Shown: positions 1 to 39,238 of the stretch, in pieces | Layout: each line of letters opens with the position of its first letter | How positions within the stretch are numbered: the stretch's first letter is position 1 | From: a virus | Lineage: Duplodnaviria; Heunggongvirae; Uroviricota; Caudoviricetes | Reading direction: 5' to 3' (one strand) | Length of the DNA: 39,238 nt | IMG/VR virus record: IMGVR_UViG_2728369393_000005 | Translations under genes and position numbers: made by a program | The notes under the pieces: model-generated | Seen by the model: the letters and a program-made list of their open reading frames with translations, nothing else | Told to the model about the DNA's origin: nothing | Database searches by the model: none

Positions 1-798
1 TTAATGAACATTCGTCGCCGAAAACGAGTCTGTATCATTAGTGCGATGCAGTCTCTGCAAAGGATCTTGTTGATAAAATTGGCAGAAACGTTGCCACAAT
101 GAAGGGAAACGAGGAGCAAAAAGTTCTGGGGCGCTAAAGAAATATTCAGAAAGTACGGCAAAACATTCAGCAGGATCACTGGCAGCATAAGCATCAATGC
201 TCGCCGCATTCTCGCCAACCAATTCGATTTCTTCCTGAATGTTGTTCATTGCAGCATGAAGATCGTGTTCCCAGCCAGCAACCTCACGCAACGGAATAAA
301 GGGAACTCCGCTGGCGCGATCGCCGTTACGGGTGTCCAGCTTATGAGCGACTTCATGAATAATCAGGTTAAAACCAGAAGCATCAAAAGAATCTTGTATA
401 TCCAACCAGTTCAAAACGATAGGCCCTTGCTGCCAGCTCTGACCTGACTGAACAATACGTTGGTTATGCACCAGACCGATATCGTCTTCCCATTCATCAT
501 CGACCACAAATGGCGCAGGATAAATTAAGACTTCATGAAAACCATCCAGCCATTCCAGTCCTAACTCCAGAACGGGTAGGCAAAATAGAAGTGCTATCCG
601 GCAGCTTCTTAATGAATCCAGTTCAAAGCCCTGTAAAGGAACAAGCCGCTTTTGCTGTAAAAAACGTTCGGCAAGAGTGACTAATTTGCTTTGTTCCTGT
701 TCCGTCAGACCCGTTAAAAGGGGGATCGATAGTGCTTCCTGCCAGGGAAGGGCAGTTTGATGTGCTGATTCTTGTACTTTCCAGGGCCACTTAATCAT
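1..798 (-). CDS. mtfA: MtfA (Mlc titration factor A, zinc-dependent peptidase)
   Basis: ORF 1..837 on minus strand; protein from [23 protein letters not shown] matches MtfA as I recall it; HEVAH zinc-peptidase motif present. Canonical start at 798 preferred over the upstream in-frame ATG at 837. Confidence 0.9.
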
Positions 799-891
799 CG
801 TTTTGCTCGCAAACTCGTCACTTGAACAAAATTGCACGGACAGGGACTGTTAAAATGCCAAATTTCCTGGCATCATGGCAACCATCTGAAC

Positions 892-981
892 GGAGAGATG
901 CCGGAGCGGCTGAACGGACCGGTCTCGAAAACCGGAGTGGGGGCAACTCCACCGGGGGTTCAAATCCCCCTCTCTCCGCCA
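892..981 (+). tRNA. serU: tRNA-Ser (anticodon CGA), 90 nt with long variable arm and CCA end
   Basis: GGAGAGA acceptor 5' end pairs with TCTCTCC before terminal GCCA; anticodon loop CTCGAAA gives anticodon CGA; GGTTCAAATCC T-loop; long variable arm typical of class II Ser tRNA. Confidence 0.9.
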
Positions 982-1027
982 AAATTCAATCACTTACACA
1001 TCATTAAGTCAGTGACAAAAATCACAC

Positions 1028-1063
1028 TTGGAATTACTTGGAATATTTTCTTGGAATATTTTC
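1028..1063. repeat. Direct repeats TTGGAAT(TAC) / TTGGAATATTTTC x2 overlapping the integrase stop codon; possible arm-type integrase binding sites
   Basis: cttggaattac-ttggaatattttc-ttggaatattttc read directly at 1027..1063, adjacent to the tRNA att region. Confidence 0.35.
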
Positions 1064-2059
1064 AGGTAACGGGACATCAAGTGTTGGTGAAACTTTAACC
1101 TTCCTGTCATAGATTAGCACTTGCCCCTCGGTTTTGTGACCAGAGAAAAGTTGCTTATCCCGGCTGCTTCCTTCATAGTCTGAAATTCCTTTCGCCTTCA
1201 GATCATGAAAGGTGAAGTCGGTTAAAATACCTGAAATTTTGCCTGCGCGATTTCTTGCTTCTACCCACATTTCGTTAAAGCCTTTGTACATATATCGGTT
1301 GCCATATTGATTGCTGATTACATAGACGGATGCTGGTAACTGTTTTGCTTTTTCGATCGCCGCCTGTAATCGTGGACTCCATGCTTTTATCTGTTTTTTC
1401 CCTGTTTTCCCTTGCTGGATAAAGATCCCGTCGTTTCCAATCTGCTCCCATTTCAGTGATAACACATCGGAAACCCTCGCTGCACACAGATAGGCAATTT
1501 CCATTGCGATAAAAACAGGAAGAGGTGCAACGCTTAATACTGCCTGGTATTCTTTGTCGGTTACATATCGTTCGCGGTTTTTGGCCTTGAATTTACTTAC
1601 ACCTGCACATGGGTTACCCTTCACGTAACCTCGCTCATACCCCCAACTGTAAACGCGGGACATACTGCTTTTTTCATGGTTGGCTTGCGTTTTACTCTGC
1701 TCCCCTCTTTTGTCCATGTATCGACGGATGTGTTCTGGTTTTATGGCATCCGCTGGTACCTTACCGAATACGGCAAGCAACTTTTTTTGATGTTGCAGAT
1801 AATCTTTTTGTGTTCTTGGACTAAGGTCACTGTAATAGGCGCTGGCGAGGAATTTTTCCCACAAGCGACCGAATGTCATTGCACGATCGTGATTATTTAC
1901 AGTTTCCTCATACTTTTTCCATAAAGCAGCTAAACCATCCTTGATGGCGGTTAGTGTTACAGATTCTCTGGATGTTGGTTTCCATACATAACTATATTTA
2001 TTTGGGTATACATTTGGAGGTAATTTTTCGTGTTCAGGATTTTTCCTTCGTCTTCCCAT
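1034..2059 (-). CDS. int: Tyrosine-type phage integrase (341 aa)
   Basis: ORF 1034..2059; C-terminal region carries recombinase-like HDLK ... GHK ... LIYDRK motifs; position and orientation next to a tRNA gene. Confidence 0.9.
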   Translation of the reverse strand: MGRRRKNPEHEKLPPNVYPNKYSYVWKPTSRESVTLTAIKDGLAALWKKYEETVNNHDRAMTFGRLWEKFLASAYYSDLSPRTQKDYLQHQKKLLAVFGKVPADAIKPEHIRRYMDKRGEQSKTQANHEKSSMSRVYSWGYERGYVKGNPCAGVSKFKAKNRERYVTDKEYQAVLSVAPLPVFIAMEIAYLCAARVSDVLSLKWEQIGNDGIFIQQGKTGKKQIKAWSPRLQAAIEKAKQLPASVYVISNQYGNRYMYKGFNEMWVEARNRAGKISGILTDFTFHDLKAKGISDYEGSSRDKQLFSGHKTEGQVLIYDRKVKVSPTLDVPLPENIPRKYSK

Positions 2060-2268
2060 CAGATTGCACCAAAATTCGGCTCTACCTCGCGTGGTGGTAA
2101 AGTTTTATTGCAGGTAAATAGATCCCGGCTGACAATCGGTTTGCCACTACGATTGGTATAGAACGGAAGCCCGTTTTCCATTAACCATTTTCGCTGGTGG
2201 CTTGCATATTTGCAGCCTGTTAATATTAGCAATTCATCTTCGGTTAAAAATAAGCTGCTCATAGCCAT
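2059..2268 (-). CDS. xis: Excisionase-like protein (69 aa)
   Basis: Small ORF immediately upstream of int whose stop overlaps the int start codon (2059..2061); typical xis position. Confidence 0.6.
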   Translation of the reverse strand: MAMSSLFLTEDELLILTGCKYASHQRKWLMENGLPFYTNRSGKPIVSRDLFTCNKTLPPREVEPNFGAI

Positions 2269-2320
2269 ATCTCATAACCGCCGCTAACTATATACGGTTA
2301 GCGGCAATTAGGGTTGAACA

Positions 2321-3238
2321 TTAAAAATCAGCCTGACTCGGGATCAGTTTTTGCCAGATAGCTGAAACGTATTTTGCCTGGTAACGAGCGTCATCAAGTG
2401 CATTATGGTGCTCACCTTCGAATGGGATAGCAGTTCTGGCATCGAAGTCTATGGCTTTCCCCAGCTCAACGATTGTGCGTACATCGCGATCGTTGCTGTA
2501 GCGCCACGGGCAGGGGATACCCTGTCGTTCGTATGAACGGCGTAAAATCACGTTGTCGAAGTTGGCCCCATTACCCCAGACCTGAACAAAAAATTCACCG
2601 GAGTTTTCGTCGATAAATTCCCGCAATTGCAGTAGTGCATCATCTAACGGGATTTCATCGGTCATAATGGCAGACTGCGCTTCACGTGATTGCTTCAGCC
2701 ACCATTTAATGACGTCACGATCAATGACTCCGCCAGCAGTATCCAGATCGATGGTCTTGCTAAATTCTGGTCCCATATCTCCGGTTTGCGGATCGAAAAA
2801 TATTGCGCCTATTGAGATAATCGGGGCATCGGGATTTTTTCCCATGGTTTCAAGGTCGATCATCAGATGAATCCCCGCTCTGCTGGTGGATGTGAGATTA
2901 TGATGACTGTTCGCCTTAATTAAGGGATCTGACGCCTCGCCAGTTTCACTATCGCTGGCATGATGCTGATTGCCGCCAGTGTTCTCCTTGTGCTGATGTG
3001 CAGTACCTTCCATTTCCTCCGGATCATTTTCCTGAACTTCAGGCTGATTCTCTTCATCGAATATTTCCTGGTATGTTGTGTCACCCATCACCGCGCCACA
3101 ATCAGGGCAGTTGCCGCCACCGCTCTGACCGCAGGCGGTGCAGACTTTTTCCGGTTCCTGTTGCTGGCTCGCTTGCAATATCTTTCCCGATTTCTCGCAG
3201 CACAGAATGCAATGTATGAGCTGCTGTTTTCTGTACAT
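2321..3238 (-). CDS. DEDDh (DnaQ-like) 3'-5' exonuclease with N-terminal Cys4 zinc-ribbon and acidic linker
   Basis: Motifs MIDLETMG, WGNGANFDNVIL and HNALDDARY fit Exo I/II/III of DEDDh exonucleases; N-terminus has CxxCC ... CTACG ... CPDCG cysteines followed by an acidic low-complexity stretch. Confidence 0.7.
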   Translation of the reverse strand: MYRKQQLIHCILCCEKSGKILQASQQQEPEKVCTACGQSGGGNCPDCGAVMGDTTYQEIFDEENQPEVQENDPEEMEGTAHQHKENTGGNQHHASDSETGEASDPLIKANSHHNLTSTSRAGIHLMIDLETMGKNPDAPIISIGAIFFDPQTGDMGPEFSKTIDLDTAGGVIDRDVIKWWLKQSREAQSAIMTDEIPLDDALLQLREFIDENSGEFFVQVWGNGANFDNVILRRSYERQGIPCPWRYSNDRDVRTIVELGKAIDFDARTAIPFEGEHHNALDDARYQAKYVSAIWQKLIPSQADF

Positions 3239-3274
3239 CAGACGGTAAATCTTTAAATTCCATCGTCAGCCTCA

Positions 3275-3520
3275 TCAGTCAGTGTTTCTGGCTAACCAGC
3301 AACGCGCGCCAGATTCGGTTTTAAACGTTTTGCTTTTGGTATATGTCATCGCGGTGAACGTACCGCCCTGGTTGGGGAACACGCCGTACACCAGAGATTC
3401 GTTGTTGCCAAGATCGATAGTATCCATGTTGACCTCATTTCCCCTTAACGCCGGGGTAGCGGAACTGTTTGCTGAGAACACCGTGCGGTGTCTTGATGGA
3501 TCGTAATTTAGTTTTCTCAT
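3275..3520 (-). CDS. Hypothetical early leftward-operon protein (81 aa)
   Basis: ORF on the same strand as the exo/xis/int operon; start codon embedded in one of the operator-like ATGAGAAAACT motifs; no recognisable domain. Confidence 0.5.
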   Translation of the reverse strand: MRKLNYDPSRHRTVFSANSSATPALRGNEVNMDTIDLGNNESLVYGVFPNQGGTFTAMTYTKSKTFKTESGARCWLARNTD

Positions 3521-3557
3521 GAATATTGGTCAAGTGCTTTTGATGAGAAAACTCAAT
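3503..3557. promoter_or_regulatory. Operator-like inverted repeat (OL-like) downstream of the repressor gene
   Basis: ATTTAGTTTTCTCAT (3506..3520) and ATGAGAAAACTCAAT (3543..3557) form 14/15-bp inverted arms separated by 22 bp; same core GAGAAAACT recurs at 4010..4018 (minus) and 4079..4087. Confidence 0.4.
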
Positions 3558-3618
3558 ATTTAATGCAAAATAAAGCCAATACATTGAAATGTAAGGCTTT
3601 AAAATTTGTGAAGGGGGG

Positions 3619-4026
3619 TTATTGATGTTTGTTACGTTTGCGAGCTTCTAGTAGCTCGGTGAATAGGCGATTAAAATTCTCAACGCGGGCACGGAGTTCG
3701 CTGATTTGTGCTTGCTGCTCTGATTTTGGAAGTGCGCGATACAATCGCAACATCTCCAACTCATCTTCCGATAAGTCTAAGGCGCTGTTGAGTGCAACTG
3801 GTGGATCTGGTGTTTTATCCTCGTCACCAAACAGTATCCAAGTTGGTGAACATTGCAATACCTCAGCCAGGCGATGCAAATTTTGCCCGCGCGGGGCTGT
3901 ATGGTCGCTTTCCCATAGTGAAATTGATGAGCCAGATACGCCAGCAGCTTTGCTTAAATCGTTTTGACTTAAACCAACCTGTTTGCGTCTTTCTCTAATT
4001 CGTTGACCTAAAGTTTTCTCGTTCAT
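3619..4026 (-). CDS. XRE-family HTH repressor (135 aa, no S24 peptidase domain)
   Basis: N-terminal LGQRIRERRKQVGLSQNDLSKAAGVSGSSISLWE is a classic Cro/CI-type helix-turn-helix; divergent from the cro-like gene. Confidence 0.8.
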   Translation of the reverse strand: MNEKTLGQRIRERRKQVGLSQNDLSKAAGVSGSSISLWESDHTAPRGQNLHRLAEVLQCSPTWILFGDEDKTPDPPVALNSALDLSEDELEMLRLYRALPKSEQQAQISELRARVENFNRLFTELLEARKRNKHQ

Positions 4027-4048
4027 ATTTAGATATCTTAATAACCCT

Positions 4049-4091
4049 TGACTTGAGATTCCTTGAGTGATTACTATTGAGAAAACTCAAC
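4049..4091 (+). promoter_or_regulatory. Rightward promoter/operator (pR/OR-like): -35 TTGACT, 17-bp spacer, -10 TACTAT, TTGAG half-sites
   Basis: TTGACT at 4049..4054 and TACTAT at 4072..4077; TTGAG at 4053, 4063 and 4077 (about 10-14 bp apart); TTGAGAAAACTCAA at 4077..4090 has palindromic arms. Confidence 0.45.
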
Positions 4092-4103
4092 TTTGGAGGG
4101 GTG

Positions 4104-4331
4104 ATGTTTAAATCAGACGTAATTAATTTTTATGGGACGAAAGCCAAAGTAGCGAAAGCTGCTGGTGTTGATCCATCTGCTGTTTCTCAATGGGGGGAAC
4201 TGGTTCCTGAAGGTCGCGCGATGCGCCTGCAAGAGGCATCCGGCGGGGAACTTCAGTACGACCCCAAAGTTTATGACGAATATCGTAAGGCAAAGCGGGC
4301 GGGGCGGTTGAACAATGAAAATCACCCCTGA
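4104..4331 (+). CDS. Cro-like HTH regulator (75 aa from ATG 4104; ORF track starts at TTG 4077)
   Basis: GGAGG Shine-Dalgarno at 4095..4099 before ATG 4104; KAKVAKAAGVDPSAVSQW is HTH-like; divergent from the repressor. Confidence 0.65.
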   Translation: MFKSDVINFYGTKAKVAKAAGVDPSAVSQWGELVPEGRAMRLQEASGGELQYDPKVYDEYRKAKRAGRLNNENHP

Positions 4332-4866
4332 ACAGGTTTGTGAGGCTCTGGATGCCTGGGTATGCCGACCAGGAATGACACAGGAGCAGGCGACGATATT
4401 AATCACGGAAGCATTCTGGGCTCTGAAAGAACGCCCGAACATCGATGTTCAACGCGTCACGTTTAATGATGGCGAGGTTGATCAACGGGCGCTGTGCGTT
4501 AACCGGGTGAAGATATTCGAACGCTGGAAAGCTATCGACACCAGGGATAAGCGGAAAAAATTCACGGCGCTGATTCCGGCAATTATGGAGGCTATCCGAA
4601 TTAGTGATTTCAGGCTGTATCGTGAGATCAGTGATGGAAAAAGCATTACGTACATGATCGCCGGATTAAACAAAGAATATGGCGATGTGGTGGAGTCCGG
4701 GCTGCTTTTTGCGGATCCATCTGTTGTGGAACGTGAGACTGACGTGCTTATAGAAAAAGCTATTGCTTTCAAGCATGCGTATCGTCAGCAATATCAATAT
4801 TACTTTGCAGATAAACAAATGTCTGCCAGGGGTTCGTATGAGTATCGATGCACTACGATGGGCTAA
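4315..4866 (+). CDS. Hypothetical early protein in the cII position (183 aa; possibly YdaT/CII-like regulator)
   Basis: ORF between cro-like and replication genes; start overlaps the cro-like stop; no motif I can name with confidence. Confidence 0.45.
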   Translation: MKITPEQVCEALDAWVCRPGMTQEQATILITEAFWALKERPNIDVQRVTFNDGEVDQRALCVNRVKIFERWKAIDTRDKRKKFTALIPAIMEAIRISDFRLYREISDGKSITYMIAGLNKEYGDVVESGLLFADPSVVERETDVLIEKAIAFKHAYRQQYQYYFADKQMSARGSYEYRCTTMG

Positions 4867-5878
4867 AAAGGTGAAAACCGGCAGTTCATCCAGTAAGTCT
4901 GTATTGACCTGGCTTGCTGATATGTGCGGTGCCGATTTGTGTGCATACCCGTCTGTATCTGCACTGGCAGAAGTAACGGAACTGAACAAAAAGACTGTGC
5001 AGGACAGCTTACGACACCTGATGGAGATTGGGTTAATTGTTGATACCGGTGAGAGAAAAGGCAGAACAAAGCAAATTGTGGTGTACCGACTTATCGGTGT
5101 AGAAGAAAGTGTTGCCGAGCCTGAATACACCCAAAAACGGGAGTCTTTAAAGGTGGGTAAAATCGGTGCTGTTAATAAAAACAGTACCGAAAATGGTTAT
5201 GTTTCAGCACAAAACAGACCCAAAAACGGAACTCTTAGCTGCATGGAAAATAACCAAAGACACCCAAATTTTCCATCAAAGACACCCAAAAACGGATCAC
5301 GGAACCCAAAGGAACCCAAAGAGCTAAACCCCACACATAACGCACGCGAGAGTGCTCCGACCAGTGAGCAGAAAGTTTTGTCGTTACAGGCTGCACCTCC
5401 TGTATTCCTGGATGGCCTGAGCGAACCCATCGAAAAATTTCCGATGACCGATAGCTGGTATCCGTCACGGGATTTTCGACGACGGGCTGCGTTGTGGGGG
5501 ATGGCTTTGCCGGAGACAGAATTCACACCTGCTGAACTTGCCGCCTTCCGGGACTACTGGGCTGCTGAGGGGAAAGTGTTTACGCAGATTCAGTGGGAGC
5601 AGAAATTCGCCCGTCACGTAAATCACGTCAGGGCGCAGGTTAAACCAGTCAGCAAGGGGGTAAACCATGCAGCAGCACCAGGTGACACCGCATCACGGGC
5701 AGTTCAGGAAATTCGGGCAGCACGTGAGCAGTGGGAACGTGAAAACGGATTTATCAGCGACGGAAACGGCCTGGAAGCTGTGGGAACTCATGGGGGAGGT
5801 TTATTCGAACCGCTGGACCCAGAAGAACGGGGCCGCACCTTCGAAGCTCTGGATTGCACAGATTGGTGCGATGACTGA
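4838..5878 (+). CDS. Replication initiation protein, O-like, with N-terminal winged helix (3' end uncertain)
   Basis: MSIDALRWAKKV ... LAEVTELNKKTVQDSLRHLMEIGLIVDTG resembles phage replication-initiator N-termini; the last ~70 codons overlap the P-like gene and may be frameshift read-through after the G5 run at 5656..5660. Confidence 0.55.
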   Translation: MSIDALRWAKKVKTGSSSSKSVLTWLADMCGADLCAYPSVSALAEVTELNKKTVQDSLRHLMEIGLIVDTGERKGRTKQIVVYRLIGVEESVAEPEYTQKRESLKVGKIGAVNKNSTENGYVSAQNRPKNGTLSCMENNQRHPNFPSKTPKNGSRNPKEPKELNPTHNARESAPTSEQKVLSLQAAPPVFLDGLSEPIEKFPMTDSWYPSRDFRRRAALWGMALPETEFTPAELAAFRDYWAAEGKVFTQIQWEQKFARHVNHVRAQVKPVSKGVNHAAAPGDTASRAVQEIRAAREQWERENGFISDGNGLEAVGTHGGGLFEPLDPEERGRTFEALDCTDWCDD

Positions 5879-6332
5879 GCAGCAAATCCGACAGGTCTGC
5901 CGCCAGTGCATGGACCGCTGCCGGGCGGGTGAAACATGGCCTCCGGACCTGGCTGAGTTTGTGGCGCTGATTTCGGAAAGCGGAGCCAATCCATTCGGTC
6001 TGACGGTGGATGCCGTGATGGAGGAGTACCGTCGCTGGCGCAACGAGTCCTGGCGATACGACGGGAGCGATAAATACCCGTGGTCTCAGCCTGTGCTGTA
6101 TCACATTTGCCTCGAGATGCGTTCAAAGGGGATTGAGCGGCAGATGACCGAAGGGGAGTTAAAACGGCTTGCAGAACGGCAGCTGACGAAATGGGCAAAG
6201 CATGTTAGTAACGGCCTGAGTGTTCCGCCAGTCCGGCGACAACTGGCGGCACCCAAACGCCCGTCGGGGCCAACGCCAATTGAGTTGCTGAAACAGGAAT
6301 ATGAACGCCGGAAAGCGGCTGGGCTTGTCTGA
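5667..6332 (+). CDS. Replication protein P-like (helicase loader)
   Basis: Central and C-terminal similarity to lambda P as recalled (WIAQIGAMTEQQIRQV versus WVLAFRENGITTMEQV; YPW ... RQL region); follows the O-like gene. Confidence 0.6.
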   Translation: MQQHQVTPHHGQFRKFGQHVSSGNVKTDLSATETAWKLWELMGEVYSNRWTQKNGAAPSKLWIAQIGAMTEQQIRQVCRQCMDRCRAGETWPPDLAEFVALISESGANPFGLTVDAVMEEYRRWRNESWRYDGSDKYPWSQPVLYHICLEMRSKGIERQMTEGELKRLAERQLTKWAKHVSNGLSVPPVRRQLAAPKRPSGPTPIELLKQEYERRKAAGLV

Positions 6333-6364
6333 GTTGAGAAGTAATTTTTACCGGGAGGAAATTT

Positions 6365-6639
6365 ATGGAGACTGTTTTTGACGCACTGAAAGCAATGGGA
6401 AAAGCCACATCCATAGAACTTGCTGCGCGCGTGAAGAAGTGCTGAACGAACTATGGGAACTGAAAAAGGCTGGTTTTGTTGATAAAAGCGCGTACACCTG
6501 GCGTGTGGCTGATAACAACGTTCAGCAGGAACAGCCAGCGCAGGCAGAACTGCCGGAAGAAACCACCACAATGAGTGAAGTTATGCAGCGCATACTGGCA
6601 TTTTATCAGGGAAATGTTCGATATTTTAGACGTTACTAG
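6365..6639 (+). pseudogene. Small winged-helix-like protein split by a frameshift near 6431..6445
   Basis: ATG 6365 frame ([26 protein letters not shown]-stop) switches to the ORF 6439..6639 frame ([26 protein letters not shown]); the two halves read as one protein with a single-base indel. Confidence 0.4.
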
Positions 6640-7082
6640 ATTAAAGAGCATTAGTTCAGATGTGAATTGACATTGTGTGGCACAGGGTTGGGCTAGCGTG
6701 GGGGTTTGCTTTGTGTAAGAAACGGATGCTCTGCAAATTACTACTAATGCTTAATGTTAGTCTGATCTGCTCCCCGATGATTAATTAATACACCGCTATG
6801 TTAGTAATGTCTGTAGATCGCTGTGTGTTGCATCCATCGGTTGACCCCACAGTCCAAACCAGACTGTCAGCTTTGATTCGATTCTATCTACTCAACCTGT
6901 CAGGTAATGTCTGAGCTAATACACAGAGTACGGCTATCGCGAACTTTAAGCTAGGTATCTGATACGCACCGTTCACTTGGTTGTACTTCTTGCACTGACT
7001 AGCTATCGTGCGCAGTTATTTATAGGTAATCTCCAGTGTATAATTTTCCAACTTATGGGAGATTGTAAAACAGGAGGAATAT

Positions 7083-7925
7083 ATGAGGAAAAAATCGTTT
7101 GGACGTTGCCCGTTTGATTTCGACGAAGATGTAAAAAAAATAGCCGCGATAAATAAATATATCCATGCGAAATTTGAGAGGCATAAAAATAAAATAGATA
7201 ACCTAAAGGGGGTGGAACAAAAATTGATGGTTTTACATTACTTTAATGTACTGAATGAACTTAGTAATCAGGCTATATTTTCTTTGAGTACCGGAGCCTT
7301 TTCAGCATCGGAAGTATTAACTAGAGTTATAATGGAACAGGCTGCCAATCAATTTTATATAGCAATTGATGATGGAAAAAATGCACAAGCATTACTCAAG
7401 GGTAGTAAGAAATTAGTTCATAGTAATGGGAAACGGTGGCTGGAGTGTTTAAAATCCAAAGAAATGACTAATCCAGCAGCAGATGAAAGGATTCGTATCG
7501 GAAAAGAGCTAACTGATATGTTTAATAGATTGTGGCCAAATACACCTGAATATCCTGGAACCAAAAAGCTTTTCGAAGTAATTGGCTGGGAAACACACTA
7601 TCATGCCTATTACGTCCCTCTTTGTGATTCAATACATACATTCTCTGATGATATGGCAAATATAGTATCTCTATATAATGCAATCCAAAGCGATAAAACT
7701 ACTGCTATCGAACTCACTCTTGCAGTTAAACAAGAAAATAAACGGCTGGCAATTTATAATGTCGTAATTGCTATTGGCCTGCGGTGTGAGGCCTTAGTAA
7801 ATGTATTTAACTCTTTAGGTTATCGAGATATTATAACTGAAATGGCGCCAACAATAGATGCAGTCAACCAGATTATAATTCGATATGATGATTTCGAACA
7901 TTCCAGAATTTTTTATTGTCAATAA
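7083..7925 (+). CDS. Hypothetical 280-aa protein with its own promoter and strong RBS; function unknown
   Basis: AGGAGG at 7071..7076 before ATG 7083; TATAAT at 7043..7048; long AT-rich ORF; C-terminal RYDDFEH fits a loose Rx4-6H pattern, speculative. Confidence 0.6.
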   Translation: MRKKSFGRCPFDFDEDVKKIAAINKYIHAKFERHKNKIDNLKGVEQKLMVLHYFNVLNELSNQAIFSLSTGAFSASEVLTRVIMEQAANQFYIAIDDGKNAQALLKGSKKLVHSNGKRWLECLKSKEMTNPAADERIRIGKELTDMFNRLWPNTPEYPGTKKLFEVIGWETHYHAYYVPLCDSIHTFSDDMANIVSLYNAIQSDKTTAIELTLAVKQENKRLAIYNVVIAIGLRCEALVNVFNSLGYRDIITEMAPTIDAVNQIIIRYDDFEHSRIFYCQ

Positions 7926-7999
7926 TTAATTGGCAGAATTCGTACATGCACAACAACTAGTTATAGTTGACCTATTTCGCTCTTGAGAGACAACCATAC

Positions 8000-8551
8000 T
8001 CAAATCTTCCACATTGCAGGAGATTTGAGTATGAATACGTCACCGAGGAACAAAGACAGTATCATAGGCCCAAAAAGACCACTTCAGATATCTCATATCT
8101 GGGGGCTCCAAATCCGGCTTGAACTGGAAGGTAAAACGCGTGATTTAGCTCGGTTTCAAGCAGAGCTACGGTGCTGCAACTGAAAAACTGGCAGTCCTAT
8201 CCAATTTGAGATAACCAAAGGGACAAGAGAAGCTGTTTCTGCATTGATAAAGCTTGGCAATTTACGCAGTAAAGACTACTTGTTCCGATCTCGGGTCGGT
8301 ACTAACCAACACATATCAATCCTGCAATATAACCGAATCTTTCATAGGAGGGAGAAAAGCTTGGTCTCGAAGATTCGCTTTACAGCACACATTCCATGAG
8401 AAGAACAAAACCTTGCCTTGTCTGCAAGAAAACTAAGAATCTCCGGGTGATCCAACTTCCGTTGGGCCATAAGAAAACGGAAAGCACAGTTCGTTATCTG
8501 GGTATAGAAGTTGATGATGCATTAGAGATCTCTGAATCGATCGAAGTCTAA
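8000..8551 (+). pseudogene. Decayed tyrosine recombinase gene (fragments in three frames)
   Basis: Fragments KDYLFRSRVGTNQHIS, ALQHTFHEK and LRVIQLPLGHKKTESTVRYLGIEV-stop (ends 8551) resemble recombinase box II and the C-terminal LGH-x8-Y catalytic tyrosine region, but lie in different frames. Confidence 0.45.
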
Positions 8552-8963
8552 AGCTGTCAGGGCTGCAGCAGCAGCCCTGTGCCAAGAGCGTACCAATATA
8601 TGTCTCAAAAAATTGGGCACAGGTCAATATCAATACCAACAACTCTGATTGTGCTCATGTGATTTACTCCTGTAGAAAACGCAGACAGTAAAAATATTTC
8701 ACTGGCTGCTTCAGACAGGGCGTCCATCATATCATTACATAACAATAGCGGGGCACGATATCTAGACATGCAGCAACGATGGACATAGAATGAGTACAAT
8801 CAAAAGCATGTTTAACTACTTTAATTTAAAAATCTTAGAATCTTAGGTGTAGAGTTCAATACTTAGTTACATACCCTTTTGAAAGCATCACAAATCATAA
8901 CTATGAGCCTGTTAAAGGCATAGGTATTCTTAATTAAGAGCATTTTAATGAGAGAAAAATAAA

Positions 8964-10337
8964 ATGAAAAGACTATATTATACCCATCATGATAGTCGAA
9001 CCTTAAAACTTGCTATAGAAGGTGATGTTTCTGATAATGCGAATATTTTTACAGTAATTGTAGGTAAAAATGGCGTTGGAAAAAGCAGATTGTTATCTCA
9101 GATTGCTAAAGACTGTATTCAAGATGTTCATTTCTTGAAAACTTTTAATCCATTATTTGACAGAGAAATAACACCAAAGTTAATTGCCGTATCTACCAGC
9201 CCATTCGATAAATTCCCTCCAGGGCGTAGGTCATTAAATCACCAAAGGAAAGAAAATAATTATCGCTATGTGGGTATGCGTGGAGAAGGCCCCTTCGGCG
9301 TATCAAATGCCGTATCCCTTTTATCTTCAGCAGCGAGAGGTTGGCTAGAGAAACTTGCTTATTCAGAAAATCCTGCAAATTTACTCGATGTTTTTCATTC
9401 TATTGATTTTGAGCCCCATATAGAGTTTGTATTTAAACCAACTTACAACGGACCGGACACTCCTGACTATAACTTCATTGGTGTATATTCAGATGAGATA
9501 TTAACGGAAGTTAAGGAGTTATATTTAAAATACAATATAAAAATTGACAGGAAGAATATTGAGAGTCTCTTAAAGTTAAACTCCGAATCACGTCATGATA
9601 TTTACGAAGCACTGGTTGAAATTAATCGATTTGAACCTGAACGTAGGGCTGTAACCTTGTCAGTCGATTTTACCAATGGTGAAACATTGGTTGGCTCGAC
9701 TTATGCGAATAATTATTTTTCTAGATCAATTCTTAAACTTATGAACGCTGGCTTCATGAGATTGATGGATATGCGACTCATAAAAAAAAGCTATGGTCCC
9801 ATGTCACTTAAACGTGCGAGCTCGGGAGAACAATGTTTATTAGTGATGTTGCTTGGAATTGCAGGGCATATAACTGATGGTTCTATAATACTAATTGATG
9901 AACCGGAAATAAGCTTGCATCCTCGATGGCAGGAAGAGTTTATCATTATGTTAACAAAAGCATTTTTAACTTACTCAGGTTGTCAATTCATAATTGCAAC
10001 TCATTCACCACAAATAATATCCAATTTGCCGAATAAAGGTTGTTATATAACATCTTTGTCGAAAAGTTATCTTTATAAAGCAAAATACTTTAGCAACCGG
10101 TCTGCAGACTATCAACTTGCGGAACTATTTGATGCCCCTGGCATTATGAATGAATACATTGCCAGATTAGCTTTCAATTTACTTTCAAAAGTTAAGACTG
10201 CTAAGTTAGTAACAGATGATAATTGGCGTGAATTAAAACAACTCCAGCTTCTCCTTGAAAACGTTAATAGTAATGACCCTATTAATGAACTCGTAAATTC
10301 CGTATCTCAGGTGTGTGAAATTTATGCCAAAAATTAA
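8964..10337 (+). CDS. ABC-type (AAA_21/SMC-like) ATPase, 457 aa; PtuA-like candidate
   Basis: Walker A VGKNGVGKSRLL, signature-like SSGEQ, Walker B IILIDEPEISLHP, H-loop IIATHSP; stop overlaps the start of the downstream HNH gene. Confidence 0.75.
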   Translation: MKRLYYTHHDSRTLKLAIEGDVSDNANIFTVIVGKNGVGKSRLLSQIAKDCIQDVHFLKTFNPLFDREITPKLIAVSTSPFDKFPPGRRSLNHQRKENNYRYVGMRGEGPFGVSNAVSLLSSAARGWLEKLAYSENPANLLDVFHSIDFEPHIEFVFKPTYNGPDTPDYNFIGVYSDEILTEVKELYLKYNIKIDRKNIESLLKLNSESRHDIYEALVEINRFEPERRAVTLSVDFTNGETLVGSTYANNYFSRSILKLMNAGFMRLMDMRLIKKSYGPMSLKRASSGEQCLLVMLLGIAGHITDGSIILIDEPEISLHPRWQEEFIIMLTKAFLTYSGCQFIIATHSPQIISNLPNKGCYITSLSKSYLYKAKYFSNRSADYQLAELFDAPGIMNEYIARLAFNLLSKVKTAKLVTDDNWRELKQLQLLLENVNSNDPINELVNSVSQVCEIYAKN

Positions 10338-10959
10338 AAATCCAATTAGATTCAGCGCAGAGTCATTAGATATTATTGAGAAAAAATTGTCTTCTCCAGA
10401 TTTTAAGCATACCAACTGGGGAGATGATGATTTGCAAGTTCTCCGTGCAGAAATTAGAAATCATTACAGAGAAGAACAAAAGCTAGAATGTGTATATTGT
10501 CATGAGCCTATTGGGGTAAGAGCTGCACAAGCTGCTCCTATAGAGCATATTGTGCCAAAATCTCAATATCTATGTTTTATTTTTGAACCTAAGAATCTAT
10601 GTGTAGTATGTCCTGACTGCAATGAATTCAAAGGTAAAAATGAAGTGTTATTTGAACCCGTAATAAATGGGGGGCGGCGCAAAAACTATCCAACTGCATC
10701 TGCATCATTTCGCATCGTTCATCCACATATAGATGATTATGAGATGCATATTATAAAAGCAAATCGTGTTTATGTGGACAAAACACCTAAAGGGCACTAT
10801 ACCATTGGAATATGTAAACTAAATAGATTTTTTCATTATTTTGGGATGTGTGATGAATTTGTTAATGATGCAAAAATTGCTGAGGCAAATGAAAATTTTT
10901 TCAAAAAAGGTAGTATTACTACTAATGAATTATTGGATGATGACATTCATTTGATTTAA
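10324..10959 (+). CDS. HNH endonuclease, about 212 aa; PtuB-like candidate
   Basis: CVYCHEP ... EHIVPKS ... CPDCNEFKG gives the CxxC-H ... H ... CxxC HNH zinc-finger pattern; ATG 10324 overlaps the ATPase 3' end by 14 nt (GTG 10315 by 23 nt). Confidence 0.75.
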   Translation: MPKIKNPIRFSAESLDIIEKKLSSPDFKHTNWGDDDLQVLRAEIRNHYREEQKLECVYCHEPIGVRAAQAAPIEHIVPKSQYLCFIFEPKNLCVVCPDCNEFKGKNEVLFEPVINGGRRKNYPTASASFRIVHPHIDDYEMHIIKANRVYVDKTPKGHYTIGICKLNRFFHYFGMCDEFVNDAKIAEANENFFKKGSITTNELLDDDIHLI

Positions 10960-11272
10960 CTATGAATTATTATATTGTAAAGTAATCAGGTAAGATATGT
11001 TAGACAGTGAGACTATTGCCTTACAGAATTCATTATTCTTATGGATCGCCTTTCTGACTGATTTCATATTGGCGGGGTAACGGGAGTTAAGTAGAATGGC
11101 TGCGGGTGCTTGAGGCTATCTGTCTCAGGCATGAACACCAAAGGCAGATAGAGAAAAGCCCCAGTTAACATTACGCGTCCTGCAAGACGCTTAACATTAA
11201 TCTGAGGCCAATTTCATGCTAGACACATGTAGGTTAGCCTCTTACGTGCCGGAAGGCAAGGAGAAGCAGGCT

Positions 11273-11428
11273 ATGAAGCAGCAAAAGGCGATGTTAATCG
11301 CCCTGATCGTCATCTGTTTAACCGTCATAGTGACGACACTGGTAACGAGGAAAGACCTCTGCGAGGTACGAATCCGAACCGGCCAGACGGAGGTCGCTGT
11401 CTTCACAGCTTACGAACCTGAGGAGTAA
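11273..11428 (+). CDS. hokD: Hok/Gef-family type I toxin (51 aa)
   Basis: MKQQKAMLIALIVICLTVIVTTLVTRKDLCEVRIRTGQTEVAVFTAYEPEE matches Hok-family (HokD/RelF-like) sequence from memory; hairpin and intrinsic terminator follow. Confidence 0.65.
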   Translation: MKQQKAMLIALIVICLTVIVTTLVTRKDLCEVRIRTGQTEVAVFTAYEPEE

Positions 11429-11498
11429 GAGACCCGGCGAGGGAGAAATCCCTCGCCACCTCTGATGTGGCAGGCATCCTCAACGCACCCGCACTTAA

Positions 11499-11517
11499 CC
11501 CGCTTCGGCGGGTTTTT
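11499..11517 (+). terminator. Intrinsic terminator downstream of hok (CCCGC-TTCG-GCGGG + T-run)
   Basis: Stem-loop followed by TTTTTGTT read directly. Confidence 0.4.
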
Positions 11518-11785
11518 GTTTTTATTTTCAACGCGTTTGAAGTTCTGGACGGCGCCGGAATAGAATCAAAAATACTTAAGTAGCGCGCAGGGATAAGAGG
11601 GATGGTCCCTTAAAGGGGAGAGCTAATTATCCGGAAGGATTCTGATGATGAACATCGAAGAACTGCGTAAAATTTTTTGTGAAGATGGCCTCTATGCTGT
11701 GTGCGTTGAAAATGGAAATCTTGTTAGTCATTACCGCATTATGTGTTTGCGAAAGGTAAGCGTCAACGGAGCACCGTATTGACGC

Positions 11786-13401
11786 TTATTTATTGGTGAG
11801 TACTACGTTCCATGGCAGGAGTTCATCAACTCGGTTGGAAGGCCATTCCGGCAGTACGCTCAGGATATGGCGCAGATACGCTTCCGGATCGATACCGTTC
11901 AGACGGCAGGTGCCGATCAGCCCGTACAACAGTGCTCCACGCTCGCCGCCGTGATCGCTGCCAAAGAACATAAACTTTTTCTTTCCGAGACAGACTGCAC
12001 GAAGCGCTCTTTCCGCAGCATTATTATCCGCCTCCGCCAGACCGTCATCACTGTAATAACAGAGGGCATCCCACTGATTCAGTACATAGCTGAACGCTTC
12101 GCCCAGTCTGGATTTTTTCGACAGCGTACCATTCTTCTCCACCATCCATTCATGCAGCGACGTCAGTAACACTTTGCTTCGCTGCTGCCTGACGGCAAGA
12201 CGCTCTGACTCCGGTAATCCCCGTATTTCATCCTCGATGGCGTACAGTTCACTGATTCGCTTCAGGGCTTCTTCTGCCGTCGCACTTTTGCTGCTGATGT
12301 ATACATCGTGGATTTTTCGCCGGGCATGGGCCCAGCACGCAACTTCTGTCAGTGCACCACCTTCACGTTCTGCACTGAACAACCTGTCGTAACCTGTGAA
12401 CGCATCCGCCTGCAGGATACCCCGGAAGGGGCGGAGGTGTTGCTCCGGGTGTTTCCCCTGCCGGTTCGGCGAGTACGCGAACCAGACCGCTGGAGGAGAT
12501 GACGAACCCACATTGCGATCATCCCGGACATACGTCCAGATACGCCCTGTTTTCGCCTTTTTCTGACCCGGTGCCAGTACCTTTACCGGTGTGTCATCAG
12601 TGTGAACCTTGCGGGTGTTCATTACATAACGGTACAGGGCATCATTCACCGGTGTCATTAACTGGCAGCACGCGTCAACCCAGTTGGAGAGTAAGGCCCG
12701 GCTCAGTTCGACACCCTGGCGGGCAAAGATTTCACTCTGACGATACAGTGGCAGATGTTCGCAGTATTTTCCCGTTAACACGCGGGCAAGTAATCCGGGG
12801 CCCCCGCGATACCACGCTCTATCGGGCGGGACGGCGCCGGTGCTTCAACAATACAGTCACATTTTGTACAGGCTTTTTTTACCCGTTCTGTGCGGATCAC
12901 TTTCAGGGCACTGCTCACCAGTTCCAGCTGTTCAGCGCTGACTTCCCCCAGATAATCCAGCTCACCGCCACACTCCGGGCAACAGCTTTCTTCTGGCTCC
13001 AGGCGGTGTATTTCTCGGGGAAGGTGTGCCGGTAACGGACGACGATGGCGCGACTGTCGCAACTGGCGGGGAACCTGAGGATCGTCTTCCCGCCCACTGT
13101 AACGATCGCTGTCCTGTTCACGTTGTTTCAGCAGAGCCTCAGCCAGTTCAACTTCACGACGCAGTTTTTCAGAACGGGTACCGAACAGCATCCGGCGCAG
13201 TTTTTCTATCTGAGCCCGCAGATGTTCTATTTCCCGTTCATCTTCTTCGATCTTTTCTTCGGCACGTGTCAGTGCAGAGCGCAGGAAGGCTTCCGTCTCT
13301 TCAACCAGACTCAGTTGCTGGTCTTTCTGACGGAGGGCTTCAGCCTGCTCAGAGAGCAATCTTTCCAGCTCTGCGATGCGAATGAGGTATTTCTGACTCA
13401 T
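11786..13401 (-). pseudogene. IS66 transposase TnpC, split by a frameshift at a G/C homopolymer (12797..12805)
   Basis: N-terminal fragment 12775..13401 (Cys-rich zinc-finger CCPECG ... CTKCDC) and C-terminal fragment 11786..12781 (GKYCEHLPLYRQ ...) together equal a full-length TnpC. Confidence 0.75.
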
Positions 13402-13431
13402 GACCGTTTTTATAATGCGGTCAGGAGTTTT

Positions 13432-13782
13432 TTACAACATTGTCAGTGAGTTACGGCTGGATGTTTTTGGCTGACGCCAGTCCAGCTTATCGAGGAGCAT
13501 TGCCAGTTGCGAGCGGGTAATGGATACCTTGCCGTCACGTACCGCAGGCCAGATAAACTGGCCTTCCTCCAGGCGTTTGGTGAACAGGCACAGACCATCA
13601 GCATCAGCCCAAAGAATTTTGACGGTGTCACCCCGTCGGCCACGGAAGATAAACAGGTGACCGGAGAAGGGATTATCATTCAGCACATGTTGTACCTGTT
13701 CTCCCAGTCCGTTGAAGGATTTACGCATATCGGTAACGCCGGCAACGAGCCAGATACGGGTACCTGATGGGAGTGAGATCAT
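13432..13782 (-). CDS. IS66 family TnpB (Orf2)
   Basis: 116-aa ORF (MISLPSGTRIWLVAGVTDMRKSFNGL ...) typical of IS66 Orf2, upstream of tnpC. Confidence 0.8.
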   Translation of the reverse strand: MISLPSGTRIWLVAGVTDMRKSFNGLGEQVQHVLNDNPFSGHLFIFRGRRGDTVKILWADADGLCLFTKRLEEGQFIWPAVRDGKVSITRSQLAMLLDKLDWRQPKTSSRNSLTML

Positions 13783-14204
13783 CTTCCCCTCCCGGTCAGT
13801 TCACGGATCAACACCGTGAGCAGCTCTGGCGATGGATTTTCCAGCGTCATGTTACCGTGACGGAATTCCACCTTGCAGGAACTGGCACTGACTCTGGTCT
13901 GAGTGGAAGTGGATAAAGACGGCGCAATGGCCGCCACAGGTTCTTTCTGCTCATCCGGCGTTATTTCTACAGGTAATAATTCAACGCCAGTGTCAGAAGA
14001 GGTCGTTACCGGAAGACGCCGCGAAACACGCCCTTCGTTCTGCCAGAGCCTGAGCCATTTGAAAATAACATTATCATTGACGCCATTTTCACGTGCAATC
14101 TGTGCAACACAAGCTCCAGGTTGTGATGCCAGTTCCACCATACGAAGTTTGAATTCATTCGAATAGTTTTTACGAGGTTCTTTTCGCCAGTCCTGTAATT
14201 CCAT
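13779..14204 (-). CDS. IS66 family TnpA (Orf1, HTH)
   Basis: 141-aa ORF overlapping tnpB by 4 nt; first gene of the IS66 operon. Confidence 0.75.
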   Translation of the reverse strand: MELQDWRKEPRKNYSNEFKLRMVELASQPGACVAQIARENGVNDNVIFKWLRLWQNEGRVSRRLPVTTSSDTGVELLPVEITPDEQKEPVAAIAPSLSTSTQTRVSASSCKVEFRHGNMTLENPSPELLTVLIRELTGRGR

Positions 14205-14257
14205 ACTTAGATGTCCGTCTATATCAGATGGGCGTCTAAGTTACCAATTCTCGTCTG

Positions 14258-16183
14258 ATGGCTACATACGGCGGTCAGTTTACGCTTACGGTGATCACCG
14301 GGATTACGTCAACGCCTTCTCCGGATCGGGATGGTGACATCCTGGAGCCGGAGGGGGCGGAGTTTGGCTGTGCGATCCCGTTTCTCTGGCAGCATGACCA
14401 TTCCCGCCCGGTGGGCCAGTGTACGGTACGCCGGGTCAGTGAAGGTCTGGAAATCACGGCAACACTGGTGAAGCCCGTACCGGATATGCCGTCGCAACTG
14501 GCTGCCCGGCTGGATGAGGTCTGGGCGGCCATTAAGACCGGGCTGGTCAGGGGGCTGTCCGTGGGCTTCCGTCCCCATGAATACACCTTTCTGGACGGAG
14601 GCGGACTGCATTTTCTGCGCTGGGAACTGATGGAGGTGTCTGCCGTCACCGTGCCCGCGAATGCGGAATGCACCATCCGGACCATTAAATCTTACGACCG
14701 CCCGTTTTCTGCCGCGTCCGGCAACCGGAAACCGGTGGTGAAAATCGCATCTTCTGCCGTCGCTGCGGCACAGTCAACAACCGTTTTTCATAAGGAAAAG
14801 ACAGTAATGAATACTGGTGAACAGATTAAAAGTTTTGAAAACAAGCGTGCTGCACTGGCAGCCTCTCTTGAGGAGATCATGACCAAAGCCGCAGAGGAAG
14901 GCCGCACGCTGGATGTGGAGGAGGAAGAGCATTACGACAACACCGCGGCGGAAATCCGCCAGGTGGATGCGCACCTGAAGCGTCTGCGTGAACTGGAGGC
15001 CGGTAAGGCCGCCACGGCACAGCCGGTGAAACAGGCCGGTAACGGTGACGTTGTGACGGTGAGTTCAGTGACGGTGAGTTCAGCGCCGGTGATCCGTGTG
15101 GAGCAGAAACTGGATAAGGGGATTGGCTTTGCCCGCTTTGCCAAATCGCTGGCTGCGGCTAAAGGTGTCCGCTCTGAGGCCCTGGAAGTGGCCCGTCGTC
15201 AGTATCCGGATGACAGCCGTCTGCACCATGTCCTGAAATCGGCGGTGGGGGCGGGAACCACCACGGATCCACAGTGGGCAGGCAGCCTGTCTGAATACCA
15301 GGAATATGCGCAGGACTTTATTGACTATCTGCGTCCGCAGACCATTATCGGGCGATTTGGTCAGGGCGGGATCCCTGCACTTCGTCAGGTGCCGTTCAAT
15401 ATCCGCGTGCATGCCCAGGTGTCCGGCGGTGCTGCCAGCTGGGTGGGGGAGGGTAAGGCAAAACCGCTGACGAAGTTTGATTTTGAATCCATCACCTTCA
15501 GTCATGCGAAGGTGTCGGCCATTGCGGTACTGACGGAAGAACTGATCCGTTTTTCCAGTCCGGCTGCTGATGCGCTGGTCCGTAATGCGCTGGCAGAAGC
15601 GGTGGTGGCGCGTCTGGACACAGACTTTGTGGACCCGAAAAAAGCGGCGGTGGCGGATGTCTCCCCGGCGTCCATCACCCATGATGTGAAGGGCACGGCA
15701 TCAACCGGTAACCCGGATGCGGATGCCGAGGCCGCGTTTGGCCAGTTTGTGACGGCAAATCTGCAGCCCACTGGTGCGGTCTGGCTGATGTCCAGCACGA
15801 ATGCCCTGGCGCTGTCCATGCGTAAAAATGCGCTGGGTCAGAAGGAATATCCGGACATGACCCTGCTGGGCGGGACCTTTCAGGGGCTTCCGGTGATTGT
15901 CTCCCAGTATGTGGGTGACCAGCTGGTACTGGTGAATGCACCGGATATTTATCTGGCGGATGACGGCGGTGTGGCAGTGGATATGTCCCGTGAAGCGTCA
16001 CTGGAAATGCAGTCTGAGCCGGGCGGCGACAGCACCACACCGTCGCCGGTGGAGCTGGTTTCCATGTTCCAGACCGGCAGCGTGGCCATCCGTGCGGAGC
16101 GCTGGATCAACTGGCGTCGTCGCCGTACTGCGGCGGTGGCGGTGATCACCGGTGTGAACTACGGCAGTGCGTCCGGCGGCTGA
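14258..16183 (+). CDS. HK97-family prohead protease fused to major capsid protein (641 aa)
   Basis: N-terminal DRDGDIL ... LSVGFRP ... LMEVSAVTVPAN protease motifs, then a capsid-like C-terminal domain; the first ~11 codons lie inside the IS66 terminal repeat, so the true start may be GTG 14291. Confidence 0.75.
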   Translation: MATYGGQFTLTVITGITSTPSPDRDGDILEPEGAEFGCAIPFLWQHDHSRPVGQCTVRRVSEGLEITATLVKPVPDMPSQLAARLDEVWAAIKTGLVRGLSVGFRPHEYTFLDGGGLHFLRWELMEVSAVTVPANAECTIRTIKSYDRPFSAASGNRKPVVKIASSAVAAAQSTTVFHKEKTVMNTGEQIKSFENKRAALAASLEEIMTKAAEEGRTLDVEEEEHYDNTAAEIRQVDAHLKRLRELEAGKAATAQPVKQAGNGDVVTVSSVTVSSAPVIRVEQKLDKGIGFARFAKSLAAAKGVRSEALEVARRQYPDDSRLHHVLKSAVGAGTTTDPQWAGSLSEYQEYAQDFIDYLRPQTIIGRFGQGGIPALRQVPFNIRVHAQVSGGAASWVGEGKAKPLTKFDFESITFSHAKVSAIAVLTEELIRFSSPAADALVRNALAEAVVARLDTDFVDPKKAAVADVSPASITHDVKGTASTGNPDADAEAAFGQFVTANLQPTGAVWLMSSTNALALSMRKNALGQKEYPDMTLLGGTFQGLPVIVSQYVGDQLVLVNAPDIYLADDGGVAVDMSREASLEMQSEPGGDSTTPSPVELVSMFQTGSVAIRAERWINWRRRRTAAVAVITGVNYGSASGG

Positions 16184-16227
16184 GTCTGATGAGGAGGGCG
16201 GGAGGCGTGCGCTTCCCGCAGTAACTG

Positions 16228-16449
16228 ATGGCAAAAATCCGATATCTGCAGGGTACACATGATGCCCGGCCCGGGGATATCCGGGATGTCGCACAGCCGT
16301 GTGCGGAGGTGCTGGTTCGCCTGGGAAAGGCGGAGTACATCACGGTGCGACGTCCGGCAGGTCAGAAAAAGAAACGTGATGCGGAGCATGGCGAATGTGG
16401 AACCTTTTACGGCGAACCCGAAAAAACCAGAAATCAGGACGTGACGTAA
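16228..16449 (+). CDS. Hypothetical small protein (73 aa), doubtful
   Basis: ORF in the gap between capsid and portal genes; overlaps the portal start region; no motif. Confidence 0.25.
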   Translation: MAKIRYLQGTHDARPGDIRDVAQPCAEVLVRLGKAEYITVRRPAGQKKKRDAEHGECGTFYGEPEKTRNQDVT

Positions 16450-17758
16450 GAGAGGCGGGCTGGACCAGCCTGTTTCAGGCGGTGGCTGAGCCCTTTGCCG
16501 GCGCCTGGCAGCAGGGTGTGAAAGCCGATCCGGAAAGTGTCCTCTCCTTTCATGCGGTGTTTTCTTGCATTTCGCTGATATCCCAGGATATCGCCAAAAT
16601 GCGGCTGCGCCTGATGCAGACGGATACACAGGGGATCCGCCGTGAAAAACGGCAGGGGGATATTGCCCGTCTCTGTCGTCGTCTCAATGCACAGCAGAAT
16701 CGTATCCAGTTTTTTGAACTGTGGCTGAACGCCAAACTGCGTCACGGCAATACGGTGGTGCTGAAAATCCGTAACTCCCGGGGCAGATCAAAGAACTGCG
16801 TATTCTGGACTGGAGCCGGGTTGAACCTCTGGTGGCGGATGACGGCGAGGTGTTCTATCGCATCACGCCGGACCGGAACTGCGGGATCACGGAGGCGGTG
16901 ACGGTGCCTGCCCGGGAAGTGATCCACGACCGGTTTAACTGTTTTTTTCATCCGCTTGTGGGGCTGCCGCCGGTGTATGCCGCCGGGCTGGCGGCCACGC
17001 AGGGGCATCATATTCAGGAAAATTCGACGTCTTTTTTCAGAAATGGCGGCAGGCCGTCCGGGGTGATTGAGATCCCCGGCAGTATTACGGAAGAAAATGC
17101 GAAAAAACTGAAGAGCAACTGGGACAGCGGGTATACCGGCGAAAATGCGGGGAAAACGGCCATTCTGAGCAACGGAGCAAAATACAACCCCACGACGTTT
17201 TCACCGGTGGATGCGCAGACGGTGGAACAACTGAAGATGACCGCTGAAATTGTCTGTTCGGTGTTCCGTGTCCCGGCCTACAAGATTGGCGTTGGCCAGC
17301 CACCTTCCAGTGACAACGTGGAGGCGCTGGAGCAGCAGTATTATTCCCAGTGCCTGCAGACGCTGATTGAGTCCATTGAACTGTTACTGGATGAGGCGCT
17401 GGAAACGGGGGAAAACGAGAGTACGGAGTTTGACGTCACCACGCTGCTGAGAATGGACAGCGAACGTCGCATGAAAACGCTGGGTGAATCGGTGAAAAAT
17501 ACGCTTCTCACGCCCAATGAGGCCCGTAAACGTGAGAACCTGCCGCCCCTTGCCGGCGGTGATGCACTGTATCTTCAGCAGCAGAACTACAGTCTGGAGG
17601 CGCTGTCCCGTCGTGATGCCCGTGAGGATCCGTTCGCGTCTTCCGGGAAAACGTCGTCAGGCACACGCCAGGAGGGCGCGTCTGACGGTAATAAGGCCAT
17701 AAGCGAAACAGAGCGTGATGCGGTGAAGGCGATGTTCAGGGGGATACTGCGAAAATGA
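16395..17758 (+). CDS. HK97-family portal protein, interrupted by a frameshift near 16775..16790 (CCCGGGG run)
   Basis: Fragments 16395..16901 and 16832..17758 join into one portal-like protein; GKTAILSNGAKY ... VDAQTVEQLKMTAEIVCSVFRVPAYKIG is a portal signature. Confidence 0.7.
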
Positions 17759-18978
17759 CAGAGCGTGAACTGTCCATTATCCGTGCGCTGGGTGAAGAAT
17801 TCTCCACGGTGCTGGCGGATTTACAGCGCACATTTGAGGGGAAGATGGCCTCGCAGGCACAAGCGTTTGAAGAGAAACTGACTTCCCTGTCGGCGGTATT
17901 ACAGAAGCATGTGACGGTGGATGAGGTGCGTCCGGTTCTGCAGGCGATGGTGGATGACGCTGTGGGGGCCATTCCGGTACCGCGTGATGGTCGTGATTAT
18001 GATCCGGATGTACTGCAGCAGGCGGTGAATGATGCGGTTGCGAATATTCCGGTACCGGCGGACGGCAAAAGTATTACCCCGATGATGTGCGTCCGATGCT
18101 TGAACAGATGGTGAAGGAGGCGGTAAGCCATATTCCTGTTCCGCGTGATGGTCGTGATTACGATCCGGAAGTACTGAAGCAGGCGGTGAATGATGCGGTT
18201 GCGAATATTCCGGTACCGGCGGACGGCAAAAGTATTACCCCCGATGATGTGCGTCCGATGCTTGAGCAGATGGTGAAAGAGGCGGTAAGCCATATTCCTG
18301 TTCCGCGTGATGGTCGTGATTACGATCCGGAAGTACTGCAGAAGGCGGTGAATGATGCGGTCGCGAATATTCCGGTACCGGCGGACGGCAAAAGTATTAC
18401 CCCCCGATGATGTGCGTCCGATGCTTGAACAGATGGTGAAAGAGGCGGTAAGCCATATTCCTGTTCCGCGTGATGGTCGTGACTATGATCCCGATGTTCT
18501 GCAGAAGGCTGTTCTGGAGGCGGTGAGAGCCCTGCCGGCTCCGCAGGACGGGCGTGATGCCACGGCACTGGAAATAATCCCCGCCATTGACGATCAAAAA
18601 TCCTTTCCCCGGGGCACGTATGCCACACACCAGGGCGGACTCTGGCGGGCGTATGAAAAAACGCACGGGATGCGGGGATGGGAATGCCTGGTTGACGGGG
18701 TGGCCGATATTGACGTCAGCATGACCGGCGAACGGTCGTTCACTGTGGTGGTCCGGCAGAGCAGTGGCCAGCGTACGGAAAAAACATTTTCCCTGCCGGT
18801 GATGCTCTACCGCGGTGTGTTCAGAGCCGGTGAAACCTACCACCCCGGTGATACGGTGACGTGGGGGGGCTCGCTGTGGCACTGCAACAGTATGACCGGT
18901 GATAAACCCGGAGAAGCTCATTCATCAGGCTGGACCCTGGCTGCCAAACGTGGACGGGATGCAGGAGGCGGAAAATGA
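17755..18978 (+). CDS. Head-module protein with tandem 54-aa repeats, broken by two frameshifts at C-runs
   Basis: Three ORF fragments (17755..18114, 18087..18410, 18352..18978) share the repeat VRPMLEQMVKEAVSHIPVPRDGRDYDPEVL ... ANIPVPADGKSITP; C-run is C4, C5, C6 in successive repeats. Confidence 0.55.
17920..18567 (+). repeat. Tandem coding repeats, unit about 162 bp, 3 full copies plus a divergent partial copy
   Basis: Units 17920..18080 (161 bp), 18081..18242 (162 bp), 18243..18405 (163 bp), then a degenerate copy; length differences are confined to a poly-C tract. Confidence 0.8.
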
Positions 18979-19301
18979 CGGCATTACTGACACTGGAAGA
19001 GATCAAGGCACATCTGCGTGTCGACCATGACGCGGATGATGACATGCTGATGGACAAGGTTCGTCAGGCTACCGCCGTGCTGCTGGCCTACATTCAGGGC
19101 AGCCGGGATAAGGTGATTCGTGAGGACGGTGAACTGATCCCGGGCGAGGCATTAACCCGGATGAAGGGGGCTGCCATGCGACTGACCGGGATGCTGTACC
19201 GGAATCCGGATCTTGCGGAGCGGGAAGAACTGATTCAGGGGGAGCTGCCGTTTTCTGTTTCCGTGCTGATTTACGATTTGCGTTGTCCGACGGTGTTATG
19301 A
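18975..19301 (+). CDS. Head-tail connector protein (gp6-like)
   Basis: 108 aa starting MTALLTLEEIKAHLRVDHDADDDMLMDKV, characteristic of the gp6 family; position after the portal. Confidence 0.65.
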   Translation: MTALLTLEEIKAHLRVDHDADDDMLMDKVRQATAVLLAYIQGSRDKVIREDGELIPGEALTRMKGAAMRLTGMLYRNPDLAEREELIQGELPFSVSVLIYDLRCPTVL

Positions 19302-19310
19302 GGAGGGGGA

Positions 19311-19661
19311 ATGGCAATATCTGCAGGTCGTCTGACACAGATGATAAGTGTTCTGAACCCGGTGTTAACCCGTAATGCTGCCGGAGAAATGACGGAAGAA
19401 TGGGTGTCATGCGGGAAAATTCATGCGGATATCCGTGGCAGGAGCAGCCGGGAGCGGATGCAGTCCGGTGCGGCAATGGCGCAGGCGGAAATCCGCATCT
19501 GGGTGCGCGGTCAGTCCGGCCGGGAAATCACGGCAGCGTCACGACTTCATGTGCTGAGTGGTCCATGGCGTGACCGGATCCTGAACGTTGTCGGGCTGCC
19601 CGTGCCGGATGCGACCGGCGGGCGTCTGGAAATTCTCTGTCGGCTGGGAGGGGAAAAATGA
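19311..19661 (+). CDS. Head closure / head-tail adaptor protein
   Basis: 116-aa ORF in the conserved position after gp6-like; start overlaps the next gene. Confidence 0.55.
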   Translation: MAISAGRLTQMISVLNPVLTRNAAGEMTEEWVSCGKIHADIRGRSSRERMQSGAAMAQAEIRIWVRGQSGREITAASRLHVLSGPWRDRILNVVGLPVPDATGGRLEILCRLGGEK

Positions 19662-20104
19662 TCGAAACCCTGCTGGATTTTTCGGGGCTGGAGGACATCA
19701 GCCGCGATTTGCAGCTTCTGAGTGGTGCGGAAAATAACCGGGTGCTGCGTGAGGCAACCCGTGCGGGTGCGAATGTGCTGAAAGAAGAAGTGGTGTCACG
19801 GGCACCGGTACGCAGGGGAAAACTGCGCCGCAATGTGGTGGTCCTTTCCCGGCGCTCCCGCGATGGCGGGATGGAATCCGGTGTCCATATCCGTGGTGTT
19901 AATCCGGACACCGGTAACAGCGATAACACCATGAAGGCGGATAACCCGCGCAATGCTTTCTACTGGCGGTTTGTGGAAATGGGGACCGTGAATATGCCAC
20001 CGCACCCGTTTGTGCGCCCGGCGTTTGATGTGCGCAGTGAACAGGCAGCTCAGGTGGCGATTGCGCGGATGAACCGGGCCATTGATGAGGTACTGAGACG
20101 ATGA
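19658..20104 (+). CDS. HK97 gp10-family tail component
   Basis: 148 aa with PHPFVRPAF motif typical of HK97 gp10 family; overlapping start/stop with neighbours. Confidence 0.65.
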   Translation: MIETLLDFSGLEDISRDLQLLSGAENNRVLREATRAGANVLKEEVVSRAPVRRGKLRRNVVVLSRRSRDGGMESGVHIRGVNPDTGNSDNTMKADNPRNAFYWRFVEMGTVNMPPHPFVRPAFDVRSEQAAQVAIARMNRAIDEVLRR

Positions 20105-20446
20105 CGGAGGCTGATTTGTATCCTCATCTGGCGCATCTTGCCGGCGGGCAGGTGTACCCGTATGTGGTCCCCCTGCTGGATGGCAGGCCGTCGGTGGCGC
20201 TTCCGTGGGTGGTTTTCAGCCTGATTTCATCGGTGTCGGCGGACGTGATGGGCGGGCAGGCGGAGTCCTCTAGTGTCGGTGCAGATAGACGTTTATGCCG
20301 GGACTGTGACGCAGGCGCGTCAGATACGTCAGGATGCCCGTGAAGCCATAATGCTGCTGGCCCCGGGATCCGTCAGTGAAATGCAGGACTATATTCCGGA
20401 AAACCGCTGTTACCGTGCAACCCTGGAGTTTCAGGTCACGGTGTGA
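20101..20446 (+). CDS. Tail completion protein (DUF3168-like), apparently frameshifted near 20250..20279
   Basis: ORF 20101..20343 continues in another frame (VQIDVYAGTVTQARQIRQDAREAIMLLAPGS ... LEFQVTV-stop at 20446). Confidence 0.4.
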
Positions 20447-20475
20447 CTTTTTCTTTTTTTCTACAAAACCCATAC

Positions 20476-20496
20476 CCCGCCGCGTGCGGGTTTTTT
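20476..20496 (+). terminator. Intrinsic terminator (CCCGC-CGCGT-GCGGG + T6) upstream of the tail tube gene
   Basis: Stem-loop plus TTTTTT read directly. Confidence 0.4.
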
Positions 20497-20512
20497 ATTA
20501 TCAGGAGGCAGA

Positions 20513-21229
20513 ATGTCTGCTTTGTATGAACGCTCACAGCTGACGCAGGTGATGATTTCATCTGCCCCGGCGACTGCTGAAACTATGGATAAGGCGGAAT
20601 ATCTGCGCCTGGACTGCACCATCAAGGAAGTCCAGTTCACCGCCGGTCAGAAACAGGATATTGATGTGACCACGCTCTGCTCCACGGAGCAGGAGAACAT
20701 CAACGGTCTGGGGGCGTCGTCCGAGATTTCCATGTCGGGTAATTTTTATCTGAATCAGGCCCAGAACGCCCTGCGTGATGCCTATGACAATGACACGGTG
20801 TATGCGTTTAAGGTGCAGTTTCCGTCCGGTAAGGGCTTTAAGTTCCTGGCGGAAGTGCGTCAGCACACCTGGTCATCCGGTACCAACGGCGTGGTGGCTG
20901 CAACGTTTTCACTTCGCCTGAAGGGTAAACCGGTGTCCTATGTGGTACCGCTGGCGTTTGTGAAAAATCCGGAGAAGACACTTACCGTGAATACCGGTGC
21001 GCTGCTGACAATGTCAGTCAGTGTCAACGGGGGAACGCCGCCTTATAAACACGCCTGGAAGAAGGATGGTCAGCCGGTAGAGGGACAGACTACTGACACT
21101 TTCAGTAAAGCCAATGCGCAGTCAGGTGATAAGGGGGCTTATACCTGCGAGGTAACGGATTCTGCAGAACAGCCGCAGAGCATTACCTCTGATGCGTGTA
21201 CAGTAACGGTTAATGGTGCGGGCGGATAA
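20513..21229 (+). CDS. Major tail (tube) protein, lambda V-like, with C-terminal Ig-like domain
   Basis: 238 aa; position before G/GT and tape measure; C-terminal NTGALLTMSVSVNGGTPPYKHAWKKDGQPVEG resembles a Big_2 Ig-like fold. Confidence 0.75.
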   Translation: MSALYERSQLTQVMISSAPATAETMDKAEYLRLDCTIKEVQFTAGQKQDIDVTTLCSTEQENINGLGASSEISMSGNFYLNQAQNALRDAYDNDTVYAFKVQFPSGKGFKFLAEVRQHTWSSGTNGVVAATFSLRLKGKPVSYVVPLAFVKNPEKTLTVNTGALLTMSVSVNGGTPPYKHAWKKDGQPVEGQTTDTFSKANAQSGDKGAYTCEVTDSAEQPQSITSDACTVTVNGAGG

Positions 21230-21234
21230 GGCTT

Positions 21235-21609
21235 ATGGCAAAAGATCTGAAAACACTGGCGCTGGCCAGACTGTCAGGGTTCCGTCATAAAACGGTGAAG
21301 GTGCCGGAATGGGGTAATGTCAGCGTGGTGCTGCGGGAGCCTTCGGCAGAGGCCTGGTATCTGTGGCAGGAAGTGCTCAATGGTGATGGAGAGGATGACG
21401 ATACCCTGTCGGTGGTGGCGAAAACCCGCCGTAACCTGGAAGCGGATGTGACGCTGTTCTGCGATGTCCTGTGTGATACGGATCTGCAGCGGGTGTTCAC
21501 TCCGGACGACCGTGAGCAGGTGCTGGCCGTCTATGGTCCGGTACATGCCCGGTTGCTGCGTCAGGCACTGGAACTGATCGCTGATGCAGAGTCGGCCAGA
21601 AAAAAGTAG
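21235..21609 (+). CDS. Tail assembly chaperone G-like
   Basis: 124-aa ORF immediately upstream of the tape measure gene, ending at slippery A AAA AAG. Confidence 0.7.
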   Translation: MAKDLKTLALARLSGFRHKTVKVPEWGNVSVVLREPSAEAWYLWQEVLNGDGEDDDTLSVVAKTRRNLEADVTLFCDVLCDTDLQRVFTPDDREQVLAVYGPVHARLLRQALELIADAESARKK

Positions 21610-21914
21610 CCCGCCCGGAAATTCTCTTTCTGATGCGACTTGCGCTCCGTCTGGGGCGCACCTTATCCGAACTGGGCCACAGTCTGAGTGCGAGCGAGGC
21701 GATGATGTGGATGGAGTTCGACAGGGTGTCCCCGCTGGGCGATGAGCGCGGGGATATCCGTAATGCGCAGATCGTGAAAGCGGTTTTCGGGGCGCAGGGG
21801 ATGAATGTTTCACTGGAGGACGCCATGCTCTGCTGGGGCGAGGATGAGGATAAAGTGGAGTCAGATCCGTTTGCGGCGCTGGAAGACGCGCTGAGCTTTG
21901 CAGCAATGTCATAA
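21235..21914 (+). CDS. G-T fusion product by programmed -1 ribosomal frameshift at A AAA AAG (21600..21606)
   Basis: -1 slip at the heptamer joins the G frame to ORF 21633..21914 (KKVARPEILFLMRLALRLGRTLSELG ...) with no intervening stop. Confidence 0.6.
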
Positions 21915-21923
21915 ATAATGATG

Positions 21924-21948
21924 AAAACCTGCTGTGGCAGGTTTTTTT
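21924..21948 (+). terminator. Stem-loop + T7 between T and tape measure gene
   Basis: AACCTGC-TGTG-GCAGGTT followed by TTTTTTT. Confidence 0.35.
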
Positions 21949-21964
21949 GCCCGGAGAAAGGTGA

Positions 21965-24900
21965 ATGGCGACGTTACGTGAACTGATTATCAAAATTTCG
22001 GCAAATTCACAGTCATTCCAGTCGGAGCTCCAGCGTGCTTCCCGTATGGGCAGTGAATATTACCGGACCCTGCAGAATGGCGGGCGTCAGGCCGCTGCGG
22101 CAGCCCGGGAGCAGCGACGTGCCCTGGCAGAACTGAACAGCCAGTTGACGGAAATTCGCGGTTCTGCTGTCGGAATGGCTGGCGCATTTGCCGGTGCCTT
22201 TGCCACCGGACACCTGATTTCACTGGCTGATGAGTGGAGTTCCGTGAATGCCCGTCTGAAACAGGCGTCGCAGTCATCTGATGAATTTTCGTCATCACAG
22301 AAAGTGCTGATGGATATCAGCCAGCGGACAGGTACCGCTTTTTCGGATAATGCGGCCCTGTTTGCCCGTTCGGCTGCCTCGATGCGTGAATATGGTTACA
22401 GTGCTGATGATGTGCTGAAGGTGACGGAGGCCATTTCCACGGGGCTGAAAATCTCCGGTGCCAGTACGGCTGAGGCGGGTTCGGTGATCACCCAGTTCAG
22501 CCAGGCGCTGGCACAGGGTGTGTTGCGCGGTGAGGAATTTAATTCGGTCAATGAAAGTGGTGACCGGATCATTCGTGCACTGGCTGCAGGCATGGGCGTG
22601 GCCCGTAAAGATCTGAAGGCGATGGCGGACGATGGTCAACTGACGGCGGATAAAGTCGTTCCTGCGTTAATCAGCCAGCTGGGGGTATTGCGTGATGAAT
22701 ATGCCGCCATGCCAGAAACGGTTTCCGGTAGTATCACGAAGGTGGAAAACGCCTTTATGGCCTGGGTGGGCGGAGTGAATGAGGCCAGCGGGGTGACAAA
22801 AACGCTCTCCGGCGTGCTGAACGGTGTTGCCGGACAGATTGATAATGTGGCAACAGCTGTGGGTGCGCTGGTTGCCGTCGGGGTTGCCCGGTACTTTGGC
22901 AATATGGCCTCCGGAGCGATGTCTGCCACGGCAGGACTTGTGACGGCTGCACGTAATGAAGTTGCACTGGCGGAAGCACAGTTCAGGGGAACGCAGATTG
23001 CCACAGCGCGGGCAAGGGCAGCCGTGTACCGTGCTCAGCAGGCCGTGGCGGCAGCCCGCGGGACGGAGATGCAGATTGCTGCAGAGGCCCGTCTGGCGGC
23101 CACACAGGAACGCCTGAACAGAAATATTGCTGCCAGAAGCGCCGCCCAGAATGCGCTGAACAGTACAACGGCGGTGGGCTCACGTCTGATGAGCGGTGCG
23201 CTGGGGCTGGTTGGTGGCGTACCCGGACTGGTGATGCTGGGGGCTGCAGCATGGTACACGCTGTACCAGAATCAGGAGCAGGCCAGGGAGTCTGCGCGCC
23301 AGTATGCACTGACGATAGATGAAATCGCGCATAAAACGCCGTCAATGTCTTTGCCTGAAGCCTCAGATAATGAAGGACGAACACGGGCGGCGCTGACAGA
23401 GCAGAACCGGCTGATTGATGAACAGGCCAGTCGGGTGAAATCCCTGCAGGAAAAAATCGCAGGATATCAGTATGTTCTGGCGAACCCGGGCTGGACGACC
23501 GGTGACGGATTCATGATAAACCATCTGACCTCGGTGAAGACCGTAACGGAAGGGCTTGCTCAGGCAACAGAGCAGCTTGCCGTTGAGCAGTCCCGTCTGG
23601 CACAGATGCAGGAAAAAGCGCAGTCCATTCAGGATGTGCTTGCCGGGCTGGAAGACCGTCGTGTGGCGTTAATTCGTCAGCAGGCGGCAGAGCAGAATAA
23701 GGTGTACCAGTCCATGCTGGTTATGAACGGTCAGCATACGGAATTCAACCGTCTGCTGGGGCTGGGGAATGAACTGCTTCAGCAGCGTCAGGGGCTGGTG
23801 AATGTACCGTTACGGCTGCCACAGGCCACCCTGGATGATAAACAGCAGAGTGCCCTGACAAAAACAGAGCGTGAGCTGGCCCTGTCCCGACTGAAGGGGG
23901 AGGAAAAAGAGCGTGCCCGGCTGGGGTATGCGGCGGATGACCTTGGTTTTGTGGGGGATTCGTATCAGGAGGCGAGACAGCGTTATATCAGTAATGCCCT
24001 GGAAGCCTGGCGTAATAACGAGGCGAACAAACCTAAATCCCGGGGTGGAAAATCAGAGACGGAAAAAGCGGAAGACAGTTTTTCCCGGCTACTGAAGCAG
24101 CAGAAAGAGCAACTGGCACTGGCGGGTCAGAATACAGAGCTGGCGAAGCTGAAGTACCAGACTGCGCAGGGCGAACTGAAAACCCTGACGGAGATGCAGA
24201 AGCAGGAACTGCTGCGTAACGCGGCCCTGATTGACCAGCAAAAAATCCGGGAACAGTTGCGATCCCGGGAAGAGACCCTGAAGAATGATAATGTGGCTGC
24301 GCGTGCATCAAATGAAGCCGAACTGCTGGGATACGGGCAGGGAGAACGAGCCAGGGAACGCATGCGGGAGTTGCAGCAGATCCGCGACAGCTTCCGCCAG
24401 AAGGATGCGGACCTTCAGTCTCAGTATCAGACCGGGGATATCAGTGAGGATTTTTACAGACAGGCACGGGCACAGAACGCGCAGTATCTGAGCGAACGCC
24501 TTAAGGACCAGACAGCCTTTTATGCCGAATCGGATGTGCAGCGTGCGGACTGGCAGAAAGGGCTGCAGGAGGGATTCAGTAACTGGGTGGATAATGCGTC
24601 CGATTACGCCTCACAGGCAGCACAGCTTGCGACGGAGGGTATCTCAGGGATGGTGAATAACATCACGGAGATGCTGAACGGAAATAAAGTGGAATGGCGC
24701 AGCTGGGCCTCATCAGTGCTGCAGGAAATATCAAAAGTTCTTATGAATGCCGCGATTGTCAACGGAATTAAGACGGCGGCAAACGGTATGTCCGGTGCGG
24801 GAGGATTTCTCGGCAGCATTGGTGACTGGCTGGGCGGAGCGGTGGCCAATGCAAAAGGCGGCGTGTATACCTCGGCAAACCTGAGTGCGTACAGCAATAG

Positions 24901-25207
24901 TATTGTGGATACGCCCACGTACTTTGCCTTTGCAAAAGGGGCGGGGCTGATGGGGGAGGCCGGTCCTGAAGCCATTATGCCCCTGACCCGGGCGGCGGAT
25001 GGCTCGCTGGGTGTGCGAGCGGTGGGCAGTATGAACGGTAGTGCGGGCCTGGTGTATTCCCCGGTCTACCATATCGCCATTCAGAATGACGGGACTAATG
25101 GCCAGATAGGGCCGGAGGCGGCAGGCAGTCTTGTGCAGCTGATTGACCAGCGGGTGCAGGCGGTGATGTTGTCCATGCGACGTGACGGAGGAATGCTGAG
25201 TGGCTGA
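21965..25207 (+). CDS. Tail tape measure protein (lambda H-like, 1080 aa)
   Basis: Long Ala/Gln-rich coiled-coil protein after G/GT; glycine-rich C-terminal region; position before M-L-K-I. Confidence 0.9.
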   Translation: MATLRELIIKISANSQSFQSELQRASRMGSEYYRTLQNGGRQAAAAAREQRRALAELNSQLTEIRGSAVGMAGAFAGAFATGHLISLADEWSSVNARLKQASQSSDEFSSSQKVLMDISQRTGTAFSDNAALFARSAASMREYGYSADDVLKVTEAISTGLKISGASTAEAGSVITQFSQALAQGVLRGEEFNSVNESGDRIIRALAAGMGVARKDLKAMADDGQLTADKVVPALISQLGVLRDEYAAMPETVSGSITKVENAFMAWVGGVNEASGVTKTLSGVLNGVAGQIDNVATAVGALVAVGVARYFGNMASGAMSATAGLVTAARNEVALAEAQFRGTQIATARARAAVYRAQQAVAAARGTEMQIAAEARLAATQERLNRNIAARSAAQNALNSTTAVGSRLMSGALGLVGGVPGLVMLGAAAWYTLYQNQEQARESARQYALTIDEIAHKTPSMSLPEASDNEGRTRAALTEQNRLIDEQASRVKSLQEKIAGYQYVLANPGWTTGDGFMINHLTSVKTVTEGLAQATEQLAVEQSRLAQMQEKAQSIQDVLAGLEDRRVALIRQQAAEQNKVYQSMLVMNGQHTEFNRLLGLGNELLQQRQGLVNVPLRLPQATLDDKQQSALTKTERELALSRLKGEEKERARLGYAADDLGFVGDSYQEARQRYISNALEAWRNNEANKPKSRGGKSETEKAEDSFSRLLKQQKEQLALAGQNTELAKLKYQTAQGELKTLTEMQKQELLRNAALIDQQKIREQLRSREETLKNDNVAARASNEAELLGYGQGERARERMRELQQIRDSFRQKDADLQSQYQTGDISEDFYRQARAQNAQYLSERLKDQTAFYAESDVQRADWQKGLQEGFSNWVDNASDYASQAAQLATEGISGMVNNITEMLNGNKVEWRSWASSVLQEISKVLMNAAIVNGIKTAANGMSGAGGFLGSIGDWLGGAVANAKGGVYTSANLSAYSNSIVDTPTYFAFAKGAGLMGEAGPEAIMPLTRAADGSLGVRAVGSMNGSAGLVYSPVYHIAIQNDGTNGQIGPEAAGSLVQLIDQRVQAVMLSMRRDGGMLSG

Positions 25208-25541
25208 GATAAAAACGCTGCATCTGGTCCCGCGTGAAGGGATGCAGGTGAGTGAGAAGCCGTCGGTGGTGAGGGTGCGGTTTGGTGACGGTTATGAACA
25301 GCGTCGCCCCACAGGACTGAATCCTCAACTGAAGACGTTTCAGGCGGTGTTCCGGGTGACGGATGAGGCGACCCGGTGCTGGCTGGAAGAGTTTTTATCG
25401 TGGCATGGTGGTTACCGTGCCTTTTTATGGCGACCGCCGAAACATAACCGGATGGTCAGGGTGGTATGCCGTGAGTGGAGCGTCACGGATAACGTCCGGT
25501 ACAGTGATTTCAGTTGTACGATTGAGCAGGTGGTGAACTGA
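25200..25541 (+). CDS. Minor tail protein M
   Basis: 113 aa overlapping tape-measure stop; lambda M position and size. Confidence 0.8.
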   Translation: MAEIKTLHLVPREGMQVSEKPSVVRVRFGDGYEQRRPTGLNPQLKTFQAVFRVTDEATRCWLEEFLSWHGGYRAFLWRPPKHNRMVRVVCREWSVTDNVRYSDFSCTIEQVVN

Positions 25542-26239
25542 TGCAGAATATTCATGAAGAAAGCCTGAACGAGTCGGTTAAATCAGAGCAGTCACCGCGG
25601 GTGGTGCTCTGGGAAATTGACCTGACGGTGCAGGGCGGTGAGCGGTATTTTTTCTGTAATGAGCTGAATGAAAAAGGGGAGGCGGTCACCTGGCAGGGGC
25701 GGCAATATCAGGTATACCCGATTGACGGCAGCGGTTTTGAGATGAACGGGAAGGGCAGCAGTGCCAGACCGTCGCTGACGGTGTCCAATCTGTTTGGTCT
25801 GGTCACCGGGATGGCGGAGGACCTGCAGAGCCTGGTGGGGGCCACGGTGGTCCGCCGCCGGGTGTATGCCCGTTTTCTGGATGCGGTGAATTTTGTGGCG
25901 GGCAATCCGGAAGCGGACCCGGAGCAGGAGCTGAGCGACCGCTGGGTGGTGGAGCAGATGTCAGAGCTCACAGCCATGACGGCTTCGTTTGTGCTGGCGA
26001 CACCGACGGAGACGGACGGTGCGCTGTTTCCCGGTCGCATCATGCTGGCGAACACCTGTATGTGGGATTACCGGGGAGAGGAGTGCGGTTTCACCGGCGG
26101 GGCGGTGGCGGATGAGTTCGACAACCCCACCACGGATATCCGGAAGGACAGATGCAGTAAATGCATGCGCGGGTGTGAGATGCGCGGCATGGTGGCTAAT
26201 TTCGGCGGTTTCCTTTCCATTAATAAACTTTCGCAGTAA
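25541..26239 (+). CDS. Minor tail protein L
   Basis: 232 aa; conserved Cys cluster near C-terminus (CMWDYRGEECGF ... CSKCMRGC) typical of L. Confidence 0.8.
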   Translation: MQNIHEESLNESVKSEQSPRVVLWEIDLTVQGGERYFFCNELNEKGEAVTWQGRQYQVYPIDGSGFEMNGKGSSARPSLTVSNLFGLVTGMAEDLQSLVGATVVRRRVYARFLDAVNFVAGNPEADPEQELSDRWVVEQMSELTAMTASFVLATPTETDGALFPGRIMLANTCMWDYRGEECGFTGGAVADEFDNPTTDIRKDRCSKCMRGCEMRGMVANFGGFLSINKLSQ

Positions 26240-26249
26240 ATCCCGTTTT

Positions 26250-26993
26250 ATGACACAGACTGAATCAGCGATTCTGGCGCATGCCCGGCGGTGTGCGCCA
26301 GCGGAGTCGTGCGGCTTCGTGATAAGCACCCCGGAGGGCGAACGGTACCAGCCCTGTGTGAATGTCTCCGCAGAGCCGGAGGCGTATTTTCGTATTGCAC
26401 CGGAAGACTGGCTGCGGGCAGAGATGCAGGGGGAGATTGTGGCACTGGTCCACAGTCATCCCGGTGGTCTGCCCTGGCTGAGCGAGGCCGACCGGCGGCT
26501 GCAGATAAAAAGTGCACTGTCCTGGTGGCTGGTCTGCCGGGGGGACATTCATAAATTCCGCTGTGTGCCACATCTGACAGGACGGCTCTTTGAGCACGGG
26601 GTGACGGACTGTTACACGCTGTTCCGGGATGCCTACCATCTGGCGGGAATTGATATGCCGGATTTTGAGCGTGAGGATGACTGGTGGCGTAACGGTCAGA
26701 ACCTTTACCTGGACAATATGGCGGTCACCGGCTTTTACCGGGTGCCCCTGTCCTCTGCACAGGCGGGCGATATCCTGCTGTGCTGCTTTGGCGCATCGGT
26801 GGCCAATCATGCCGCCATTTACTGCGGCAACGGTGAACTGCTTCACCATCTGCCTGAACAACTGAGTAAACGGGAGAGGTATTCCGAAAAGTGGCAACGA
26901 CGAACGCATTCAGCCTGGCGTCACCGCCACTGGCACGTATCTGCCTTCACGGGGATTTACAACGATTTGGCCGCCGCCTCAGCCTGTATGTGA
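26250..26993 (+). CDS. Tail assembly protein K (JAB/MPN + NlpC/P60-like)
   Basis: MTQTESAILAHARRCAPAESCGF ... VHSHPGG ... matches lambda K; ORF track extends upstream but ATG 26250 fits. Confidence 0.85.
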   Translation: MTQTESAILAHARRCAPAESCGFVISTPEGERYQPCVNVSAEPEAYFRIAPEDWLRAEMQGEIVALVHSHPGGLPWLSEADRRLQIKSALSWWLVCRGDIHKFRCVPHLTGRLFEHGVTDCYTLFRDAYHLAGIDMPDFEREDDWWRNGQNLYLDNMAVTGFYRVPLSSAQAGDILLCCFGASVANHAAIYCGNGELLHHLPEQLSKRERYSEKWQRRTHSAWRHRHWHVSAFTGIYNDLAAASACM

Positions 26994-27571
26994 ACACGGC
27001 AGCGGAAGCCATCCGTGCCCTGTCGATGCAGATGCCGGGCTTTCGCCGTCAGATGAACGAAGGCTGGTACCAGATACGTATTCGCGGTGAGGACACGGCA
27101 CCGGAGGCGGTGTACGCCCGTCTTCACGAACAGCTGGGTGAGGGAACGGTCATCCACATTGTGCCGCGACTGGCCGGGGCCGGAAAGGGTGGACTGCAGA
27201 TTGTGCTGGGGGCGGCAGCCATCGTGGGCTCTTTCTTCACTGCCGGGGCATCAATGGCGTTATGGGGTTCAGCCCTGGCAGCCGGTGGTTTTTCTGCCAC
27301 CACGATGCTGTTTTCACTGGGGGCCAGCATGATACTGGGTGGTGTGGCTCAGATGCTTGCCCCGAAGGCAAAAACACCGGATTACCGCGCAACGGATAAC
27401 GGCAGACAGAACACGTATTTTTCCTCACTGGACAACATGATTGCTCAGGGGAACCCGATGCCGGTGTCTTACGGTGAAATGCTGGTTGGCTCACGGCGAA
27501 TCTCCCAGGACATCAGTACCCGTGATGAAGGCGGTGACGGGAAGGTGGTGGTTATCGGGCGGCAGGCATAA
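26891..27571 (+). CDS. Tail assembly protein I
   Basis: ARICLHGDLQRFGRR ... GAAAIVGSFFTAGA ... NTYFSSLDNM matches lambda I; overlaps the K 3' end. Confidence 0.8.
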   Translation: MATTNAFSLASPPLARICLHGDLQRFGRRLSLYVNTAAEAIRALSMQMPGFRRQMNEGWYQIRIRGEDTAPEAVYARLHEQLGEGTVIHIVPRLAGAGKGGLQIVLGAAAIVGSFFTAGASMALWGSALAAGGFSATTMLFSLGASMILGGVAQMLAPKAKTPDYRATDNGRQNTYFSSLDNMIAQGNPMPVSYGEMLVGSRRISQDISTRDEGGDGKVVVIGRQA

Positions 27572-27839
27572 AAGCGAAAAAATCCCGCAGTGCTCACGGA
27601 CAGGAACTGCGGGAGAGTTACGAAGATTGAGTGTAAGGAATTATTCTTATGTCACGACAAAAACATTAACGCAGAGAAATTATACGCGCCACAGTCAGTT
27701 TGTGAAAATGTGAAGATATTCAGAATTTCTTCTGTAATAGAAATACATTCAGAGAGGGAGGATGTGCCGTTCTTTTCAGGGAGAAAGGATTTATCGTCCT
27801 GAGGAATAAAGGTAAGGGGCCTGCCCCTTACCTGACTGA

Positions 27840-39238: not shown

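Follow-up and report, generated by a model that had tools for sequence, protein, structure and literature searches.

Predicted operators at both early promoters of a DicA/DicC-type immunity region in a degraded Escherichia coli lambdoid prophage

Introduction

In E. coli K-12, the Qin repressor DicA binds the operator Oc in vivo, and a single base change abolishes this binding (PMC3441716). From Oc, DicA represses dicC and activates dicA; Om and Oa by themselves were not bound by DicA in vivo (PMC3441716). The dicC promoter was mapped by 5'RACE (PMC3441716), and the DicA site located there was also recovered by Reg-Seq; the location of the DicA site at the dicB promoter is listed as unknown in the latter work (PMC7567609).

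Here we analysed a DNA stretch of 39,238 nucleotides (IMG/VR record IMGVR_UViG_2728369393_000005; hereafter the window): a lambdoid prophage of E. coli, now degraded, located at tRNA-Ser/mtfA. Like Qin, it carries an immunity region of the DicA/DicC type, which encodes a repressor of 135 aa, a DicC resembling P22 Cro and a YdaT-like CII. Among 5426 complete E. coli genomes, about 800 contain at least 80% of this region. DicA-type OL/OR arrangements are ordinary, well understood examples of textbook lambdoid regulation. The operator sequence of the window, wTGAGAAAACT[C/A]Ar, has apparently not been described before: a literature search for the motif strings found it in no paper of the library searched and returned unrelated primer sequences only. 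Going by the comparative evidence presented below, sites of this sequence are very probably the operators of the immunity switch and are placed at both of its early promoters.

Results

The repressor matched the NCBIfam DicA model NF007257 over residues 1-135 of 135 (238.3 bits, cut-off 101) and was 53-55% identical to the two aligned DicA homologues, those of PPompW and K-12. Its N-terminal domain aligned with P22 C2 (PDB 1adr and 2r1j; E = 2e-15 and 8e-15), residues 1-72 on residues 1-72, colinearly and without gaps, carrying G, S and L where P22 C2 has N32, V33 and Q37. Pfam assigned only HTH families to the 135-aa protein and detected no LexA/S24-type autocleavage domain in it. The Cro-like DicC matched NCBIfam NF007282 over its full length (167.6 bits, cut-off 130) as well as P22 Cro (PDB 1rzs).

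A preliminary description of this region had reported four copies of the core GAGAAAACT around the repressor gene. Four copies are indeed present between 3510 and 4087, at coordinates up to 2 nt away from those first given: 3510-3518 and 4012-4020 on the minus strand, 3545-3553 and 4079-4087 on the plus strand. An unrelated fifth copy lies within a CDS (38703-38711). The expectation for the whole window is 0.29 copies, and five copies were reached in none of 100 shuffles. Allowing up to two mismatches, TTGAGNNNNCTCAA had 21 matches in the window compared with 18.05 in shuffles; five of them fell inside 3507-4090, where our own arithmetic gives about 0.3 for a stretch of that length. We also recovered the inverted pair at 3506-3557, with exact 11-nt arms and 22 nt between them, TTGAGAAAACTCAA at 4077-4090, and the TTGACT/TACTAT promoter (4048-4053 and 4072-4077). 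An 18-nt similarity between 3510-3527 and 4012-4029 was judged coincidental, its non-operator part being variable in relatives. An exact 14-mer scan of IMG/VR hit at least 120 stretches, mostly unrelated environmental contigs, and was uninformative: in so large a collection, 14 nt are too short a query.

The proposed overlap of the motifs with three start codons proved not to be meaningful. The 81-aa ORF reaching 3520 is an artefact with a spurious start: its ATG (3518-3520) sits between the -35 and the -10 of the PL-like promoter and does not share the frame of the real start in 47 of 76 relatives, Pfam DUF1391 covers just residues 33-79 of the 81, and PGAP places the gene at 3275-3427. The TTG at 4077 is only a mechanical ORF start, the cro-like gene beginning at the ATG at 4104. 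The copy assigned to 4010-4018 in the region of the repressor start codon exists, but 2 nt further on and within codons 3-5 rather than on the start codon. Coordinates are collected in Table 1.

Table 1. Genes, promoters, predicted operators and hairpins of the immunity region, and the rem remnant
Feature	Position	Strand	Description
ydfA homologue (DUF1391, 50 aa)	3275-3427	-	first gene of the PL operon; PGAP
5' leader of the PL transcript	3428-3498	-	conserved; common to different immunity classes
PL-like promoter (dicBp equivalent)	3505-3533	-	TTGACC, 17-nt spacer, TAAATT; consensus
OL-B, predicted operator	3507-3520		minus strand ATGAGAAAACTAAA; 21.4 bits, PWM rank 3
OL-A, predicted operator	3543-3556		ATGAGAAAACTCAA; just upstream of PL-like -35; 22.5 bits, PWM rank 2
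Terminator-like hairpin, then AUUUUG	3566-3608	-	after the repressor stop, before OL
DicA-family repressor, 135 aa	3619-4026	-	N-terminal HTH, no autocleavage domain
Fourth copy of GAGAAAACT	4009-4022	-	ACGAGAAAACTTTA; inside repressor codons 2-6, core 4012-4020 in codons 3-5
Oa (OR3 candidate)	4028-4041		TTTAGATATCTTAA; within an 18-bp near-palindrome, 4026-4043
PR-like promoter of cro/dicC	4048-4077	+	TTGACT, 18-nt spacer, TACTAT; consensus; homologous to the mapped K-12 dicC promoter
Om (OR2 candidate)	4053-4066		TTGAGATTCCTTGA; between -35 and -10 of the cro promoter
Oc (OR1), strongest predicted operator	4077-4090		TTGAGAAAACTCAA; outer 5+5 bp palindromic; 24.1 bits, PWM rank 1
Cro-like DicC, 75 aa	4104-4331	+	Pfam P22_Cro, E = 1.1e-17
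YdaT-like CII-equivalent protein	4315-4866		
rem antirepressor gene, truncated	11645-11773		C-terminus missing; PGAP; ISEc23 directly after

Three of the copies belong to strong 14-bp sites, Oc, OL-A and OL-B, which share the consensus given above. These sites are retained in eight lineages with repressor identities down to 75% (75-84% in the diverged ones), while their flanks diverge, and positions 2-11 and 13 of the operator are almost invariant over 24 sites. When a PWM built from the other lineages only was scored over 78450 window positions, the three sites took the first three ranks, the next match scoring 14.4 bits. Matches at 8083-8096 (11.7 bits) and 8206-8219 (14.4 bits) lie inside a frameshifted integrase pseudogene and were treated as chance. 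Among 83 same-immunity relatives, operator columns carried 0.3 variant haplotypes per column (OL-B columns: 0.21) and other intergenic columns 5.3 (Mann-Whitney p = 9e-12, a statistic that takes haplotypes as independent, which they are not).

In other DicA classes, different palindromes occupy the same positions and recur in the OL of the same class, for example TTAG-N6-CTAA and TAAC-N4-GTTA (Oc palindromes were picked across loci within a fixed range of offsets). The operator class tracks the repressor helix (S[G/D]SSISLWESD versus SHVSVSQWERG and others) and also the Cro helix (DPSAVSQW versus RLASLYSW and others). This comparison of homologous immunity regions, in which the three strong sites are kept in diverged lineages of the same class, supports the earlier suggestion of OL and OR operators around the repressor gene. 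A dimer of the DicA-family repressor would recognise each 14-bp site through TTGAG/CTCAA half-sites set round an invariant A4 centre.

On the right, Oc adjoins the -10 of the cro promoter and spans its predicted transcription start, so that repressor bound there would block rightward lytic transcription. It begins 29 nt past the start of the -35, compared with 30 nt for K-12 Oc (TTGTTAGTCATAACTAACAA), and its position is homologous to that of K-12 Oc. By analogy with K-12 DicA, the repressor at Oc may also activate its own weak promoter, which comes without a Shine-Dalgarno sequence.

Two weaker candidates in OR had been overlooked. With the centres of Oa, Om and Oc at 4034.5, 4059.5 and 4083.5, the sites are spaced 25 and 24 bp apart, Oa and Om being weak compared with the 24 bits of Oc. 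In Om, only the left half-site matches the consensus, with two mismatches in the half-sites; the site is conserved within the class, yet scores only 0.5-6 bits, and we assign it to the repressor with low confidence. Oa lies directly upstream of the repressor ATG, itself without a Shine-Dalgarno sequence, is conserved across all lineages of the class, is invariant in 24 haplotypes and ranks sixth of the 78450 positions (11.9 bits). Oa-like sequences are alike across different immunity classes, and a promoter element or a Cro site therefore fits as well as a repressor site. Oa would be a natural site of action for Cro/DicC, or for the repressor itself to limit its own synthesis when its level is high. 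Together, Om and Oa would complete a lambda-like tripartite OR; this model stands on a weak footing, because neither K-12 counterpart is bound by DicA on its own in vivo. The TTGAG half-sites reported to repeat around the promoter with roughly helical spacing were found to start at 4053, 4063 and 4077 (spacing 10 and 14). The second is unconstrained, its last base, G4067, being polymorphic among same-immunity relatives.

On the left, OL-A has the same position in all family members, and OL-B, 36 bp away, fills the spacer of the PL-like promoter and overlaps its -10. Paired OL sites 34-36 bp apart that flank the -35 are a family-wide feature; the 36 bp correspond to a non-integral number of helical turns. 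By bracketing the -35 and covering the -10, OL-A and OL-B would control a promoter predicted to drive the ydfA homologue and the exonuclease, xis and int genes. Its predicted start lies near 3498, where family-wide sequence conservation sets in, and the leader contains one hairpin with two compensatory pairs. The terminator-like hairpin behind the repressor gene is conserved (-12.3 kcal/mol, z = -4.3). An Rfam search of 3200-4400 returned only a sub-threshold match to mir-16 (E = 0.067; 22 bits, gathering score 36.5), so the inverted pair and the leader are unexplained by a known RNA family.

Discussion

Our findings point to three strong repressor operators, one at the cro promoter and two at the PL-like promoter. 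We considered whether the fourth copy of the core is also a working operator, a roadblock or looping partner 67 bp from Oc that would give the repressor negative autoregulation. By our estimate, chance alone would place an exact 9-mer match within about 600 bp with a probability of about 0.005, and in the L229 lineage (repressor 81% identical) synonymous differences bring the site nearer to the consensus (ATGAGAAAACTCTA, 12 of 14 positions). However, its half-sites are poor (ACGAG/CTTTA), and with 7.5 bits it ranks only 24th in the window. The copy is confined to two lineages in which the protein starts with MNEKT; of the seven diverged lineages that share the operator class, five lack it, their proteins beginning with NEMT, NEIT, SEMT or GEMT. 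Close relatives have the same protein sequence, which accounts for the invariance of the copy among them, and inspection by eye of this region in the other DicA classes showed no counterpart. A four-site arrangement is therefore unlikely, and the fourth copy, doubtful as an operator, is probably incidental. Its more specific form, a lineage-specific intragenic operator for autoregulation, appears quite unlikely to us, as does the separate idea that the A4-centred operator is read asymmetrically. If the former were true, the repressor could block or loop its own transcript; if the latter, the operator, with its strictly invariant and oriented A4 centre, would not be a simple palindrome.

The three strong sites might instead be bound by the Cro-like DicC alone, or by some other factor, with the DicA-like repressor playing no part. 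The Cro recognition helix follows the operator class just as closely as does the repressor helix, which speaks for this reading. Against it, operators are common to repressor and Cro in lambda and P22. Moreover, DicA binds the homologous site of K-12, mutation of which titrates or abolishes the action of DicA (PMC3441716), and it exerts strong repression on dicBp, the counterpart of PL (PMC10448788). We consider it very unlikely that the repressor has no part in these sites, and DicC probably binds the same sites as the repressor.

It is highly improbable that the inverted pair works not as two protein sites but as a DNA cruciform or as an RNA hairpin serving attenuation or processing. Its arms extend over 18 nt (3506-3523 and 3540-3557) with 89% complementarity and would be part of any read-through transcript of the repressor gene. 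On the other hand, the same 13-mer occurs unpaired at OR, the loop holds a consensus -35 and the 3' arm the -10, and the hairpin is not followed by a U-run, a separate terminator hairpin preceding it. In addition, the arms in lineage L226 differ at their centres (TTTT and ATAT) without compensation, and Rfam offers no credible match. The YdaT-like protein as the binding factor is extremely improbable: the inverted repeat TTGATT-N6-AATCAA bound by CP-933P YdaT (PMC9986795) is of similar flavour, but its spacing is unlike (TTGA-N10-TCAA, against TTGA-N6-TCAA here), the sites lie on PR and PL and not in a PRE-like position, and the operators co-vary with the repressor and Cro helices.

With DicA-type repressor operators as the preferred reading, induction of the prophage would need a Rem-type antirepressor, because the repressor lacks a cleavage domain. 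The rem gene of the window is cut by an IS element, which may have locked the degraded prophage in the repressed state. A LexA-box search of the window gave a sole perfect match (5169-5184), inside the replication gene region and far from rem; SOS control is therefore without evidence.

The immunity type of the window is common and is present too in the viable phage mEp460_ev081. The operator consensus should allow immunity groups to be assigned among DicA-type prophages and cross-immunity to be predicted between resident cryptic prophages and incoming phages, and would aid the design of titration or reporter experiments. For K-12, the family comparison points DicA at the dicB promoter to two sites flanking the -35.

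The locus shares with Qin of K-12 the order of its elements (dicC/cro and dicA in divergent orientation, followed by a PL-like promoter and ydfA), a 135-aa repressor with a conserved C-terminal half, a P22-Cro-like DicC, an operator at the same offset on the -10 of the cro promoter, a leftward -35 flanked by two sites and the ydfA leader. A Rem antirepressor gene is annotated in the prophage too, truncated by ISEc23 in the window. In contrast, the recognition helix differs, as do the operators: TTGAG-AAAA-CTCAA (14 bp) here and TTGTTAGT-N4-ACTAACAA (20 bp) in K-12, the outer TTG/CAA positions of which are not conserved in the window. Furthermore, the PL operon of the window lacks dicF/dicB and runs into the exonuclease, xis and int genes. 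The functional temperate phage mEp460_ev081 and HannyBb have the same OR and OL operators in a region 91-92% identical in DNA sequence but different spacers between the sites, and the repressors of the mEp460-type loci L205 and L206 are 96% identical to that of the window. Unlike the degraded prophage, mEp460 is viable and retains dicB in its PL operon.

P22 has a C2 N-terminal HTH and a Cro homologous to the proteins of the window. Its operators consist of 5-bp half-sites of the TTAAG type round four central bases, the geometry seen in the window, and its OR is tripartite with a spacing of about 24 bp. The window differs in its TTGAG half-site, its invariant A4 centre and a repressor without the C-terminal S24 autocleavage domain of C2. 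The operator of phage 434 is likewise 14 bp long, and in both operators indirect readout of the central tract is probable. With lambda, the locus has in common divergent repressor and cro genes, three OR sites about 24 bp apart (Om and Oa being candidates in the window), a strong site on PR, a weak site adjoining a leaderless-type repressor start and a second operator cluster on PL. It departs from lambda in having only two clear OL sites, 36 bp apart, and a repressor of a different family, and in the proposed induction by antirepressor instead of RecA-mediated cleavage. Finally, the antirepressors of the Salmonella Gifsy repressors GfoR and GfhR are LexA-controlled, in contrast to the window with its distant LexA box; the repressors themselves, short, non-cleavable and inactivated by antirepressors, resemble the type described here, a likeness as drawn in PMC10448788.

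Immunity genes and probable operator sites

The repressor of the prophage passed the NCBIfam DicA model at full length, as did the Cro-like protein the DicC model. It was 53-55% identical to two aligned DicA homologues (those of PPompW and of the Qin prophage of E. coli K-12), with the similarity mostly in the C-terminal half and a divergent helix-turn-helix (HTH) region. The solved N-terminal domain of P22 C2 aligns gap-free with its first 72 residues.

Four copies of the core GAGAAAACT lie in and around the repressor gene [3510-3518(-), 3545-3553(+), 4012-4020(-) and 4079-4087(+)], where 0.29 would be expected in the whole window; one more copy, at 38703, is unrelated. The repeated motif of the preliminary description was thus recovered, at the sites proposed but with exact positions shifted by up to 2 nt. 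Three of the copies lengthen into 14-mers, the probable operators that we call Oc, OL-A and OL-B (Table). The half-site pattern TTGAGNNNNCTCAA with up to two mismatches matched five times within 3507-4090, compared with approximately 0.3 expected for a stretch of this length by our arithmetic from a shuffle mean of 18.05 per window. Two of these matches, the candidate sites Om and Oa, are absent from the preliminary description.

Features of the immunity region (window positions)
Feature	Position	Strand	Remark
DUF1391 (ydfA-like) gene, 50 aa	3275-3427	-	downstream of repressor; PGAP, Pfam
PL leader	3428-3498	-	
Leftward promoter	3533-3505	-	TTGACC-17-TAAATT; reads leftward
OL-B	3507-3520	-	ATGAGAAAACTAAA
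OL-A	3543-3556		ATGAGAAAACTCAA
Terminator-like hairpin	3566-3608	-	
HTH repressor, 135 aa	3619-4026	-	
Oa (OR3 candidate)	4028-4041		
Rightward promoter	4048-4077	+	TTGACT-18-TACTAT; reads into cro
Om (OR2 candidate)	4053-4066		
Oc (OR1)	4077-4090		TTGAGAAAACTCAA
P22-Cro-like protein (DicC), 75 aa	4104-4331	+	
YdaT-like CII equivalent	4315-4866	+	

A consensus scan of 3400-4150 found exactly two sigma-70-like promoters, and the three strong sites lie on them. Oc begins where the rightward -10 ends, sharing one base with it, and covers the predicted start site; OL-A lies immediately upstream of the leftward -35, and OL-B spans the spacer and -10 of the same promoter. The stretch from the repressor stop codon to OL contains a conserved hairpin resembling a terminator (AAAGCCUUACAU...AUGUAUUGGCUUU, then AUUUUG; -12.3 kcal/mol, z=-4.3), by which the repressor transcript is kept apart from the PL operon.

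The leader of approximately 70 nt that follows the PL-like promoter is near-identical across different immunity classes with different first genes downstream (the window, L003, L002, L212-L215, L208 and L219). In its distal hairpin (CCCC...GGGG) two pairs are compensatory, and more distant relatives (L216-L218, L220) carry a boxB-like stem with a GAAAGA loop at this position. Rfam gave no match to the leader. Its possible roles are antitermination, as a nutL- or put-like element, or processing.

Conservation of the strong sites

We collected seven further lineages with the same recognition-helix type, VS[G/D]SSISLWESD: mEp460 and six more diverged ones, namely L207 from Buttiauxella (repressor 75% identical to that of the window) and the IMG/VR loci L226-L231, retrieved at 77-84% repressor identity to L207 (L229: 81% to the window). 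This comparison of homologous immunity regions, called for by the preliminary description, found Oc, OL-A and OL-B in all seven, while the sequence between the sites had diverged. Counting the window, the eight lineages together have 24 strong sites, in which positions 2-11 and 13 were almost invariant (consensus wTGAGAAAACT[C/A]Ar). A weight matrix built solely from the remaining lineages, with the window and mEp460 left out, placed the three window sites at ranks 1-3 of 78450 positions (24.1, 22.5 and 21.4 bits), the next-best match scoring 14.4 bits.

Matches to this matrix at 8083-8096 (11.7 bits, palindromic, TTCAGATATCTCAT) and 8206-8219 (14.4 bits), 120 bp apart, sit within a frameshifted second integrase pseudogene and are probably due to chance.

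In 83 relatives whose repressor is essentially the same (24 OR and 42 OL haplotypes), substitutions were concentrated between the operator sites. Operator columns had a mean of 0.3 variant haplotypes compared with 5.3 in other intergenic columns (Mann-Whitney p=9×10−12, to be taken as indicative, the haplotypes being non-independent).

Co-variation with the regulators

In other DicA classes, the palindrome found at the Oc distance from the -35 has another sequence, and the cognate OL contains sites of the matching class: TTAGTyATrACTAA inside a 20-mer in K-12, TTAG-N6-CTAA in PPompW, L212 and L214, and TAAC-N4-GTTA in L218 and L219. Mismatches between Oc and OL numbered 0-3 in cognate or same-class pairs versus 4-6 in most other pairs, and the centres of the two OL sites were 34-36 bp apart in every locus compared. 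Operator class follows the repressor helix and, equally well, the Cro helix, which is G(V/I)DPSAVSQW in all eight TTGAG-class lineages, GIRLASLYSW in K-12 and GVRLASVAAW in PPompW. Judged from sequence, co-variation with both helices is characteristic of an immunity module whose two regulators would read the same operators.

The fourth copy and the start codons

The copy at 4012-4020 forms codons 3-5 (Glu-Lys-Thr) of the repressor and lies outside the conserved switch. It could be a functional auxiliary site, and the L229 version is nearer to the consensus (12/14), but we consider this unlikely: in the 14-bp frame (ACGAGAAAACTTTA) its half-sites are poor (7.5 bits, rank 24), it is limited to the two lineages whose protein starts MNEKT (the window group and L229), and it is missing from five lineages starting NEMT, NEIT, SEMT or GEMT. 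The copy is probably incidental.

The overlap of the motif with three start codons, pointed out earlier, carries no biological content. We rejected the 81-aa ORF [3275-3520(-)] as an artefact of an in-frame ATG in OL-B, since PGAP and Pfam favour the 50-aa gene. Its start (3518-3520) sits inside OL-B between -35 and -10 and hence precedes the predicted start of transcription. Of 76 relatives, 47 have a 1-nt indel that shifts this ATG into a frame other than that of the real start, and eight others have the same leader followed by a different gene. TTG 4077, likewise rejected as a gene start, simply opens a mechanical ORF, and cro starts at 4104.

The weaker sites Oa and Om

Oa falls within an 18-bp near-palindrome (4026-4043), ranks sixth in the window and has an unchanged sequence in every haplotype and lineage of the TTGAG class. 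The repressor ATG (region 4024-4045), immediately preceded by the Oa palindrome, lacks a Shine-Dalgarno sequence in every DicA class examined, an indication that the repressor mRNA is leaderless or nearly so, as is that of lambda cI from PRM. Because Oa-like sequences are also found across classes and Oa abuts this ATG, it may also serve as the promoter region of the repressor, in the manner of OR3/PRM.

At Om, the cognate left half-site lies right behind the -35 in every class, and the full-site match is poor. The middle TTGAG half-site previously proposed (4063-4067) is under no constraint, G4067 being replaced by A in many relatives. The centre spacing of Oa, Om and Oc (25 and 24 bp) is close to that in lambda.

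State of the prophage

The window, which E. coli CFSAN004176 contains in identical form, is a lambdoid prophage inserted at a tRNA-Ser gene, adjoining mtfA. Its nearest phage records are mEp460_ev081 (92% DNA identity) and HannyBb (91%), with PPompW phages at 70%. According to PGAP the prophage is decayed: integrase and portal genes are frameshifted and the exonuclease gene is partial, tail-completion genes are also frameshifted or partial, and the early-right region carries the IS66-family element ISEc23.

Virulence cargo is still present (sodC, an Ail/Lom-family protein, an NleG-family effector, DUF1076-domain proteins and the EspW effector, the gene of which is itself frameshifted). This cargo and the damaged integrase, portal and exonuclease genes lie in regions 1009-2059, 2321-3238, 16393-18977 and 27839-38464. 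A Septu anti-phage defence system at 8964-10959, between the replication genes and hokD, is also cargo; its AAA ATPase and HNH endonuclease have overlapping reading frames (PADLOC: PtuA, E=1e-165; PtuB, E=1e-83).

A standard repressor/operator mechanism is most likely. Repressor dimers on Oc would switch off rightward lytic transcription and, aided by Om and Oa or through handover to Cro at these sites, set the repressor/cro balance, and dimers on OL-A and OL-B would switch off the leftward operon. Because the repressor has no cleavage domain, induction would require an antirepressor. In Qin this is encoded by rem, whose product relieves DicA repression (PMC10448788). Here rem is cut after 43 codons, directly abutting the ISEc23 insertion (PGAP; 11645-14202 for rem and insertion together), and therefore the prophage has probably lost its own induction trigger, with repressor and operators intact.

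Comparison with the DicA switch

In alignment, K-12 Qin, PPompW and mEp460 have the same architecture as the window. The common order at OR is repressor ATG, Oa palindrome, TTGAC, Om half-site, -10, strong Oc palindrome, Shine-Dalgarno sequence and cro; at OL, downstream of the repressor, it is a palindrome, CAAAA, TTGAC, a palindrome overlapping the -10, and the conserved leader (CATCAAGACACCGCACGG...). K-12 Oc (TTGTTAGTCATAACTAACAA) occupies the position equivalent to Oc of the window. It is a DicA-binding site in vivo and ceases to be one after a single A-to-C change; DicA on Oc represses dicC and activates dicA, while the neighbouring Om and Oa alone do not bind DicA (PMC3441716). The DicA site at dicC was also recovered, independently, by Reg-Seq, in a paper that gives the binding location at dicB as unknown (PMC7567609); dicBp, the PL equivalent, is strongly repressed by DicA, which the antirepressor Rem counteracts (PMC10448788).

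The OL/OR arrangement first proposed is therefore upheld by sites on both early promoters, the Oc-homologous position, conservation within the class and co-variation with the helices. In the literature searched, to which this statement is confined, we found no earlier account of this operator sequence. From comparison of sequences, the TTGAG class would be a new operator specificity within a known, experimentally characterised kind of switch.

Follow-up and report, generated by a model that had tools for sequence, protein, structure and literature searches.

An ISEc23 copy joining two half-prophages in Escherichia coli O145:H25, very probably one joint of a terminus-centred inversion

Introduction

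Large prophage-bounded rearrangements have been described in Escherichia coli O157:H7, where recombination takes place between extended tracts of homologous prophage sequence (PMC8743559). Repeats of at least 5 kb with at least 98% identity were considered in that study, and IS elements were deliberately excluded (Fitzgerald et al. 2021, PMC8743559). The locus described here resembles the O157:H7 cases (PMC8743559) in that a megabase inversion, centred on the terminus and bounded by lambdoid prophages, would have split the prophages and changed the replichore size little. It differs from them (PMC8743559) in the serotype, O145:H25, and in the substrate, which is a 2.5-kb ISEc23 element inside each prophage. 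Homology at the joint is confined to the IS; the adjoining rem and capsid sequences are unrelated to each other, and prophage homology of at least 5 kb is absent.

The inversions of the E. coli long-term evolution experiment offer a second parallel, namely recombination between inverted IS copies and an IS devoid of its own direct target duplications. Raeside and colleagues reportedly found in 2014 that IS1 and IS150 were involved, in a laboratory B strain. Unlike those inversions, the present one concerns ISEc23 in a pathogen, with both copies in prophages and two chimeric prophage remnants as the outcome. The event is of an ordinary kind known in pathogenic E. coli and raises no new biological question; it would add a non-O157 example of terminus-centred inter-prophage inversion, mediated by an IS instead of phage homology.

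Composition of the window

The window is the whole stretch of 39,238 nucleotides that was analysed. It is about 99.97% identical to the genome of the EHEC O145:H25 strain CFSAN004176; the only differences from this reference record are in the length of a few homopolymers and at a few SNPs, 3 of them in 34 kb outside the IS. As read from the sequence, the window consists of two half-prophages fused at the IS and not of a single prophage. The first half, the left arm of a prophage at serU, spans 982-11755; the second, the right arm of the potB/potC prophage, spans 14290-39238.

The P-like gene (Pfam Phage_lambda_P) ends at 6332. Downstream, the region 6333-14290 contains a DUF1627 remnant, a DUF5677 gene, a decayed tyrosine recombinase pseudogene, the PtuA/PtuB genes of Septu, sok/hokD, a rem fragment and ISEc23, and nothing else. 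The preliminary description had likewise recognised only an islet, a hok gene and an IS66 element between the P-like gene and the head genes, and the annotation, Pfam, PADLOC, Rfam and PHROGs agree with it. Its observation that Q, lysis and terminase genes are unrecognisable holds throughout the window. Searches with tblastn using Q, holin, YdfR, Rz, HNH, TerS, TerL, RusA, DUF968, TerB and SASA esterase gave no match across the window; its PGAP annotation contains none of these genes either, and no Q, lysis or terminase gene was found among the small ORFs searched against PHROGs. The window lacks a complete lambdoid late region in cis, in which Q, holin/endolysin/Rz and TerS/TerL would separate the replication genes from the head genes.

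The serU prophage arm and its cargo

The tRNA-Ser(CGA) gene serU occupies 892..981 on the plus strand (ARAGORN), and its 3′ 62 nt (920-981) form the attL core of the serU prophage. A second copy of this core, 96.8% identical, lies beside yodB at the other end of the inversion (L006 29288-29349). The early arm of the prophage (1009..6332; PGAP annotation of the matching record and Pfam) encodes the integrase (1034-2059, minus strand), a cI-like repressor (3619-4026, minus strand), DUF4224, a truncated exonuclease, cro, YdaT, an O-like DnaT-domain protein and P. Relatives at serU have about 2.9 kb more in this arm, comprising intact exo, dicB and ydfC. The frameshift in the integrase is weak evidence of a defect and was discarded as such: it changes no more than about 9 residues at the C-terminus, and the putative H...Y catalytic motif appears to be kept.

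The cargo islet (6365..10959, plus strand; PADLOC, Pfam and PHROGs) comprises the DUF1627 remnant, the DUF5677 protein (7083-7925, plus strand; Pfam) and the decayed tyrosine recombinase (about 8031-8551). Next to them are the plus-strand genes for the PtuA ATPase (8964-10337; PADLOC 1.2e-165, full length; Pfam AAA_21/AAA_15) and the PtuB HNH nuclease (10315-10959; PADLOC 1.1e-83; Pfam HNH). The two genes are adjacent, overlap at 10315-10337 and constitute a predicted Septu system. GC-content falls to 0.33-0.40 in the islet, and the same islet is found in E2348/69 PP2 and in the serU prophage of AMSHJX01. A hok/sok type I toxin-antitoxin locus (11104..11428, plus strand; Rfam and Pfam) follows, in which the sok RNA region (11104-11278; Rfam RF01794, 117 bits against a threshold of 59) overlaps the Hok-family toxin ORF hokD (11273-11428; Pfam HOK_GEF, 5e-24). 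The arm ends with a 5′ fragment of rem (11645..11755, plus strand), the small ORF that had already been described as truncated by the IS66 element; it retains codons 1-37 of 83. The 3′ end of the fragment is the octamer TGCGAAAG (11748-11755), evidently one copy of the target duplication from an ISEc23 insertion into rem.

In the E2348/69 potB/potC prophage and the serU prophage of AMSHJX01, the identity to 6333-11755 is at least 99.8% across the early region, the hok-rem block and the Septu/DUF5677 islet. In both of these prophages rem is followed by DUF968, RusA, Q, tRNAs, holin, endolysin, Rz and terminase. They are collinear and un-inverted, with the late genes in cis, and have lambda-type heads, whereas the window has an HK97-like protease-capsid fusion. 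FORC 064, E2348/69 PP2 and UTME-3 were rejected as templates for the size of a deletion, each being decayed or mosaic, and were used just for gene order and for the intact capsid 5′ end.

The ISEc23 element

ISEc23, the putative recombination joint, lies at 11756..14289 on the minus strand. It has the three genes of the IS66 family, all named by PGAP: tnpA (13779-14204), tnpB (13432-13782) and tnpC (11786-13401). In the window, tnpC is interrupted by two additional C residues (12801-12802). The same genes in a matching contig carry the Pfam domains HTH_Tnp_1, TnpB_IS66 and DDE_Tnp_IS66. The terminal inverted repeats of 24 nt (11756-11779 and 14266-14289) start with GTAAGCG, as in IS66-family elements. 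The absence of a target-site duplication, noted in the preliminary description, is real, as the flanks TGCGAAAG and GGTGATCA differ. Each of these is an 8-bp target duplication divided between this IS and a second copy.

The potB/potC prophage arm

The protease-major capsid fusion gene (14290..16183, plus strand; Pfam Peptidase_S78 and Phage_capsid) lacks its first 59 nt and starts with the octamer GGTGATCA (14290-14297), evidently a copy of the other target duplication. As annotated, the ORF of 641 aa takes an ATG at 14258 from within the right end of the IS; its first 32 nt (11 codons) are IS sequence, and no Shine-Dalgarno site precedes the ATG. The phrog_617 alignment begins only at residue 12 of this ORF, at profile position 27. 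Alignment with an intact homologue demonstrates that the native 5′ 59 nt (20 codons), with a GTG start and an AGGAGG site, are absent from the window. The IS therefore does not abut the start of the capsid gene, as had been thought: the ATG is inside the IS and the native 5′ end is missing.

The rest of the right arm (16228..39238, plus strand; PGAP annotation) encodes the portal, a head-tail connector, tail genes, the tape measure, gpJ, sodC (minus strand), lom and a tail fibre, and ends with genes for T3SS effectors (NleG/DUF1076 family, espW) and a bfpT-regulated chaperone gene. The gene potB lies directly past the window end. A frameshifted portal was rejected as proof of defectiveness, since this gene carries the PGAP flag in several further genomes too. 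The portal region of the matching contig comprises a 454-aa Phage_portal protein and a separate 407-aa ORF, and the extra portal breaks in the window fall at homopolymer differences from the reference record.

The reciprocal joint

A second ISEc23 is located in the same chromosome at record positions 784437-786968, in the opposite orientation. In the window the IS stands between TGCGAAAG and GGTGATCA, in that order, and in the partner between GGTGATCA and TGCGAAAG, an exact reciprocal. Two synthetic junction queries, one of the IS left end, TGCGAAAG and the rem 3′ part, the other of the terL 3′ end, the capsid 5′ end, GGTGATCA and the IS right end, were matched over their full length in a single piece in one of 5,426 genomes, that of the window's own strain (784069-784786 and 786619-787317, opposite strand). 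The rem 5′ fragment, rejoined with the 3′ part (L006 22890 onward), encodes an 83-aa Rem identical to the intact FORC 064 protein. The capsid 5′ end with GGTGATCA (L006 20283-20349) restores an intact gene of 650 aa with a GTG start and an AGGAGG site.

The order at the partner locus is potC, int, Q, holin, endolysin interrupted by IS600, Rz, terS, terL, the capsid 5′ part, ISEc23, the rem 3′ part and partial DUF968, and then tail-fibre remnants, partial nleG, nleL, nleC, attR of serU and yodB. The left end of the potB/potC prophage, with int beside potC, is at 0.813 Mb of the record. The window has mtfA-serU on its left and potB-potA-pepT on its right; the partner locus lies between potC-potD and yodB-zinT-msrQP. 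Undoing the inversion restores both genes and the serU/yodB and potB/potC neighbourhoods, and an uninterrupted potC-prophage-potB arrangement exists in E2348/69. In AMSHJX01, a close serU relative, rem and Q are followed by terminase and head genes of the lambda type, and not by an HK97-like capsid gene. The two IS copies lie at 482 and 528 kb from the dif site (256334-256361), so the endpoints in the serU and potB/potC prophages are roughly symmetric about it. On these junctions, the window very probably holds one of the two joints of a terminus-centred inversion of about 1.01 Mb that occurred via IS copies in two prophages.

The preliminary description had suggested that an IS-associated deletion took away the late control and packaging genes. 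In this model, a single serU prophage would have lost Q, lysis and terminase genes, and the start of its capsid gene with them, by adjacent deletion at the IS66 element. Such a deletion would leave what the window contains, an IS without target duplication between two truncated genes and no late regulatory, lysis or packaging genes. However, the missing ends of rem (3′) and of the capsid gene (5′) persist, along with a full Q-lysis-terminase block, in the genome at the second, inverted IS copy, with the 8-bp duplications exchanged, and the window leads at its right end to potB, not to yodB, the normal neighbour of serU. These findings refute the deletion, which is left with next to no probability. 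A search of the rest of the genome for displaced terminase genes, proposed in the same description, locates the Q, lysis and terminase genes that belong to the head-tail module about 1.01 Mb away, adjoining potC (0.78-0.80 Mb). The block is itself damaged, with IS600 in the endolysin gene and an internal stop in terL.

An assembly artefact, in which the two 2.5-kb repeats were joined to the wrong flanks and both inversion and chimera exist in the assembly only, is very unlikely. Repeats are classic sites of mis-joining, and the homopolymer differences between window and record are typical of early long-read assemblies. Nevertheless, 2.5 kb is short relative to PacBio reads, and the mis-join would be needed reciprocally at both copies. 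The same joint is present in the window, the RefSeq record and the public assembly GCA_003015365.1 (rem-IS-capsid), although this last assembly is 99.96% identical and may not represent an independent strain. The genome paper describes a comparison of the contigs with a BamHI optical map to detect mis-assemblies and inversions (PMC5567499).

The two ISEc23 copies are 99.3% identical, with 15 SNPs in 2532 positions (0.6%). This bears on a one-step origin, in which a single ISEc23 in one prophage transposed replicatively and intramolecularly into the other, generating the second inverted copy, the duplication and the inversion at once. The same exchanged flanks are predicted, so that flanks alone do not separate this route from IS-IS recombination, and it accounts for the failure to find an ancestor with two IS. 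On the other hand, copies from one replicative event are expected to be identical at the outset, and 15 differences in 2532 positions are far above the 3 SNPs in 34 kb between window and record, which argues for two older independent insertions. To our knowledge, cointegrate-type replicative transposition is not established for IS66-family elements. We regard the one-step origin as improbable. Mapping of the crossover by the SNPs between the copies (2 in 1-676, none in 677-1969 and 13 in 1970-2468) was rejected as uninterpretable without the parental sequences.

Proposed course of events and consequences

In the favoured scheme of recombination between two resident IS copies, two lambdoid prophages would each have gained ISEc23 with its own 8-bp target duplication, the serU prophage in rem (TGCGAAAG) and the potB/potC prophage in codons 20-22 of the protease-capsid gene (GGTGATCA). 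Homologous recombination between these oppositely oriented, pre-existing copies, presumably of the RecA type, would have inverted all DNA between them. The window would then read mtfA, serU, the serU left arm from int to truncated rem, ISEc23, the potB/potC right arm from the truncated capsid gene through tail and effector genes, and potB. No un-inverted ancestor or sister with either IS in place was found among 5,426 complete E. coli genomes, so that the succession of steps is deduced from the logic of the target duplications.

The attL and attR of each prophage would now be about 1 Mb apart and inverted, which would make Int/Xis excision of either prophage impossible. The structural genes of the window would be severed from the Q-dependent late promoter and from terminase; together with the loss of excision, this would turn both elements into immobile cargo carriers. 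The earlier picture of a defective, fixed cargo carrier is thus retained insofar as the element cannot lyse, package or excise as a unit, and abandoned as to the deletion mechanism and the single prophage. With the parent prophages locked, the cargo would now be chromosomal: Septu, hok/sok, sodC, lom and the T3SS effectors NleG, EspW, NleL and NleC.

By analogy with O157:H7, in which this has been shown, the inversion might be a standing, reversible structural polymorphism with cells flipping between two states, rather than a fixed scar; we consider this unlikely. The switch could be driven by Int at the inverted att sites or by RecA at the IS pair. The Q-dependent late operon of the potB/potC prophage would now point through the IS into nleL and nleC of the serU arm, and the structural genes of the window with the NleG/EspW effectors would lie downstream of the serU prophage early operon. 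If so, flipping would re-wire effector expression to different phage regulatory circuits.

For annotation, an IS without target duplication between two truncated genes resembles a deletion when a single window is read and may equally be an inversion joint; a search for the reciprocal junction decides between the two. Prophage callers will report a plausible 38-kb "serU prophage" here that is two unrelated halves.

A true late-gene deletion is present, but in the displaced serU right arm by yodB, separate from the joint in the window. No IS66 element is annotated at its DUF968/tail-fibre junction, and all genes from DUF968 to the tail fibre have been lost from this arm.

Source and Gene Content of the Window

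The interval 6333-14290 aligns over its full length to one complete E. coli genome, that of CFSAN004176 (NZ_CP014583.1, 4,960,257-4,968,212), an EHEC of serotype O145:H25 (PMC5567499). Over its first 34.3 kb the window is 99.97% identical to this record, with three SNPs and six homopolymer-length indels; one more homopolymer difference lies in espW. The differences from RefSeq, mainly in homopolymer lengths, are located at 12801-12802, 16779, 18076, 18400, 28848 and about 37213. Two extra C residues (12801-12802) break the tnpC gene of ISEc23 in the window, and one absent G breaks the 454-aa portal gene. In the window a T8 run keeps espW open over 352 aa (36682-37740), whereas RefSeq has T7 and annotates the gene as frameshifted. 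Pseudogene calls in this region vary with the sequence version used.

After the serU gene for tRNA-Ser(CGA) (892-981) come an integrase and early lambdoid genes, the last of which, P, ends at 6332. Besides a DUF1627 remnant, the interval 6333-14290 holds an islet of low GC content (0.33-0.40), which encodes a DUF5677 protein, a decayed tyrosine recombinase and both Septu proteins at full length (PtuA, 1.2e-165; PtuB, 1.1e-83). The interval also contains sok/hokD, the first 37 codons only of rem and the IS66-family element ISEc23. The predicted Septu system (PtuA/PtuB) is complete at 8964-10959, inside the islet (6365-10959), which is housed in the truncated DUF1627 gene. The DUF5677 protein belongs to phrog_4167, a family that assigns no function. 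The islet recurs at no less than 99.8% identity in prophages whose att sites differ (potB/C in E2348/69, serU in AMSHJX01).

The integrase is annotated as frameshifted (1000-1050); its sole difference from the intact FORC 064 protein is a 13-nt alteration giving a different sequence for roughly the nine C-terminal residues. Because the AMSHJX01 serU prophage, which is otherwise near-complete, shares this feature, the change may not be inactivating. Relative to the serU relatives, the early left operon (2321-3427) has lost about 2.9 kb, comprising the N-terminal two-thirds of the exonuclease together with ydfD, dicB, ydfC and ydfB; this loss is an additional, separate step in the decay of the serU prophage left arm.

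A tblastn search of the whole window for Q, holin, Rz, TerS, TerL, RusA, DUF968 and further proteins of the late region was negative; none of these is annotated in the window by PGAP, and PHROGs found none among the small ORFs. Hence, the absence of recognisable Q, lysis and terminase genes noted in the preliminary description is real.

Borders of ISEc23 and Reciprocal Junctions

Inverted repeats of 24 nt, at 11756-11779 and 14266-14289, mark the ends of ISEc23. Its flanks, TGCGAAAG and GGTGATCA, differ, which confirms the earlier remark that the element lacks a target-site duplication. The capsid gene start formerly placed at 14258 is an ATG within the IS. Homology to the intact UTME-3 capsid homologue begins at 14290 in the alignment, the native first 59 nt (20 codons) being absent, and the phrog_617 match to the ORF begins only at residue 12.

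An IS without a duplication between two truncated genes may mark a deletion or a recombination between two IS copies. Both junctions predicted by recombination were built as queries, one consisting of the IS left end, TGCGAAAG and the remainder of rem, and the other of the terL 3′ end, the capsid 5′ end, GGTGATCA and the IS right end. In a search of all complete E. coli genomes, each query gave one full-length, one-piece match, in CFSAN004176 only (784,069-784,786 and 786,619-787,317, opposite strand). The partner ISEc23 (784,437-786,968) lies between GAACGGGTGATCA and TGCGAAAGAATGGGG, and the window copy between TTTGCGAAAG and GGTGATCACCGGG, so that the two are exact reciprocals at the base level. 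The rem fragment of the window joined to the 3′ part at the partner translates into a sequence that matches the FORC 064 Rem, an intact 83-aa protein, at every residue, and the partner capsid 5′ end joined to the window from 14298 gives an uninterrupted 650-aa ORF with a GTG start and an AGGAGG site. The IS-associated deletion proposed at first is contradicted by these reciprocal junctions, where both “missing” flanks are present.

In the window's orientation, the partner locus starts with a lambdoid early region, followed by DUF968, RusA and Q (797,564-798,253), TerB, DUF3927 and a SASA esterase, then holin, YdfR, an IS600-interrupted endolysin and Rz, then HNH, terS and terL (with an internal stop by translation), and 67 nt of the capsid 5′ end before ISEc23. 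Beyond the IS are the rem 3′ end, a hypothetical gene, a truncated DUF968 and tail-fibre remnants, nleG′, a HECT-type effector (NleL) and nleC, a 62-nt copy of the serU 3′ end and, last, yodB, zinT, msrQP, hiuH and hprRS. The terminase genes sought elsewhere in the genome are thus found here, with Q, holin and Rz. The far-left end of this prophage carries xis, IS600 and int, adjoining potC-potD, while potB-potA-pepT come right after the right end of the window; E2348/69 has the undisturbed order potC-prophage-potB. From the partner-locus order, these flanks and the E2348/69 arrangement, it follows that window 982-11755 is the left arm of the serU prophage and 14290-39238 the right arm of the potB/C prophage, and not a single prophage as originally described.

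Proposed Mechanism of the Inversion

The segment between the two ISEc23 copies is 1,009,959 bp long. The distances from dif (256,334-256,361) to the two joints are 482 kb and 528 kb, so that the terminus lies close to the midpoint of the inversion. Since each 8-bp sequence is present once at each IS copy, two ordinary ISEc23 insertions would have come first, each making its duplication, followed by an exchange between the inverted copies. Intramolecular replicative transposition, inverting the segment in a single step, predicts the same flank pattern, but it should leave identical IS copies; the two differ at 15 of 2532 positions, which is why homologous recombination between two older ISEc23 copies is favoured. 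Mis-assembly at the ISEc23 repeats is unlikely: the repeat is only 2.5 kb, and the authors of the genome compared contigs with an optical map for mis-assemblies and inversions (PMC5567499). A further argument is that the rem′-IS-capsid joint recurs in GCA_003015365.1, although at 99.96% identity this assembly may not count as a separate strain.

For O157:H7 there is ample documentation of prophage-bounded, terminus-biased megabase inversions, including their emergence during culture (PMC8743559), and recombination between IS copies was the dominant source of rearrangements in the long-term evolution experiment (PMC4173774). The present case, in serotype O145:H25, combines both features, with the exchange occurring within an IS inside each prophage, and is a fresh instance of an already known type of event. 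A term search of two O145:H25 genome papers returned no discussion of an inversion.

Probable Consequences for Both Prophages

The attL and attR of each prophage would now be about 1 Mb apart and inverted, and therefore neither prophage should be able to excise. The head and tail genes of the window appear to be cut off from Q, the late promoter, the lysis genes and the terminase. The potB/C prophage was probably dead before the inversion, because ISEc23 interrupts its capsid gene and IS600 its endolysin gene, and its terL contains a stop codon. The serU prophage seems to be a remnant in its own right. In its displaced right arm, the truncated DUF968 is joined directly to tail-fibre remnants (near 23760 of L006, the extract spanning the partner locus), a junction found in this strain only among complete genomes, whereas its close relative in AMSHJX01 has RusA, Q, tRNAs, lysis genes, a lambda-type terminase and head genes at this position. 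Split att sites, split late genes and damage to both prophages point to a defective, fixed carrier of cargo, as had been suggested.

In the inverted arrangement, the potB/C prophage has its intact Q gene and late operon directed through the IS toward nleG′, nleL and nleC, which belong to the right arm of the serU prophage and lie on the same strand (L006 9065-28684; record 778.6-798.3 kb).

Other Features of the Right Arm

A 407-aa ORF 3′ of the portal gene contains a 162-nt tandem unit (54 codons) in 3.3 copies with 95% identity (17971-18509). The homologue in UTME-3 is shorter by about 490 nt, which suggests that the number of repeats differs from phage to phage. The sodC gene for Cu/Zn superoxide dismutase (27840-28367) runs on the minus strand, opposite to the tail assembly genes and gpJ between which it lies; gpJ is followed by a lom/ail-family gene, and sodC and lom/ail are usual moron cargo in EHEC lambdoid prophages. 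In collinear prophages of three other genomes (one being Z1322HEC0009, L009 9220-11822), ISEc23 has inserted independently between terL and the capsid gene, each time in the same orientation and within about 100 nt of the capsid insertion site described here. There may be an insertion hot spot beside the terL terminator hairpin.

What the first reader, a model, noticed from the sequence alone, without database searches (positions are those of the whole stretch)
6650..11050. AT-rich islet with a decayed tyrosine recombinase replacing the nin/Q region
Composition switches sharply to AT-rich for about 4.4 kb between the replication genes and the hok locus. The islet holds the orphan gene, a tyrosine recombinase gene in several frameshifted pieces, and the ATPase-HNH pair. 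This looks like a small integrative or cassette-like element that inserted into the prophage and then lost mobility.
Basis: partly seen in the sequence, partly recalled or inferred. Interest (0 to 1): 0.6.

Follow-up and report, generated by a model that had tools for sequence, protein, structure and literature searches.

The report
Decayed recombinase-anchored defence cassettes in prophage
The AT-rich stretch is foreign cargo in a swap-prone slot of an E. coli prophage, holding an intact Septu anti-phage system and a gene of unknown function on either side of a dead small recombinase, and relatives suggest this recombinase marks a widespread cassette-exchange system for defence genes.

Summary
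Window 6728-11038 (4.3 kb, 36.5% GC against 52.1% elsewhere) is the lowest-GC stretch of the window. It lies between the lambda-P/DUF1627 replication genes and sok/hokD.

It holds an intact DUF5677 gene, a dead 194-aa tyrosine recombinase, and an intact type I Septu pair (PtuA/PtuB).

- The islet is cargo of a variable slot that holds queH or paa in sister prophages.
- It does not replace nin/Q. Relatives keep hokD-rem-DUF968-RusA-Q downstream.
- In this strain those genes were separated by a ~1 Mb inversion between two ISEc23 copies, shown by the reciprocal junction and swapped 8-bp target duplications.

The same recombinase, intact, is a conserved ~700-bp anchor flanked by different defence genes (Old, another Septu, PD-T7-1, HEPN). 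It occurs in lambdoid prophages, in the P2 Z/fun locus and in a chromosomal island.

Cargo blocks are bracketed by 24-bp sites (8-bp inverted arms, 8-bp spacer) of two classes with strict polarity: A|cargo|B, often B-18 nt-A.

The window copy is a fossil. The recombinase is dead in all 19 carrier genomes, and only two eroded sites remain. Site-specific cassette exchange is inferred, not shown.

The parts
6365..6567 (+). DUF1627 pseudogene: truncated backbone gene at the left flank
   Evidence: PGAP annotates it as 'frameshifted; incomplete; missing C-terminus'. About 985 bp (the rest of DUF1627 plus most of DUF977) is missing relative to the queH prophage L006.
6573..6727 (+). Conserved left flank of the cargo slot (DUF977 3' end plus intergenic DNA)
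   Evidence: 85% identical to L006 5200-5355 and 81% to L045 2650-2812. Homology stops at 6727.
6704..6727 (+). Eroded class-A junction site (GTTTGCTT TGTGTAAG AAACGGAT) at the left border of the slot
   Evidence: 8 mismatches to the 24-bp consensus, with 0.12 such hits expected by chance in the islet. It ends exactly at the homology break. The homologous position in L045 and L043 holds a good A site with 1-2 mismatches.
6728..11038 (+). The AT-rich islet, which is the cargo of the slot (4311 bp, 36.5% GC)
   Evidence: Bounded by homology breaks against the queH prophage (left at 6727, right at 11039).
6762..7976 (+). DUF5677 cassette, shared with the Z/fun locus of P2-like prophages
   Evidence: 89.5% nucleotide identity to L002 from position 8001, which is directly after the P2 class-A site at 7978-8001.
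6841..6923 (+). Fossil copy of the P2 Z-region inverted-repeat unit (core CAGACTGTCAG at 6860-6870)
   Evidence: Aligns with the left and right inverted repeats annotated in GenBank AJ512680 and AJ512683. It is the only copy in the islet.
7083..7925 (+). DUF5677 gene (280 aa), intact, biochemical function unknown
   Evidence: Pfam PF18928 at 3e-9 and phrog_4167 at 1e-177. The AF2 model is all-helical with pLDDT 91. Homologues sit in defence islands and after the lambda P gene in other prophages.
7977..8593 (+). Conserved recombinase 'core' (the anchor between cassettes), decayed in this window
   Evidence: 89-92% identical to the ~700-bp core shared by L043, L044, L045, L049, L050, L053 and others. 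Homology breaks sharply at both ends.
7995..8033 (+). 13-nt perfect palindrome (CATACTCAAATCT / AGATTTGAGTATG) covering the recombinase start codon
   Evidence: Conserved in all core copies. As RNA it folds at -21.2 kcal/mol with z = -6.2. It could be a translational lock or a protein-binding site; this is undecided.
8031..8551 (+). Small tyrosine recombinase pseudogene
   Evidence: tblastn against the intact 194-aa protein shows a ~74-bp deletion (catalytic-Arg region), an in-frame stop and a frameshift. The lesions are identical in all carriers checked.
8570..8593 (+). Class-A junction half-site (AGCAGCCC TGTGCCAA GAGCGTAC) at the right edge of the recombinase core, preceded by a GC hairpin
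8594..11038 (+). Septu cassette (no class-B site survives at its right end)
   Evidence: In E. coli complete genomes it is present only in the 19 carriers and always in this context. It has no match in the phage collection.
8763..8791 (+). Promoter-like site upstream of ptuA (TAGACA-17-TAGAAT). This is only a consensus match.
   Evidence: The number of such sites in the region is no higher than in shuffled sequence.
8964..10337 (+). ptuA, the Septu ABC-type ATPase (457 aa), intact
   Evidence: PADLOC PDLC00283 at 1.2e-165 over the full length. Walker A at 34-41, signature at 286, Walker B at 308-315, H-loop at 345.
10324..10959 (+). ptuB, the Septu HNH nuclease (211 aa), intact, overlapping ptuA by 14 nt
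   Evidence: PADLOC PDLC00325 at 1.1e-83 and phrog_36683 at 3e-153. CxxC at 56, H75, N91 and CxxC at 93 are conserved.
11104..11428 (+). sok/hokD type I toxin-antitoxin locus, forming the right flank of the slot
   Evidence: Rfam RF01794 at 117 bits. Pfam HOK_GEF at 1e-23.
11756..14289 (-). ISEc23 (IS66 family) interrupting rem. It is the inversion joint that explains the missing nin/Q/lysis/terminase genes.
   Evidence: The flanking 8-mers differ (TGCGAAAG at 11748-11755, GGTGATCA at 14290-14297). The second copy, ~1 Mb away, carries the reciprocal pair.

Best explanation
The islet is the payload of a variable cargo slot found in a family of Rac/Qin-like lambdoid prophages. The slot lies between the replication module (DnaT-like O, P, DUF1627, DUF977) and sok/hokD.

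The payload has three parts: a DUF5677 cassette, a ~620-bp remnant of a small catalytic-domain-only tyrosine recombinase gene, and a Septu cassette.

What it does now (inferred from family membership): in the lysogen PtuA (ABC ATPase) and PtuB (HNH nuclease) form the Septu complex. On infection by another phage, this complex cuts nucleic acid and aborts the infection. Published Septu and retron-Eco7 PtuAB systems cleave tRNA-Tyr. DUF5677 is probably a second, uncharacterised conflict gene.

How it got there (inferred from comparative anatomy): the recombinase belongs to a conserved ~700-bp anchor present in 17% of complete E. coli genomes. On both sides of the anchor, and in arrays without it, cargo blocks are bracketed by 24-bp sites built like tyrosine-recombinase core sites, with 8-bp inverted arms GTCCGCTC/GAGCGGAC around an 8-bp spacer. 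Class A (spacer TGTGCCAG) lies on the left of a block. Class B (spacer TGAGCGAG) lies inverted on the right. Adjacent blocks are joined as B-18 nt-A. Two different spacers in inverted orientation should disfavour excision or inversion of a block. They should still allow a double crossover that swaps blocks between loci carrying the same site pair. This would explain why the same DUF5677 block sits both in the P2 Z/fun locus and in this lambdoid slot.

In the window the system is fossilised: the recombinase is dead, the left A site is eroded, and no B site follows Septu. The islet is now inherited only with its prophage or by homologous recombination in the flanks.
For: Slot and foreignness:
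- Composition.
- Alternative cargo (queH, paa) between the same flanks.

Septu:
- Full-length PADLOC matches at 1e-165 and 1e-83.
- Catalytic motifs intact and conserved with 48-69% identical Pseudomonas pairs.
- Published work shows that Walker A/B and HNH residues are needed for defence and that tRNA-Tyr is cleaved (PMC13096335).

Recombinase decay:
- Lesions mapped and identical in all carriers.

Recombinase as anchor with variable defence cargo:
- L049: Old (3e-209) | rec | Septu of another subtype (E=0 and 2e-137).
- L045: PD-T7-1 (7e-157) | rec | unknown gene | hokD.
- L053: unknown genes | rec | HEPN_LA2681 | hokD.
- P2 Z locus: DUF5677 | rec | membrane protein.
- ATCC 25922 and CFT073: a chromosomal island.

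Sharp core edges.

Sites:
- About 45 hits against 0.05 expected in 209 kb.
- In 1.1 Mb of loci, 127 of 128 A sites are '+' and 93 of 93 B sites are '-'.
- There are 76 A->B intervals with a median of 1.68 kb.
- 25 of 26 B->A gaps are at most 30 nt, with a mode of 18 nt.
- Homology breaks coincide with site ends: L002 8001|8002, window 6727|6728, L045 2804, L053 8675.

Prevalence: the rec core is in 912 of 5426 genomes.
Against: - No experiment links the recombinase to the sites.
- Only about 7 of 72 loci holding an exact A site carry the recombinase within the fetched stretch. It would have to act in trans, or another enzyme (a host Xer protein or a phage integrase) could be responsible.
- The sites could be a structural or regulatory repeat, such as a hairpin insulator, that merely attracts breakpoints.
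- The right border of the window islet (11038|11039) is shared with the queH prophage and is not at a B site. The last exchange at this slot is therefore better explained by homologous or illegitimate recombination than by the site system.
- 34 bp (6728-6761) between the eroded A site and the DUF5677 block are unexplained.
- The locus counts are not de-duplicated, and loci were ascertained through the recombinase or an exact A site. B sites, polarity and spacing were not part of the ascertainment.
- DUF5677 has no demonstrated defence activity. One Bacillota DUF5677 ORF was tested and was not among the positives.
- This Septu allele is only distantly related to the structurally studied ones: 8ee4 matches at 3e-7 over the Walker B region only, and PtuB has no PDB match.
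Confidence: 0.72

Rival explanations
1. One reading: a single small integrative element, with its own integrase, inserted by site-specific integration into the prophage between P and hok. It displaced nin/Q and later lost mobility.
For: Foreign composition. A decayed tyrosine recombinase sits inside the islet. An intact copy exists elsewhere.
Against: - No direct repeats lie at the borders.
- The islet is a composite of two unrelated modules.
- The recombinase has only the catalytic domain (194 aa) and sits between cassettes, not at an element end.
- nin/Q is intact downstream in relatives and was removed here by an IS-mediated inversion.
- Other cargo in the same slot (queH, paa) has no recombinase.
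Confidence: 0.08
2. An ordinary moron slot exchanged only by homologous recombination in conserved flanks. On this view the 24-bp palindromes are passive repeats (terminator- or insulator-like hairpins, or a REP/BIME-like family), and the small recombinase is just one more passenger gene or a pseudo-integrase with no role in cargo turnover.
For: - The right border of the window islet coincides with that of the queH prophage and is not at a site.
- Most site-bearing loci lack the recombinase in cis.
- The sites can form 8-bp GC-rich hairpins.
- Published analyses of P2 and P4 hotspots explain turnover without invoking such a recombinase (PMC13586616).
Against: - Breakpoints fall exactly at site ends in three unrelated backbones: P2, lambdoid prophages and a chromosomal island.
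- The strict A(+)/B(-) polarity and the fixed 18-nt B-A spacing are not expected of passive hairpins.
- No T-run follows the hairpins.
- The site layout of 8-8-8 with an asymmetric spacer is that of tyrosine-recombinase core sites.
- The recombinase core itself is bounded by a B-type and an A-type half-site.
Confidence: 0.2
3. DUF5677, the recombinase and Septu form one functional multi-gene system, for example a phase-variable or recombinase-controlled Septu variant.
For: They are contiguous and co-oriented in all 19 carriers. A second locus (L049) also has the recombinase directly upstream of a Septu pair. In a Pseudomonas locus a homologous recombinase gene is split by a 41-nt inverted repeat around DUF5677, hinting at inversion.
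Against: - The recombinase is dead in every carrier while ptuA and ptuB stay intact.
- The closest Septu loci in Pseudomonas have neither DUF5677 nor the recombinase.
- DUF5677 occurs with many other neighbours.
- The recombinase occurs with many other cargoes.
- No flipped P2 cargo was found in 5426 genomes.
Confidence: 0.05

Closest known systems
Septu type I (PtuA/PtuB; Doron 2018; Li et al. 2024 NSMB; Septu Ec-B88, PMC13096335)
   Same: A two-gene overlapping operon of an ABC/AAA_15-21 ATPase plus an HNH nuclease. Both proteins give full-length PADLOC PtuA and PtuB matches with all catalytic motifs present. PtuB H75 and N91 have the same numbering as the residues mutated in Ec-B88.
   Different: It belongs to a different sequence subfamily from the solved PtuA (8ee4 matches only around Walker B at 3e-7; PtuB has no PDB match). 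Its nearest relatives in representative genomes are in Pseudomonas, at 66-69% identity. Activity and target were not tested. Identity with Ec-B88 could not be checked.
P2 Z/fun variable locus with flanking inverted repeats (Nilsson, Karlsson & Haggard-Ljungquist 2004, Mol Biol Evol 21:1; GenBank AJ512680, AJ512683)
   Same: The window's DUF5677 block is 89% identical to cargo of that locus and begins at the same nucleotide after the repeat. It carries a fossil of the P2 repeat. The inner ends of the annotated P2 repeats are the class A and class B sites described here.
   Different: The backbone here is a lambdoid prophage, and the slot lies between P and hokD. The 2004 paper could not be read, so it is unknown whether it named a recombinase or the 24-bp core sites.
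Integrons (IntI plus attI/attC cassette arrays)
   Same: A tyrosine recombinase gene sits next to arrays of promoter-poor or single-function cassettes. The cassettes are separated by imperfect palindromic junction elements (B-18 nt-A, 66 bp).
   Different: The recombinase has 194-202 aa with only the catalytic domain, and no IntI or Xer equivalog threshold is met. Cassettes lie on both sides of the recombinase gene and in either gene orientation. The sites are unrelated to attC. The cargo is anti-phage rather than resistance genes. No evidence exists for single-stranded substrates.
pdif modules of Acinetobacter plasmids (XerC/D sites bracketing cargo modules)
   Same: Discrete cargo modules are bracketed by inverted recombinase core-type sites and are found in several backbones.
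   Different: The site is 8-8-8 rather than the 11-6-11 of dif. A dedicated small recombinase gene is embedded in the arrays. This comparison rests on general knowledge and was not tested here.
Small serine recombinases as markers of defence systems (RADS; PMC13552941 and bioRxiv 10.1101/2025.10.07.681051)
   Same: A small recombinase gene recurrently sits beside variable anti-phage genes. DUF5677 was one of the domains enriched next to those recombinases.
   Different: That enzyme family is serine rather than tyrosine recombinases, and the work was in Bacillota. No bracketing sites were described in the passages read.

Membership tests
Septu (type I) | PtuA: ABC/SMC-like ATPase with Walker A, signature, Walker B and H-loop | tested here: met
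   PADLOC PDLC00283 at 1.2e-165, residues 2-455 of 457. GKNGVGKS at 34-41, SSGEQ at 286, IILIDEPE at 308-315, ATHSP at 345.
Septu (type I) | PtuB: HNH nuclease with Zn-finger cysteines and catalytic His/Asn | tested here: met
   PADLOC PDLC00325 at 1.1e-83 and Pfam HNH at 4.6e-5. CxxC at 56 and 93, H75, N91.
Septu (type I) | The two genes are adjacent and co-oriented, with no reverse transcriptase or msr-msd (which would make it a type I-A retron) | tested here: met
   ptuA and ptuB overlap by 14 nt. The best PADLOC models are stand-alone PtuA and PtuB; retron I-A models score far lower (2e-20 and 3e-8). Rfam finds no retron RNA in 6000-12000.
Septu (type I) | Confers phage resistance that depends on the ATPase and HNH activities | not testable with these tools
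   Shown only for other alleles (PMC13096335).
Tyrosine recombinase (Pfam Phage_integrase) | Intact catalytic R...HxxR...H...Y set | tested here: not met
   The window copy lacks the first Arg region through a ~74-bp deletion and has a stop and a frameshift. Intact relatives have LRGCDL, HSMRR, LGH and RYL, and match PF00589 at 3.9e-17.
Integrative element / prophage-type integration module | Direct att repeats at both borders, and an integrase with an N-terminal DNA-binding domain at an element end | tested here: not met
   No border direct repeats. The recombinase has 194 aa with the catalytic domain only and lies inside the islet.
Integron | IntI-type integrase and attC-type cassette sites | tested here: not met
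   The best NCBIfam hits (XerA/integron integrase at 46.5 bits against a cutoff of 220; XerC at 42.5 against 335) are far below threshold. The junction sites are a different sequence family.
Fim-type DNA invertase switch | An invertible segment between inverted repeats, with both orientations present in populations | tested here: not met
   The PRK09871 invertase model scores only 20.6 bits against a cutoff of 222. No flipped-orientation junction of the P2 cargo was found in 5426 complete genomes. Mixed populations within a culture cannot be tested here.
Site-bracketed cassette arrays (A|cargo|B) described in this report | A class A site on the left, an inverted class B site on the right of each cargo block, and an intact recombinase core | tested here: inconclusive
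   The window keeps one A half-site (8570-8593, 6 mismatches) and one eroded A site (6704-6727, 8 mismatches). It has no B site and a dead recombinase. It is a degraded relative of loci that meet all the features (L043, L045, L049, L053, L141).
P2 Z/fun locus cargo | Located between tail-fibre assembly gene G and sheath gene FI, bounded by the annotated left and right inverted repeats | tested here: not met
   The window locus lies between lambda-type P and hokD. Only the DUF5677 block and one repeat fossil are shared with P2.

The most novel reading that the evidence does not exclude
The dead gene in this islet is a fossil of an undescribed, integron-like platform for anti-phage genes in Enterobacteria.

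The platform would consist of a ~200-aa Xer-like tyrosine recombinase and two classes of 24-bp core sites. These share 8-bp inverted arms, and their 8-bp spacers differ at two positions. The core is present in 17% of complete E. coli genomes.

The sites bracket every cargo block as A|cargo|B and join blocks as B-18 nt-A. This would let defence cassettes be swapped by double site-specific crossover between P2 Z/fun loci, the P-hokD slot of lambdoid prophages and chromosomal islands.
Probability: 0.4. Interest if true: 0.8.

Novelty: new variant of a known kind. Interest (0 to 1): 0.58.

Why it matters
At face value the islet is an ordinary prophage-borne defence payload, a Septu system that tools such as PADLOC would flag. 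Its own importance is modest: it tells us that EPEC E2348/69-type prophages arm their hosts with Septu and with a DUF5677 gene worth testing.

The wider value lies in what the dead recombinase points to. How defence genes move so quickly between hotspots of unrelated mobile elements is an open question, and current accounts rely on homologous recombination in conserved flanks.

A dedicated small recombinase with two heterospecific, strictly polarised sites bracketing each cassette would give a concrete and testable mechanism for that shuttling. It would amount to natural recombinase-mediated cassette exchange. It would also give a simple sequence signature (A and B sites) for mining new defence genes. 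Several site-bracketed cargo genes seen here have no known domain. Finally, it would put a candidate enzyme behind the inverted repeats reported at the P2 Z/fun locus in 2004.

Tried and rejected
- Direct and inverted repeats at the islet borders: no target duplication was found. A 35-nt inverted repeat (6996-7030 and 8734-8768, 77% complementary) has no counterpart in the P2 copy and was dismissed as chance.
- A second copy of the P2 repeat unit in the islet, sought by pattern and by local alignment against shuffled sequence: none found.
- Islet or Septu DNA in the phage collection: no match.
- A link between DUF5677 or the recombinase and Septu in the nearest Septu loci in Pseudomonas: absent.
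- P0006, an apparent QueH-DUF5677 fusion: it comes from a metagenome contig that matches the window to 7337 and then jumps to unrelated DNA. It was treated as an assembly chimera.
- Inversion of the P2 cargo by the intact recombinase: no flipped junction in 5426 genomes.
- Identity of this Septu with the studied Ec-B88 allele: no accession or sequence was available.
- The Nilsson 2004 text and summaries in citing papers: not obtainable or uninformative.
- PADLOC for DUF5677: no model.

Full report
**1. Source and setting**

The window is essentially identical to E. coli CFSAN004176 (NZ_CP014583.1); window position p corresponds to about record position 4,953,924 + p. It starts at mtfA and tRNA-Ser (serU). 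It then runs through a frameshifted prophage integrase, a CI/Cro switch, a YdaT-family gene, a DnaT-domain replication protein, a lambda-P homologue and a truncated DUF1627 gene, and so reaches the finding.

**2.

- GC drops from 0.53-0.58 to 0.32-0.39 over about 6750-11100 and returns to 0.50.
- The cargo can be delimited by comparison with a sister prophage. That cargo, 6728-11038, is 36.5% GC against 52.1% for the rest of the window, and it is the lowest-GC 4.3-kb stretch in the window.
- Third-position GC is 0.21-0.28 in the three intact islet genes, against 0.67 in P and hokD.
  - a 280-aa gene (7083-7925);
  - a broken tyrosine recombinase (8031-8551);
  - an ATPase (8964-10337) overlapping an HNH gene (10324-10959).

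**3. What the genes are**

*DUF5677.* The 280-aa gene is not an orphan. It matches Pfam DUF5677 and covers phrog_4167 from end to end.

*Septu.* The ATPase and HNH proteins are full-length matches to PADLOC PtuA (1.2e-165) and PtuB (1.1e-83), so the pair is a type I Septu system.
- The Walker A, signature, Walker B and H-loop motifs of PtuA are present. So are the Zn-finger cysteines, H75 and N91 of PtuB. All are conserved with 48-69% identical Pseudomonas pairs.
- The allele is only remotely similar to structurally solved PtuA proteins, and PtuB has no PDB sequence match.
- Published Septu and retron-Eco7 PtuAB work shows dependence on the Walker and HNH residues, an abortive-infection-like phenotype and cleavage of tRNA-Tyr (PMC13096335). 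That mechanism is transferred here by inference only.

*Recombinase.* Compared with an intact 194-aa relative, the recombinase has three lesions: a ~74-bp deletion removing the LRGCDL catalytic-Arg region, an in-frame stop, and a frameshift.

**4. The islet is cargo of a variable slot, not a replacement of nin/Q**

A query that joined the two flanks found prophages with the same flanks but different contents:
- queH, in at least 30 of the listed genomes;
- in a second prophage of the same strain, paa plus a fimbrial fragment.

Against the queH prophage, homology runs to 6511 and again over 6573-6727, then resumes at 11039, just after the queH stop codon.

Nineteen of 5426 complete E. coli genomes carry the whole islet. 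In E. coli genomes the Septu part occurs only in these 19, and always in this context. The carriers sit at three or more integration sites:
- serU;
- potC/potB, in EPEC E2348/69;
- a site near nleF.

All carriers checked share the same gap-free recombinase lesions. The decay therefore predates the spread.

In carriers without the IS, hokD, rem, a small gene, DUF968, RusA and a Q or DUF1133 antiterminator follow the islet. The nin/Q region was never displaced by the islet.

**5. Why nin/Q, lysis and terminase genes are missing from the window**

- rem is interrupted at 11755|11756 by ISEc23 (11756-14289), and the capsid gene follows directly.
- The right end of this 'prophage' abuts potB, not the serU-side flank.
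- I predicted the reciprocal junction (IS end joined to the 3' part of rem). It exists in exactly one genome, this strain, about 1.0 Mb away. There lysis and terminase genes lie on one side of a second, inverted ISEc23, and rem-3', DUF968', effector genes and yodB lie on the other.
- The 8-bp target duplications are swapped between the two copies:
  - window: TGCGAAAG|IS|GGTGATCA;
  - distant copy: GGTGATCA|IS|TGCGAAAG.

This shows recombination between two ISEc23 copies in two different prophages. The window's prophage is a chimera: a serU-prophage left arm joined to a pot-prophage right arm.

**6. The islet is composite**

- Window 6762-8515 is 86-90% identical to cargo of the Z/fun locus (between tail-fibre assembly gene G and sheath gene FI) of P2-like prophages such as those in strains S88 and MS7163. 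There the recombinase is intact and is followed by a 125-aa membrane protein gene instead of Septu.
- The shared block starts directly after the inner end of what GenBank records AJ512680 and AJ512683 annotate as the P2 'left inverted repeat'.
- The block carries one fossil of that repeat family at 6841-6923.
- Septu loci in Pseudomonas have neither DUF5677 nor the recombinase.
- DUF5677 homologues (33-53% identity) lie immediately after lambda-P genes in other prophages. They also lie in defence islands next to CBASS, nSTAND, RelA/SpoT, MC5/CTD9 and OLD-type genes.
- One Bacillota DUF5677 ORF was tested by others and was not among the positives.

**7. The recombinase is a conserved anchor flanked by variable defence genes**

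A scan of viral contigs with the intact protein found full-length copies at 85-94% identity without DUF5677, in the same lambdoid slot upstream of hokD. The neighbours differ from locus to locus:

| Locus | Left of the recombinase | Right of the recombinase |
|---|---|---|
| L049 | Old (3e-209) | a different Septu subtype (E = 0 and 2e-137) |
| L045 | unknown gene, PD-T7-1 (7e-157) | unknown gene, then hokD |
| L053 | two unknown genes | a HEPN_LA2681 protein, then hokD |
| L043 | two unknown genes | two unknown genes, then hokD |

- Only about 700 bp is shared: the gene plus ~57 nt upstream and ~44 nt downstream. Homology breaks sharply at both ends.
- This core occurs in 912 of 5426 complete genomes (773 at 80% coverage or more). 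These include a chromosomal island of ATCC 25922 and CFT073, next to dynamin, patatin and RdcB genes.
- A 13-nt perfect palindrome covers the start codon in all copies. As RNA it folds at -21 to -26 kcal/mol with z = -6 to -7. Whether it is a translational lock or a binding site is open.

**8. Junction sites**

The right edge of the core ends in ...CTGTGCCARGAGCGGAC, which matches the inner end of the P2 left repeat. Extending the instances shows a 24-bp site with 8-bp inverted arms and an 8-bp spacer, in two classes:
- class A: GTCCGCTC-TGTGCCAG-GAGCGGAC;
- class B: GTCCGCTT-TGAGCGAG-GAGCGGAC.

The supporting counts are as follows.
- In 209 kb of loci there are about 45 hits at 6 mismatches or fewer, against 0.05 expected by chance.
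- Over all 1.1 Mb fetched there are 128 A and 93 B sites at 4 mismatches or fewer.
- After orienting each locus, 127 of 128 A sites are '+' and 93 of 93 B sites are '-'.
- There are 76 A->B intervals, with a median of 1.68 kb and a range of 0.83-5.3 kb.
- Of 26 B->A gaps, 25 are at most 30 nt, and most are exactly 18 nt.

The loci were not de-duplicated, and they were ascertained by the recombinase or by an exact A site. B sites, polarity and spacing were not part of that ascertainment.

Each cargo block is therefore bracketed as A|cargo|B. Blocks are chained as B-18 nt-A, and the recombinase gene sits in one such B...A interval.
- Of 72 viral contigs with an exact A site, 41 are P2-like (G-A-cargo-B-FI), 11 are lambdoid and 19 are something else. 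Only about 7 contain the recombinase.
- The same rule holds in the ATCC 25922 and CFT073 island.

**9. Reading of the mechanism**

The site layout is that of tyrosine-recombinase core sites. Two spacer classes in inverted orientation would disfavour excision or inversion of a block, and no flipped P2 cargo was found in 5426 genomes. They would still permit double-crossover exchange between loci that share the site pair. That would explain how one DUF5677 block, with site-exact ends, comes to sit in both a P2 locus and a lambdoid slot.

This is inference. Nothing here shows that this recombinase acts on these sites, and most site arrays lack it in cis.

**10. State of the window copy**

Only two sites survive:
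- the A half-site at the right edge of the core (8570-8593, 6 mismatches);
- an eroded A site (6704-6727, 8 mismatches, 0.12 expected by chance), which ends exactly at the left homology break.

No B site follows Septu. The right border (11038|11039) is shared with the queH prophage and is not at a site. With a dead recombinase as well, the islet is a fossil of the cassette system. Its Septu and DUF5677 genes remain intact and are presumably still useful to the lysogen.

**11. Novelty**

Several elements are already known:
- Septu;
- prophage defence hotspots;
- the P2 Z/fun inverted repeats, with a site-specific recombination hypothesis in the title of Nilsson et al. 2004.

The papers I could read on P2 and P4 hotspots do not mention the small recombinase or these sites (Rousset 2022; NAR 2026, PMC13586616). 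I could not read the 2004 paper.

I therefore rate the islet as a new variant of a known kind. It carries a substantial but unproven wider lead.

Noticed in passing
window 11748-14297; L037 (NZ_CP014583.1 772079-796737): The window's 'prophage' is a chimera made by a ~1 Mb chromosomal inversion between two inverted ISEc23 copies sitting in two prophages, one at serU and one at potB/C. The 8-bp target duplications (TGCGAAAG and GGTGATCA) are swapped between the two copies. The right end of the window abuts potB.
   Followed up: yes
L035 3564-3604 and 6593-6633 (Pseudomonas, GCA_001931665.1): A 53%-identical small recombinase gene next to a DUF5677 homologue is split. Its last ~33 codons lie 3 kb away on the other strand, and the two breakpoints are 41-nt inverted repeats (83% complementary). 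This looks like an inversion with one crossover site inside the recombinase gene, enclosing DUF5677.
   Followed up: partly
L141 and L142 (ATCC 25922 and CFT073 chromosomes), 300-9800: An intact recombinase core with perfect or near-perfect A and B sites lies in a non-prophage island. It sits next to patatin-like phospholipase, RdcB-family and dynamin-family genes and an ETEC_3214-family gene. These are possibly further defence cargo.
   Followed up: partly
L045 2842-3786 and 6963-7943; L043 4275-5857, 6737-7876 and 8490-9743; L053 3457-5256: Several site-bracketed cargo genes next to the recombinase have no Pfam or PADLOC match at all. By position they are candidate new defence genes.
   Followed up: no
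[not shown]
   Followed up: no
L026 3634-4299 (ENA ERZ761554 NODE_205): A 221-aa 'QueH' protein whose first ~85 residues are the DUF5677 N-terminus. The contig matches window 3446-7337 at 99.6% and then switches to unrelated DNA (a QueH-like sequence, then an SRP54 gene). It is most likely a metagenome assembly chimera.
   Followed up: yes
window 7926-8964: In this stretch the window differs by one base from the CFSAN004176 record but is identical to E2348/69. The window may come from a slightly different assembly or strain than the best database hit.
   Followed up: no
window 11437-11518: A weak isrK-like Rfam match (25.7 bits, below the gathering score of 50) covers the terminator hairpin downstream of hokD. 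It is probably just the hok terminator.
   Followed up: no
window 1009-2059; window about 27800-39200: The serU-side prophage integrase is frameshifted. The right arm carries sodC, a Lom/Ail gene, NleG-family and DUF1076 effector genes, a frameshifted espW and a bfpT-regulated chaperone gene. This is typical EPEC/EHEC effector-exchange cargo.
   Followed up: no
window 6728-6761: 34 bp lie between the eroded left A site and the start of the P2-shared DUF5677 block. They match none of the compared loci, and their origin is unexplained.
   Followed up: no

Follow-up and report, generated by a model that had tools for sequence, protein, structure and literature searches.

The 280-aa open reading frame at positions 7083–7925 of the window (the whole stretch of 39,238 nt analyzed here, a Caudoviricetes record of IMG/VR) is the cargo of a mobile cassette of 1.8 kb, and it is independent both of the two-gene Septu system that follows it and of the recombinase gene that travels with it. 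By its sequence the product belongs to DUF5677 (PF18928), a named family of unassigned function. We propose, with a probability of about 40%, that this protein acts on its own against phages, as a prophage-encoded effector of abortive infection or exclusion, a candidate role for which the genomic contexts, the conserved residues and a predicted fold are considered below.

The ORF is real, intact and under moderate purifying selection. It was found exactly as first described, with an ATG start on the + strand, and it is unbroken in all of the copies compared (dS 0.10–0.23, dN/dS 0.20–0.37). It also stands, as had been claimed, at the head of an AT-rich stretch, the GC content being 0.33–0.41 over approximately 6500–11000 and 0.49–0.60 in the flanks. 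The preliminary description had further credited the gene with a strong promoter and ribosome-binding site of its own, placing TATAAT at 7043–7048 and AGGAGG at 7071–7076. Both hexamers are present, but at the positions listed in Table 1, and the AGGAGG-N5-ATG pattern occurs once in the window for an expected 0.39. The strong promoter is not supported, because there is no usable −35 element: the hexamers found 16–18 nt 5' of TATAAT (TATTTA, TTATTT and GTTATT) agree with TTGACA at one or two of six positions. The TGn of an extended −10 element is absent at this TATAAT, the promoter scan of the window did not report the site, and the hexamer is common in the window, with 25 occurrences, 7 of them within 7039–7879.

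Table 1. Positions in the window of the cassette, its expression signals and the neighboring Septu genes.
Feature	Position	Strand	Remarks
Conserved non-coding leader of the cassette	6762–7082	+	~89% homology by blastn, same left edge
TATAAT, possible −10 element	7039–7044	+	Kept in cassette copies; without a matching −35
Shine-Dalgarno AGGAGG	7072–7077	+	5 nt before the ATG of the DUF5677 ORF
DUF5677 ORF	7083–7925	+	ATG start, 280 aa
Inverted repeat	7995–8033	+	13 + 13 bp, perfect, 13-nt loop; spans recombinase Shine-Dalgarno (GGAG) and ATG
Pseudogene of a small Xer-like tyrosine recombinase	8031–8551	+	Second cassette gene; RefSeq 'frameshifted; internal stop'
Promoter-like sites 5' of Septu	8763–8791, 8812–8841		Promoter scan
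ptuA (AAA ATPase)	8964–10337	+	PADLOC PtuA, E 1e-165
ptuB (HNH endonuclease)	10324–10959	+	PADLOC PtuB, E 1e-83

The protein had been presented as an orphan that could be placed in no family, which does not hold since it is a DUF5677 member. It scores 37.5 bits against the Pfam profile (gathering score 27.1, E 3.3e-9), its residues 49–195 covering profile positions 3–159 of 166; it aligns end to end with phrog_4167 (E 1e-176), and the RefSeq name of the product is 'DUF5677 domain-containing protein'. With the same length and the same conserved motifs, it is a direct member of both DUF5677 and phrog_4167. An exhaustive phmmer search of 1.84 billion cluster representatives retrieved only 53 relatives at E ≤ 1e-3, a small family whose full-length members have a single domain and measure about 260–330 aa. 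Conservation was read from a family alignment of 30 sequences, all of which match DUF5677 in Pfam and whose full-length members measure 272–330 aa; a second alignment comprises 19 sequences. Six residues are invariant among the 30 members (R81, E85, P158, F164, Y173 and H185) and eight others are conserved in at least 90% of them (E77, L79, N89, W119, A133, S183, D190 and N193). These conserved residues map to two helix faces, E77-R81-E85-N89 and D182-S183-x-H185...D190..N193. The C-terminal RYDDFEH, previously read as a loose Rx4-6H pattern of HEPN type, is not a family motif, since R267 is shared by 7 of the 30 members and H273 by 5; the earlier guess of an abortive-infection gene thus had a wrong basis, the C-terminal Rx4-6H not being conserved. 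An R-x4-H, in the form S-R-V-x-x-E-H-S-x-N, can be read in many DUF5677 relatives, but while R81 is invariant, position 86 is variable: it is H in 10/30 members of the first alignment and 14/19 of the second, and Q, N, M, T or other residues elsewhere. The subfamily of the 280-aa protein differs from the rest of DUF5677 in having Q instead of H at position 86 and Y instead of H at position 268.

The AlphaFold2 model built on the 19-sequence alignment has ten helices (pLDDT 85.4, pTM 0.82), with its lowest pLDDT, 57–65, over residues 181–210, where the second conserved motif lies. On the basis of this model we call the predicted fold HEPN-like, and the protein is not filed as a HEPN member. The Foldseek search that the preliminary description had put forward as a check came back empty, with nothing below E 0.1 in PDB and BFVD. 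None of the 30 members matches a HEPN family of Pfam even at E ≤ 5, DUF5677 being the sole match, and neither the single protein nor the family profile found anything beyond noise in PDB, where aspartate aminotransferase (E 0.04) and glutamate mutase (E 0.6) were rejected. The HEPN superfamily was reportedly described by Anantharaman and colleagues in 2013, and it includes single-gene abortive-infection proteins, such as the lactococcal AbiV, AbiD/AbiF and AbiU2. The DUF5677 members differ from these proteins in several respects: they resemble none of the HEPN families of Pfam in sequence or by profile, the residue after the arginine, usually polar, is a hydrophobic V or I, the catalytic H is replaced by Q in the 280-aa protein, and the second invariant motif, DS-x-H...D..N, has no counterpart in them.

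The 5-kb region around the gene is 100% identical to part of a defective lambdoid prophage of E. coli CFSAN004176, which adjoins a tRNA-Ser gene and mtfA, and 99.9% identical to the same prophage in the EPEC strain E2348/69. In the window, the genes for a repressor, a cro-like protein, YdaT, a DnaT-like replication protein and a lambda-P-like protein are followed by a truncated DUF1627 gene, the DUF5677 ORF, the frameshifted tyrosine recombinase, the AAA ATPase and the HNH endonuclease, and then by hokD/sok, a truncated rem gene and ISEc23, which abuts the capsid gene. The prophage of the window is defective. The DUF1627 gene (~6366–6568) is truncated at the start of the AT-rich islet, and rem (~11645–11773) is truncated. 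ISEc23, an IS66-family element with tnpA, tnpB and a transposase gene (~11786–14204), directly abuts the major capsid gene, so that the prophage lacks its late regulatory, lysis and terminase regions. Frameshifts also affect the integrase and portal genes in the reference genome. Just 3' of Septu, the sok antisense RNA (11104–11278; Rfam RF01794, 117 bits) and the hokD toxin gene (11273–11428) are followed by a weak isrK-like match at 11437–11518, which at 25.7 bits is below the threshold.

The DUF5677 gene is found in 57 of 5,426 complete E. coli genomes (about 1%), including EPEC E2348/69, the ExPEC strains S88 and IHE3034 and the type strain of the species, ATCC 11775. In 19 of these 57 genomes the allele is at least 99% identical to that of the window and lies in the lambdoid context with Septu; the 38 others have an allele about 90% identical, without this Septu. 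Septu is an established two-gene system, and the ATPase-HNH pair, immediate 3' neighbor of the DUF5677 gene in the window, is a complete type-I two-gene Septu. The preliminary description had considered the 280-aa protein as a possible partner or sensor of this pair. That it would be a third component, sensor or regulator of Septu is highly improbable. The two do lie on the same strand with no + strand terminator detected between them, and all 19 E. coli genomes with this Septu allele (19/5,426, always in this islet) have the DUF5677 gene upstream; these 19 co-occurrences are, however, not independent because the copies, being at least 99% identical, represent one recent composite lineage. The co-occurrence across genomes that had been proposed as a check was not seen in independent lineages among the 57 E. 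coli genomes: 38 of them carry the gene without this Septu, the P2-like loci inspected (five in complete genomes and six IMG/VR contigs) have no PtuAB, and the PtuAB homologues of 40–50% identity have no DUF5677 within their available flanks. Moreover, a 1-kb spacer containing the dead recombinase gene and promoter-like sites separates the DUF5677 gene from ptuA, the cassette boundary at ~8515–8579 precedes ptuA, and Septu is modeled with two genes in PADLOC. Septu is thus a separate module with a different distribution and different boundaries, of which DUF5677 is not a component. Even if DUF5677 were not a defence gene, the annotation of the islet would still be corrected to that of an ordinary Septu with an independent upstream passenger.

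The limits of the cassette were obtained by blastn. The left edge of the shared sequence falls at window position 6762 in four P2-like prophages (L002, L005, L017 and L020) and in a Tn3-family transposon (L010), the L009 copy keeping only the sequence from 6883 onward, and the right edge falls at about 8515–8579, well 5' of ptuA. These shared edges therefore define a unit of ~1.8 kb composed of a 320-bp leader, the DUF5677 gene and the recombinase gene. This cassette recurs at ~89% identity, without Septu, in the P2-like tail-gene hotspot and in a Tn3-family transposon; this transposon, on a Buttiauxella contig, encodes a 994-aa TnpA and a resolvase and has DUF5677 and the recombinase as passengers. 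The cassette has inserted independently into the lambdoid prophage of the window, immediately behind its replication genes, into the accessory hotspot among the tail genes of P2-like prophages and into the Tn3-family transposon.

Several repeats were examined around these copies. The window contains long inverted repeats at 6996–7030/8734–8768 and 6678–6690/8572–8584, but a model of the cassette as an invertible segment, or as a unit bounded by terminal repeats, is not supported because the flanking repeats differ between contexts and are absent from the Tn3 copy. A second copy of the repeat arm near the recombinase gene was sought in the window, with chance-level matches as the only result. 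In the P2-like prophage of S88, a 2.4-kb insert between the P2 genes G and FI contains DUF5677, the recombinase gene and a gene for a 125-aa hypothetical protein, and is bounded by a 33-nt imperfect inverted repeat (L002:7969–8001 and 10386–10418) whose core is the perfect 15-mer GCAGACTGTCAGATT. A 13/15 copy of this 15-mer lies in the leader at window 6856–6870, and the 33-nt repeat is absent from the ends of the Tn3 and lambdoid copies of the cassette.

The second gene of the cassette encodes, when intact, a recombinase of 194 aa reduced to the catalytic domain (Pfam Phage_integrase, E 4e-17). In the P2-like prophages, the DUF5677 gene is followed by this intact gene and then by that of the 125-aa hypothetical protein on the other strand. 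Compared with the intact S88 copy, the window recombinase has an 82-nt deletion that removes the region of the first catalytic Arg, plus frameshifts, and in three other contigs (L005, L020 and L036) the gene is reduced to a stub of 35 codons. The recombinase has decayed at least twice, and the DUF5677 gene is intact beside these remnants. This observation bears on another explanation, in which DUF5677 would assist the adjacent tyrosine recombinase, for instance in directionality or regulation, and serve the mobility of the cassette. In Enterobacteriaceae, a recombinase gene or its remnant is indeed found 3' of DUF5677 in every copy examined except L009, and the Bacillota DUF5677 ORFs are enriched beside serine recombinases (bioRxiv 10.1101/2025.10.07.681051). 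We nevertheless consider such an accessory role distinctly improbable: purifying selection on DUF5677 persists beside a recombinase pseudogene or a 35-codon stub, its distant homologues have no recombinase neighbor, and the recombinase family, with 7987 clusters, is mostly found without DUF5677, beside many different cargos. The probable hairpin covering the Shine-Dalgarno and ATG of the recombinase gene also argues against its translational coupling with the DUF5677 gene.

The leader of the cassette invites a further explanation, that of a toxin or addiction factor stabilizing the mobile element, with the antitoxin encoded in the leader. The 320-bp leader matches the coding region in conservation, a 38-aa ORF at 6798–6914 keeps its frame and its length in S88, and a hok/sok module lies nearby. 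A toxin of this kind is improbable all the same, since the integron-cassette and solo homologues of DUF5677 have neither a partner nor such a leader, and no adjacent gene or RNA is conserved as a partner across the contexts examined. The 38-aa ORF, without a Shine-Dalgarno sequence and with 4 synonymous and 4 non-synonymous differences from S88, is probably a chance ORF. The leader was likewise rejected as an RNA element, having no Rfam match and no excess of structure (folding z-score 0.09). The readings of DUF5677 as recombinase accessory, as Septu component and as toxin are each contradicted by the distribution data.

The about 90% identical allele of E. coli belongs to P2-like prophages in all five complete-genome loci inspected (S88, ATCC 11775, PCN033, S1-INA-02-B and AST215), and contig L005 is also a P2-like prophage with the DUF5677 gene. 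In these P2-like copies the DUF5677 gene is flanked by the genes for tail-fibre assembly and for the tail sheath, an arrangement shared by six IMG/VR contigs. In P2 itself this slot holds fun/Z. As regards the accessory exclusion genes of P2 (fun/Z, tin and old), the 88%-identical DUF5677 allele occupies the P2 hotspot slot and is likewise a single gene with its own expression signals; it is unrelated to them in sequence and arrives with its own small recombinase. This tail-gene slot has been described as an accessory and defence hotspot (PMC13586616), among the defence hotspots known in P2 and P4 (PMC9122126, PMC13586616).

Beyond the close copies, a distant P2-like phage carries a 37%-identical homologue within its tail-gene hotspot, with the tube gene on one side and the chaperone and tape-measure genes on the other. 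On the IMG/VR contig of this phage (L042), the homologue and a DUF6124 gene adjoin a cluster (6902–9566) comprising a gene for a SLATT_4 effector with two transmembrane segments, a gene for a 348-aa protein of no assigned family and a SMEK-domain gene; this tail-gene hotspot may be an unannotated defence cluster. An 89%-identical copy lies after guaBA and before a gene for a PLD-type nuclease with weak similarity to DrmC/DpdK, and other relatives are located beside ParDE or next to an inovirus prophage. Those of Vibrio parahaemolyticus and Aliidiomarina are integron cassettes of one gene each, with attC repeats on either side, and in Aeromonas, Sulfurimonas, Burkholderia and others they are solo genes between housekeeping genes. 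A scan of genome contigs with the 19-sequence alignment gave only 8 loci. No match to the gene was obtained by tblastn in 50,697 deposited phage genomes, so that it is seen in prophages and IMG/VR contigs and not in sequenced isolates, and the plasmids gave one match, an 8.5-kb E. coli record with the same islet.

No partner gene is conserved across these contexts, and the protein therefore most likely works alone. As regards its activity, we suggest that the product is an all-alpha, soluble protein built on a HEPN-like helical bundle, on which the two conserved polar helix faces (E77-R81-E85-N89 and D182-S183-H185-D190-N193) would form a catalytic or ligand site; upon infection it would target nucleic acid, most likely RNA. 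A defence phenotype, a catalytic role of the conserved residues and this substrate are our inferences. A stand-alone abortive-infection or exclusion role is plausible, being in agreement with a moderately constrained, stand-alone passenger having a dense set of invariant polar residues and a predicted HEPN-like bundle, with its repeated presence in accessory hotspots of phages, among integron cassettes and near genes of defence type, and with the intact state of DUF5677 where the recombinase has decayed (window) or is truncated (L005, L020 and L036). Against the effector weigh the unremarkable neighborhoods of about half of the distant homologues, the absence of a matching PADLOC model and of any HEPN match by sequence, profile or Foldseek, the Q at position 86, the low pLDDT around the second motif and the negative E. 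faecalis result given below.

The main competing explanation keeps the stand-alone mobile cargo and gives it a role other than defence, for example as a metal-binding enzyme with a four-helix bundle, a factor in stress or fitness of the lysogen, or an anti-defence protein from which the carrier element profits. A conserved set of D, E and H residues could bind metal (E77, E85, D182-x-x-H185, E/D189-D190 and, in most members, H268-E269), although neither ferritin-like ExxH pairs nor a Pfam or PDB sequence match to an enzyme family was found. Members of the accompanying recombinase family are also found beside cargo for resistance to arsenic, mercury and antibiotics, so that the cassette context signals mobility rather than defence. 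The only published phage test of DUF5677 that we found concerns a Bacillota ORF assayed in E. faecalis with six phages, which was not among the five protective ORFs (bioRxiv 10.1101/2025.10.07.681051), and this negative result for a homologue also favors a non-defence cargo. In the opposite direction, the contexts of defence type (Septu, SLATT/SMEK, the PLD nuclease and the P2 tail-gene hotspot) speak for the anti-phage effector, and we regard a non-defence cargo as somewhat unlikely.

The sequence itself is already in databases under its DUF name. PADLOC-DB v2 has no family matching the 280-aa protein and no credible match for two distant members, and NCBIfam has nothing for the 280-aa protein. 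What is new here is the structure of the cassette, with the same gene moving between lambda-like phages, P2-like phages and a Tn3-family transposon, the predicted HEPN-like fold, the correct conserved motifs and the separation from Septu. If DUF5677 proteins do defend against phages, a widespread domain would gain a role and the repertoire of prophage hotspots one more single-gene system. A bolder proposal, which we consider unlikely, is that DUF5677 founds a new single-gene anti-phage family, with a HEPN-like bundle and a split R81/H185 catalytic center, riding on a previously undescribed cassette system in which a small (~200 aa), highly conserved tyrosine recombinase would shuttle defence and resistance genes among prophages, ICEs, transposons and chromosomal islands.

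A more original lead than DUF5677 itself may be the small recombinase family. Besides the window pseudogene, it comprises the intact gene at L002:9287–9871 and homologues of 194–203 aa (L054–L081); the 7987 clusters mentioned above were obtained at E ≤ 1e-10, and no recombinase-specific model was found in NCBIfam or PADLOC. Its identity is 72–95% across E. coli, Proteus, Providencia, Pantoea, Idiomarina and Cycloclasticus. Identical recombinases accompany differing cargos, with TIR/ThsB-like genes, an SMC/AAA_15 ATPase or SIR2+HerA in Proteus, a WYL island or an HNH+SEFIR/TIR island in Providencia, and ars, mer, dfr, qac or an integron-integrase gene in SXT/R391-like ICE contexts. At the Proteus loci, homology begins only ~55–60 nt 5' of the recombinase ATG, and the small recombinase may mark a junction of cargo exchange. 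The inverted repeat over its start is probably a hairpin that sequesters the Shine-Dalgarno sequence and blocks translation from read-through transcripts; similar hairpins occur in many transposase genes. The arms at 7995–8007 and 8021–8033 remain palindromic in Proteus and Providencia by two compensatory changes (CATACTC.../...GAGTATG to CATAATT.../...AATTATG), and the marine homologues of the recombinase keep the inner CTCC/GGAG pairing alone.

Follow-up and report, generated by a model that had tools for sequence, protein, structure and literature searches.

What was the gene whose recombinase-like translations lie scattered between a DUF5677 gene and a Septu system in a prophage of Escherichia coli, and what might it have done there? 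The question is raised by a stretch of 39,238 nucleotides, hereafter the window, which is recorded in IMG/VR as a virus of the class Caudoviricetes (IMGVR_UViG_2728369393_000005). The window represents a lambdoid prophage of E. coli: positions 6300–12700 were 100% identical to strain CFSAN004176, and positions 7900–8700 were also 100% identical to the enteropathogenic (EPEC) reference strain E2348/69. In both genomes, the counterpart of window 8031–8551 (+ strand) is a RefSeq pseudogene (E2348C_RS06545 in E2348/69 and BCV59_RS26330 in CFSAN004176) flagged as “frameshifted; internal stop.” The relic pseudogene is known and ordinary, and its RefSeq annotation precedes this analysis. Since that flag was already present and decayed recombinases are common in prophages, the pseudogene in itself adds nothing new. 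Its value is that of a pointer to a large family known by generic names only and to defence-rich arrays in Enterobacterales.

Reading path and lesions of the relic gene

The whole 39-kb window was searched by tblastn with the intact 200-aa homologue WP_001305361.1 (“site-specific integrase,” locus L002:6054–6656). Two collinear HSPs with a joint E of 6.8e-71 were obtained: residues 1–132 corresponded to 8031–8345 in frame +3, and residues 137–200 corresponded to 8357–8548 in frame +2. No other recombinase-like match in the window was significant, the next tblastn hits having E > 4. After the three indels described below were mended, the conceptual translation of the relic matched Pfam PF00589 (Phage_integrase) with 33 bits (E 6.6e-8; gathering cut-off, 27.1 bits). 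The frameshift-aware search had been proposed in the preliminary description, where the absence of a significant alignment to tyrosine recombinases was named as evidence against a remnant; the alignment obtained here speaks for one. We regard the interval 8031–8551 as almost certainly the non-functional remains of a tyrosine recombinase that was small (200 aa) and consisted of the catalytic domain only.

The comparison with the intact homologue also allowed the reading path to be traced (Table 1). The gene begins at 8031 rather than at 8000, as had been assumed, and its end at 8551 was confirmed by both the homology and the stop codon TAA (8549–8551). In agreement with the preliminary description, the ORF list contained no frame longer than 66 codons in the relic interval, and an uninterrupted reading frame was absent. 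Instead of the three frames proposed initially, only two (mod 3 = 0 and 2) carry homology, and the path switches between them three times. Two of the segments quoted previously, DYLFRSRVGTNQHIS (8277–8321) and LGHKKTESTVRY (8465–8497), proved to be truly homologous, whereas the segment “ALQHTFHEK” was a chance resemblance in the wrong frame; the homologous reading there is LYSTHSMRRTK, which holds the HxxR motif. The catalytic set R-K-H-x-x-R-H/W-Y is incomplete in the relic, as Arg-I (R51, in LRGCDL) has been deleted. The remaining codons are kept but spread over two frames: the beta-hairpin Lys codon (8183–8185) lies in segment 2, and HxxR (8390–8401), His (8468–8470), and the catalytic Tyr (8495–8497) lie in segment 4.

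The multiple indels that had been postulated were supported both by the RefSeq pseudogene call and by DNA alignments with three intact copies from different contexts (FDAARGOS_536, S88, and JS316), against all of which the relic showed the identical three indels. The intact copies (loci L002, L003, and L006) were 88–91% identical to the relic at the nucleotide level. The largest lesion is a deletion of 82 bp. In the intact gene, these 82 bp have the 10-bp direct repeat TAGCTCTGTT on both sides, and the relic keeps one copy, TAGCTCGGTT. The deletion removed residues ~40–67 (ALFNMALDSKLRGCDLVKLKVSDVAYGS), including the catalytic Arg-I, and shifted the frame; such a loss between direct repeats is typical of a slippage or microhomology-mediated event. 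The second lesion is a +1 insertion in the A-run 8183–8187 (A5 in the relic, A4 in the intact copies), by which the original frame is regained. The third, a −1 deletion at 8352|8353, moves the rest of the gene, including HxxR, His, and the catalytic Tyr, to frame mod 3 = 2. The product predicted from the relic ATG is an N-terminal fragment of 50 aa. The 82-bp deletion disabled the gene, and the +1 and −1 indels came after it, together with missense changes at family-invariant residues.

Scanning for promoter and terminator consensus sequences revealed nothing above chance near the relic, and no Rfam family was detected in window 6500–9100. The hairpin downstream of the gene was considered as a terminator and rejected, as it has no T-tract.

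Table 1. Positions of the relic gene, its lesions, the assigned sites, and the neighbouring cargo in the window (scores are matches out of 20 motif positions).
Feature	Position	Strand	Evidence or remark
Decayed lone B site GTTTGCTTTGTGTAAGAAACGGAT, left end of the cargo array in the prophage backbone	6704–6727	+	Alignment; 14/20
A-like half site GTCTGTAGA-TCGCTG-..., left end of the DUF5677 segment	6809–6832	+	Alignment; 11/20
DUF5677 gene, cargo beside the recombinase	7083–7925	+	
Degenerate A core site TGACCTATT-TCGCTC-TTGAGAGAC, left edge of the recombinase unit	7968–7991	+	Alignment; 10/20
Perfect 13-bp inverted repeat CATACTCAAATCT-N13-AGATTTGAGTATG	7995–8033	+	
Whole remnant, ATG to TAA	8031–8551	+	tblastn E 6.8e-71; RefSeq pseudogene; PF00589 on repaired translation
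Segment 1, codons 1–38 (MNTSP...TRD)	8031–8145	+	Frame mod 3 = 0
82-bp deletion junction	8146–8155	+	Alignments; gap placement varies only within the repeat
Segment 2, codons ~68–79 (SVSSRATVLQLK)	8156–8187	+	Readable only in frame mod 3 = 2
First in-frame stop (TGA), reading from the ATG	8181–8183	+	
Segment 3, codons 80–134 (TGSPIQFEITKGTREAV...YNRIFHRR)	8188–8352	+	Frame mod 3 = 0 again
1-bp deletion site	8352–8353	+	GGGTAG in intact copies, GGGAG in the relic
Segment 4, codons ~136–200 (EKLGLEDSLYSTHSMRRTK...LGHKKTESTVRYLGIEVDDALEISESIEV, stop)	8354–8551	+	Frame mod 3 = 2
Hairpin CAGGGCTGC-AGCA-GCAGCCCTG, overlapping the B core site at the right unit edge	8558–8593	+	
Right-edge B core site AGCAGCCCT-GTGCCA-AGAGCGTAC	8570–8593	+	15/20
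Septu system: PtuA ATPase (8964–10337) and PtuB HNH nuclease (10324–10959)	8964–10959	+	PADLOC, Pfam

Age and decay of the relic

Nineteen E. coli records were at least 95% identical to the window at the relic locus. All of them are annotated there as a tyrosine-type recombinase/integrase, and the pseudogene flag was present in all four records inspected. The three indels were common to all three sequences aligned, namely the window (equal here to E2348/69), HEC0003, and PEC0010. The PEC0010 lineage is 98.4% identical to the window and has an additional change of ATG to GTG. Every close copy inspected, this 98.4% variant among them, shows the same lesions, which are therefore real and old. Their presence in independent assemblies also settles the doubt about read support at the frame switches that had been raised earlier.

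The pattern of substitutions was compared with that of eleven intact copies. The window lineage had 32 private substitutions (19 nonsynonymous and 13 synonymous), while the intact lineages totalled 61 nonsynonymous and 101 synonymous changes (Fisher p = 0.03; the sample is modest). In addition, the relic changes W6R, R27Q, W134R, Y159C, and L171P hit positions that are invariant among 36 aligned homologues. Within the limits of this modest sample, selective constraint on the relic appears to be relaxed.

Two other explanations of the interrupted frame were weighed. Errors of sequencing or assembly, with the gene intact in the cell, could be suspected because two of the lesions are single-base changes and one of these falls in an A-run, a typical error site. 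However, a homopolymer error cannot make an 82-bp deletion, the indels recur in the independent assemblies of E2348/69, HEC0003, and the 98.4%-identical PEC0010 lineage, and invariant residues are also substituted, so that the probability of this explanation is negligible. The other possibility, continued expression of the gene by programmed frameshifting or in the form of separate working fragments, would require three frame changes and is very improbable, even though the Shine-Dalgarno hairpin and the ATG are intact and both a 50-codon N-terminal ORF and a 51-codon C-terminal ORF (8396–8551, beginning with MRRTKP) are present. The DNA no longer encodes the catalytic Arg-I or some 27 residues of the fold, the C-terminal ORF alone has no Pfam match, and the raised number of nonsynonymous changes speaks against selection on the protein. 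Judged from these comparisons of sequences, the relic is an old, fixed, and decaying pseudogene in a small clade of E. coli lambdoid prophages.

Intact relatives and their cassette arrays

The intact homologue matched PF00589 with 69.1 bits (E 5e-19) and contained the complete catalytic set R-K-HxxR-H-Y (R51, K79, H148, R151, H174, and Y183). Both features are shared with the tyrosine recombinase superfamily (XerC/XerD, XerA, Cre, and lambda Int), as are the classical inverted arms around a 6-bp spacer in the putative recombination sites described below; the window copy, in contrast, has neither Arg-I nor an open reading frame. XerD and XerA were the closest solved relatives by sequence (E ~1e-3), with an alignment that covers the catalytic domain only. 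Unlike XerC, XerD, and XerA (~300 aa), the 200-aa homologue has no N-terminal core-binding or arm-binding domain, and its scores with the respective NCBIfam equivalog models were 49.6, 32, and 58 against cut-offs of 335, 330, and 220. The AlphaFold2 model of the intact homologue, built on a 36-sequence alignment, was poor (mean pLDDT 59.6, pTM 0.48).

The family is very large. A protein search gave at least 8,000 clusters at 90% identity, all of them generically named. Relatives with 61–97% identity were found in more than 547 stretches of species-representative genomes from Gammaproteobacteria, Betaproteobacteria, and beyond, corresponding to over 500 species-level genomes, and on 444 plasmids. 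In cultured phages they are rare, being encoded by 3 of the 50,697 isolated phage records. PADLOC contained no model that matches the recombinase or the DUF5677 protein, and literature searches found no existing description of this recombinase family.

A further feature of the family is a hairpin at the start codon. In the window, it occupies 7995–8033, where both the Shine-Dalgarno sequence and the start codon are bound up in a stem with bases further upstream. Such a hairpin was seen in most of 75 distinct family members with differing stem sequences (52 distinct 3′ arms among the 75), so that the structure is kept and not the sequence. Its mean MFE was −12.9 kcal/mol, compared with −7.8 kcal/mol when the upstream part was shuffled. 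Fold-back inhibition is known for the transposases of IS10 and IS50, and by analogy the start hairpin may stop read-through transcripts from expressing the enzyme.

Comparison of nine E. coli contexts demonstrated that the recombinase belongs to a unit of ~700 bp, which starts 54 bp before the ATG, ends ~44 bp after the stop codon, and has sharp homology edges. The genes flanking the unit in these contexts are unrelated and often defence-like. Precisely at the unit edges lie two 24-bp motifs, termed A (GTCCGCTnn-TCGCTC-nnAGCGGAC) and B (GTCCGCTnn-GTGCCA-nnAGCGGAC). Both are composed of two 9-bp inverted arms and a 6-bp spacer (9-6-9). In 23 Enterobacterales loci, the motifs gave 200 hits, a count that includes the same site scored as both A and B and on both strands, versus 0 hits in shuffled sequence. 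The sites lie nearly all in one orientation, and the arrays have the order B [cassette] A.B [cassette] A.int.B [cassette] A, in which the recombinase gene takes the place of the ~18-bp spacer in one A.B junction.

Homology between loci tends to end at these sites. Although many of the 574 homology-block ends belong to the recombinase unit itself, 476 of them lay within 25 bp of a site centre, in contrast to 2.3% of random positions. A 1.2-kb cassette was 99% identical in the lambdoid prophage JS316 and the CP4-like island FHI_NMBU_11, the homology running from within the B site to just behind the A spacer. Similarly, in CP4-like islands the backbone homology halts at a lone B on one side and restarts at a lone A on the other. 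The cargo includes the defence systems SIR2-HerA, DUF4297-HerA, PD-T7-1, PD-T7-5, HEC-08, and PDC-S31, as well as type IV restriction and Mrr-type nucleases, a Lit-like peptidase, and GNAT, NUDIX, and transporter genes. Perfect B sites were present in at least 120 IMG/VR contigs. Among the 80 of these that were inspected, most had a simple B...A pair; the recombinase was found in 2, and the fetched stretch of the other 78 gave no match to it. For such recombinase-less contigs, action in trans or by another enzyme would be required. The architecture is not uniform over the family, since in Pseudomonas-type relatives apparently inverted B-type sites lie on both sides of the gene.

The same arrangement was recognized in phage P2, where fun(Z) is located between a B site (15335–15358, 19/20) and an A site (17432–17455, 16/20). 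At the fun(Z) locus, a recombinase of this family is missing from P2 itself, whereas the P2-like prophage of strain S88 has a DUF5677 gene and the recombinase there. The title of a 2004 paper by Nilsson et al. reportedly links site-specific recombination to this P2 locus, and the sites there may have been noticed at that time. What may have escaped notice is the enzyme itself, together with the two-site grammar and how widely the system occurs; the cassette context of the intact relatives is possibly new.

As we infer from the intact relatives, the intact enzyme would act at the A and B sites. The living enzyme would bind the arms that A and B share and exchange strands in the 6-bp spacers. 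With the same arms and different spacers, cargo flanked by B and A could be swapped by two crossovers (B×B and A×A); alternatively, the cargo could leave as a circle with an A.B junction and enter again at any A or B site. By such insertion, excision, or swapping, prophages, genomic islands, and plasmids would exchange cassettes, many of which are anti-phage. We tentatively suggest, as a possibility of some weight, that the relic is the fossil of a widespread undescribed system in which a 200-aa recombinase sits in an A.B junction, perhaps shielded from read-through expression by the hairpin that sequesters its ribosome-binding site, and swaps anti-phage cargo bracketed by two heterospecific core sites, B on the left and A on the right. 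Plasmids, CP4-like islands, and prophages of both the P2-like and the lambdoid kind would trade cassettes in this way, in a natural form of recombinase-mediated cassette exchange, and the fun(Z) moron of P2 would count among these cassettes.

This putative system shares individual traits with several known ones. Like integrons (IntI with attI and attC, the chromosomal ones of which bank defence cassettes), it comprises a tyrosine recombinase in a site-bounded array of promiscuous cassettes, many of them anti-phage. However, the intact homologue scored 15.9 bits with the IntI model TIGR02249, whose cut-off is 265. Where integrons have folded attC hairpins, A and B are short 9-6-9 cores of the double-strand type that differ in their spacers. 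The A/B cassettes can point either way and lie to the left as well as to the right of the recombinase, and most arrays are located within phages and islands and lack a linked integrase. The pdif/Xer modules of Acinetobacter plasmids are likewise bounded by short core sites, but A and B do not resemble dif in sequence, presumably depend on a small recombinase of their own rather than on the host XerCD, and separate neighbouring cassettes by an A.B pair instead of one shared site. The design, identical arms with different spacers flanking the cargo, is the same as in engineered cassette exchange with heterospecific lox or FRT sites.

The relatives could also be DNA invertases of the FimB/FimE type that flip the unit or a neighbouring promoter, in which case the relic would be a frozen switch. 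FimB and FimE have a similar size (~200 aa), consist essentially of the catalytic domain alone without an N-terminal core-binding domain, and likewise use arms of ~9 bp. In addition, A resembles an inverted B, with 4 of the 6 spacer positions shared, inverted B-type sites flank the gene in the Pseudomonas-type loci, and the flanking genes point away from the unit in 5 of the 9 E. coli contexts. The similarity of the intact homologue to the NCBIfam tyrosine-type DNA invertase model is weak: it reached 25.5 bits, far under the cut-off of 222, and 18.2 bits was obtained in the comparison with FimB/FimE as well, where the cut-offs are again ~222. Among hundreds of E. coli records (single-piece matches), the unit was seen facing one way only with respect to its flanks; the spacers of A and B are unequal at 2 of 6 positions, and no invertible promoter segment was seen. 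The A/B sites bracket whole gene cassettes, and inversion explains neither why unrelated elements contain identical cassettes that break off at the sites nor why many B...A cassettes have no recombinase. We consider such an invertase role unlikely. A selfish insertion element is a further candidate: the ~700-bp unit would land in A.B junctions and play no part in moving the cargo, which would turn over by homologous recombination at conserved flanks. The unit does sit exactly where the ~18-bp A.B spacer would be, most cassettes have no linked recombinase, and the gene is often inactivated, as in the window, in L010 (internal stop), and in S88 (replaced 3′ end). We nevertheless judge this to be quite improbable, because homology ends within the 24-bp sites themselves, at or beside the 6-bp spacers. 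So short a stretch does not allow efficient RecA recombination; a break within the sites is the signature of site-specific exchange, and the site arms are the sole sequence common to all cassettes.

The turnover of defence hotspots in phages and islands has so far been ascribed mostly to homologous recombination at conserved flanks. If the recombinase drives A/B exchange, this would provide a concrete mechanism for their rapid turnover, and the family would represent a compact natural cassette-exchange enzyme.

The array in the window

In the window, the dead recombinase lies between two cargo segments, the DUF5677 gene on its left and the Septu system on its right, the latter identified by strong PADLOC matches (PtuA, 1.2e-165; PtuB, 1.1e-83) and by Pfam AAA_21/AAA_15 and HNH. 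No A site with up to three mismatches to the consensus was found in the window, and relaxed motif scoring gave counts at the level of chance. The four candidate sites score 10 to 15 of 20, none of them reaching 16/20, the usual score in live arrays. Since the motif score alone is no better than chance, the window sites were assigned by alignment to intact sites only.

These alignments are consistent with a decayed array. The intact counterpart of the lone B site at 6704–6727, GTCCGCTTTGTGCCAAGAGCGGAC, occupies the same backbone position in prophage JS316. The A-like half site at 6809–6832 has a conserved leader of ~55 bp (6762–6808), which is common to the S88 P2-like prophage. At the left edge of the recombinase unit, homology with the other contexts starts at the TCGCTC spacer of the 7968–7991 site, and at its right edge the right arm of the B site (8570–8593) has a G to T change relative to the consensus AGCGGAC. 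No terminal A site was found before the phage backbone restarts at ~11030. The simplest reading is that a once-mobile array became fixed in this prophage clade and is now eroding. With a dead recombinase and mutations in the sites on either side, the array has probably lost the ability to move its DUF5677 and Septu (PtuAB) cargo by the A/B route, which would leave this cargo locked in place.

The pair formed by the DUF5677 gene and the recombinase showed ~89% nucleotide identity to its counterpart in the tail-gene hotspot of the P2-like prophage in E. coli S88. The S88 recombinase is an ORF of 194 aa in which the last 36 nt have been replaced, and it has no downstream B site. The idea that DUF5677 is an obligate partner of the recombinase was rejected, as among 90 loci it occurred only in the window clade and in S88. 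A preprint reports an enrichment of DUF5677 in the vicinity of serine recombinases in Bacillota, where it was one of nine ORFs put to the test; the five ORFs named there as protective do not include it (bioRxiv 10.1101/2025.10.07.681051).

An imperfect inverted repeat of 35 nt (6996–7030 and 8734–8768) flanks the DUF5677 gene together with the relic; it may be a chance occurrence.

Core sites and cassette arrays

Analysis of the related loci (L002, L005–L025) showed that cassette arrays were delimited by two 24-bp core sites, designated A (GTCCGCTnnTCGCTCnnAGCGGAC) and B (GTCCGCTnnGTGCCAnnAGCGGAC), which share arms and differ in spacers. The elements of these arrays were ordered as B[c]A.B[c]A.int.B[c]A, where [c] is a cassette and int is the recombinase unit, and the homology shared by otherwise unrelated mobile elements ended at the A/B sites. 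A perfect B site was found in at least 120 viral contigs of IMG/VR. Most of the 80 contigs that were fetched (L093–L172) carried a single B...A pair separated by 0.9 to 4 kb, and the recombinase was encoded in only two of the 80 within the stretches fetched, which indicates, on sequence grounds, that most cassettes are non-autonomous. The lysogenic-conversion gene fun(Z) of phage P2 was flanked by a B site on one side (19/20) and an A site on the other (16/20); thus, fun(Z) has the same cassette grammar as the related arrays.

In loci of the Pseudomonas and Pseudoalteromonas type (L039, L031, L090, and others), a further conserved sequence motif, GTTTTTACACAG(Y)CTGG, often preceded the B-like motif, and its inverse was found 3' of the recombinase gene.

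Positions of the features discussed in the window and in related loci
Feature	Position	Remarks
DUF1627 gene remnant	window 6366-6571	frameshifted, without C-terminus
Imperfect inverted repeat	window 6996-7030 and 8734-8768	35 nt, 77% complementary
DUF5677 gene	window 7083-7925	
DUF5677 gene, S88 counterpart	L003:8338-9180	
Hairpin over recombinase Shine-Dalgarno and start codon	window 7995-8033	same position in L002-L090
Septu system	window 8964-10959	PtuA ATPase, PtuB HNH nuclease; apparently intact; PADLOC 1.2e-165 / 1.1e-83
hokD	window 11273-11428	type I toxin gene
ISEc23	window 11786-14204	IS66 family; tnpA, tnpB, transposase; minus strand
Recombinase, E. coli S88	L003:9287-9871	last 36 nt replaced; 194-aa product
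Recombinase, FHI_NMBU_11	L010:6057-6659	internal stop at W134
Example array, prophage JS316	L006:2843-8253	
Example array, FHI_NMBU_11	L010:3578-8087	
B-like motif with second motif	L039:8270-8310	example
B site, P2 fun(Z)	L214:1336-1359	AF063097 15335-15358
A site, P2 fun(Z)	L214:3433-3456	AF063097 17432-17455

Cargo genes of the window

In the window, the genes of the anti-phage system Septu are located directly to the right of the dead recombinase. The pairing of a DUF5677 gene with the recombinase was observed both in the window and in the tail-gene hotspot of the P2-like prophage of E. coli S88, and the two DUF5677 proteins shared 87.5% amino acid identity. No PADLOC model matched the DUF5677 protein. 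According to a preprint, DUF5677 is enriched beside serine recombinases in Bacillota, and one such ORF was tested there; the section consulted names five protective ORFs, with DUF5677 not among them (bioRxiv 10.1101/2025.10.07.681051). The longest inverted repeat of the region encloses both the relic and the neighbouring DUF5677 gene, and may be a chance occurrence.

Recombinase decay and the start-codon hairpin

The recombinase copies of FHI_NMBU_11 and S88 were also inactivated or altered, which suggests that this gene decays recurrently; the S88 copy lacked a downstream B site. The hairpin, which sequesters both the start codon and the Shine-Dalgarno sequence of the gene, was preserved by covariation across the recombinase family, and a search of window positions 6500–9100 matched no Rfam family to it. 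Such a fold-back may protect against read-through expression.

Prophage surroundings of the array

The DUF1627 remnant stops just short of the decayed B site and marks the junction between backbone and cargo. Downstream of the cargo lies hokD, as in other lambdoid prophages that share the hotspot, and ISEc23 is directly flanked by a truncated rem gene on one side and by the late structural genes on the other. The window prophage lacks the Q, lysis, and tRNA region that the E2348/69 prophage contains and, judging from this loss, is probably defective. The E2348/69 prophage differs in carrying an IS481-family insertion after ptuB.

What the first reader, a model, noticed from the sequence alone, without database searches (positions are those of the whole stretch)
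8964..10959. Overlapping ABC-ATPase + HNH nuclease pair: candidate Septu-like anti-phage module inside the prophage
A 457-aa protein carries a full ABC/SMC-type ATPase motif set (Walker A GKNGVGKS, signature-like SSGEQ, Walker B ILIDEPEISLHP, H-loop ATHSP). It is translationally coupled to a 212-aa HNH zinc-finger nuclease (CxxCH ... EHIVPKS ... CPDCNEFKG), with a 14-23 nt overlap. This two-gene ATPase + HNH architecture is that of Septu (PtuA/PtuB) and of retron-associated ATPase-HNH effectors. The pair sits in an AT-rich islet in a prophage region that normally holds late regulatory genes. It could protect the lysogen against superinfecting phages. Family assignment is from motifs only.
Basis: partly seen in the sequence, partly recalled or inferred. 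Interest (0 to 1): 0.78.

Follow-up and report, generated by a model that had tools for sequence, protein, structure and literature searches.

The report
Septu anti-phage gene pair in prophage
Two overlapping genes in a decayed E. coli prophage encode a stand-alone Septu (PtuA ATPase plus PtuB HNH nuclease) anti-phage system, which standard defence-finding models recognise at full length, so it is a correct but ordinary finding.

Summary
PADLOC models place them full-length in PtuA (E=1.2e-165) and PtuB (E=1.1e-83). Predicted structures find solved PtuA and PtuB chains as their nearest neighbours. No reverse transcriptase, retron RNA or TOPRIM domain is present, so this is a stand-alone Septu, not a retron I-A, PARIS or OLD system.

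The pair, with the same short overlap, recurs in Klebsiella, Pseudomonas, Vibrio and Lysobacter. There it lies beside integrases, phage tail genes or Gabija.

In the window it is a 2.2-kb cassette (8757-10972) with a conserved promoter-like site. The cassette lies in a 4.5-kb AT-rich islet (6571-11076, 36% GC against 52%). The islet sits between replication gene P and hokD of a defective, effector-carrying lambdoid prophage. Sister prophages carry other cargo at that site, such as the adhesin paa.

The cassette is rare: 19 of 5426 complete E. coli genomes, including EPEC E2348/69. It belongs to a subfamily that shares only ATPase motifs with the tested E. coli Septu systems, so its nucleic-acid target and trigger are inferred. 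It is a new member of a known kind and of low interest.

The parts
6571..11076 (.). AT-rich cargo islet in the prophage early-right region. It holds a DUF5677 plus decayed-recombinase module (6762-8515) and the Septu cassette. It is context, not part of the system.
   Evidence: Homology with sister prophages stops at 6570 and resumes at 11077-11092. GC is 0.363 against 0.520.
8757..10972 (+). Septu cassette: upstream promoter region, ptuA and ptuB. This is the unit that moves between genomes.
   Evidence: 85% DNA identity to Klebsiella variicola loci L013/L014 over exactly this span, with unrelated flanks. Present as a single copy at >=99.9% identity in 19 of 5426 complete E. coli genomes.
8763..8791 (+). 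Candidate sigma-70 promoter of ptuAB (TAGACA, 17-nt spacer, TAGAAT).
   Evidence: Consensus scan gives 10 of 12 matches, and the region as a whole is not enriched for such sites over shuffles. Both hexamers and the spacing are identical in K. variicola, at the very start of the shared cassette. Function is inferred.
8964..10337 (+). ptuA, a 457-aa ABC/SMC-type ATPase.
9063..9086 (+). Walker A GKNGVGKS (residues 34-41; K40).
   Evidence: invariant G34, N36, G37, G39, K40, S41.
9819..9833 (+). ABC signature SSGEQ (residues 286-290), with the canonical glutamine Q290 retained.
   Evidence: invariant in 47 homologues.
9888..9923 (+). Walker B and D-loop ILIDEPEISLHP (residues 309-320; D312, E313).
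   Evidence: invariant.
9996..10010 (+). H-loop ATHSP (residues 345-349; H347).
   Evidence: invariant.
10324..10959 (+). ptuB, a 211-aa HNH nuclease with a Cys4 zinc site and a C-terminal helical domain.
   Evidence: PADLOC PDLC00325 PtuB E=1.1e-83, full length. Pfam HNH 23.9 bits against a 21.4 cut-off. AF2 model pLDDT 82.5. Best solved match is 8eea_G, E. coli Septu PtuB, TM 0.47/0.43 over 224 columns.
10324..10337 (+). 14-nt overlap of the ptuA stop and ptuB start (ATGCCAAAAATTAA); translational coupling is likely.
   Evidence: Sequence. The same arrangement, with 8-17 nt overlaps, is seen in Pseudomonas, Vibrio, Lysobacter and Klebsiella.
10489..10620 (+). HNH catalytic core: C56xxC59, H75, N91, C96xxC99, N100.
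   Evidence: all invariant in 46 homologues.

Best explanation
This is a stand-alone Septu defence system (PADLOC names its best-matching models PtuA1/PtuB1), carried as a self-contained 2.2-kb cassette with its own promoter in the accessory region of a defective lambdoid prophage.

Proposed mechanism, by analogy with solved and tested Septu and retron PtuAB systems: PtuA is an ABC-type ATPase that oligomerises. Its C-terminal three-helix extension clamps the C-terminal helices of the PtuB HNH nuclease and holds it inactive in uninfected cells. Infection by a phage, sensed by PtuA through a still unknown trigger, releases or licenses PtuB. PtuB then cuts nucleic acid and stops phage production at the cost of growth of the infected cell. 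[quoted passage not shown]

What is shown: the gene pair, the intact catalytic motifs, family membership by profile and by predicted fold, conservation of the pair across genera, its location in mobile and defence contexts, and the absence of an RT.

What is inferred: the assembly mode, the nuclease target, the trigger, expression in the lysogen and any protection. This subfamily keeps the canonical signature glutamine (Q290), so PtuA may hydrolyse ATP; a paper read here reports that the solved E. coli Septu PtuA has leucine at that position and lacks ATPase activity.
For: Family models: PADLOC PtuA E=1.2e-165 and PtuB E=1.1e-83, both full length. The next families are far weaker and partial (AriA 78 bits, PDC-M01A 97 bits, against 550 bits for PtuA). 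Pfam gives AAA_21, AAA_15 and HNH above cut-off.

Conservation: catalytic residues are invariant in 46-47 homologues. The overlapping ATPase-plus-HNH pair recurs in P. aeruginosa (near integrases), Vibrio, Lysobacter (adjacent to an integrase and a Gabija-like OLD-TOPRIM plus UvrD pair) and K. variicola (next to phage tail genes).

Assembly hints: the predicted PtuA C-terminus has three long helices (392-456) and the PtuB C-terminus three helices (155-195). This fits the nine-helix PtuA-CTE/PtuB-CTD bundle described in PMC12819146.

No retron: no RT or retron RNA was found.

Function in relatives: Septu EcB88 needs Walker A/B and HNH residues and cleaves tRNA-Tyr on T6 infection (PMC13096335).
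Against: No experiment exists for this subfamily.

Similarity to the tested E. coli Septu systems is weak. Against EcB88, PtuA aligns only over about 105 columns of ABC motifs and PtuB is not significant (the EcB88 sequences were machine-read from a figure). Against ATCC 25922 (8ee4/8ee7), PtuA gives E=3e-7 over about 50 residues and PtuB has no single-sequence hit.

The promoter call is a consensus match in a region with no enrichment over shuffles. The 36% GC islet might be silenced in E. coli; this is my inference and was not tested.
Confidence: 0.87

Rival explanations
1. It is an orphaned effector module of a type I-A retron (Ec78/Eco7 or Ec83 type) whose reverse transcriptase and ncRNA lie elsewhere or were lost.
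For: Retron I-A PtuA and PtuB are the top structural and profile neighbours. NCBIfam retron PtuA and PtuB models give weak hits.
Against: NCBIfam retron equivalogs score far below their cut-offs (65.8 against 500 bits; 30.5 against 150 bits). No RT gene is annotated in the stretch of the near-identical genome that covers the whole window. Rfam finds only sok and a tRNA in the window. PtuA is 457 aa and appears to lack the N-terminal extension of the ~550-aa retron PtuA proteins: profile position 27 aligns to Ec83 residue 85. PMC12819146 says that extension contacts the RT-ncRNA complex. Homologous pairs in four other genera also have no RT neighbour.
Confidence: 0.03
2. It is a PARIS-, OLD- or Gabija-type system, or the AbiEii-type toxin that the Pfam AAA_21 name suggests, rather than Septu.
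For: The C-terminal ABC motifs of AriA are the best sequence hits among solved structures (E=1.6e-12 single sequence; 5.5e-17 with the profile). Pfam's description of AAA_21 mentions AbiEii. OLD nucleases appear among weaker hits.
Against: The AriA match covers only about 75 residues. PADLOC AriA models score at most 78 bits against 550 for PtuA. There is no TOPRIM or DUF4435 domain in either protein and no AriB- or GajB-like neighbour. The partner is an HNH protein that matches PtuB end to end.
Confidence: 0.03
3. It is a selfish or phage-housekeeping HNH endonuclease (homing endonuclease, or a packaging-associated HNH) next to an unrelated ATPase, with no defence role. A variant of this reading is a decaying, unexpressed remnant.
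For: HNH genes are common in phages. PHROGs HNH families match weakly. The surrounding prophage is decaying: the integrase, portal and neighbouring recombinase are frameshifted and an IS66-family element has inserted. One of 19 genomes has a split PtuA.
Against: Both genes are intact in 18 of 19 genomes while the recombinase beside them is a pseudogene. The ATPase-HNH pair with overlapping stop and start is conserved at 42-90% identity across genera and in non-phage islands. All catalytic residues are invariant. PtuB has PtuB-specific N- and C-terminal domains beyond the HNH core. The pair is not near the packaging genes.
Confidence: 0.07

Closest known systems
Septu, as catalogued in PADLOC (models named PtuA1|PtuA and PtuB1|PtuB)
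   Same: Two co-oriented genes: an AAA_15/AAA_21 ABC-type ATPase followed by an HNH nuclease, with no third gene. PADLOC subfamily models PDLC00283 and PDLC00325 match at full length. The pair sits in mobile or defence contexts.
   Different: Nothing at the level of architecture. This subfamily has no tested representative that I could find.
E. coli ATCC 25922 Septu (PDB 8EE4/8EE7/8EEA/8SUX; PtuA hexamer with PtuB)
   Different: Sequence similarity is limited to about 50 residues of ABC motifs in PtuA. PtuB has no single-sequence hit and the profile gives only E=0.009. The ABC signature here keeps glutamine (SSGEQ), whereas PMC12819146 reports leucine at that position and no ATPase activity for that PtuA. 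PtuB here has the classic CxxC...CxxC zinc site; a second CxxC is not evident in the machine-read alignment of the tested PtuBs.
E. coli Septu EcB88, probably the type called 'Septu I' by Wu et al. (tRNA-Tyr variable-loop cleavage; synergy with tmn)
   Same: Same two-gene architecture. Walker A/B and HNH residues are needed for function. The PtuB catalytic His and Asn fall at the same numbers (H75, N91).
   Different: It is a different subfamily. hhalign aligns only 105 PtuA columns, and PtuB is not significantly similar (using machine-read sequences). The motifs differ: LIDEVDMHLHP against LIDEPEISLHP, with mutated residues K43/D316 against K40/D312 here. The target and phage range of the window's system are unknown.
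Type I-A retron PtuAB (Ec78/Eco7, Ec83)
   Different: There is no RT, ncRNA or msDNA. PtuA is about 90 aa shorter and appears to lack the N-terminal extension; PMC12819146 describes that extension as contacting the RT-ncRNA complex. The NCBIfam retron equivalogs are not met.

Membership tests
Septu (stand-alone PtuAB) | PtuA: an ABC/SMC-type ATPase that matches a PtuA profile | tested here: met
   PADLOC PDLC00283 E=1.2e-165 over residues 2-455 of 457. Pfam AAA_21 74.3 bits and AAA_15 61.6 bits, both above cut-off. Walker A, signature, Walker B and H-loop are invariant.
Septu (stand-alone PtuAB) | PtuB: an HNH nuclease that matches a PtuB profile | tested here: met
   PADLOC PDLC00325 E=1.1e-83 over residues 7-212 of the 214-aa form. 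Pfam HNH 23.9 bits against a 21.4 cut-off. H75, N91, N100 and the Cys4 site are invariant.
Septu (stand-alone PtuAB) | ptuA and ptuB adjacent and co-oriented in one operon, and conserved as a pair | tested here: met
   14-nt overlap. The same pair, with 8-17 nt overlaps, occurs in four other genera.
Septu (stand-alone PtuAB) | Folds of both proteins resemble solved PtuA and PtuB | tested here: met
Septu (stand-alone PtuAB) | PtuA oligomer holding PtuB (the hexameric assembly described for E. coli Septu) | not testable with these tools
   Only single-chain prediction is available. The predicted three-helix C-termini of both proteins are compatible with it.
Septu (stand-alone PtuAB) | Protects against phage and depends on the ATPase and HNH residues | not testable with these tools
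   Shown for other E. coli Septu systems, not for this subfamily.
Type I-A retron (Ec78/Ec83) | Reverse transcriptase and msr/msd ncRNA next to ptuAB | tested here: not met
   No RT is annotated in the stretch of the near-identical genome that covers the window. Rfam finds no retron RNA. NCBIfam retron PtuA and PtuB score far below their cut-offs.
PARIS (AriA/AriB) | ABC ATPase AriA paired with a TOPRIM/DUF4435 AriB | tested here: not met
   The partner is an HNH protein. AriA models match only partly, at 78 bits or less. No TOPRIM domain is found.
OLD family / Gabija GajA | ATPase fused to a TOPRIM nuclease | tested here: not met
   Pfam finds only AAA_21 and AAA_15 in the 457-aa protein. OLD hits are limited to the Walker B region.
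HNH homing endonucleases | Free-standing HNH with DNA-binding modules, inserted in or beside a target gene, with no ATPase partner | tested here: not met
   The protein matches PtuB over its whole length and is always paired with PtuA. PHROG HNH families match only the roughly 65-residue core.

The most novel reading that the evidence does not exclude
This is an uncharacterised Septu subfamily. Its features are a canonical signature glutamine that may permit ATP hydrolysis, a Cys4-zinc HNH, and spread mainly in Pseudomonas and other Gammaproteobacteria. It might use a different nuclease target or phage trigger from the tRNA-Tyr-cleaving E. coli Septu systems. It also marks the P-to-hokD interval of these lambdoid prophages as an exchangeable cargo site that holds either virulence genes (paa) or defence genes.
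Probability: 0.3. Interest if true: 0.4.

Novelty: new member of a known kind. Interest (0 to 1): 0.2.

Why it matters
The locus adds a correctly assigned defence system to a prophage found in attaching-effacing E. coli, including the prototype EPEC strain E2348/69. RefSeq labels the genes only 'AAA family ATPase' and 'HNH endonuclease'.

It could affect the phage susceptibility of these strains, which bears on phage therapy and phage typing.

It also gives a natural test case for whether a Septu subfamily that keeps the canonical ABC signature glutamine behaves like the ATPase-inactive solved Septu.

It does not change the understanding of Septu. Any PADLOC or DefenseFinder run would be expected to flag it.

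Tried and rejected
Retron: I looked for an RT or ncRNA with Rfam on the whole window, RefSeq annotation and NCBIfam retron models, and found none.

PARIS, OLD, Gabija: rejected, because there is no TOPRIM domain and the partner is an HNH protein.

Identity with a tested E. coli Septu: primer sequences and the machine-read alignment in the supplement of PMC13096335 show that EcB88, ATCC 25922 and Eco7 belong to other subfamilies. No accession for EcB88 was available. The Septu structure paper cited there (PMC12318543) is not held, so its findings are quoted second-hand from PMC12819146.

Sequenced phages: only a weak partial match to one Vibrio phage. Plasmids: only an 8.5-kb E. coli record that looks like an assembly fragment, and a distant Acinetobacter pair.

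An empty site: I searched for a genome with the two flanks of the islet adjacent and found none. The interval is always filled with some cargo.

Literature: full-text search for 'Septu' with prophage terms returned mostly 'septum' papers, and the strain name E2348/69 could not be used as a search term. 'DUF5677' returned nothing informative.

The DUF5677 protein has no PADLOC hit and no tblastn hit in the phage collection.
Full report
OBSERVATION. The window has two + strand ORFs at the stated place: 8964-10337 (457 aa) and 10315-10959 (214 aa from a GTG; 211 aa from the ATG at 10324). RefSeq annotation of a 99.98%-identical genome uses the ATG. The exact 211-aa protein is on record on at least 1000 contigs, and homologues share the N-terminus MPxINxP. 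The overlap is therefore 14 nt (ATGCCAAAAATTAA).

In PtuA they are GKNGVGKS (34-41), SSGEQ (286-290), ILIDEPEISLHP (309-320) and ATHSP (345-349). In PtuB they are CVYCH (56-60), EHIVPKS (74-80) and CPDCNEFKG (96-104). In alignments of 47 and 46 homologues at 42-90% identity, every catalytic residue is invariant: K40, S286-Q290, D312, E313 and H347 in PtuA; C56, C59, H75, N91, C96, C99 and N100 in PtuB. The region is AT-rich: 36.3% GC over 6900-11000 against 52.0% elsewhere.

FAMILY ASSIGNMENT. PADLOC-DB places the first protein in PtuA (PDLC00283, E=1.2e-165, residues 2-455 on profile 3-447 of 448). It places the second in PtuB (PDLC00325, E=1.1e-83, full length). Other defence families match only parts of the ATPase and far more weakly, for example AriA at 78 bits or less. 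Pfam gives AAA_21 and AAA_15 for PtuA and HNH for PtuB, all above the gathering scores. NCBIfam's retron-specific PtuA and PtuB equivalogs are hit only weakly, far below their cut-offs (65.8 against 500 bits; 30.5 against 150 bits).

AlphaFold2 models built from the family alignments are confident, with mean pLDDT 82.2 and 82.5.
- For PtuA, all 50 best Foldseek matches in the PDB are PtuA chains of retron I-A, Ec83 or E. coli Septu complexes (E 2e-9 to 2e-5).
- For PtuB, the best match is chain G of 8EEA, the E. coli Septu PtuB (probability 0.99, TM 0.47/0.43 over 224 columns). Retron PtuBs come next, then Cas9 HNH domains.
- Profile searches of PDB sequences agree.

The global scores are modest, so this is a distant subfamily, but the ranking is consistent.

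WHAT IT IS NOT. There is no reverse transcriptase in the annotated stretch that covers the window. Rfam finds only the sok antisense RNA and a tRNA. PtuA appears to lack the N-terminal extension of the ~550-aa retron PtuA proteins, since profile position 27 aligns to residue 85 of Ec83 PtuA; PMC12819146 describes that extension as contacting the RT-ncRNA complex. The locus is therefore not a type I-A retron. Neither protein has a TOPRIM domain and there is no AriB- or GajB-like neighbour, so it is not PARIS, OLD or Gabija. PtuB matches PtuB models beyond the HNH core and is always paired with PtuA, so it is not a homing endonuclease.

CONSERVATION OF THE PAIR. About 4000 PtuA homologues with E<=1e-5 were found, mostly in Gammaproteobacteria and especially Pseudomonas. 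PtuB homologues come from the same contigs in Dickeya, P. putida, Achromobacter and Rosenbergiella, judged by matching contig lengths. Direct inspection shows the same ATPase-plus-HNH pair with overlapping stop and start in four settings:
- P. aeruginosa (455 + 194 aa, 17-nt overlap, near integrases);
- Vibrio fluvialis (461 + 216 aa, near integrase fragments);
- Lysobacter (446 + 194 aa, directly after an integrase and directly before a Gabija-like OLD-TOPRIM plus UvrD pair);
- Klebsiella variicola (457 + 210 aa, next to phage tail genes).

The flanks differ each time, so the two genes form a self-contained module that travels in mobile elements and defence islands.

ANATOMY IN THE WINDOW. 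The window is 99.98% identical to the chromosome of E. coli CFSAN004176. It starts at mtfA and a tRNA-Ser gene, where a lambdoid prophage is integrated. The prophage is defective:
- the integrase is frameshifted, the exonuclease truncated and the portal gene frameshifted;
- an IS66-family element (ISEc23, about 11786-14204) lies between a truncated rem and the capsid gene, so the nin/Q, lysis and terminase regions are absent.

Its right end carries sodC, lom and type III effector genes (NleG family, EspW).

Homology with sister prophages stops at 6570, inside a truncated DUF1627 gene just after replication gene P. It resumes at 11077-11092, just before sok/hokD. The 4.5-kb islet between these points has two modules of separate origin.
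- Module 1 (6762-8515) encodes a DUF5677 protein and a short tyrosine recombinase that is a pseudogene here. It is 87-89% identical to a module that sits in a P2-like prophage of strain 317 between the tail-fibre assembly and tail-sheath genes.
- Module 2 (8757-10972) is the Septu cassette. It is 85% identical at DNA level to the K. variicola locus over exactly this span.

The shared span begins 207 nt upstream of ptuA. It opens with a promoter-like TAGACA-17 nt-TAGAAT (8763-8791) whose hexamers and spacing are identical in Klebsiella. The cassette thus appears to bring its own promoter; this is an inference, and the scan itself shows no enrichment over shuffled sequence.

THE SITE IS A CARGO SITE. 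In five sister prophages the P/DUF1627-to-hokD interval holds other things:
- an sce7726-family gene plus a 'beta protein' gene (strain 214-4);
- ea22-like, HNH and hypothetical genes (TUM2830);
- small ORFs and an IS3-family element (OkiPb01678).

No genome has the two flanks adjacent. In intact relatives such as the E2348/69 prophage, the genes downstream are hokD, rem, DUF968, rusA and a DUF1133 family gene, which I take to be Q-like (my reading). The islet therefore sits in the accessory region of the early-right operon, not among late regulators.

DISTRIBUTION. The cassette occurs once each in 19 of 5426 complete E. coli genomes at 99.9% identity or more, always within the same islet. Hosts include EPEC E2348/69 and isolates from humans, cattle, chickens, a panda, a dog, cucumber and seawater. 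PtuA is split in one of them. RefSeq calls the genes only 'AAA family ATPase' and 'HNH endonuclease'.

MECHANISM (inferred from relatives). Papers read here report the following.
- Septu EcB88 from E. coli protects against T-even and T5-like phages. [quoted passage not shown]
- The stand-alone E. coli Septu forms a PtuA hexamer carrying PtuB, nicks DNA in vitro and is inhibited by ATP. PtuB's C-terminal helices are clamped by the C-terminal extensions of a PtuA dimer in a nine-helix bundle (PMC12819146).
- An EcB88-type 'Septu I' synergises with tmn.

The models here show three long C-terminal helices in PtuA (392-456) and three in PtuB (155-195). The most conserved non-ATPase stretch of PtuA (376-404) directly precedes and enters this region. 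I therefore expect the same clamp-and-release logic: PtuA oligomers hold PtuB inactive, and infection licenses the nuclease. The target and the trigger for this subfamily are unknown.

DIFFERENCES FROM TESTED SYSTEMS. Compared with EcB88, ATCC 25922 and Eco7, this subfamily shares only the C-terminal ABC motifs in PtuA. It shares little beyond the CxxC...H core in PtuB. It keeps the canonical signature glutamine (SSGEQ, Q290 invariant), whereas the solved Septu PtuA is reported to carry leucine there and to lack ATPase activity. Its HNH has a full CxxC...CxxC zinc site. These are testable differences, not evidence of a new kind of system.

VERDICT. The locus is a stand-alone Septu system of an untested subfamily, riding as cargo in a decaying effector-carrying lambdoid prophage. 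It is a new member of a known kind that standard tools recognise, and its interest is low.

Noticed in passing
window 6762-8551 (DUF5677 gene 7083-7925; recombinase pseudogene about 8031-8551): A DUF5677 gene plus a short (about 194-aa when intact) tyrosine recombinase form a separate module. It is 87-89% identical to one in a P2-like prophage of E. coli strain 317, between the tail-fibre assembly and tail-sheath genes. From memory, that is the P2 Z/fun accessory position known as a defence hotspot. Here the recombinase is broken. The DUF5677 protein has no PADLOC hit and no known function; it might be an uncharacterised accessory or defence module.
   Followed up: partly
window 6571-11076, compared with loci L008, L009, L016, L017, L018: The interval between replication gene P/DUF1627 and hokD is a variable cargo site in related lambdoid prophages. 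Depending on the strain it holds the adhesin gene paa, an sce7726 plus 'beta protein' pair, ea22/HNH/hypothetical genes, or this Septu islet. No genome with an empty site was found.
   Followed up: partly
window 11104-11428: A complete hokD/sok type I toxin-antitoxin locus (Rfam sok 117 bits; 51-aa Hok-type ORF) lies directly downstream of the islet, followed by a terminator-like hairpin at 11497-11514.
   Followed up: partly
window about 11645-14204: An IS66-family element (ISEc23; tnpA, tnpB, transposase) abuts a truncated rem gene on one side and the major capsid gene on the other. The nin/Q, lysis and terminase regions are therefore missing. In the window the transposase reads as two ORFs (331 + 208 aa), whereas the near-identical RefSeq genome annotates one CDS, which suggests a 1-nt difference.
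   Followed up: partly
window 1009-2059, 2321-3238, about 16400-18980: There are further signs of prophage decay. The integrase next to the tRNA-Ser gene is frameshifted, the exonuclease gene is truncated and the portal gene is frameshifted. ptuA and ptuB remain intact.
   Followed up: no
window 17971-18509: A tandem repeat of 162 nt x 3.3 copies (95% matches; 54-aa units) lies inside the head-morphogenesis region.
   Followed up: no
window 27840-28367 and 34404-39238: Virulence-type cargo sits at the tail end of the prophage: sodC on the minus strand between tail genes, a lom-family gene, and an AT-rich block of type III effector genes (NleG family, DUF1076 proteins, EspW annotated as frameshifted, and a bfpT-regulated chaperone gene). 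This points to an attaching-effacing E. coli host.
   Followed up: no
locus L011 7408-10066 (Lysobacter): In Lysobacter the homologous PtuAB pair is immediately followed by a Gabija-like pair (OLD-type TOPRIM ATPase plus UvrD-like helicase) and preceded by an integrase, forming a compact defence islet.
   Followed up: no

Follow-up and report, generated by a model that had tools for sequence, protein, structure and literature searches.

A portal-adjacent tandem-repeat gene in a defective Escherichia coli prophage, with poly-C runs of unequal length and split or fused portal alleles in its relatives

The window analysed here, a stretch of 39,238 nucleotides, is a lambdoid prophage of attaching-and-effacing E. 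coli, located beside tRNA-Ser and mtfA. Its nearest genome, E. coli CFSAN004176 (NZ_CP014583.1), aligns with it across all 39,238 bases, with three substitutions and six indels. The head module contains a portal-adjacent repeat protein gene, here termed X. Features of this region are listed below.

About 11790-14204: IS66-family element (tnpA, tnpB, transposase), directly upstream of the capsid gene, at the position of the terminase genes in intact relatives
14258-16183: prohead protease/major capsid fusion of 641 aa (PF04586 and PF05065)
16395-17758, plus strand: HK97-type portal gene (PF04860, E = 2e-79; TIGR01537), broken in the window by a G4 run
17739-17743, plus strand: G5 run near the 3' end of the portal gene and within it, 11 nt before the start codon of X
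17755-18978, plus strand: gene X, 1224 nt, encoding 407 aa when its C4 and C6 runs are both set to C5
17755-17916, plus strand: long N-terminal alpha-helix of X, residues 1-54, predicted from the AlphaFold2 model of a 353-aa homologue (P0005)
17920-18567, plus strand: four 162-bp (54-aa) units forming eight helix-loop half-units, the copy-number-variable part of gene X
18077-18080, plus strand: C4 run closing unit 1, lacking one base of the in-frame C5 found in CFSAN004176, JLK-2012 and Sakai Sp10
18238-18242, plus strand: C5 run closing unit 2, in frame as is normal (ACC CCC GAT)
18400-18405, plus strand: C6 run at the end of unit 3, one base longer than the in-frame C5, at which the original frame is restored
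18553-18975, plus strand: conserved C-terminal all-beta domain with two CBM5/12-like modules
18863-18869, plus strand: G7 run in the C-terminal domain, the longest homopolymer of gene X, taken as an internal control for slippage
18975-19301, plus strand: gp6-like head-tail connector immediately downstream of X (PF05135, E = 1.4e-7; RefSeq annotation)

The prophage is defective, as DNA packaging of its own is impossible with IS66 in place of the terminase genes. By the annotation of CFSAN004176, the cargo within and after the tail module (about 27840-28366 on the minus strand and about 34400-38500) includes sodC (Cu/Zn superoxide dismutase), an Ail/Lom-family gene and the NleG, DUF1076 and EspW type III effectors. 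The gene for tail completion protein gp17 (20101-20343 and downstream in the window; 23025-23370 in the CFSAN004176 locus, L003) is frameshifted in the RefSeq relative. The window equals the relative across this stretch, and the defect (or error) is therefore common to both assemblies.

Upstream of X, a 73-aa ORF separates the protease/capsid fusion from the portal gene. The matches to PF04586 and PF05065 rule out reading the 641-aa product as a lambda-like large terminase. Four distant homologues of X (35-43% identity) could be traced to contigs. Two of these contigs have the order TerL, protease/capsid fusion, a protein of about 75 aa, portal and X, with X overlapping the end of the portal gene; in the third, the portal gene lies directly upstream of the X homologue with an 18-nt gap, and in the fourth the X homologue overlaps an upstream gene that is cut. 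The same protease/capsid fusion precedes the portal gene in the distant relatives L088 and L090. In distant phages with the portal-X module (L088, 7941-11105; L089, 2682-4533; L091, 5920-8186), glycosyltransferase, methyltransferase, pyruvyl transferase and Hexapep genes lie just downstream. This hints at glycan modification of virion proteins beside a protein with a CBM-like tip in those phages.

A preliminary description of this DNA had noted tandem 162-bp repeats with C4/C5/C6 runs, in a gene between the portal and head-tail connector genes. Tandem Repeats Finder detected a single strong array spanning 17971-18509 (score 957; 3.3 copies of period 162, with 95% matches), and units anchored on the motif GATGAkGTGCGTCC begin at 17920, 18081, 18243 and 18406 and measure 161, 162, 163 and 162 nt. 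The array is genuine and far beyond chance, and the profile matches of its two neighbours agree with the position described. The C runs are indeed the sole source of length difference among units 1-3 and set the frame, which passes along gene X from 1 to 0 and back to 1. Because the C4 and C6 runs shift the frame, X is listed in the window as three ORFs (17755-18114, 18087-18410 and 18352-18978; 119, 107 and 208 aa). The view of three near-identical units followed by a divergent fourth holds for the divergence of unit 4; near-identity is limited to units 2 and 3 (157 of 163 positions), which unit 1 matches at 85% and unit 4 at about 79% identity. In these two outer units, the half that adjoins the core (the second of unit 1, the first of unit 4) closely resembles it. 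That the repeats encode a repeated protein module is borne out: the protein repeats with a period of 25-30 aa, half a unit, in which a short helix leads into an I-P-x-P-x-D-G loop, and there are eight such half-units.

Copy number, which the preliminary description suspected might vary and proposed to check in related prophages, is not invariant among related E. coli prophages. Loci for comparison comprised 80 from IMG/VR together with phage and genome loci. The start of gene X was found in 83 loci, 76 of them with an intact gene and seven with a disrupted one. Intact products are of 353 aa (19 loci), 405/407 aa (46), 461 aa (8), 515 aa (1) and 569 aa (2). The length steps are always of 54 aa, that is, of whole units, giving three to seven units per array, and locus L005 is one unit short. 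Related loci thus differ by whole units, as a copy-number-variable tandem repeat does. Presumably, 162-bp units would be gained and lost between prophages through unequal recombination. In-frame gain and loss of units, altering the length of a rod-like segment, is likewise seen in other phage structural repeats, such as the collagen-like repeats of tail fibres and those of the tape measure. In X, by contrast, the repeated module is of 54 aa with two helix-loop elements, and the protein belongs to the head module, beside the portal. The window also carries collagen-like Gly-X-Y tandem repeats (period 9/45) at 33652-33742 and again at 33324-33351, a position that corresponds to the tail fibre gene of CFSAN004176.

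The C4 and C6 runs are best seen against the other differences between the window and CFSAN004176. All six indels lie in homopolymers, and two of the three substitutions, all of which are transitions, fall within or beside G or C runs. Five of the indels disrupt genes of the window that are intact in CFSAN004176 (the IS66 transposase, the portal gene, X twice and gpJ); the sixth disrupts espW in CFSAN004176, not in the window. The four indels outside X are as follows.

12801-12802: IS66 transposase, C5 in the window and C3 in CFSAN004176
16780-16783, plus strand: portal gene, G4 in the window and G5 in CFSAN004176, splitting the portal into ORFs 16395-16901 and 16832-17758
28848: gpJ, G3 in the window and G4 in CFSAN004176
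37213: espW, T8 in the window and T7 in CFSAN004176; the window keeps an open frame of 364 codons, and the RefSeq genome has a frameshift

An excess of homopolymer indels over substitutions is typical of long-read consensus errors, and the pattern of indels seen here would fit random homopolymer miscalls of this type in both assemblies. Once both runs are set to C5, the translation of X is identical to the 407-aa product of CFSAN004176, and it is 100% identical to the matching part of protein P0006.

Related loci point in the same direction. The 246 junctions between units in 84 other loci read ACC-CCG-GAT (116), ACC-CCC-GAT (111) or a further in-frame variant (19, with ACT/ACA-CCx); none contains an out-of-frame C run, so that the single C4 and the single C6 are those of the window. 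The ACC-CCG junction interrupts the C homopolymer, which is hence not conserved against synonymous alternatives. In a set of 5,426 complete E. coli genomes, four of 1,074 matching complete-genome records had the exact 80-nt context of the C4 run, and none had the exact context of the C6 run at full length. Two of the four C4 records were inspected; each has a single C4, at different junctions and with no compensating C6, and both come from assemblies with other frameshift calls nearby. The G7 run of the C-terminal domain is G7 in 70 loci and G6 in one, the pattern being unreadable in 12 of the 83.

It is likely that C4 and C6 are single-base homopolymer errors of assembly and that the true sequence is C5/C5/C5, encoding an intact 407-aa protein. 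Private mutations in a prophage that was defective beforehand are the less likely alternative. Some observations sit uneasily with error: a paired loss and gain of one base that keeps the gene length is no obvious outcome of two independent errors, and, since all three substitutions are transitions, a mismatch-repair-deficient lineage could yield a similar spectrum. Moreover, with IS66 in place of the terminase genes the prophage is defective, so that real decay mutations are plausible.

We accordingly weighed the reading in which C4 and C6 are real private frameshifts, accumulated in a defective and unselected prophage where X is a true pseudogene, and consider it rather unlikely. Besides the loss of the terminase genes to the IS66 insertion, it draws on the frameshifted genes common to the window and its closest relative (the integrase, a DUF1627 gene and tail completion gp17) and on the rare single C4 alleles of other genomes. 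However, a ratio of six indels to three substitutions against a near-identical genome is far from normal mutational spectra, and the indels are all homopolymeric, including a gain of two bases in the multicopy IS66 transposase. A loss and a gain of one base at homologous positions of one gene are also unlikely as an independent pair.

The preliminary description had left the C runs as either a sequencing artefact or a slipped-strand on/off switch. The homopolymer-only indels favour the artefact, and the uniformly in-frame junctions of the other loci speak against the switch. As a contingency locus, the tracts would turn a head protein on and off or alter its length, and the gene does offer three homopolymers at equivalent in-frame positions, each of which shifts the frame when its length changes. 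Such loci are known for poly-G and poly-C tracts in surface genes of Neisseria, Haemophilus and Campylobacter, where a homopolymer within the coding region likewise sets the frame. High-rate slippage typically needs a tract of seven or more G or C, and homopolymer switches are known from surface antigens of growing cells, not from late structural genes of prophages. The tract of X, in contrast, has a normal length of 5 nt, below that at which slippage would be expected of a contingency locus, and X is a late phage structural gene. ACC-CCG or ACT-CCG replaces the tract at more than half of the junctions, and close relatives do not show the tract-length polymorphism of a phase-variable locus, apart from the few C4 records described above. 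The G7 run, which would be expected to slip more readily, deviates in one of 71 readable loci. Being short, not conserved as a homopolymer and not polymorphic, the tract does not behave as a switch, and this explanation is very improbable.

Recoding is harder still to credit: a path of -1 then +1 through C4/C5/C6, in which the net length is kept, would restore the full-length protein by two compensating ribosomal frameshifts, but the arrangement is absent from all other loci compared, each shift soon runs into a stop (for the first ORF at 18114, 34 nt past C4), and we know of no precedent for two compensating shifts of this sort. Assembly error thus remains the preferred account of the C4 and C6 runs, and homopolymer miscalls in long-read assemblies create false pseudogenes among prophage structural genes.

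Protein X is a member of a large uncharacterised family that is conserved beside the portal gene in a widespread phage head module. Among 1.84 billion cluster representatives, 5,782 matched at E <= 1e-3 and 627 at E <= 1e-30; the relatives are mostly of 250-700 aa, with repeat stretches that vary in number. In the AlphaFold2 model of the 353-aa homologue (114-sequence alignment), a helix spans residues 3-50 (pLDDT 90-96), and the all-beta C-terminal domain is very confident (pLDDT 97-98). Structure prediction of the repeats, as the preliminary description had proposed, gave six short helices joined by low-confidence loops (pLDDT 52-79).

The C-terminal domain is similar in fold to solved chitin-binding domains. 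The Pfam profile for CBM5/12 scores 20.7 bits on X, under its gathering cutoff of 26.2, and 24.7 and 25.7 bits on homologues; a search of solved structures with the family profile retrieved nothing but designed helical repeats and weak matches to chitin-binding domains. In fold, and weakly in profile, the domain resembles CBM5/12 chitin-binding modules and also the distal modules found in the tail fibres of phages 7-7-1, Milano and Pa193. This likeness is predicted, and unlike those modules and fibre tips X has no catalytic or fibre context.

In GenBank and RefSeq, X bears the label of a portal protein. The 407-aa X has no match to a portal domain in Pfam or NCBIfam, and it is the 454-aa product of the upstream gene that contains the domain in full (PF04860, positions 2-321 of 321; TIGR01537, 2-343 of 343), so the label was rejected; it arises from the fused alleles described below (phrog_2271, an 859-position profile). 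X lies directly downstream of the portal gene and is occasionally fused to it, as are minor head proteins of the MuF/SPP1 gp7 type. Nevertheless, no match of X to Phage_Mu_F (PF04233) was found at E <= 0.1, and its architecture of coiled helix, repeats and CBM5/12-like modules is entirely different. The suggestion of a decoration or surface-exposed protein fared less well: no match to a decoration family (lambda gpD, T4 Hoc/Soc or Ig-like) was retrieved in Pfam, PHROGs, NCBIfam, a sequence search of the PDB or fold searches, and in-frame portal fusions argue for a portal-attached position. The literature yielded nothing specific on the function of X, on a portal frameshift in Stx phages or on virion proteomics of long-tailed Stx phages.

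Those fusions depend on the G run at the end of the portal gene. With G5, the portal ends in ...FRGILRK and a stop codon, and X starts at the overlapping ATGA (17755-17758), giving two genes. With G6, portal and X form one ORF that reads ...FRGDTAKMTERE... across the junction. Among 83 loci, 54 have G5 and 29 have G6, and the frame of X is intact in nearly all, in either state. About 29 flank haplotypes carry G5 and eight carry G6, one common haplotype being mostly G6; identical 730-nt flanks occur with both. A hypervariable switch between G5 and G6 was rejected: on the common flank haplotype, exact matches to G6 were found in 747 complete-genome records and to G5 in 31, and G5 otherwise tracks other haplotypes. 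G5 and G6 are therefore two standing alleles, mostly lineage-linked.

Programmed frameshifting at the G run was also considered and rejected. The region downstream of the run showed no notable stimulatory RNA structure on folding of 17725-17850 (z = -0.92), and the rare AUA codon that follows GGG is not kept, being AUU in several alleles, which leaves the slippery GGG alone.

The fused form is annotated in phage 2851 as a single 859-aa portal, and its junction sequence is also present in YYZ-2008 and Stx2a_WGPS6. Going by the title of a 2008 paper by Strauch, phage 2851 is said to be a transducing Stx2c phage, and it is reportedly viable. A portal fusion has arisen independently in a distant lineage (P0243, 1237 aa). 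In the Sakai genome, which is of Sanger quality, Sp10 is split (ECs_1974, 454 aa; ECs_1975, 407 aa with C5/C5/C5) and Sp12 is fused (ECs_2248, 859 aa). Sp10, the prophage with this type of head, has been scored as fully intact and was transferred to K-12, and the portal of Sp12 was scored as defective (Asadulghani et al., PMC2669165). Both architectures thus persist in transmissible phages, split in Sp10 and fused in phage 2851, the viability of the latter being as reported above.

Every RefSeq genome examined shows portal and X as one 'frameshifted' portal pseudogene. The fused allele appears to be taken as the reference, which brings the label onto the G5 form. A stand-alone X is the norm in the family, so the two-gene layout is ancestral and the label is misleading. 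RefSeq systematically labels the G5 layout in this way, though it is present in the transferable Sp10.

The location of X was approached from these alleles. Since X occurs both as a separate protein (G5) and as an in-frame extension of the portal (G6), it most likely resides at the portal vertex, bound to the portal crown or continuous with it. Its gene is always beside the portal gene and tolerates fusion to the portal C-terminus, where the protein would therefore most likely bind. In solved portals the C-terminal crown faces the capsid interior, and X is for this reason more likely to be portal-attached, possibly internal, than a shell decoration. The G6 portal recalls that of P22, whose C-terminal helical barrel is likewise a long and partly helical extension; X, however, adds 350-570 aa with a terminal beta domain, and most relatives encode it as a polypeptide of its own. 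Taken together, gene order, natural fusions and structure prediction suggest a portal-attached protein, probably inside the head. An external collar or whisker would likewise fit the fibre-like build and the glycan-binding-like tip. Iyer et al. (2017, PMC5512222) interpret domains fused to portal or MuF proteins as cargo that is packaged in the head, at the portal, and possibly injected.

More speculatively, X may be an internal portal-crown protein whose glycan-binding-like tip acts in DNA delivery, the G5/G6 tract setting whether X is free or is joined covalently to the C-terminus of each of the twelve portal subunits. Some fusion protein could also arise in G5 phages if tRNA-Gly slips by -1, at a low level, on GGG, where the rare AUA codon comes next. 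We regard this scheme as a long shot, doubtful as it stands.

The repeats and gene X are in themselves ordinary and already public: over 1,200 complete genomes of E. coli carry them, as do about 90 records of Stx phages. A lead of some interest lies outside the array that was first flagged, in the split and fused portal-X alleles and in the large portal-adjacent family to which X belongs.
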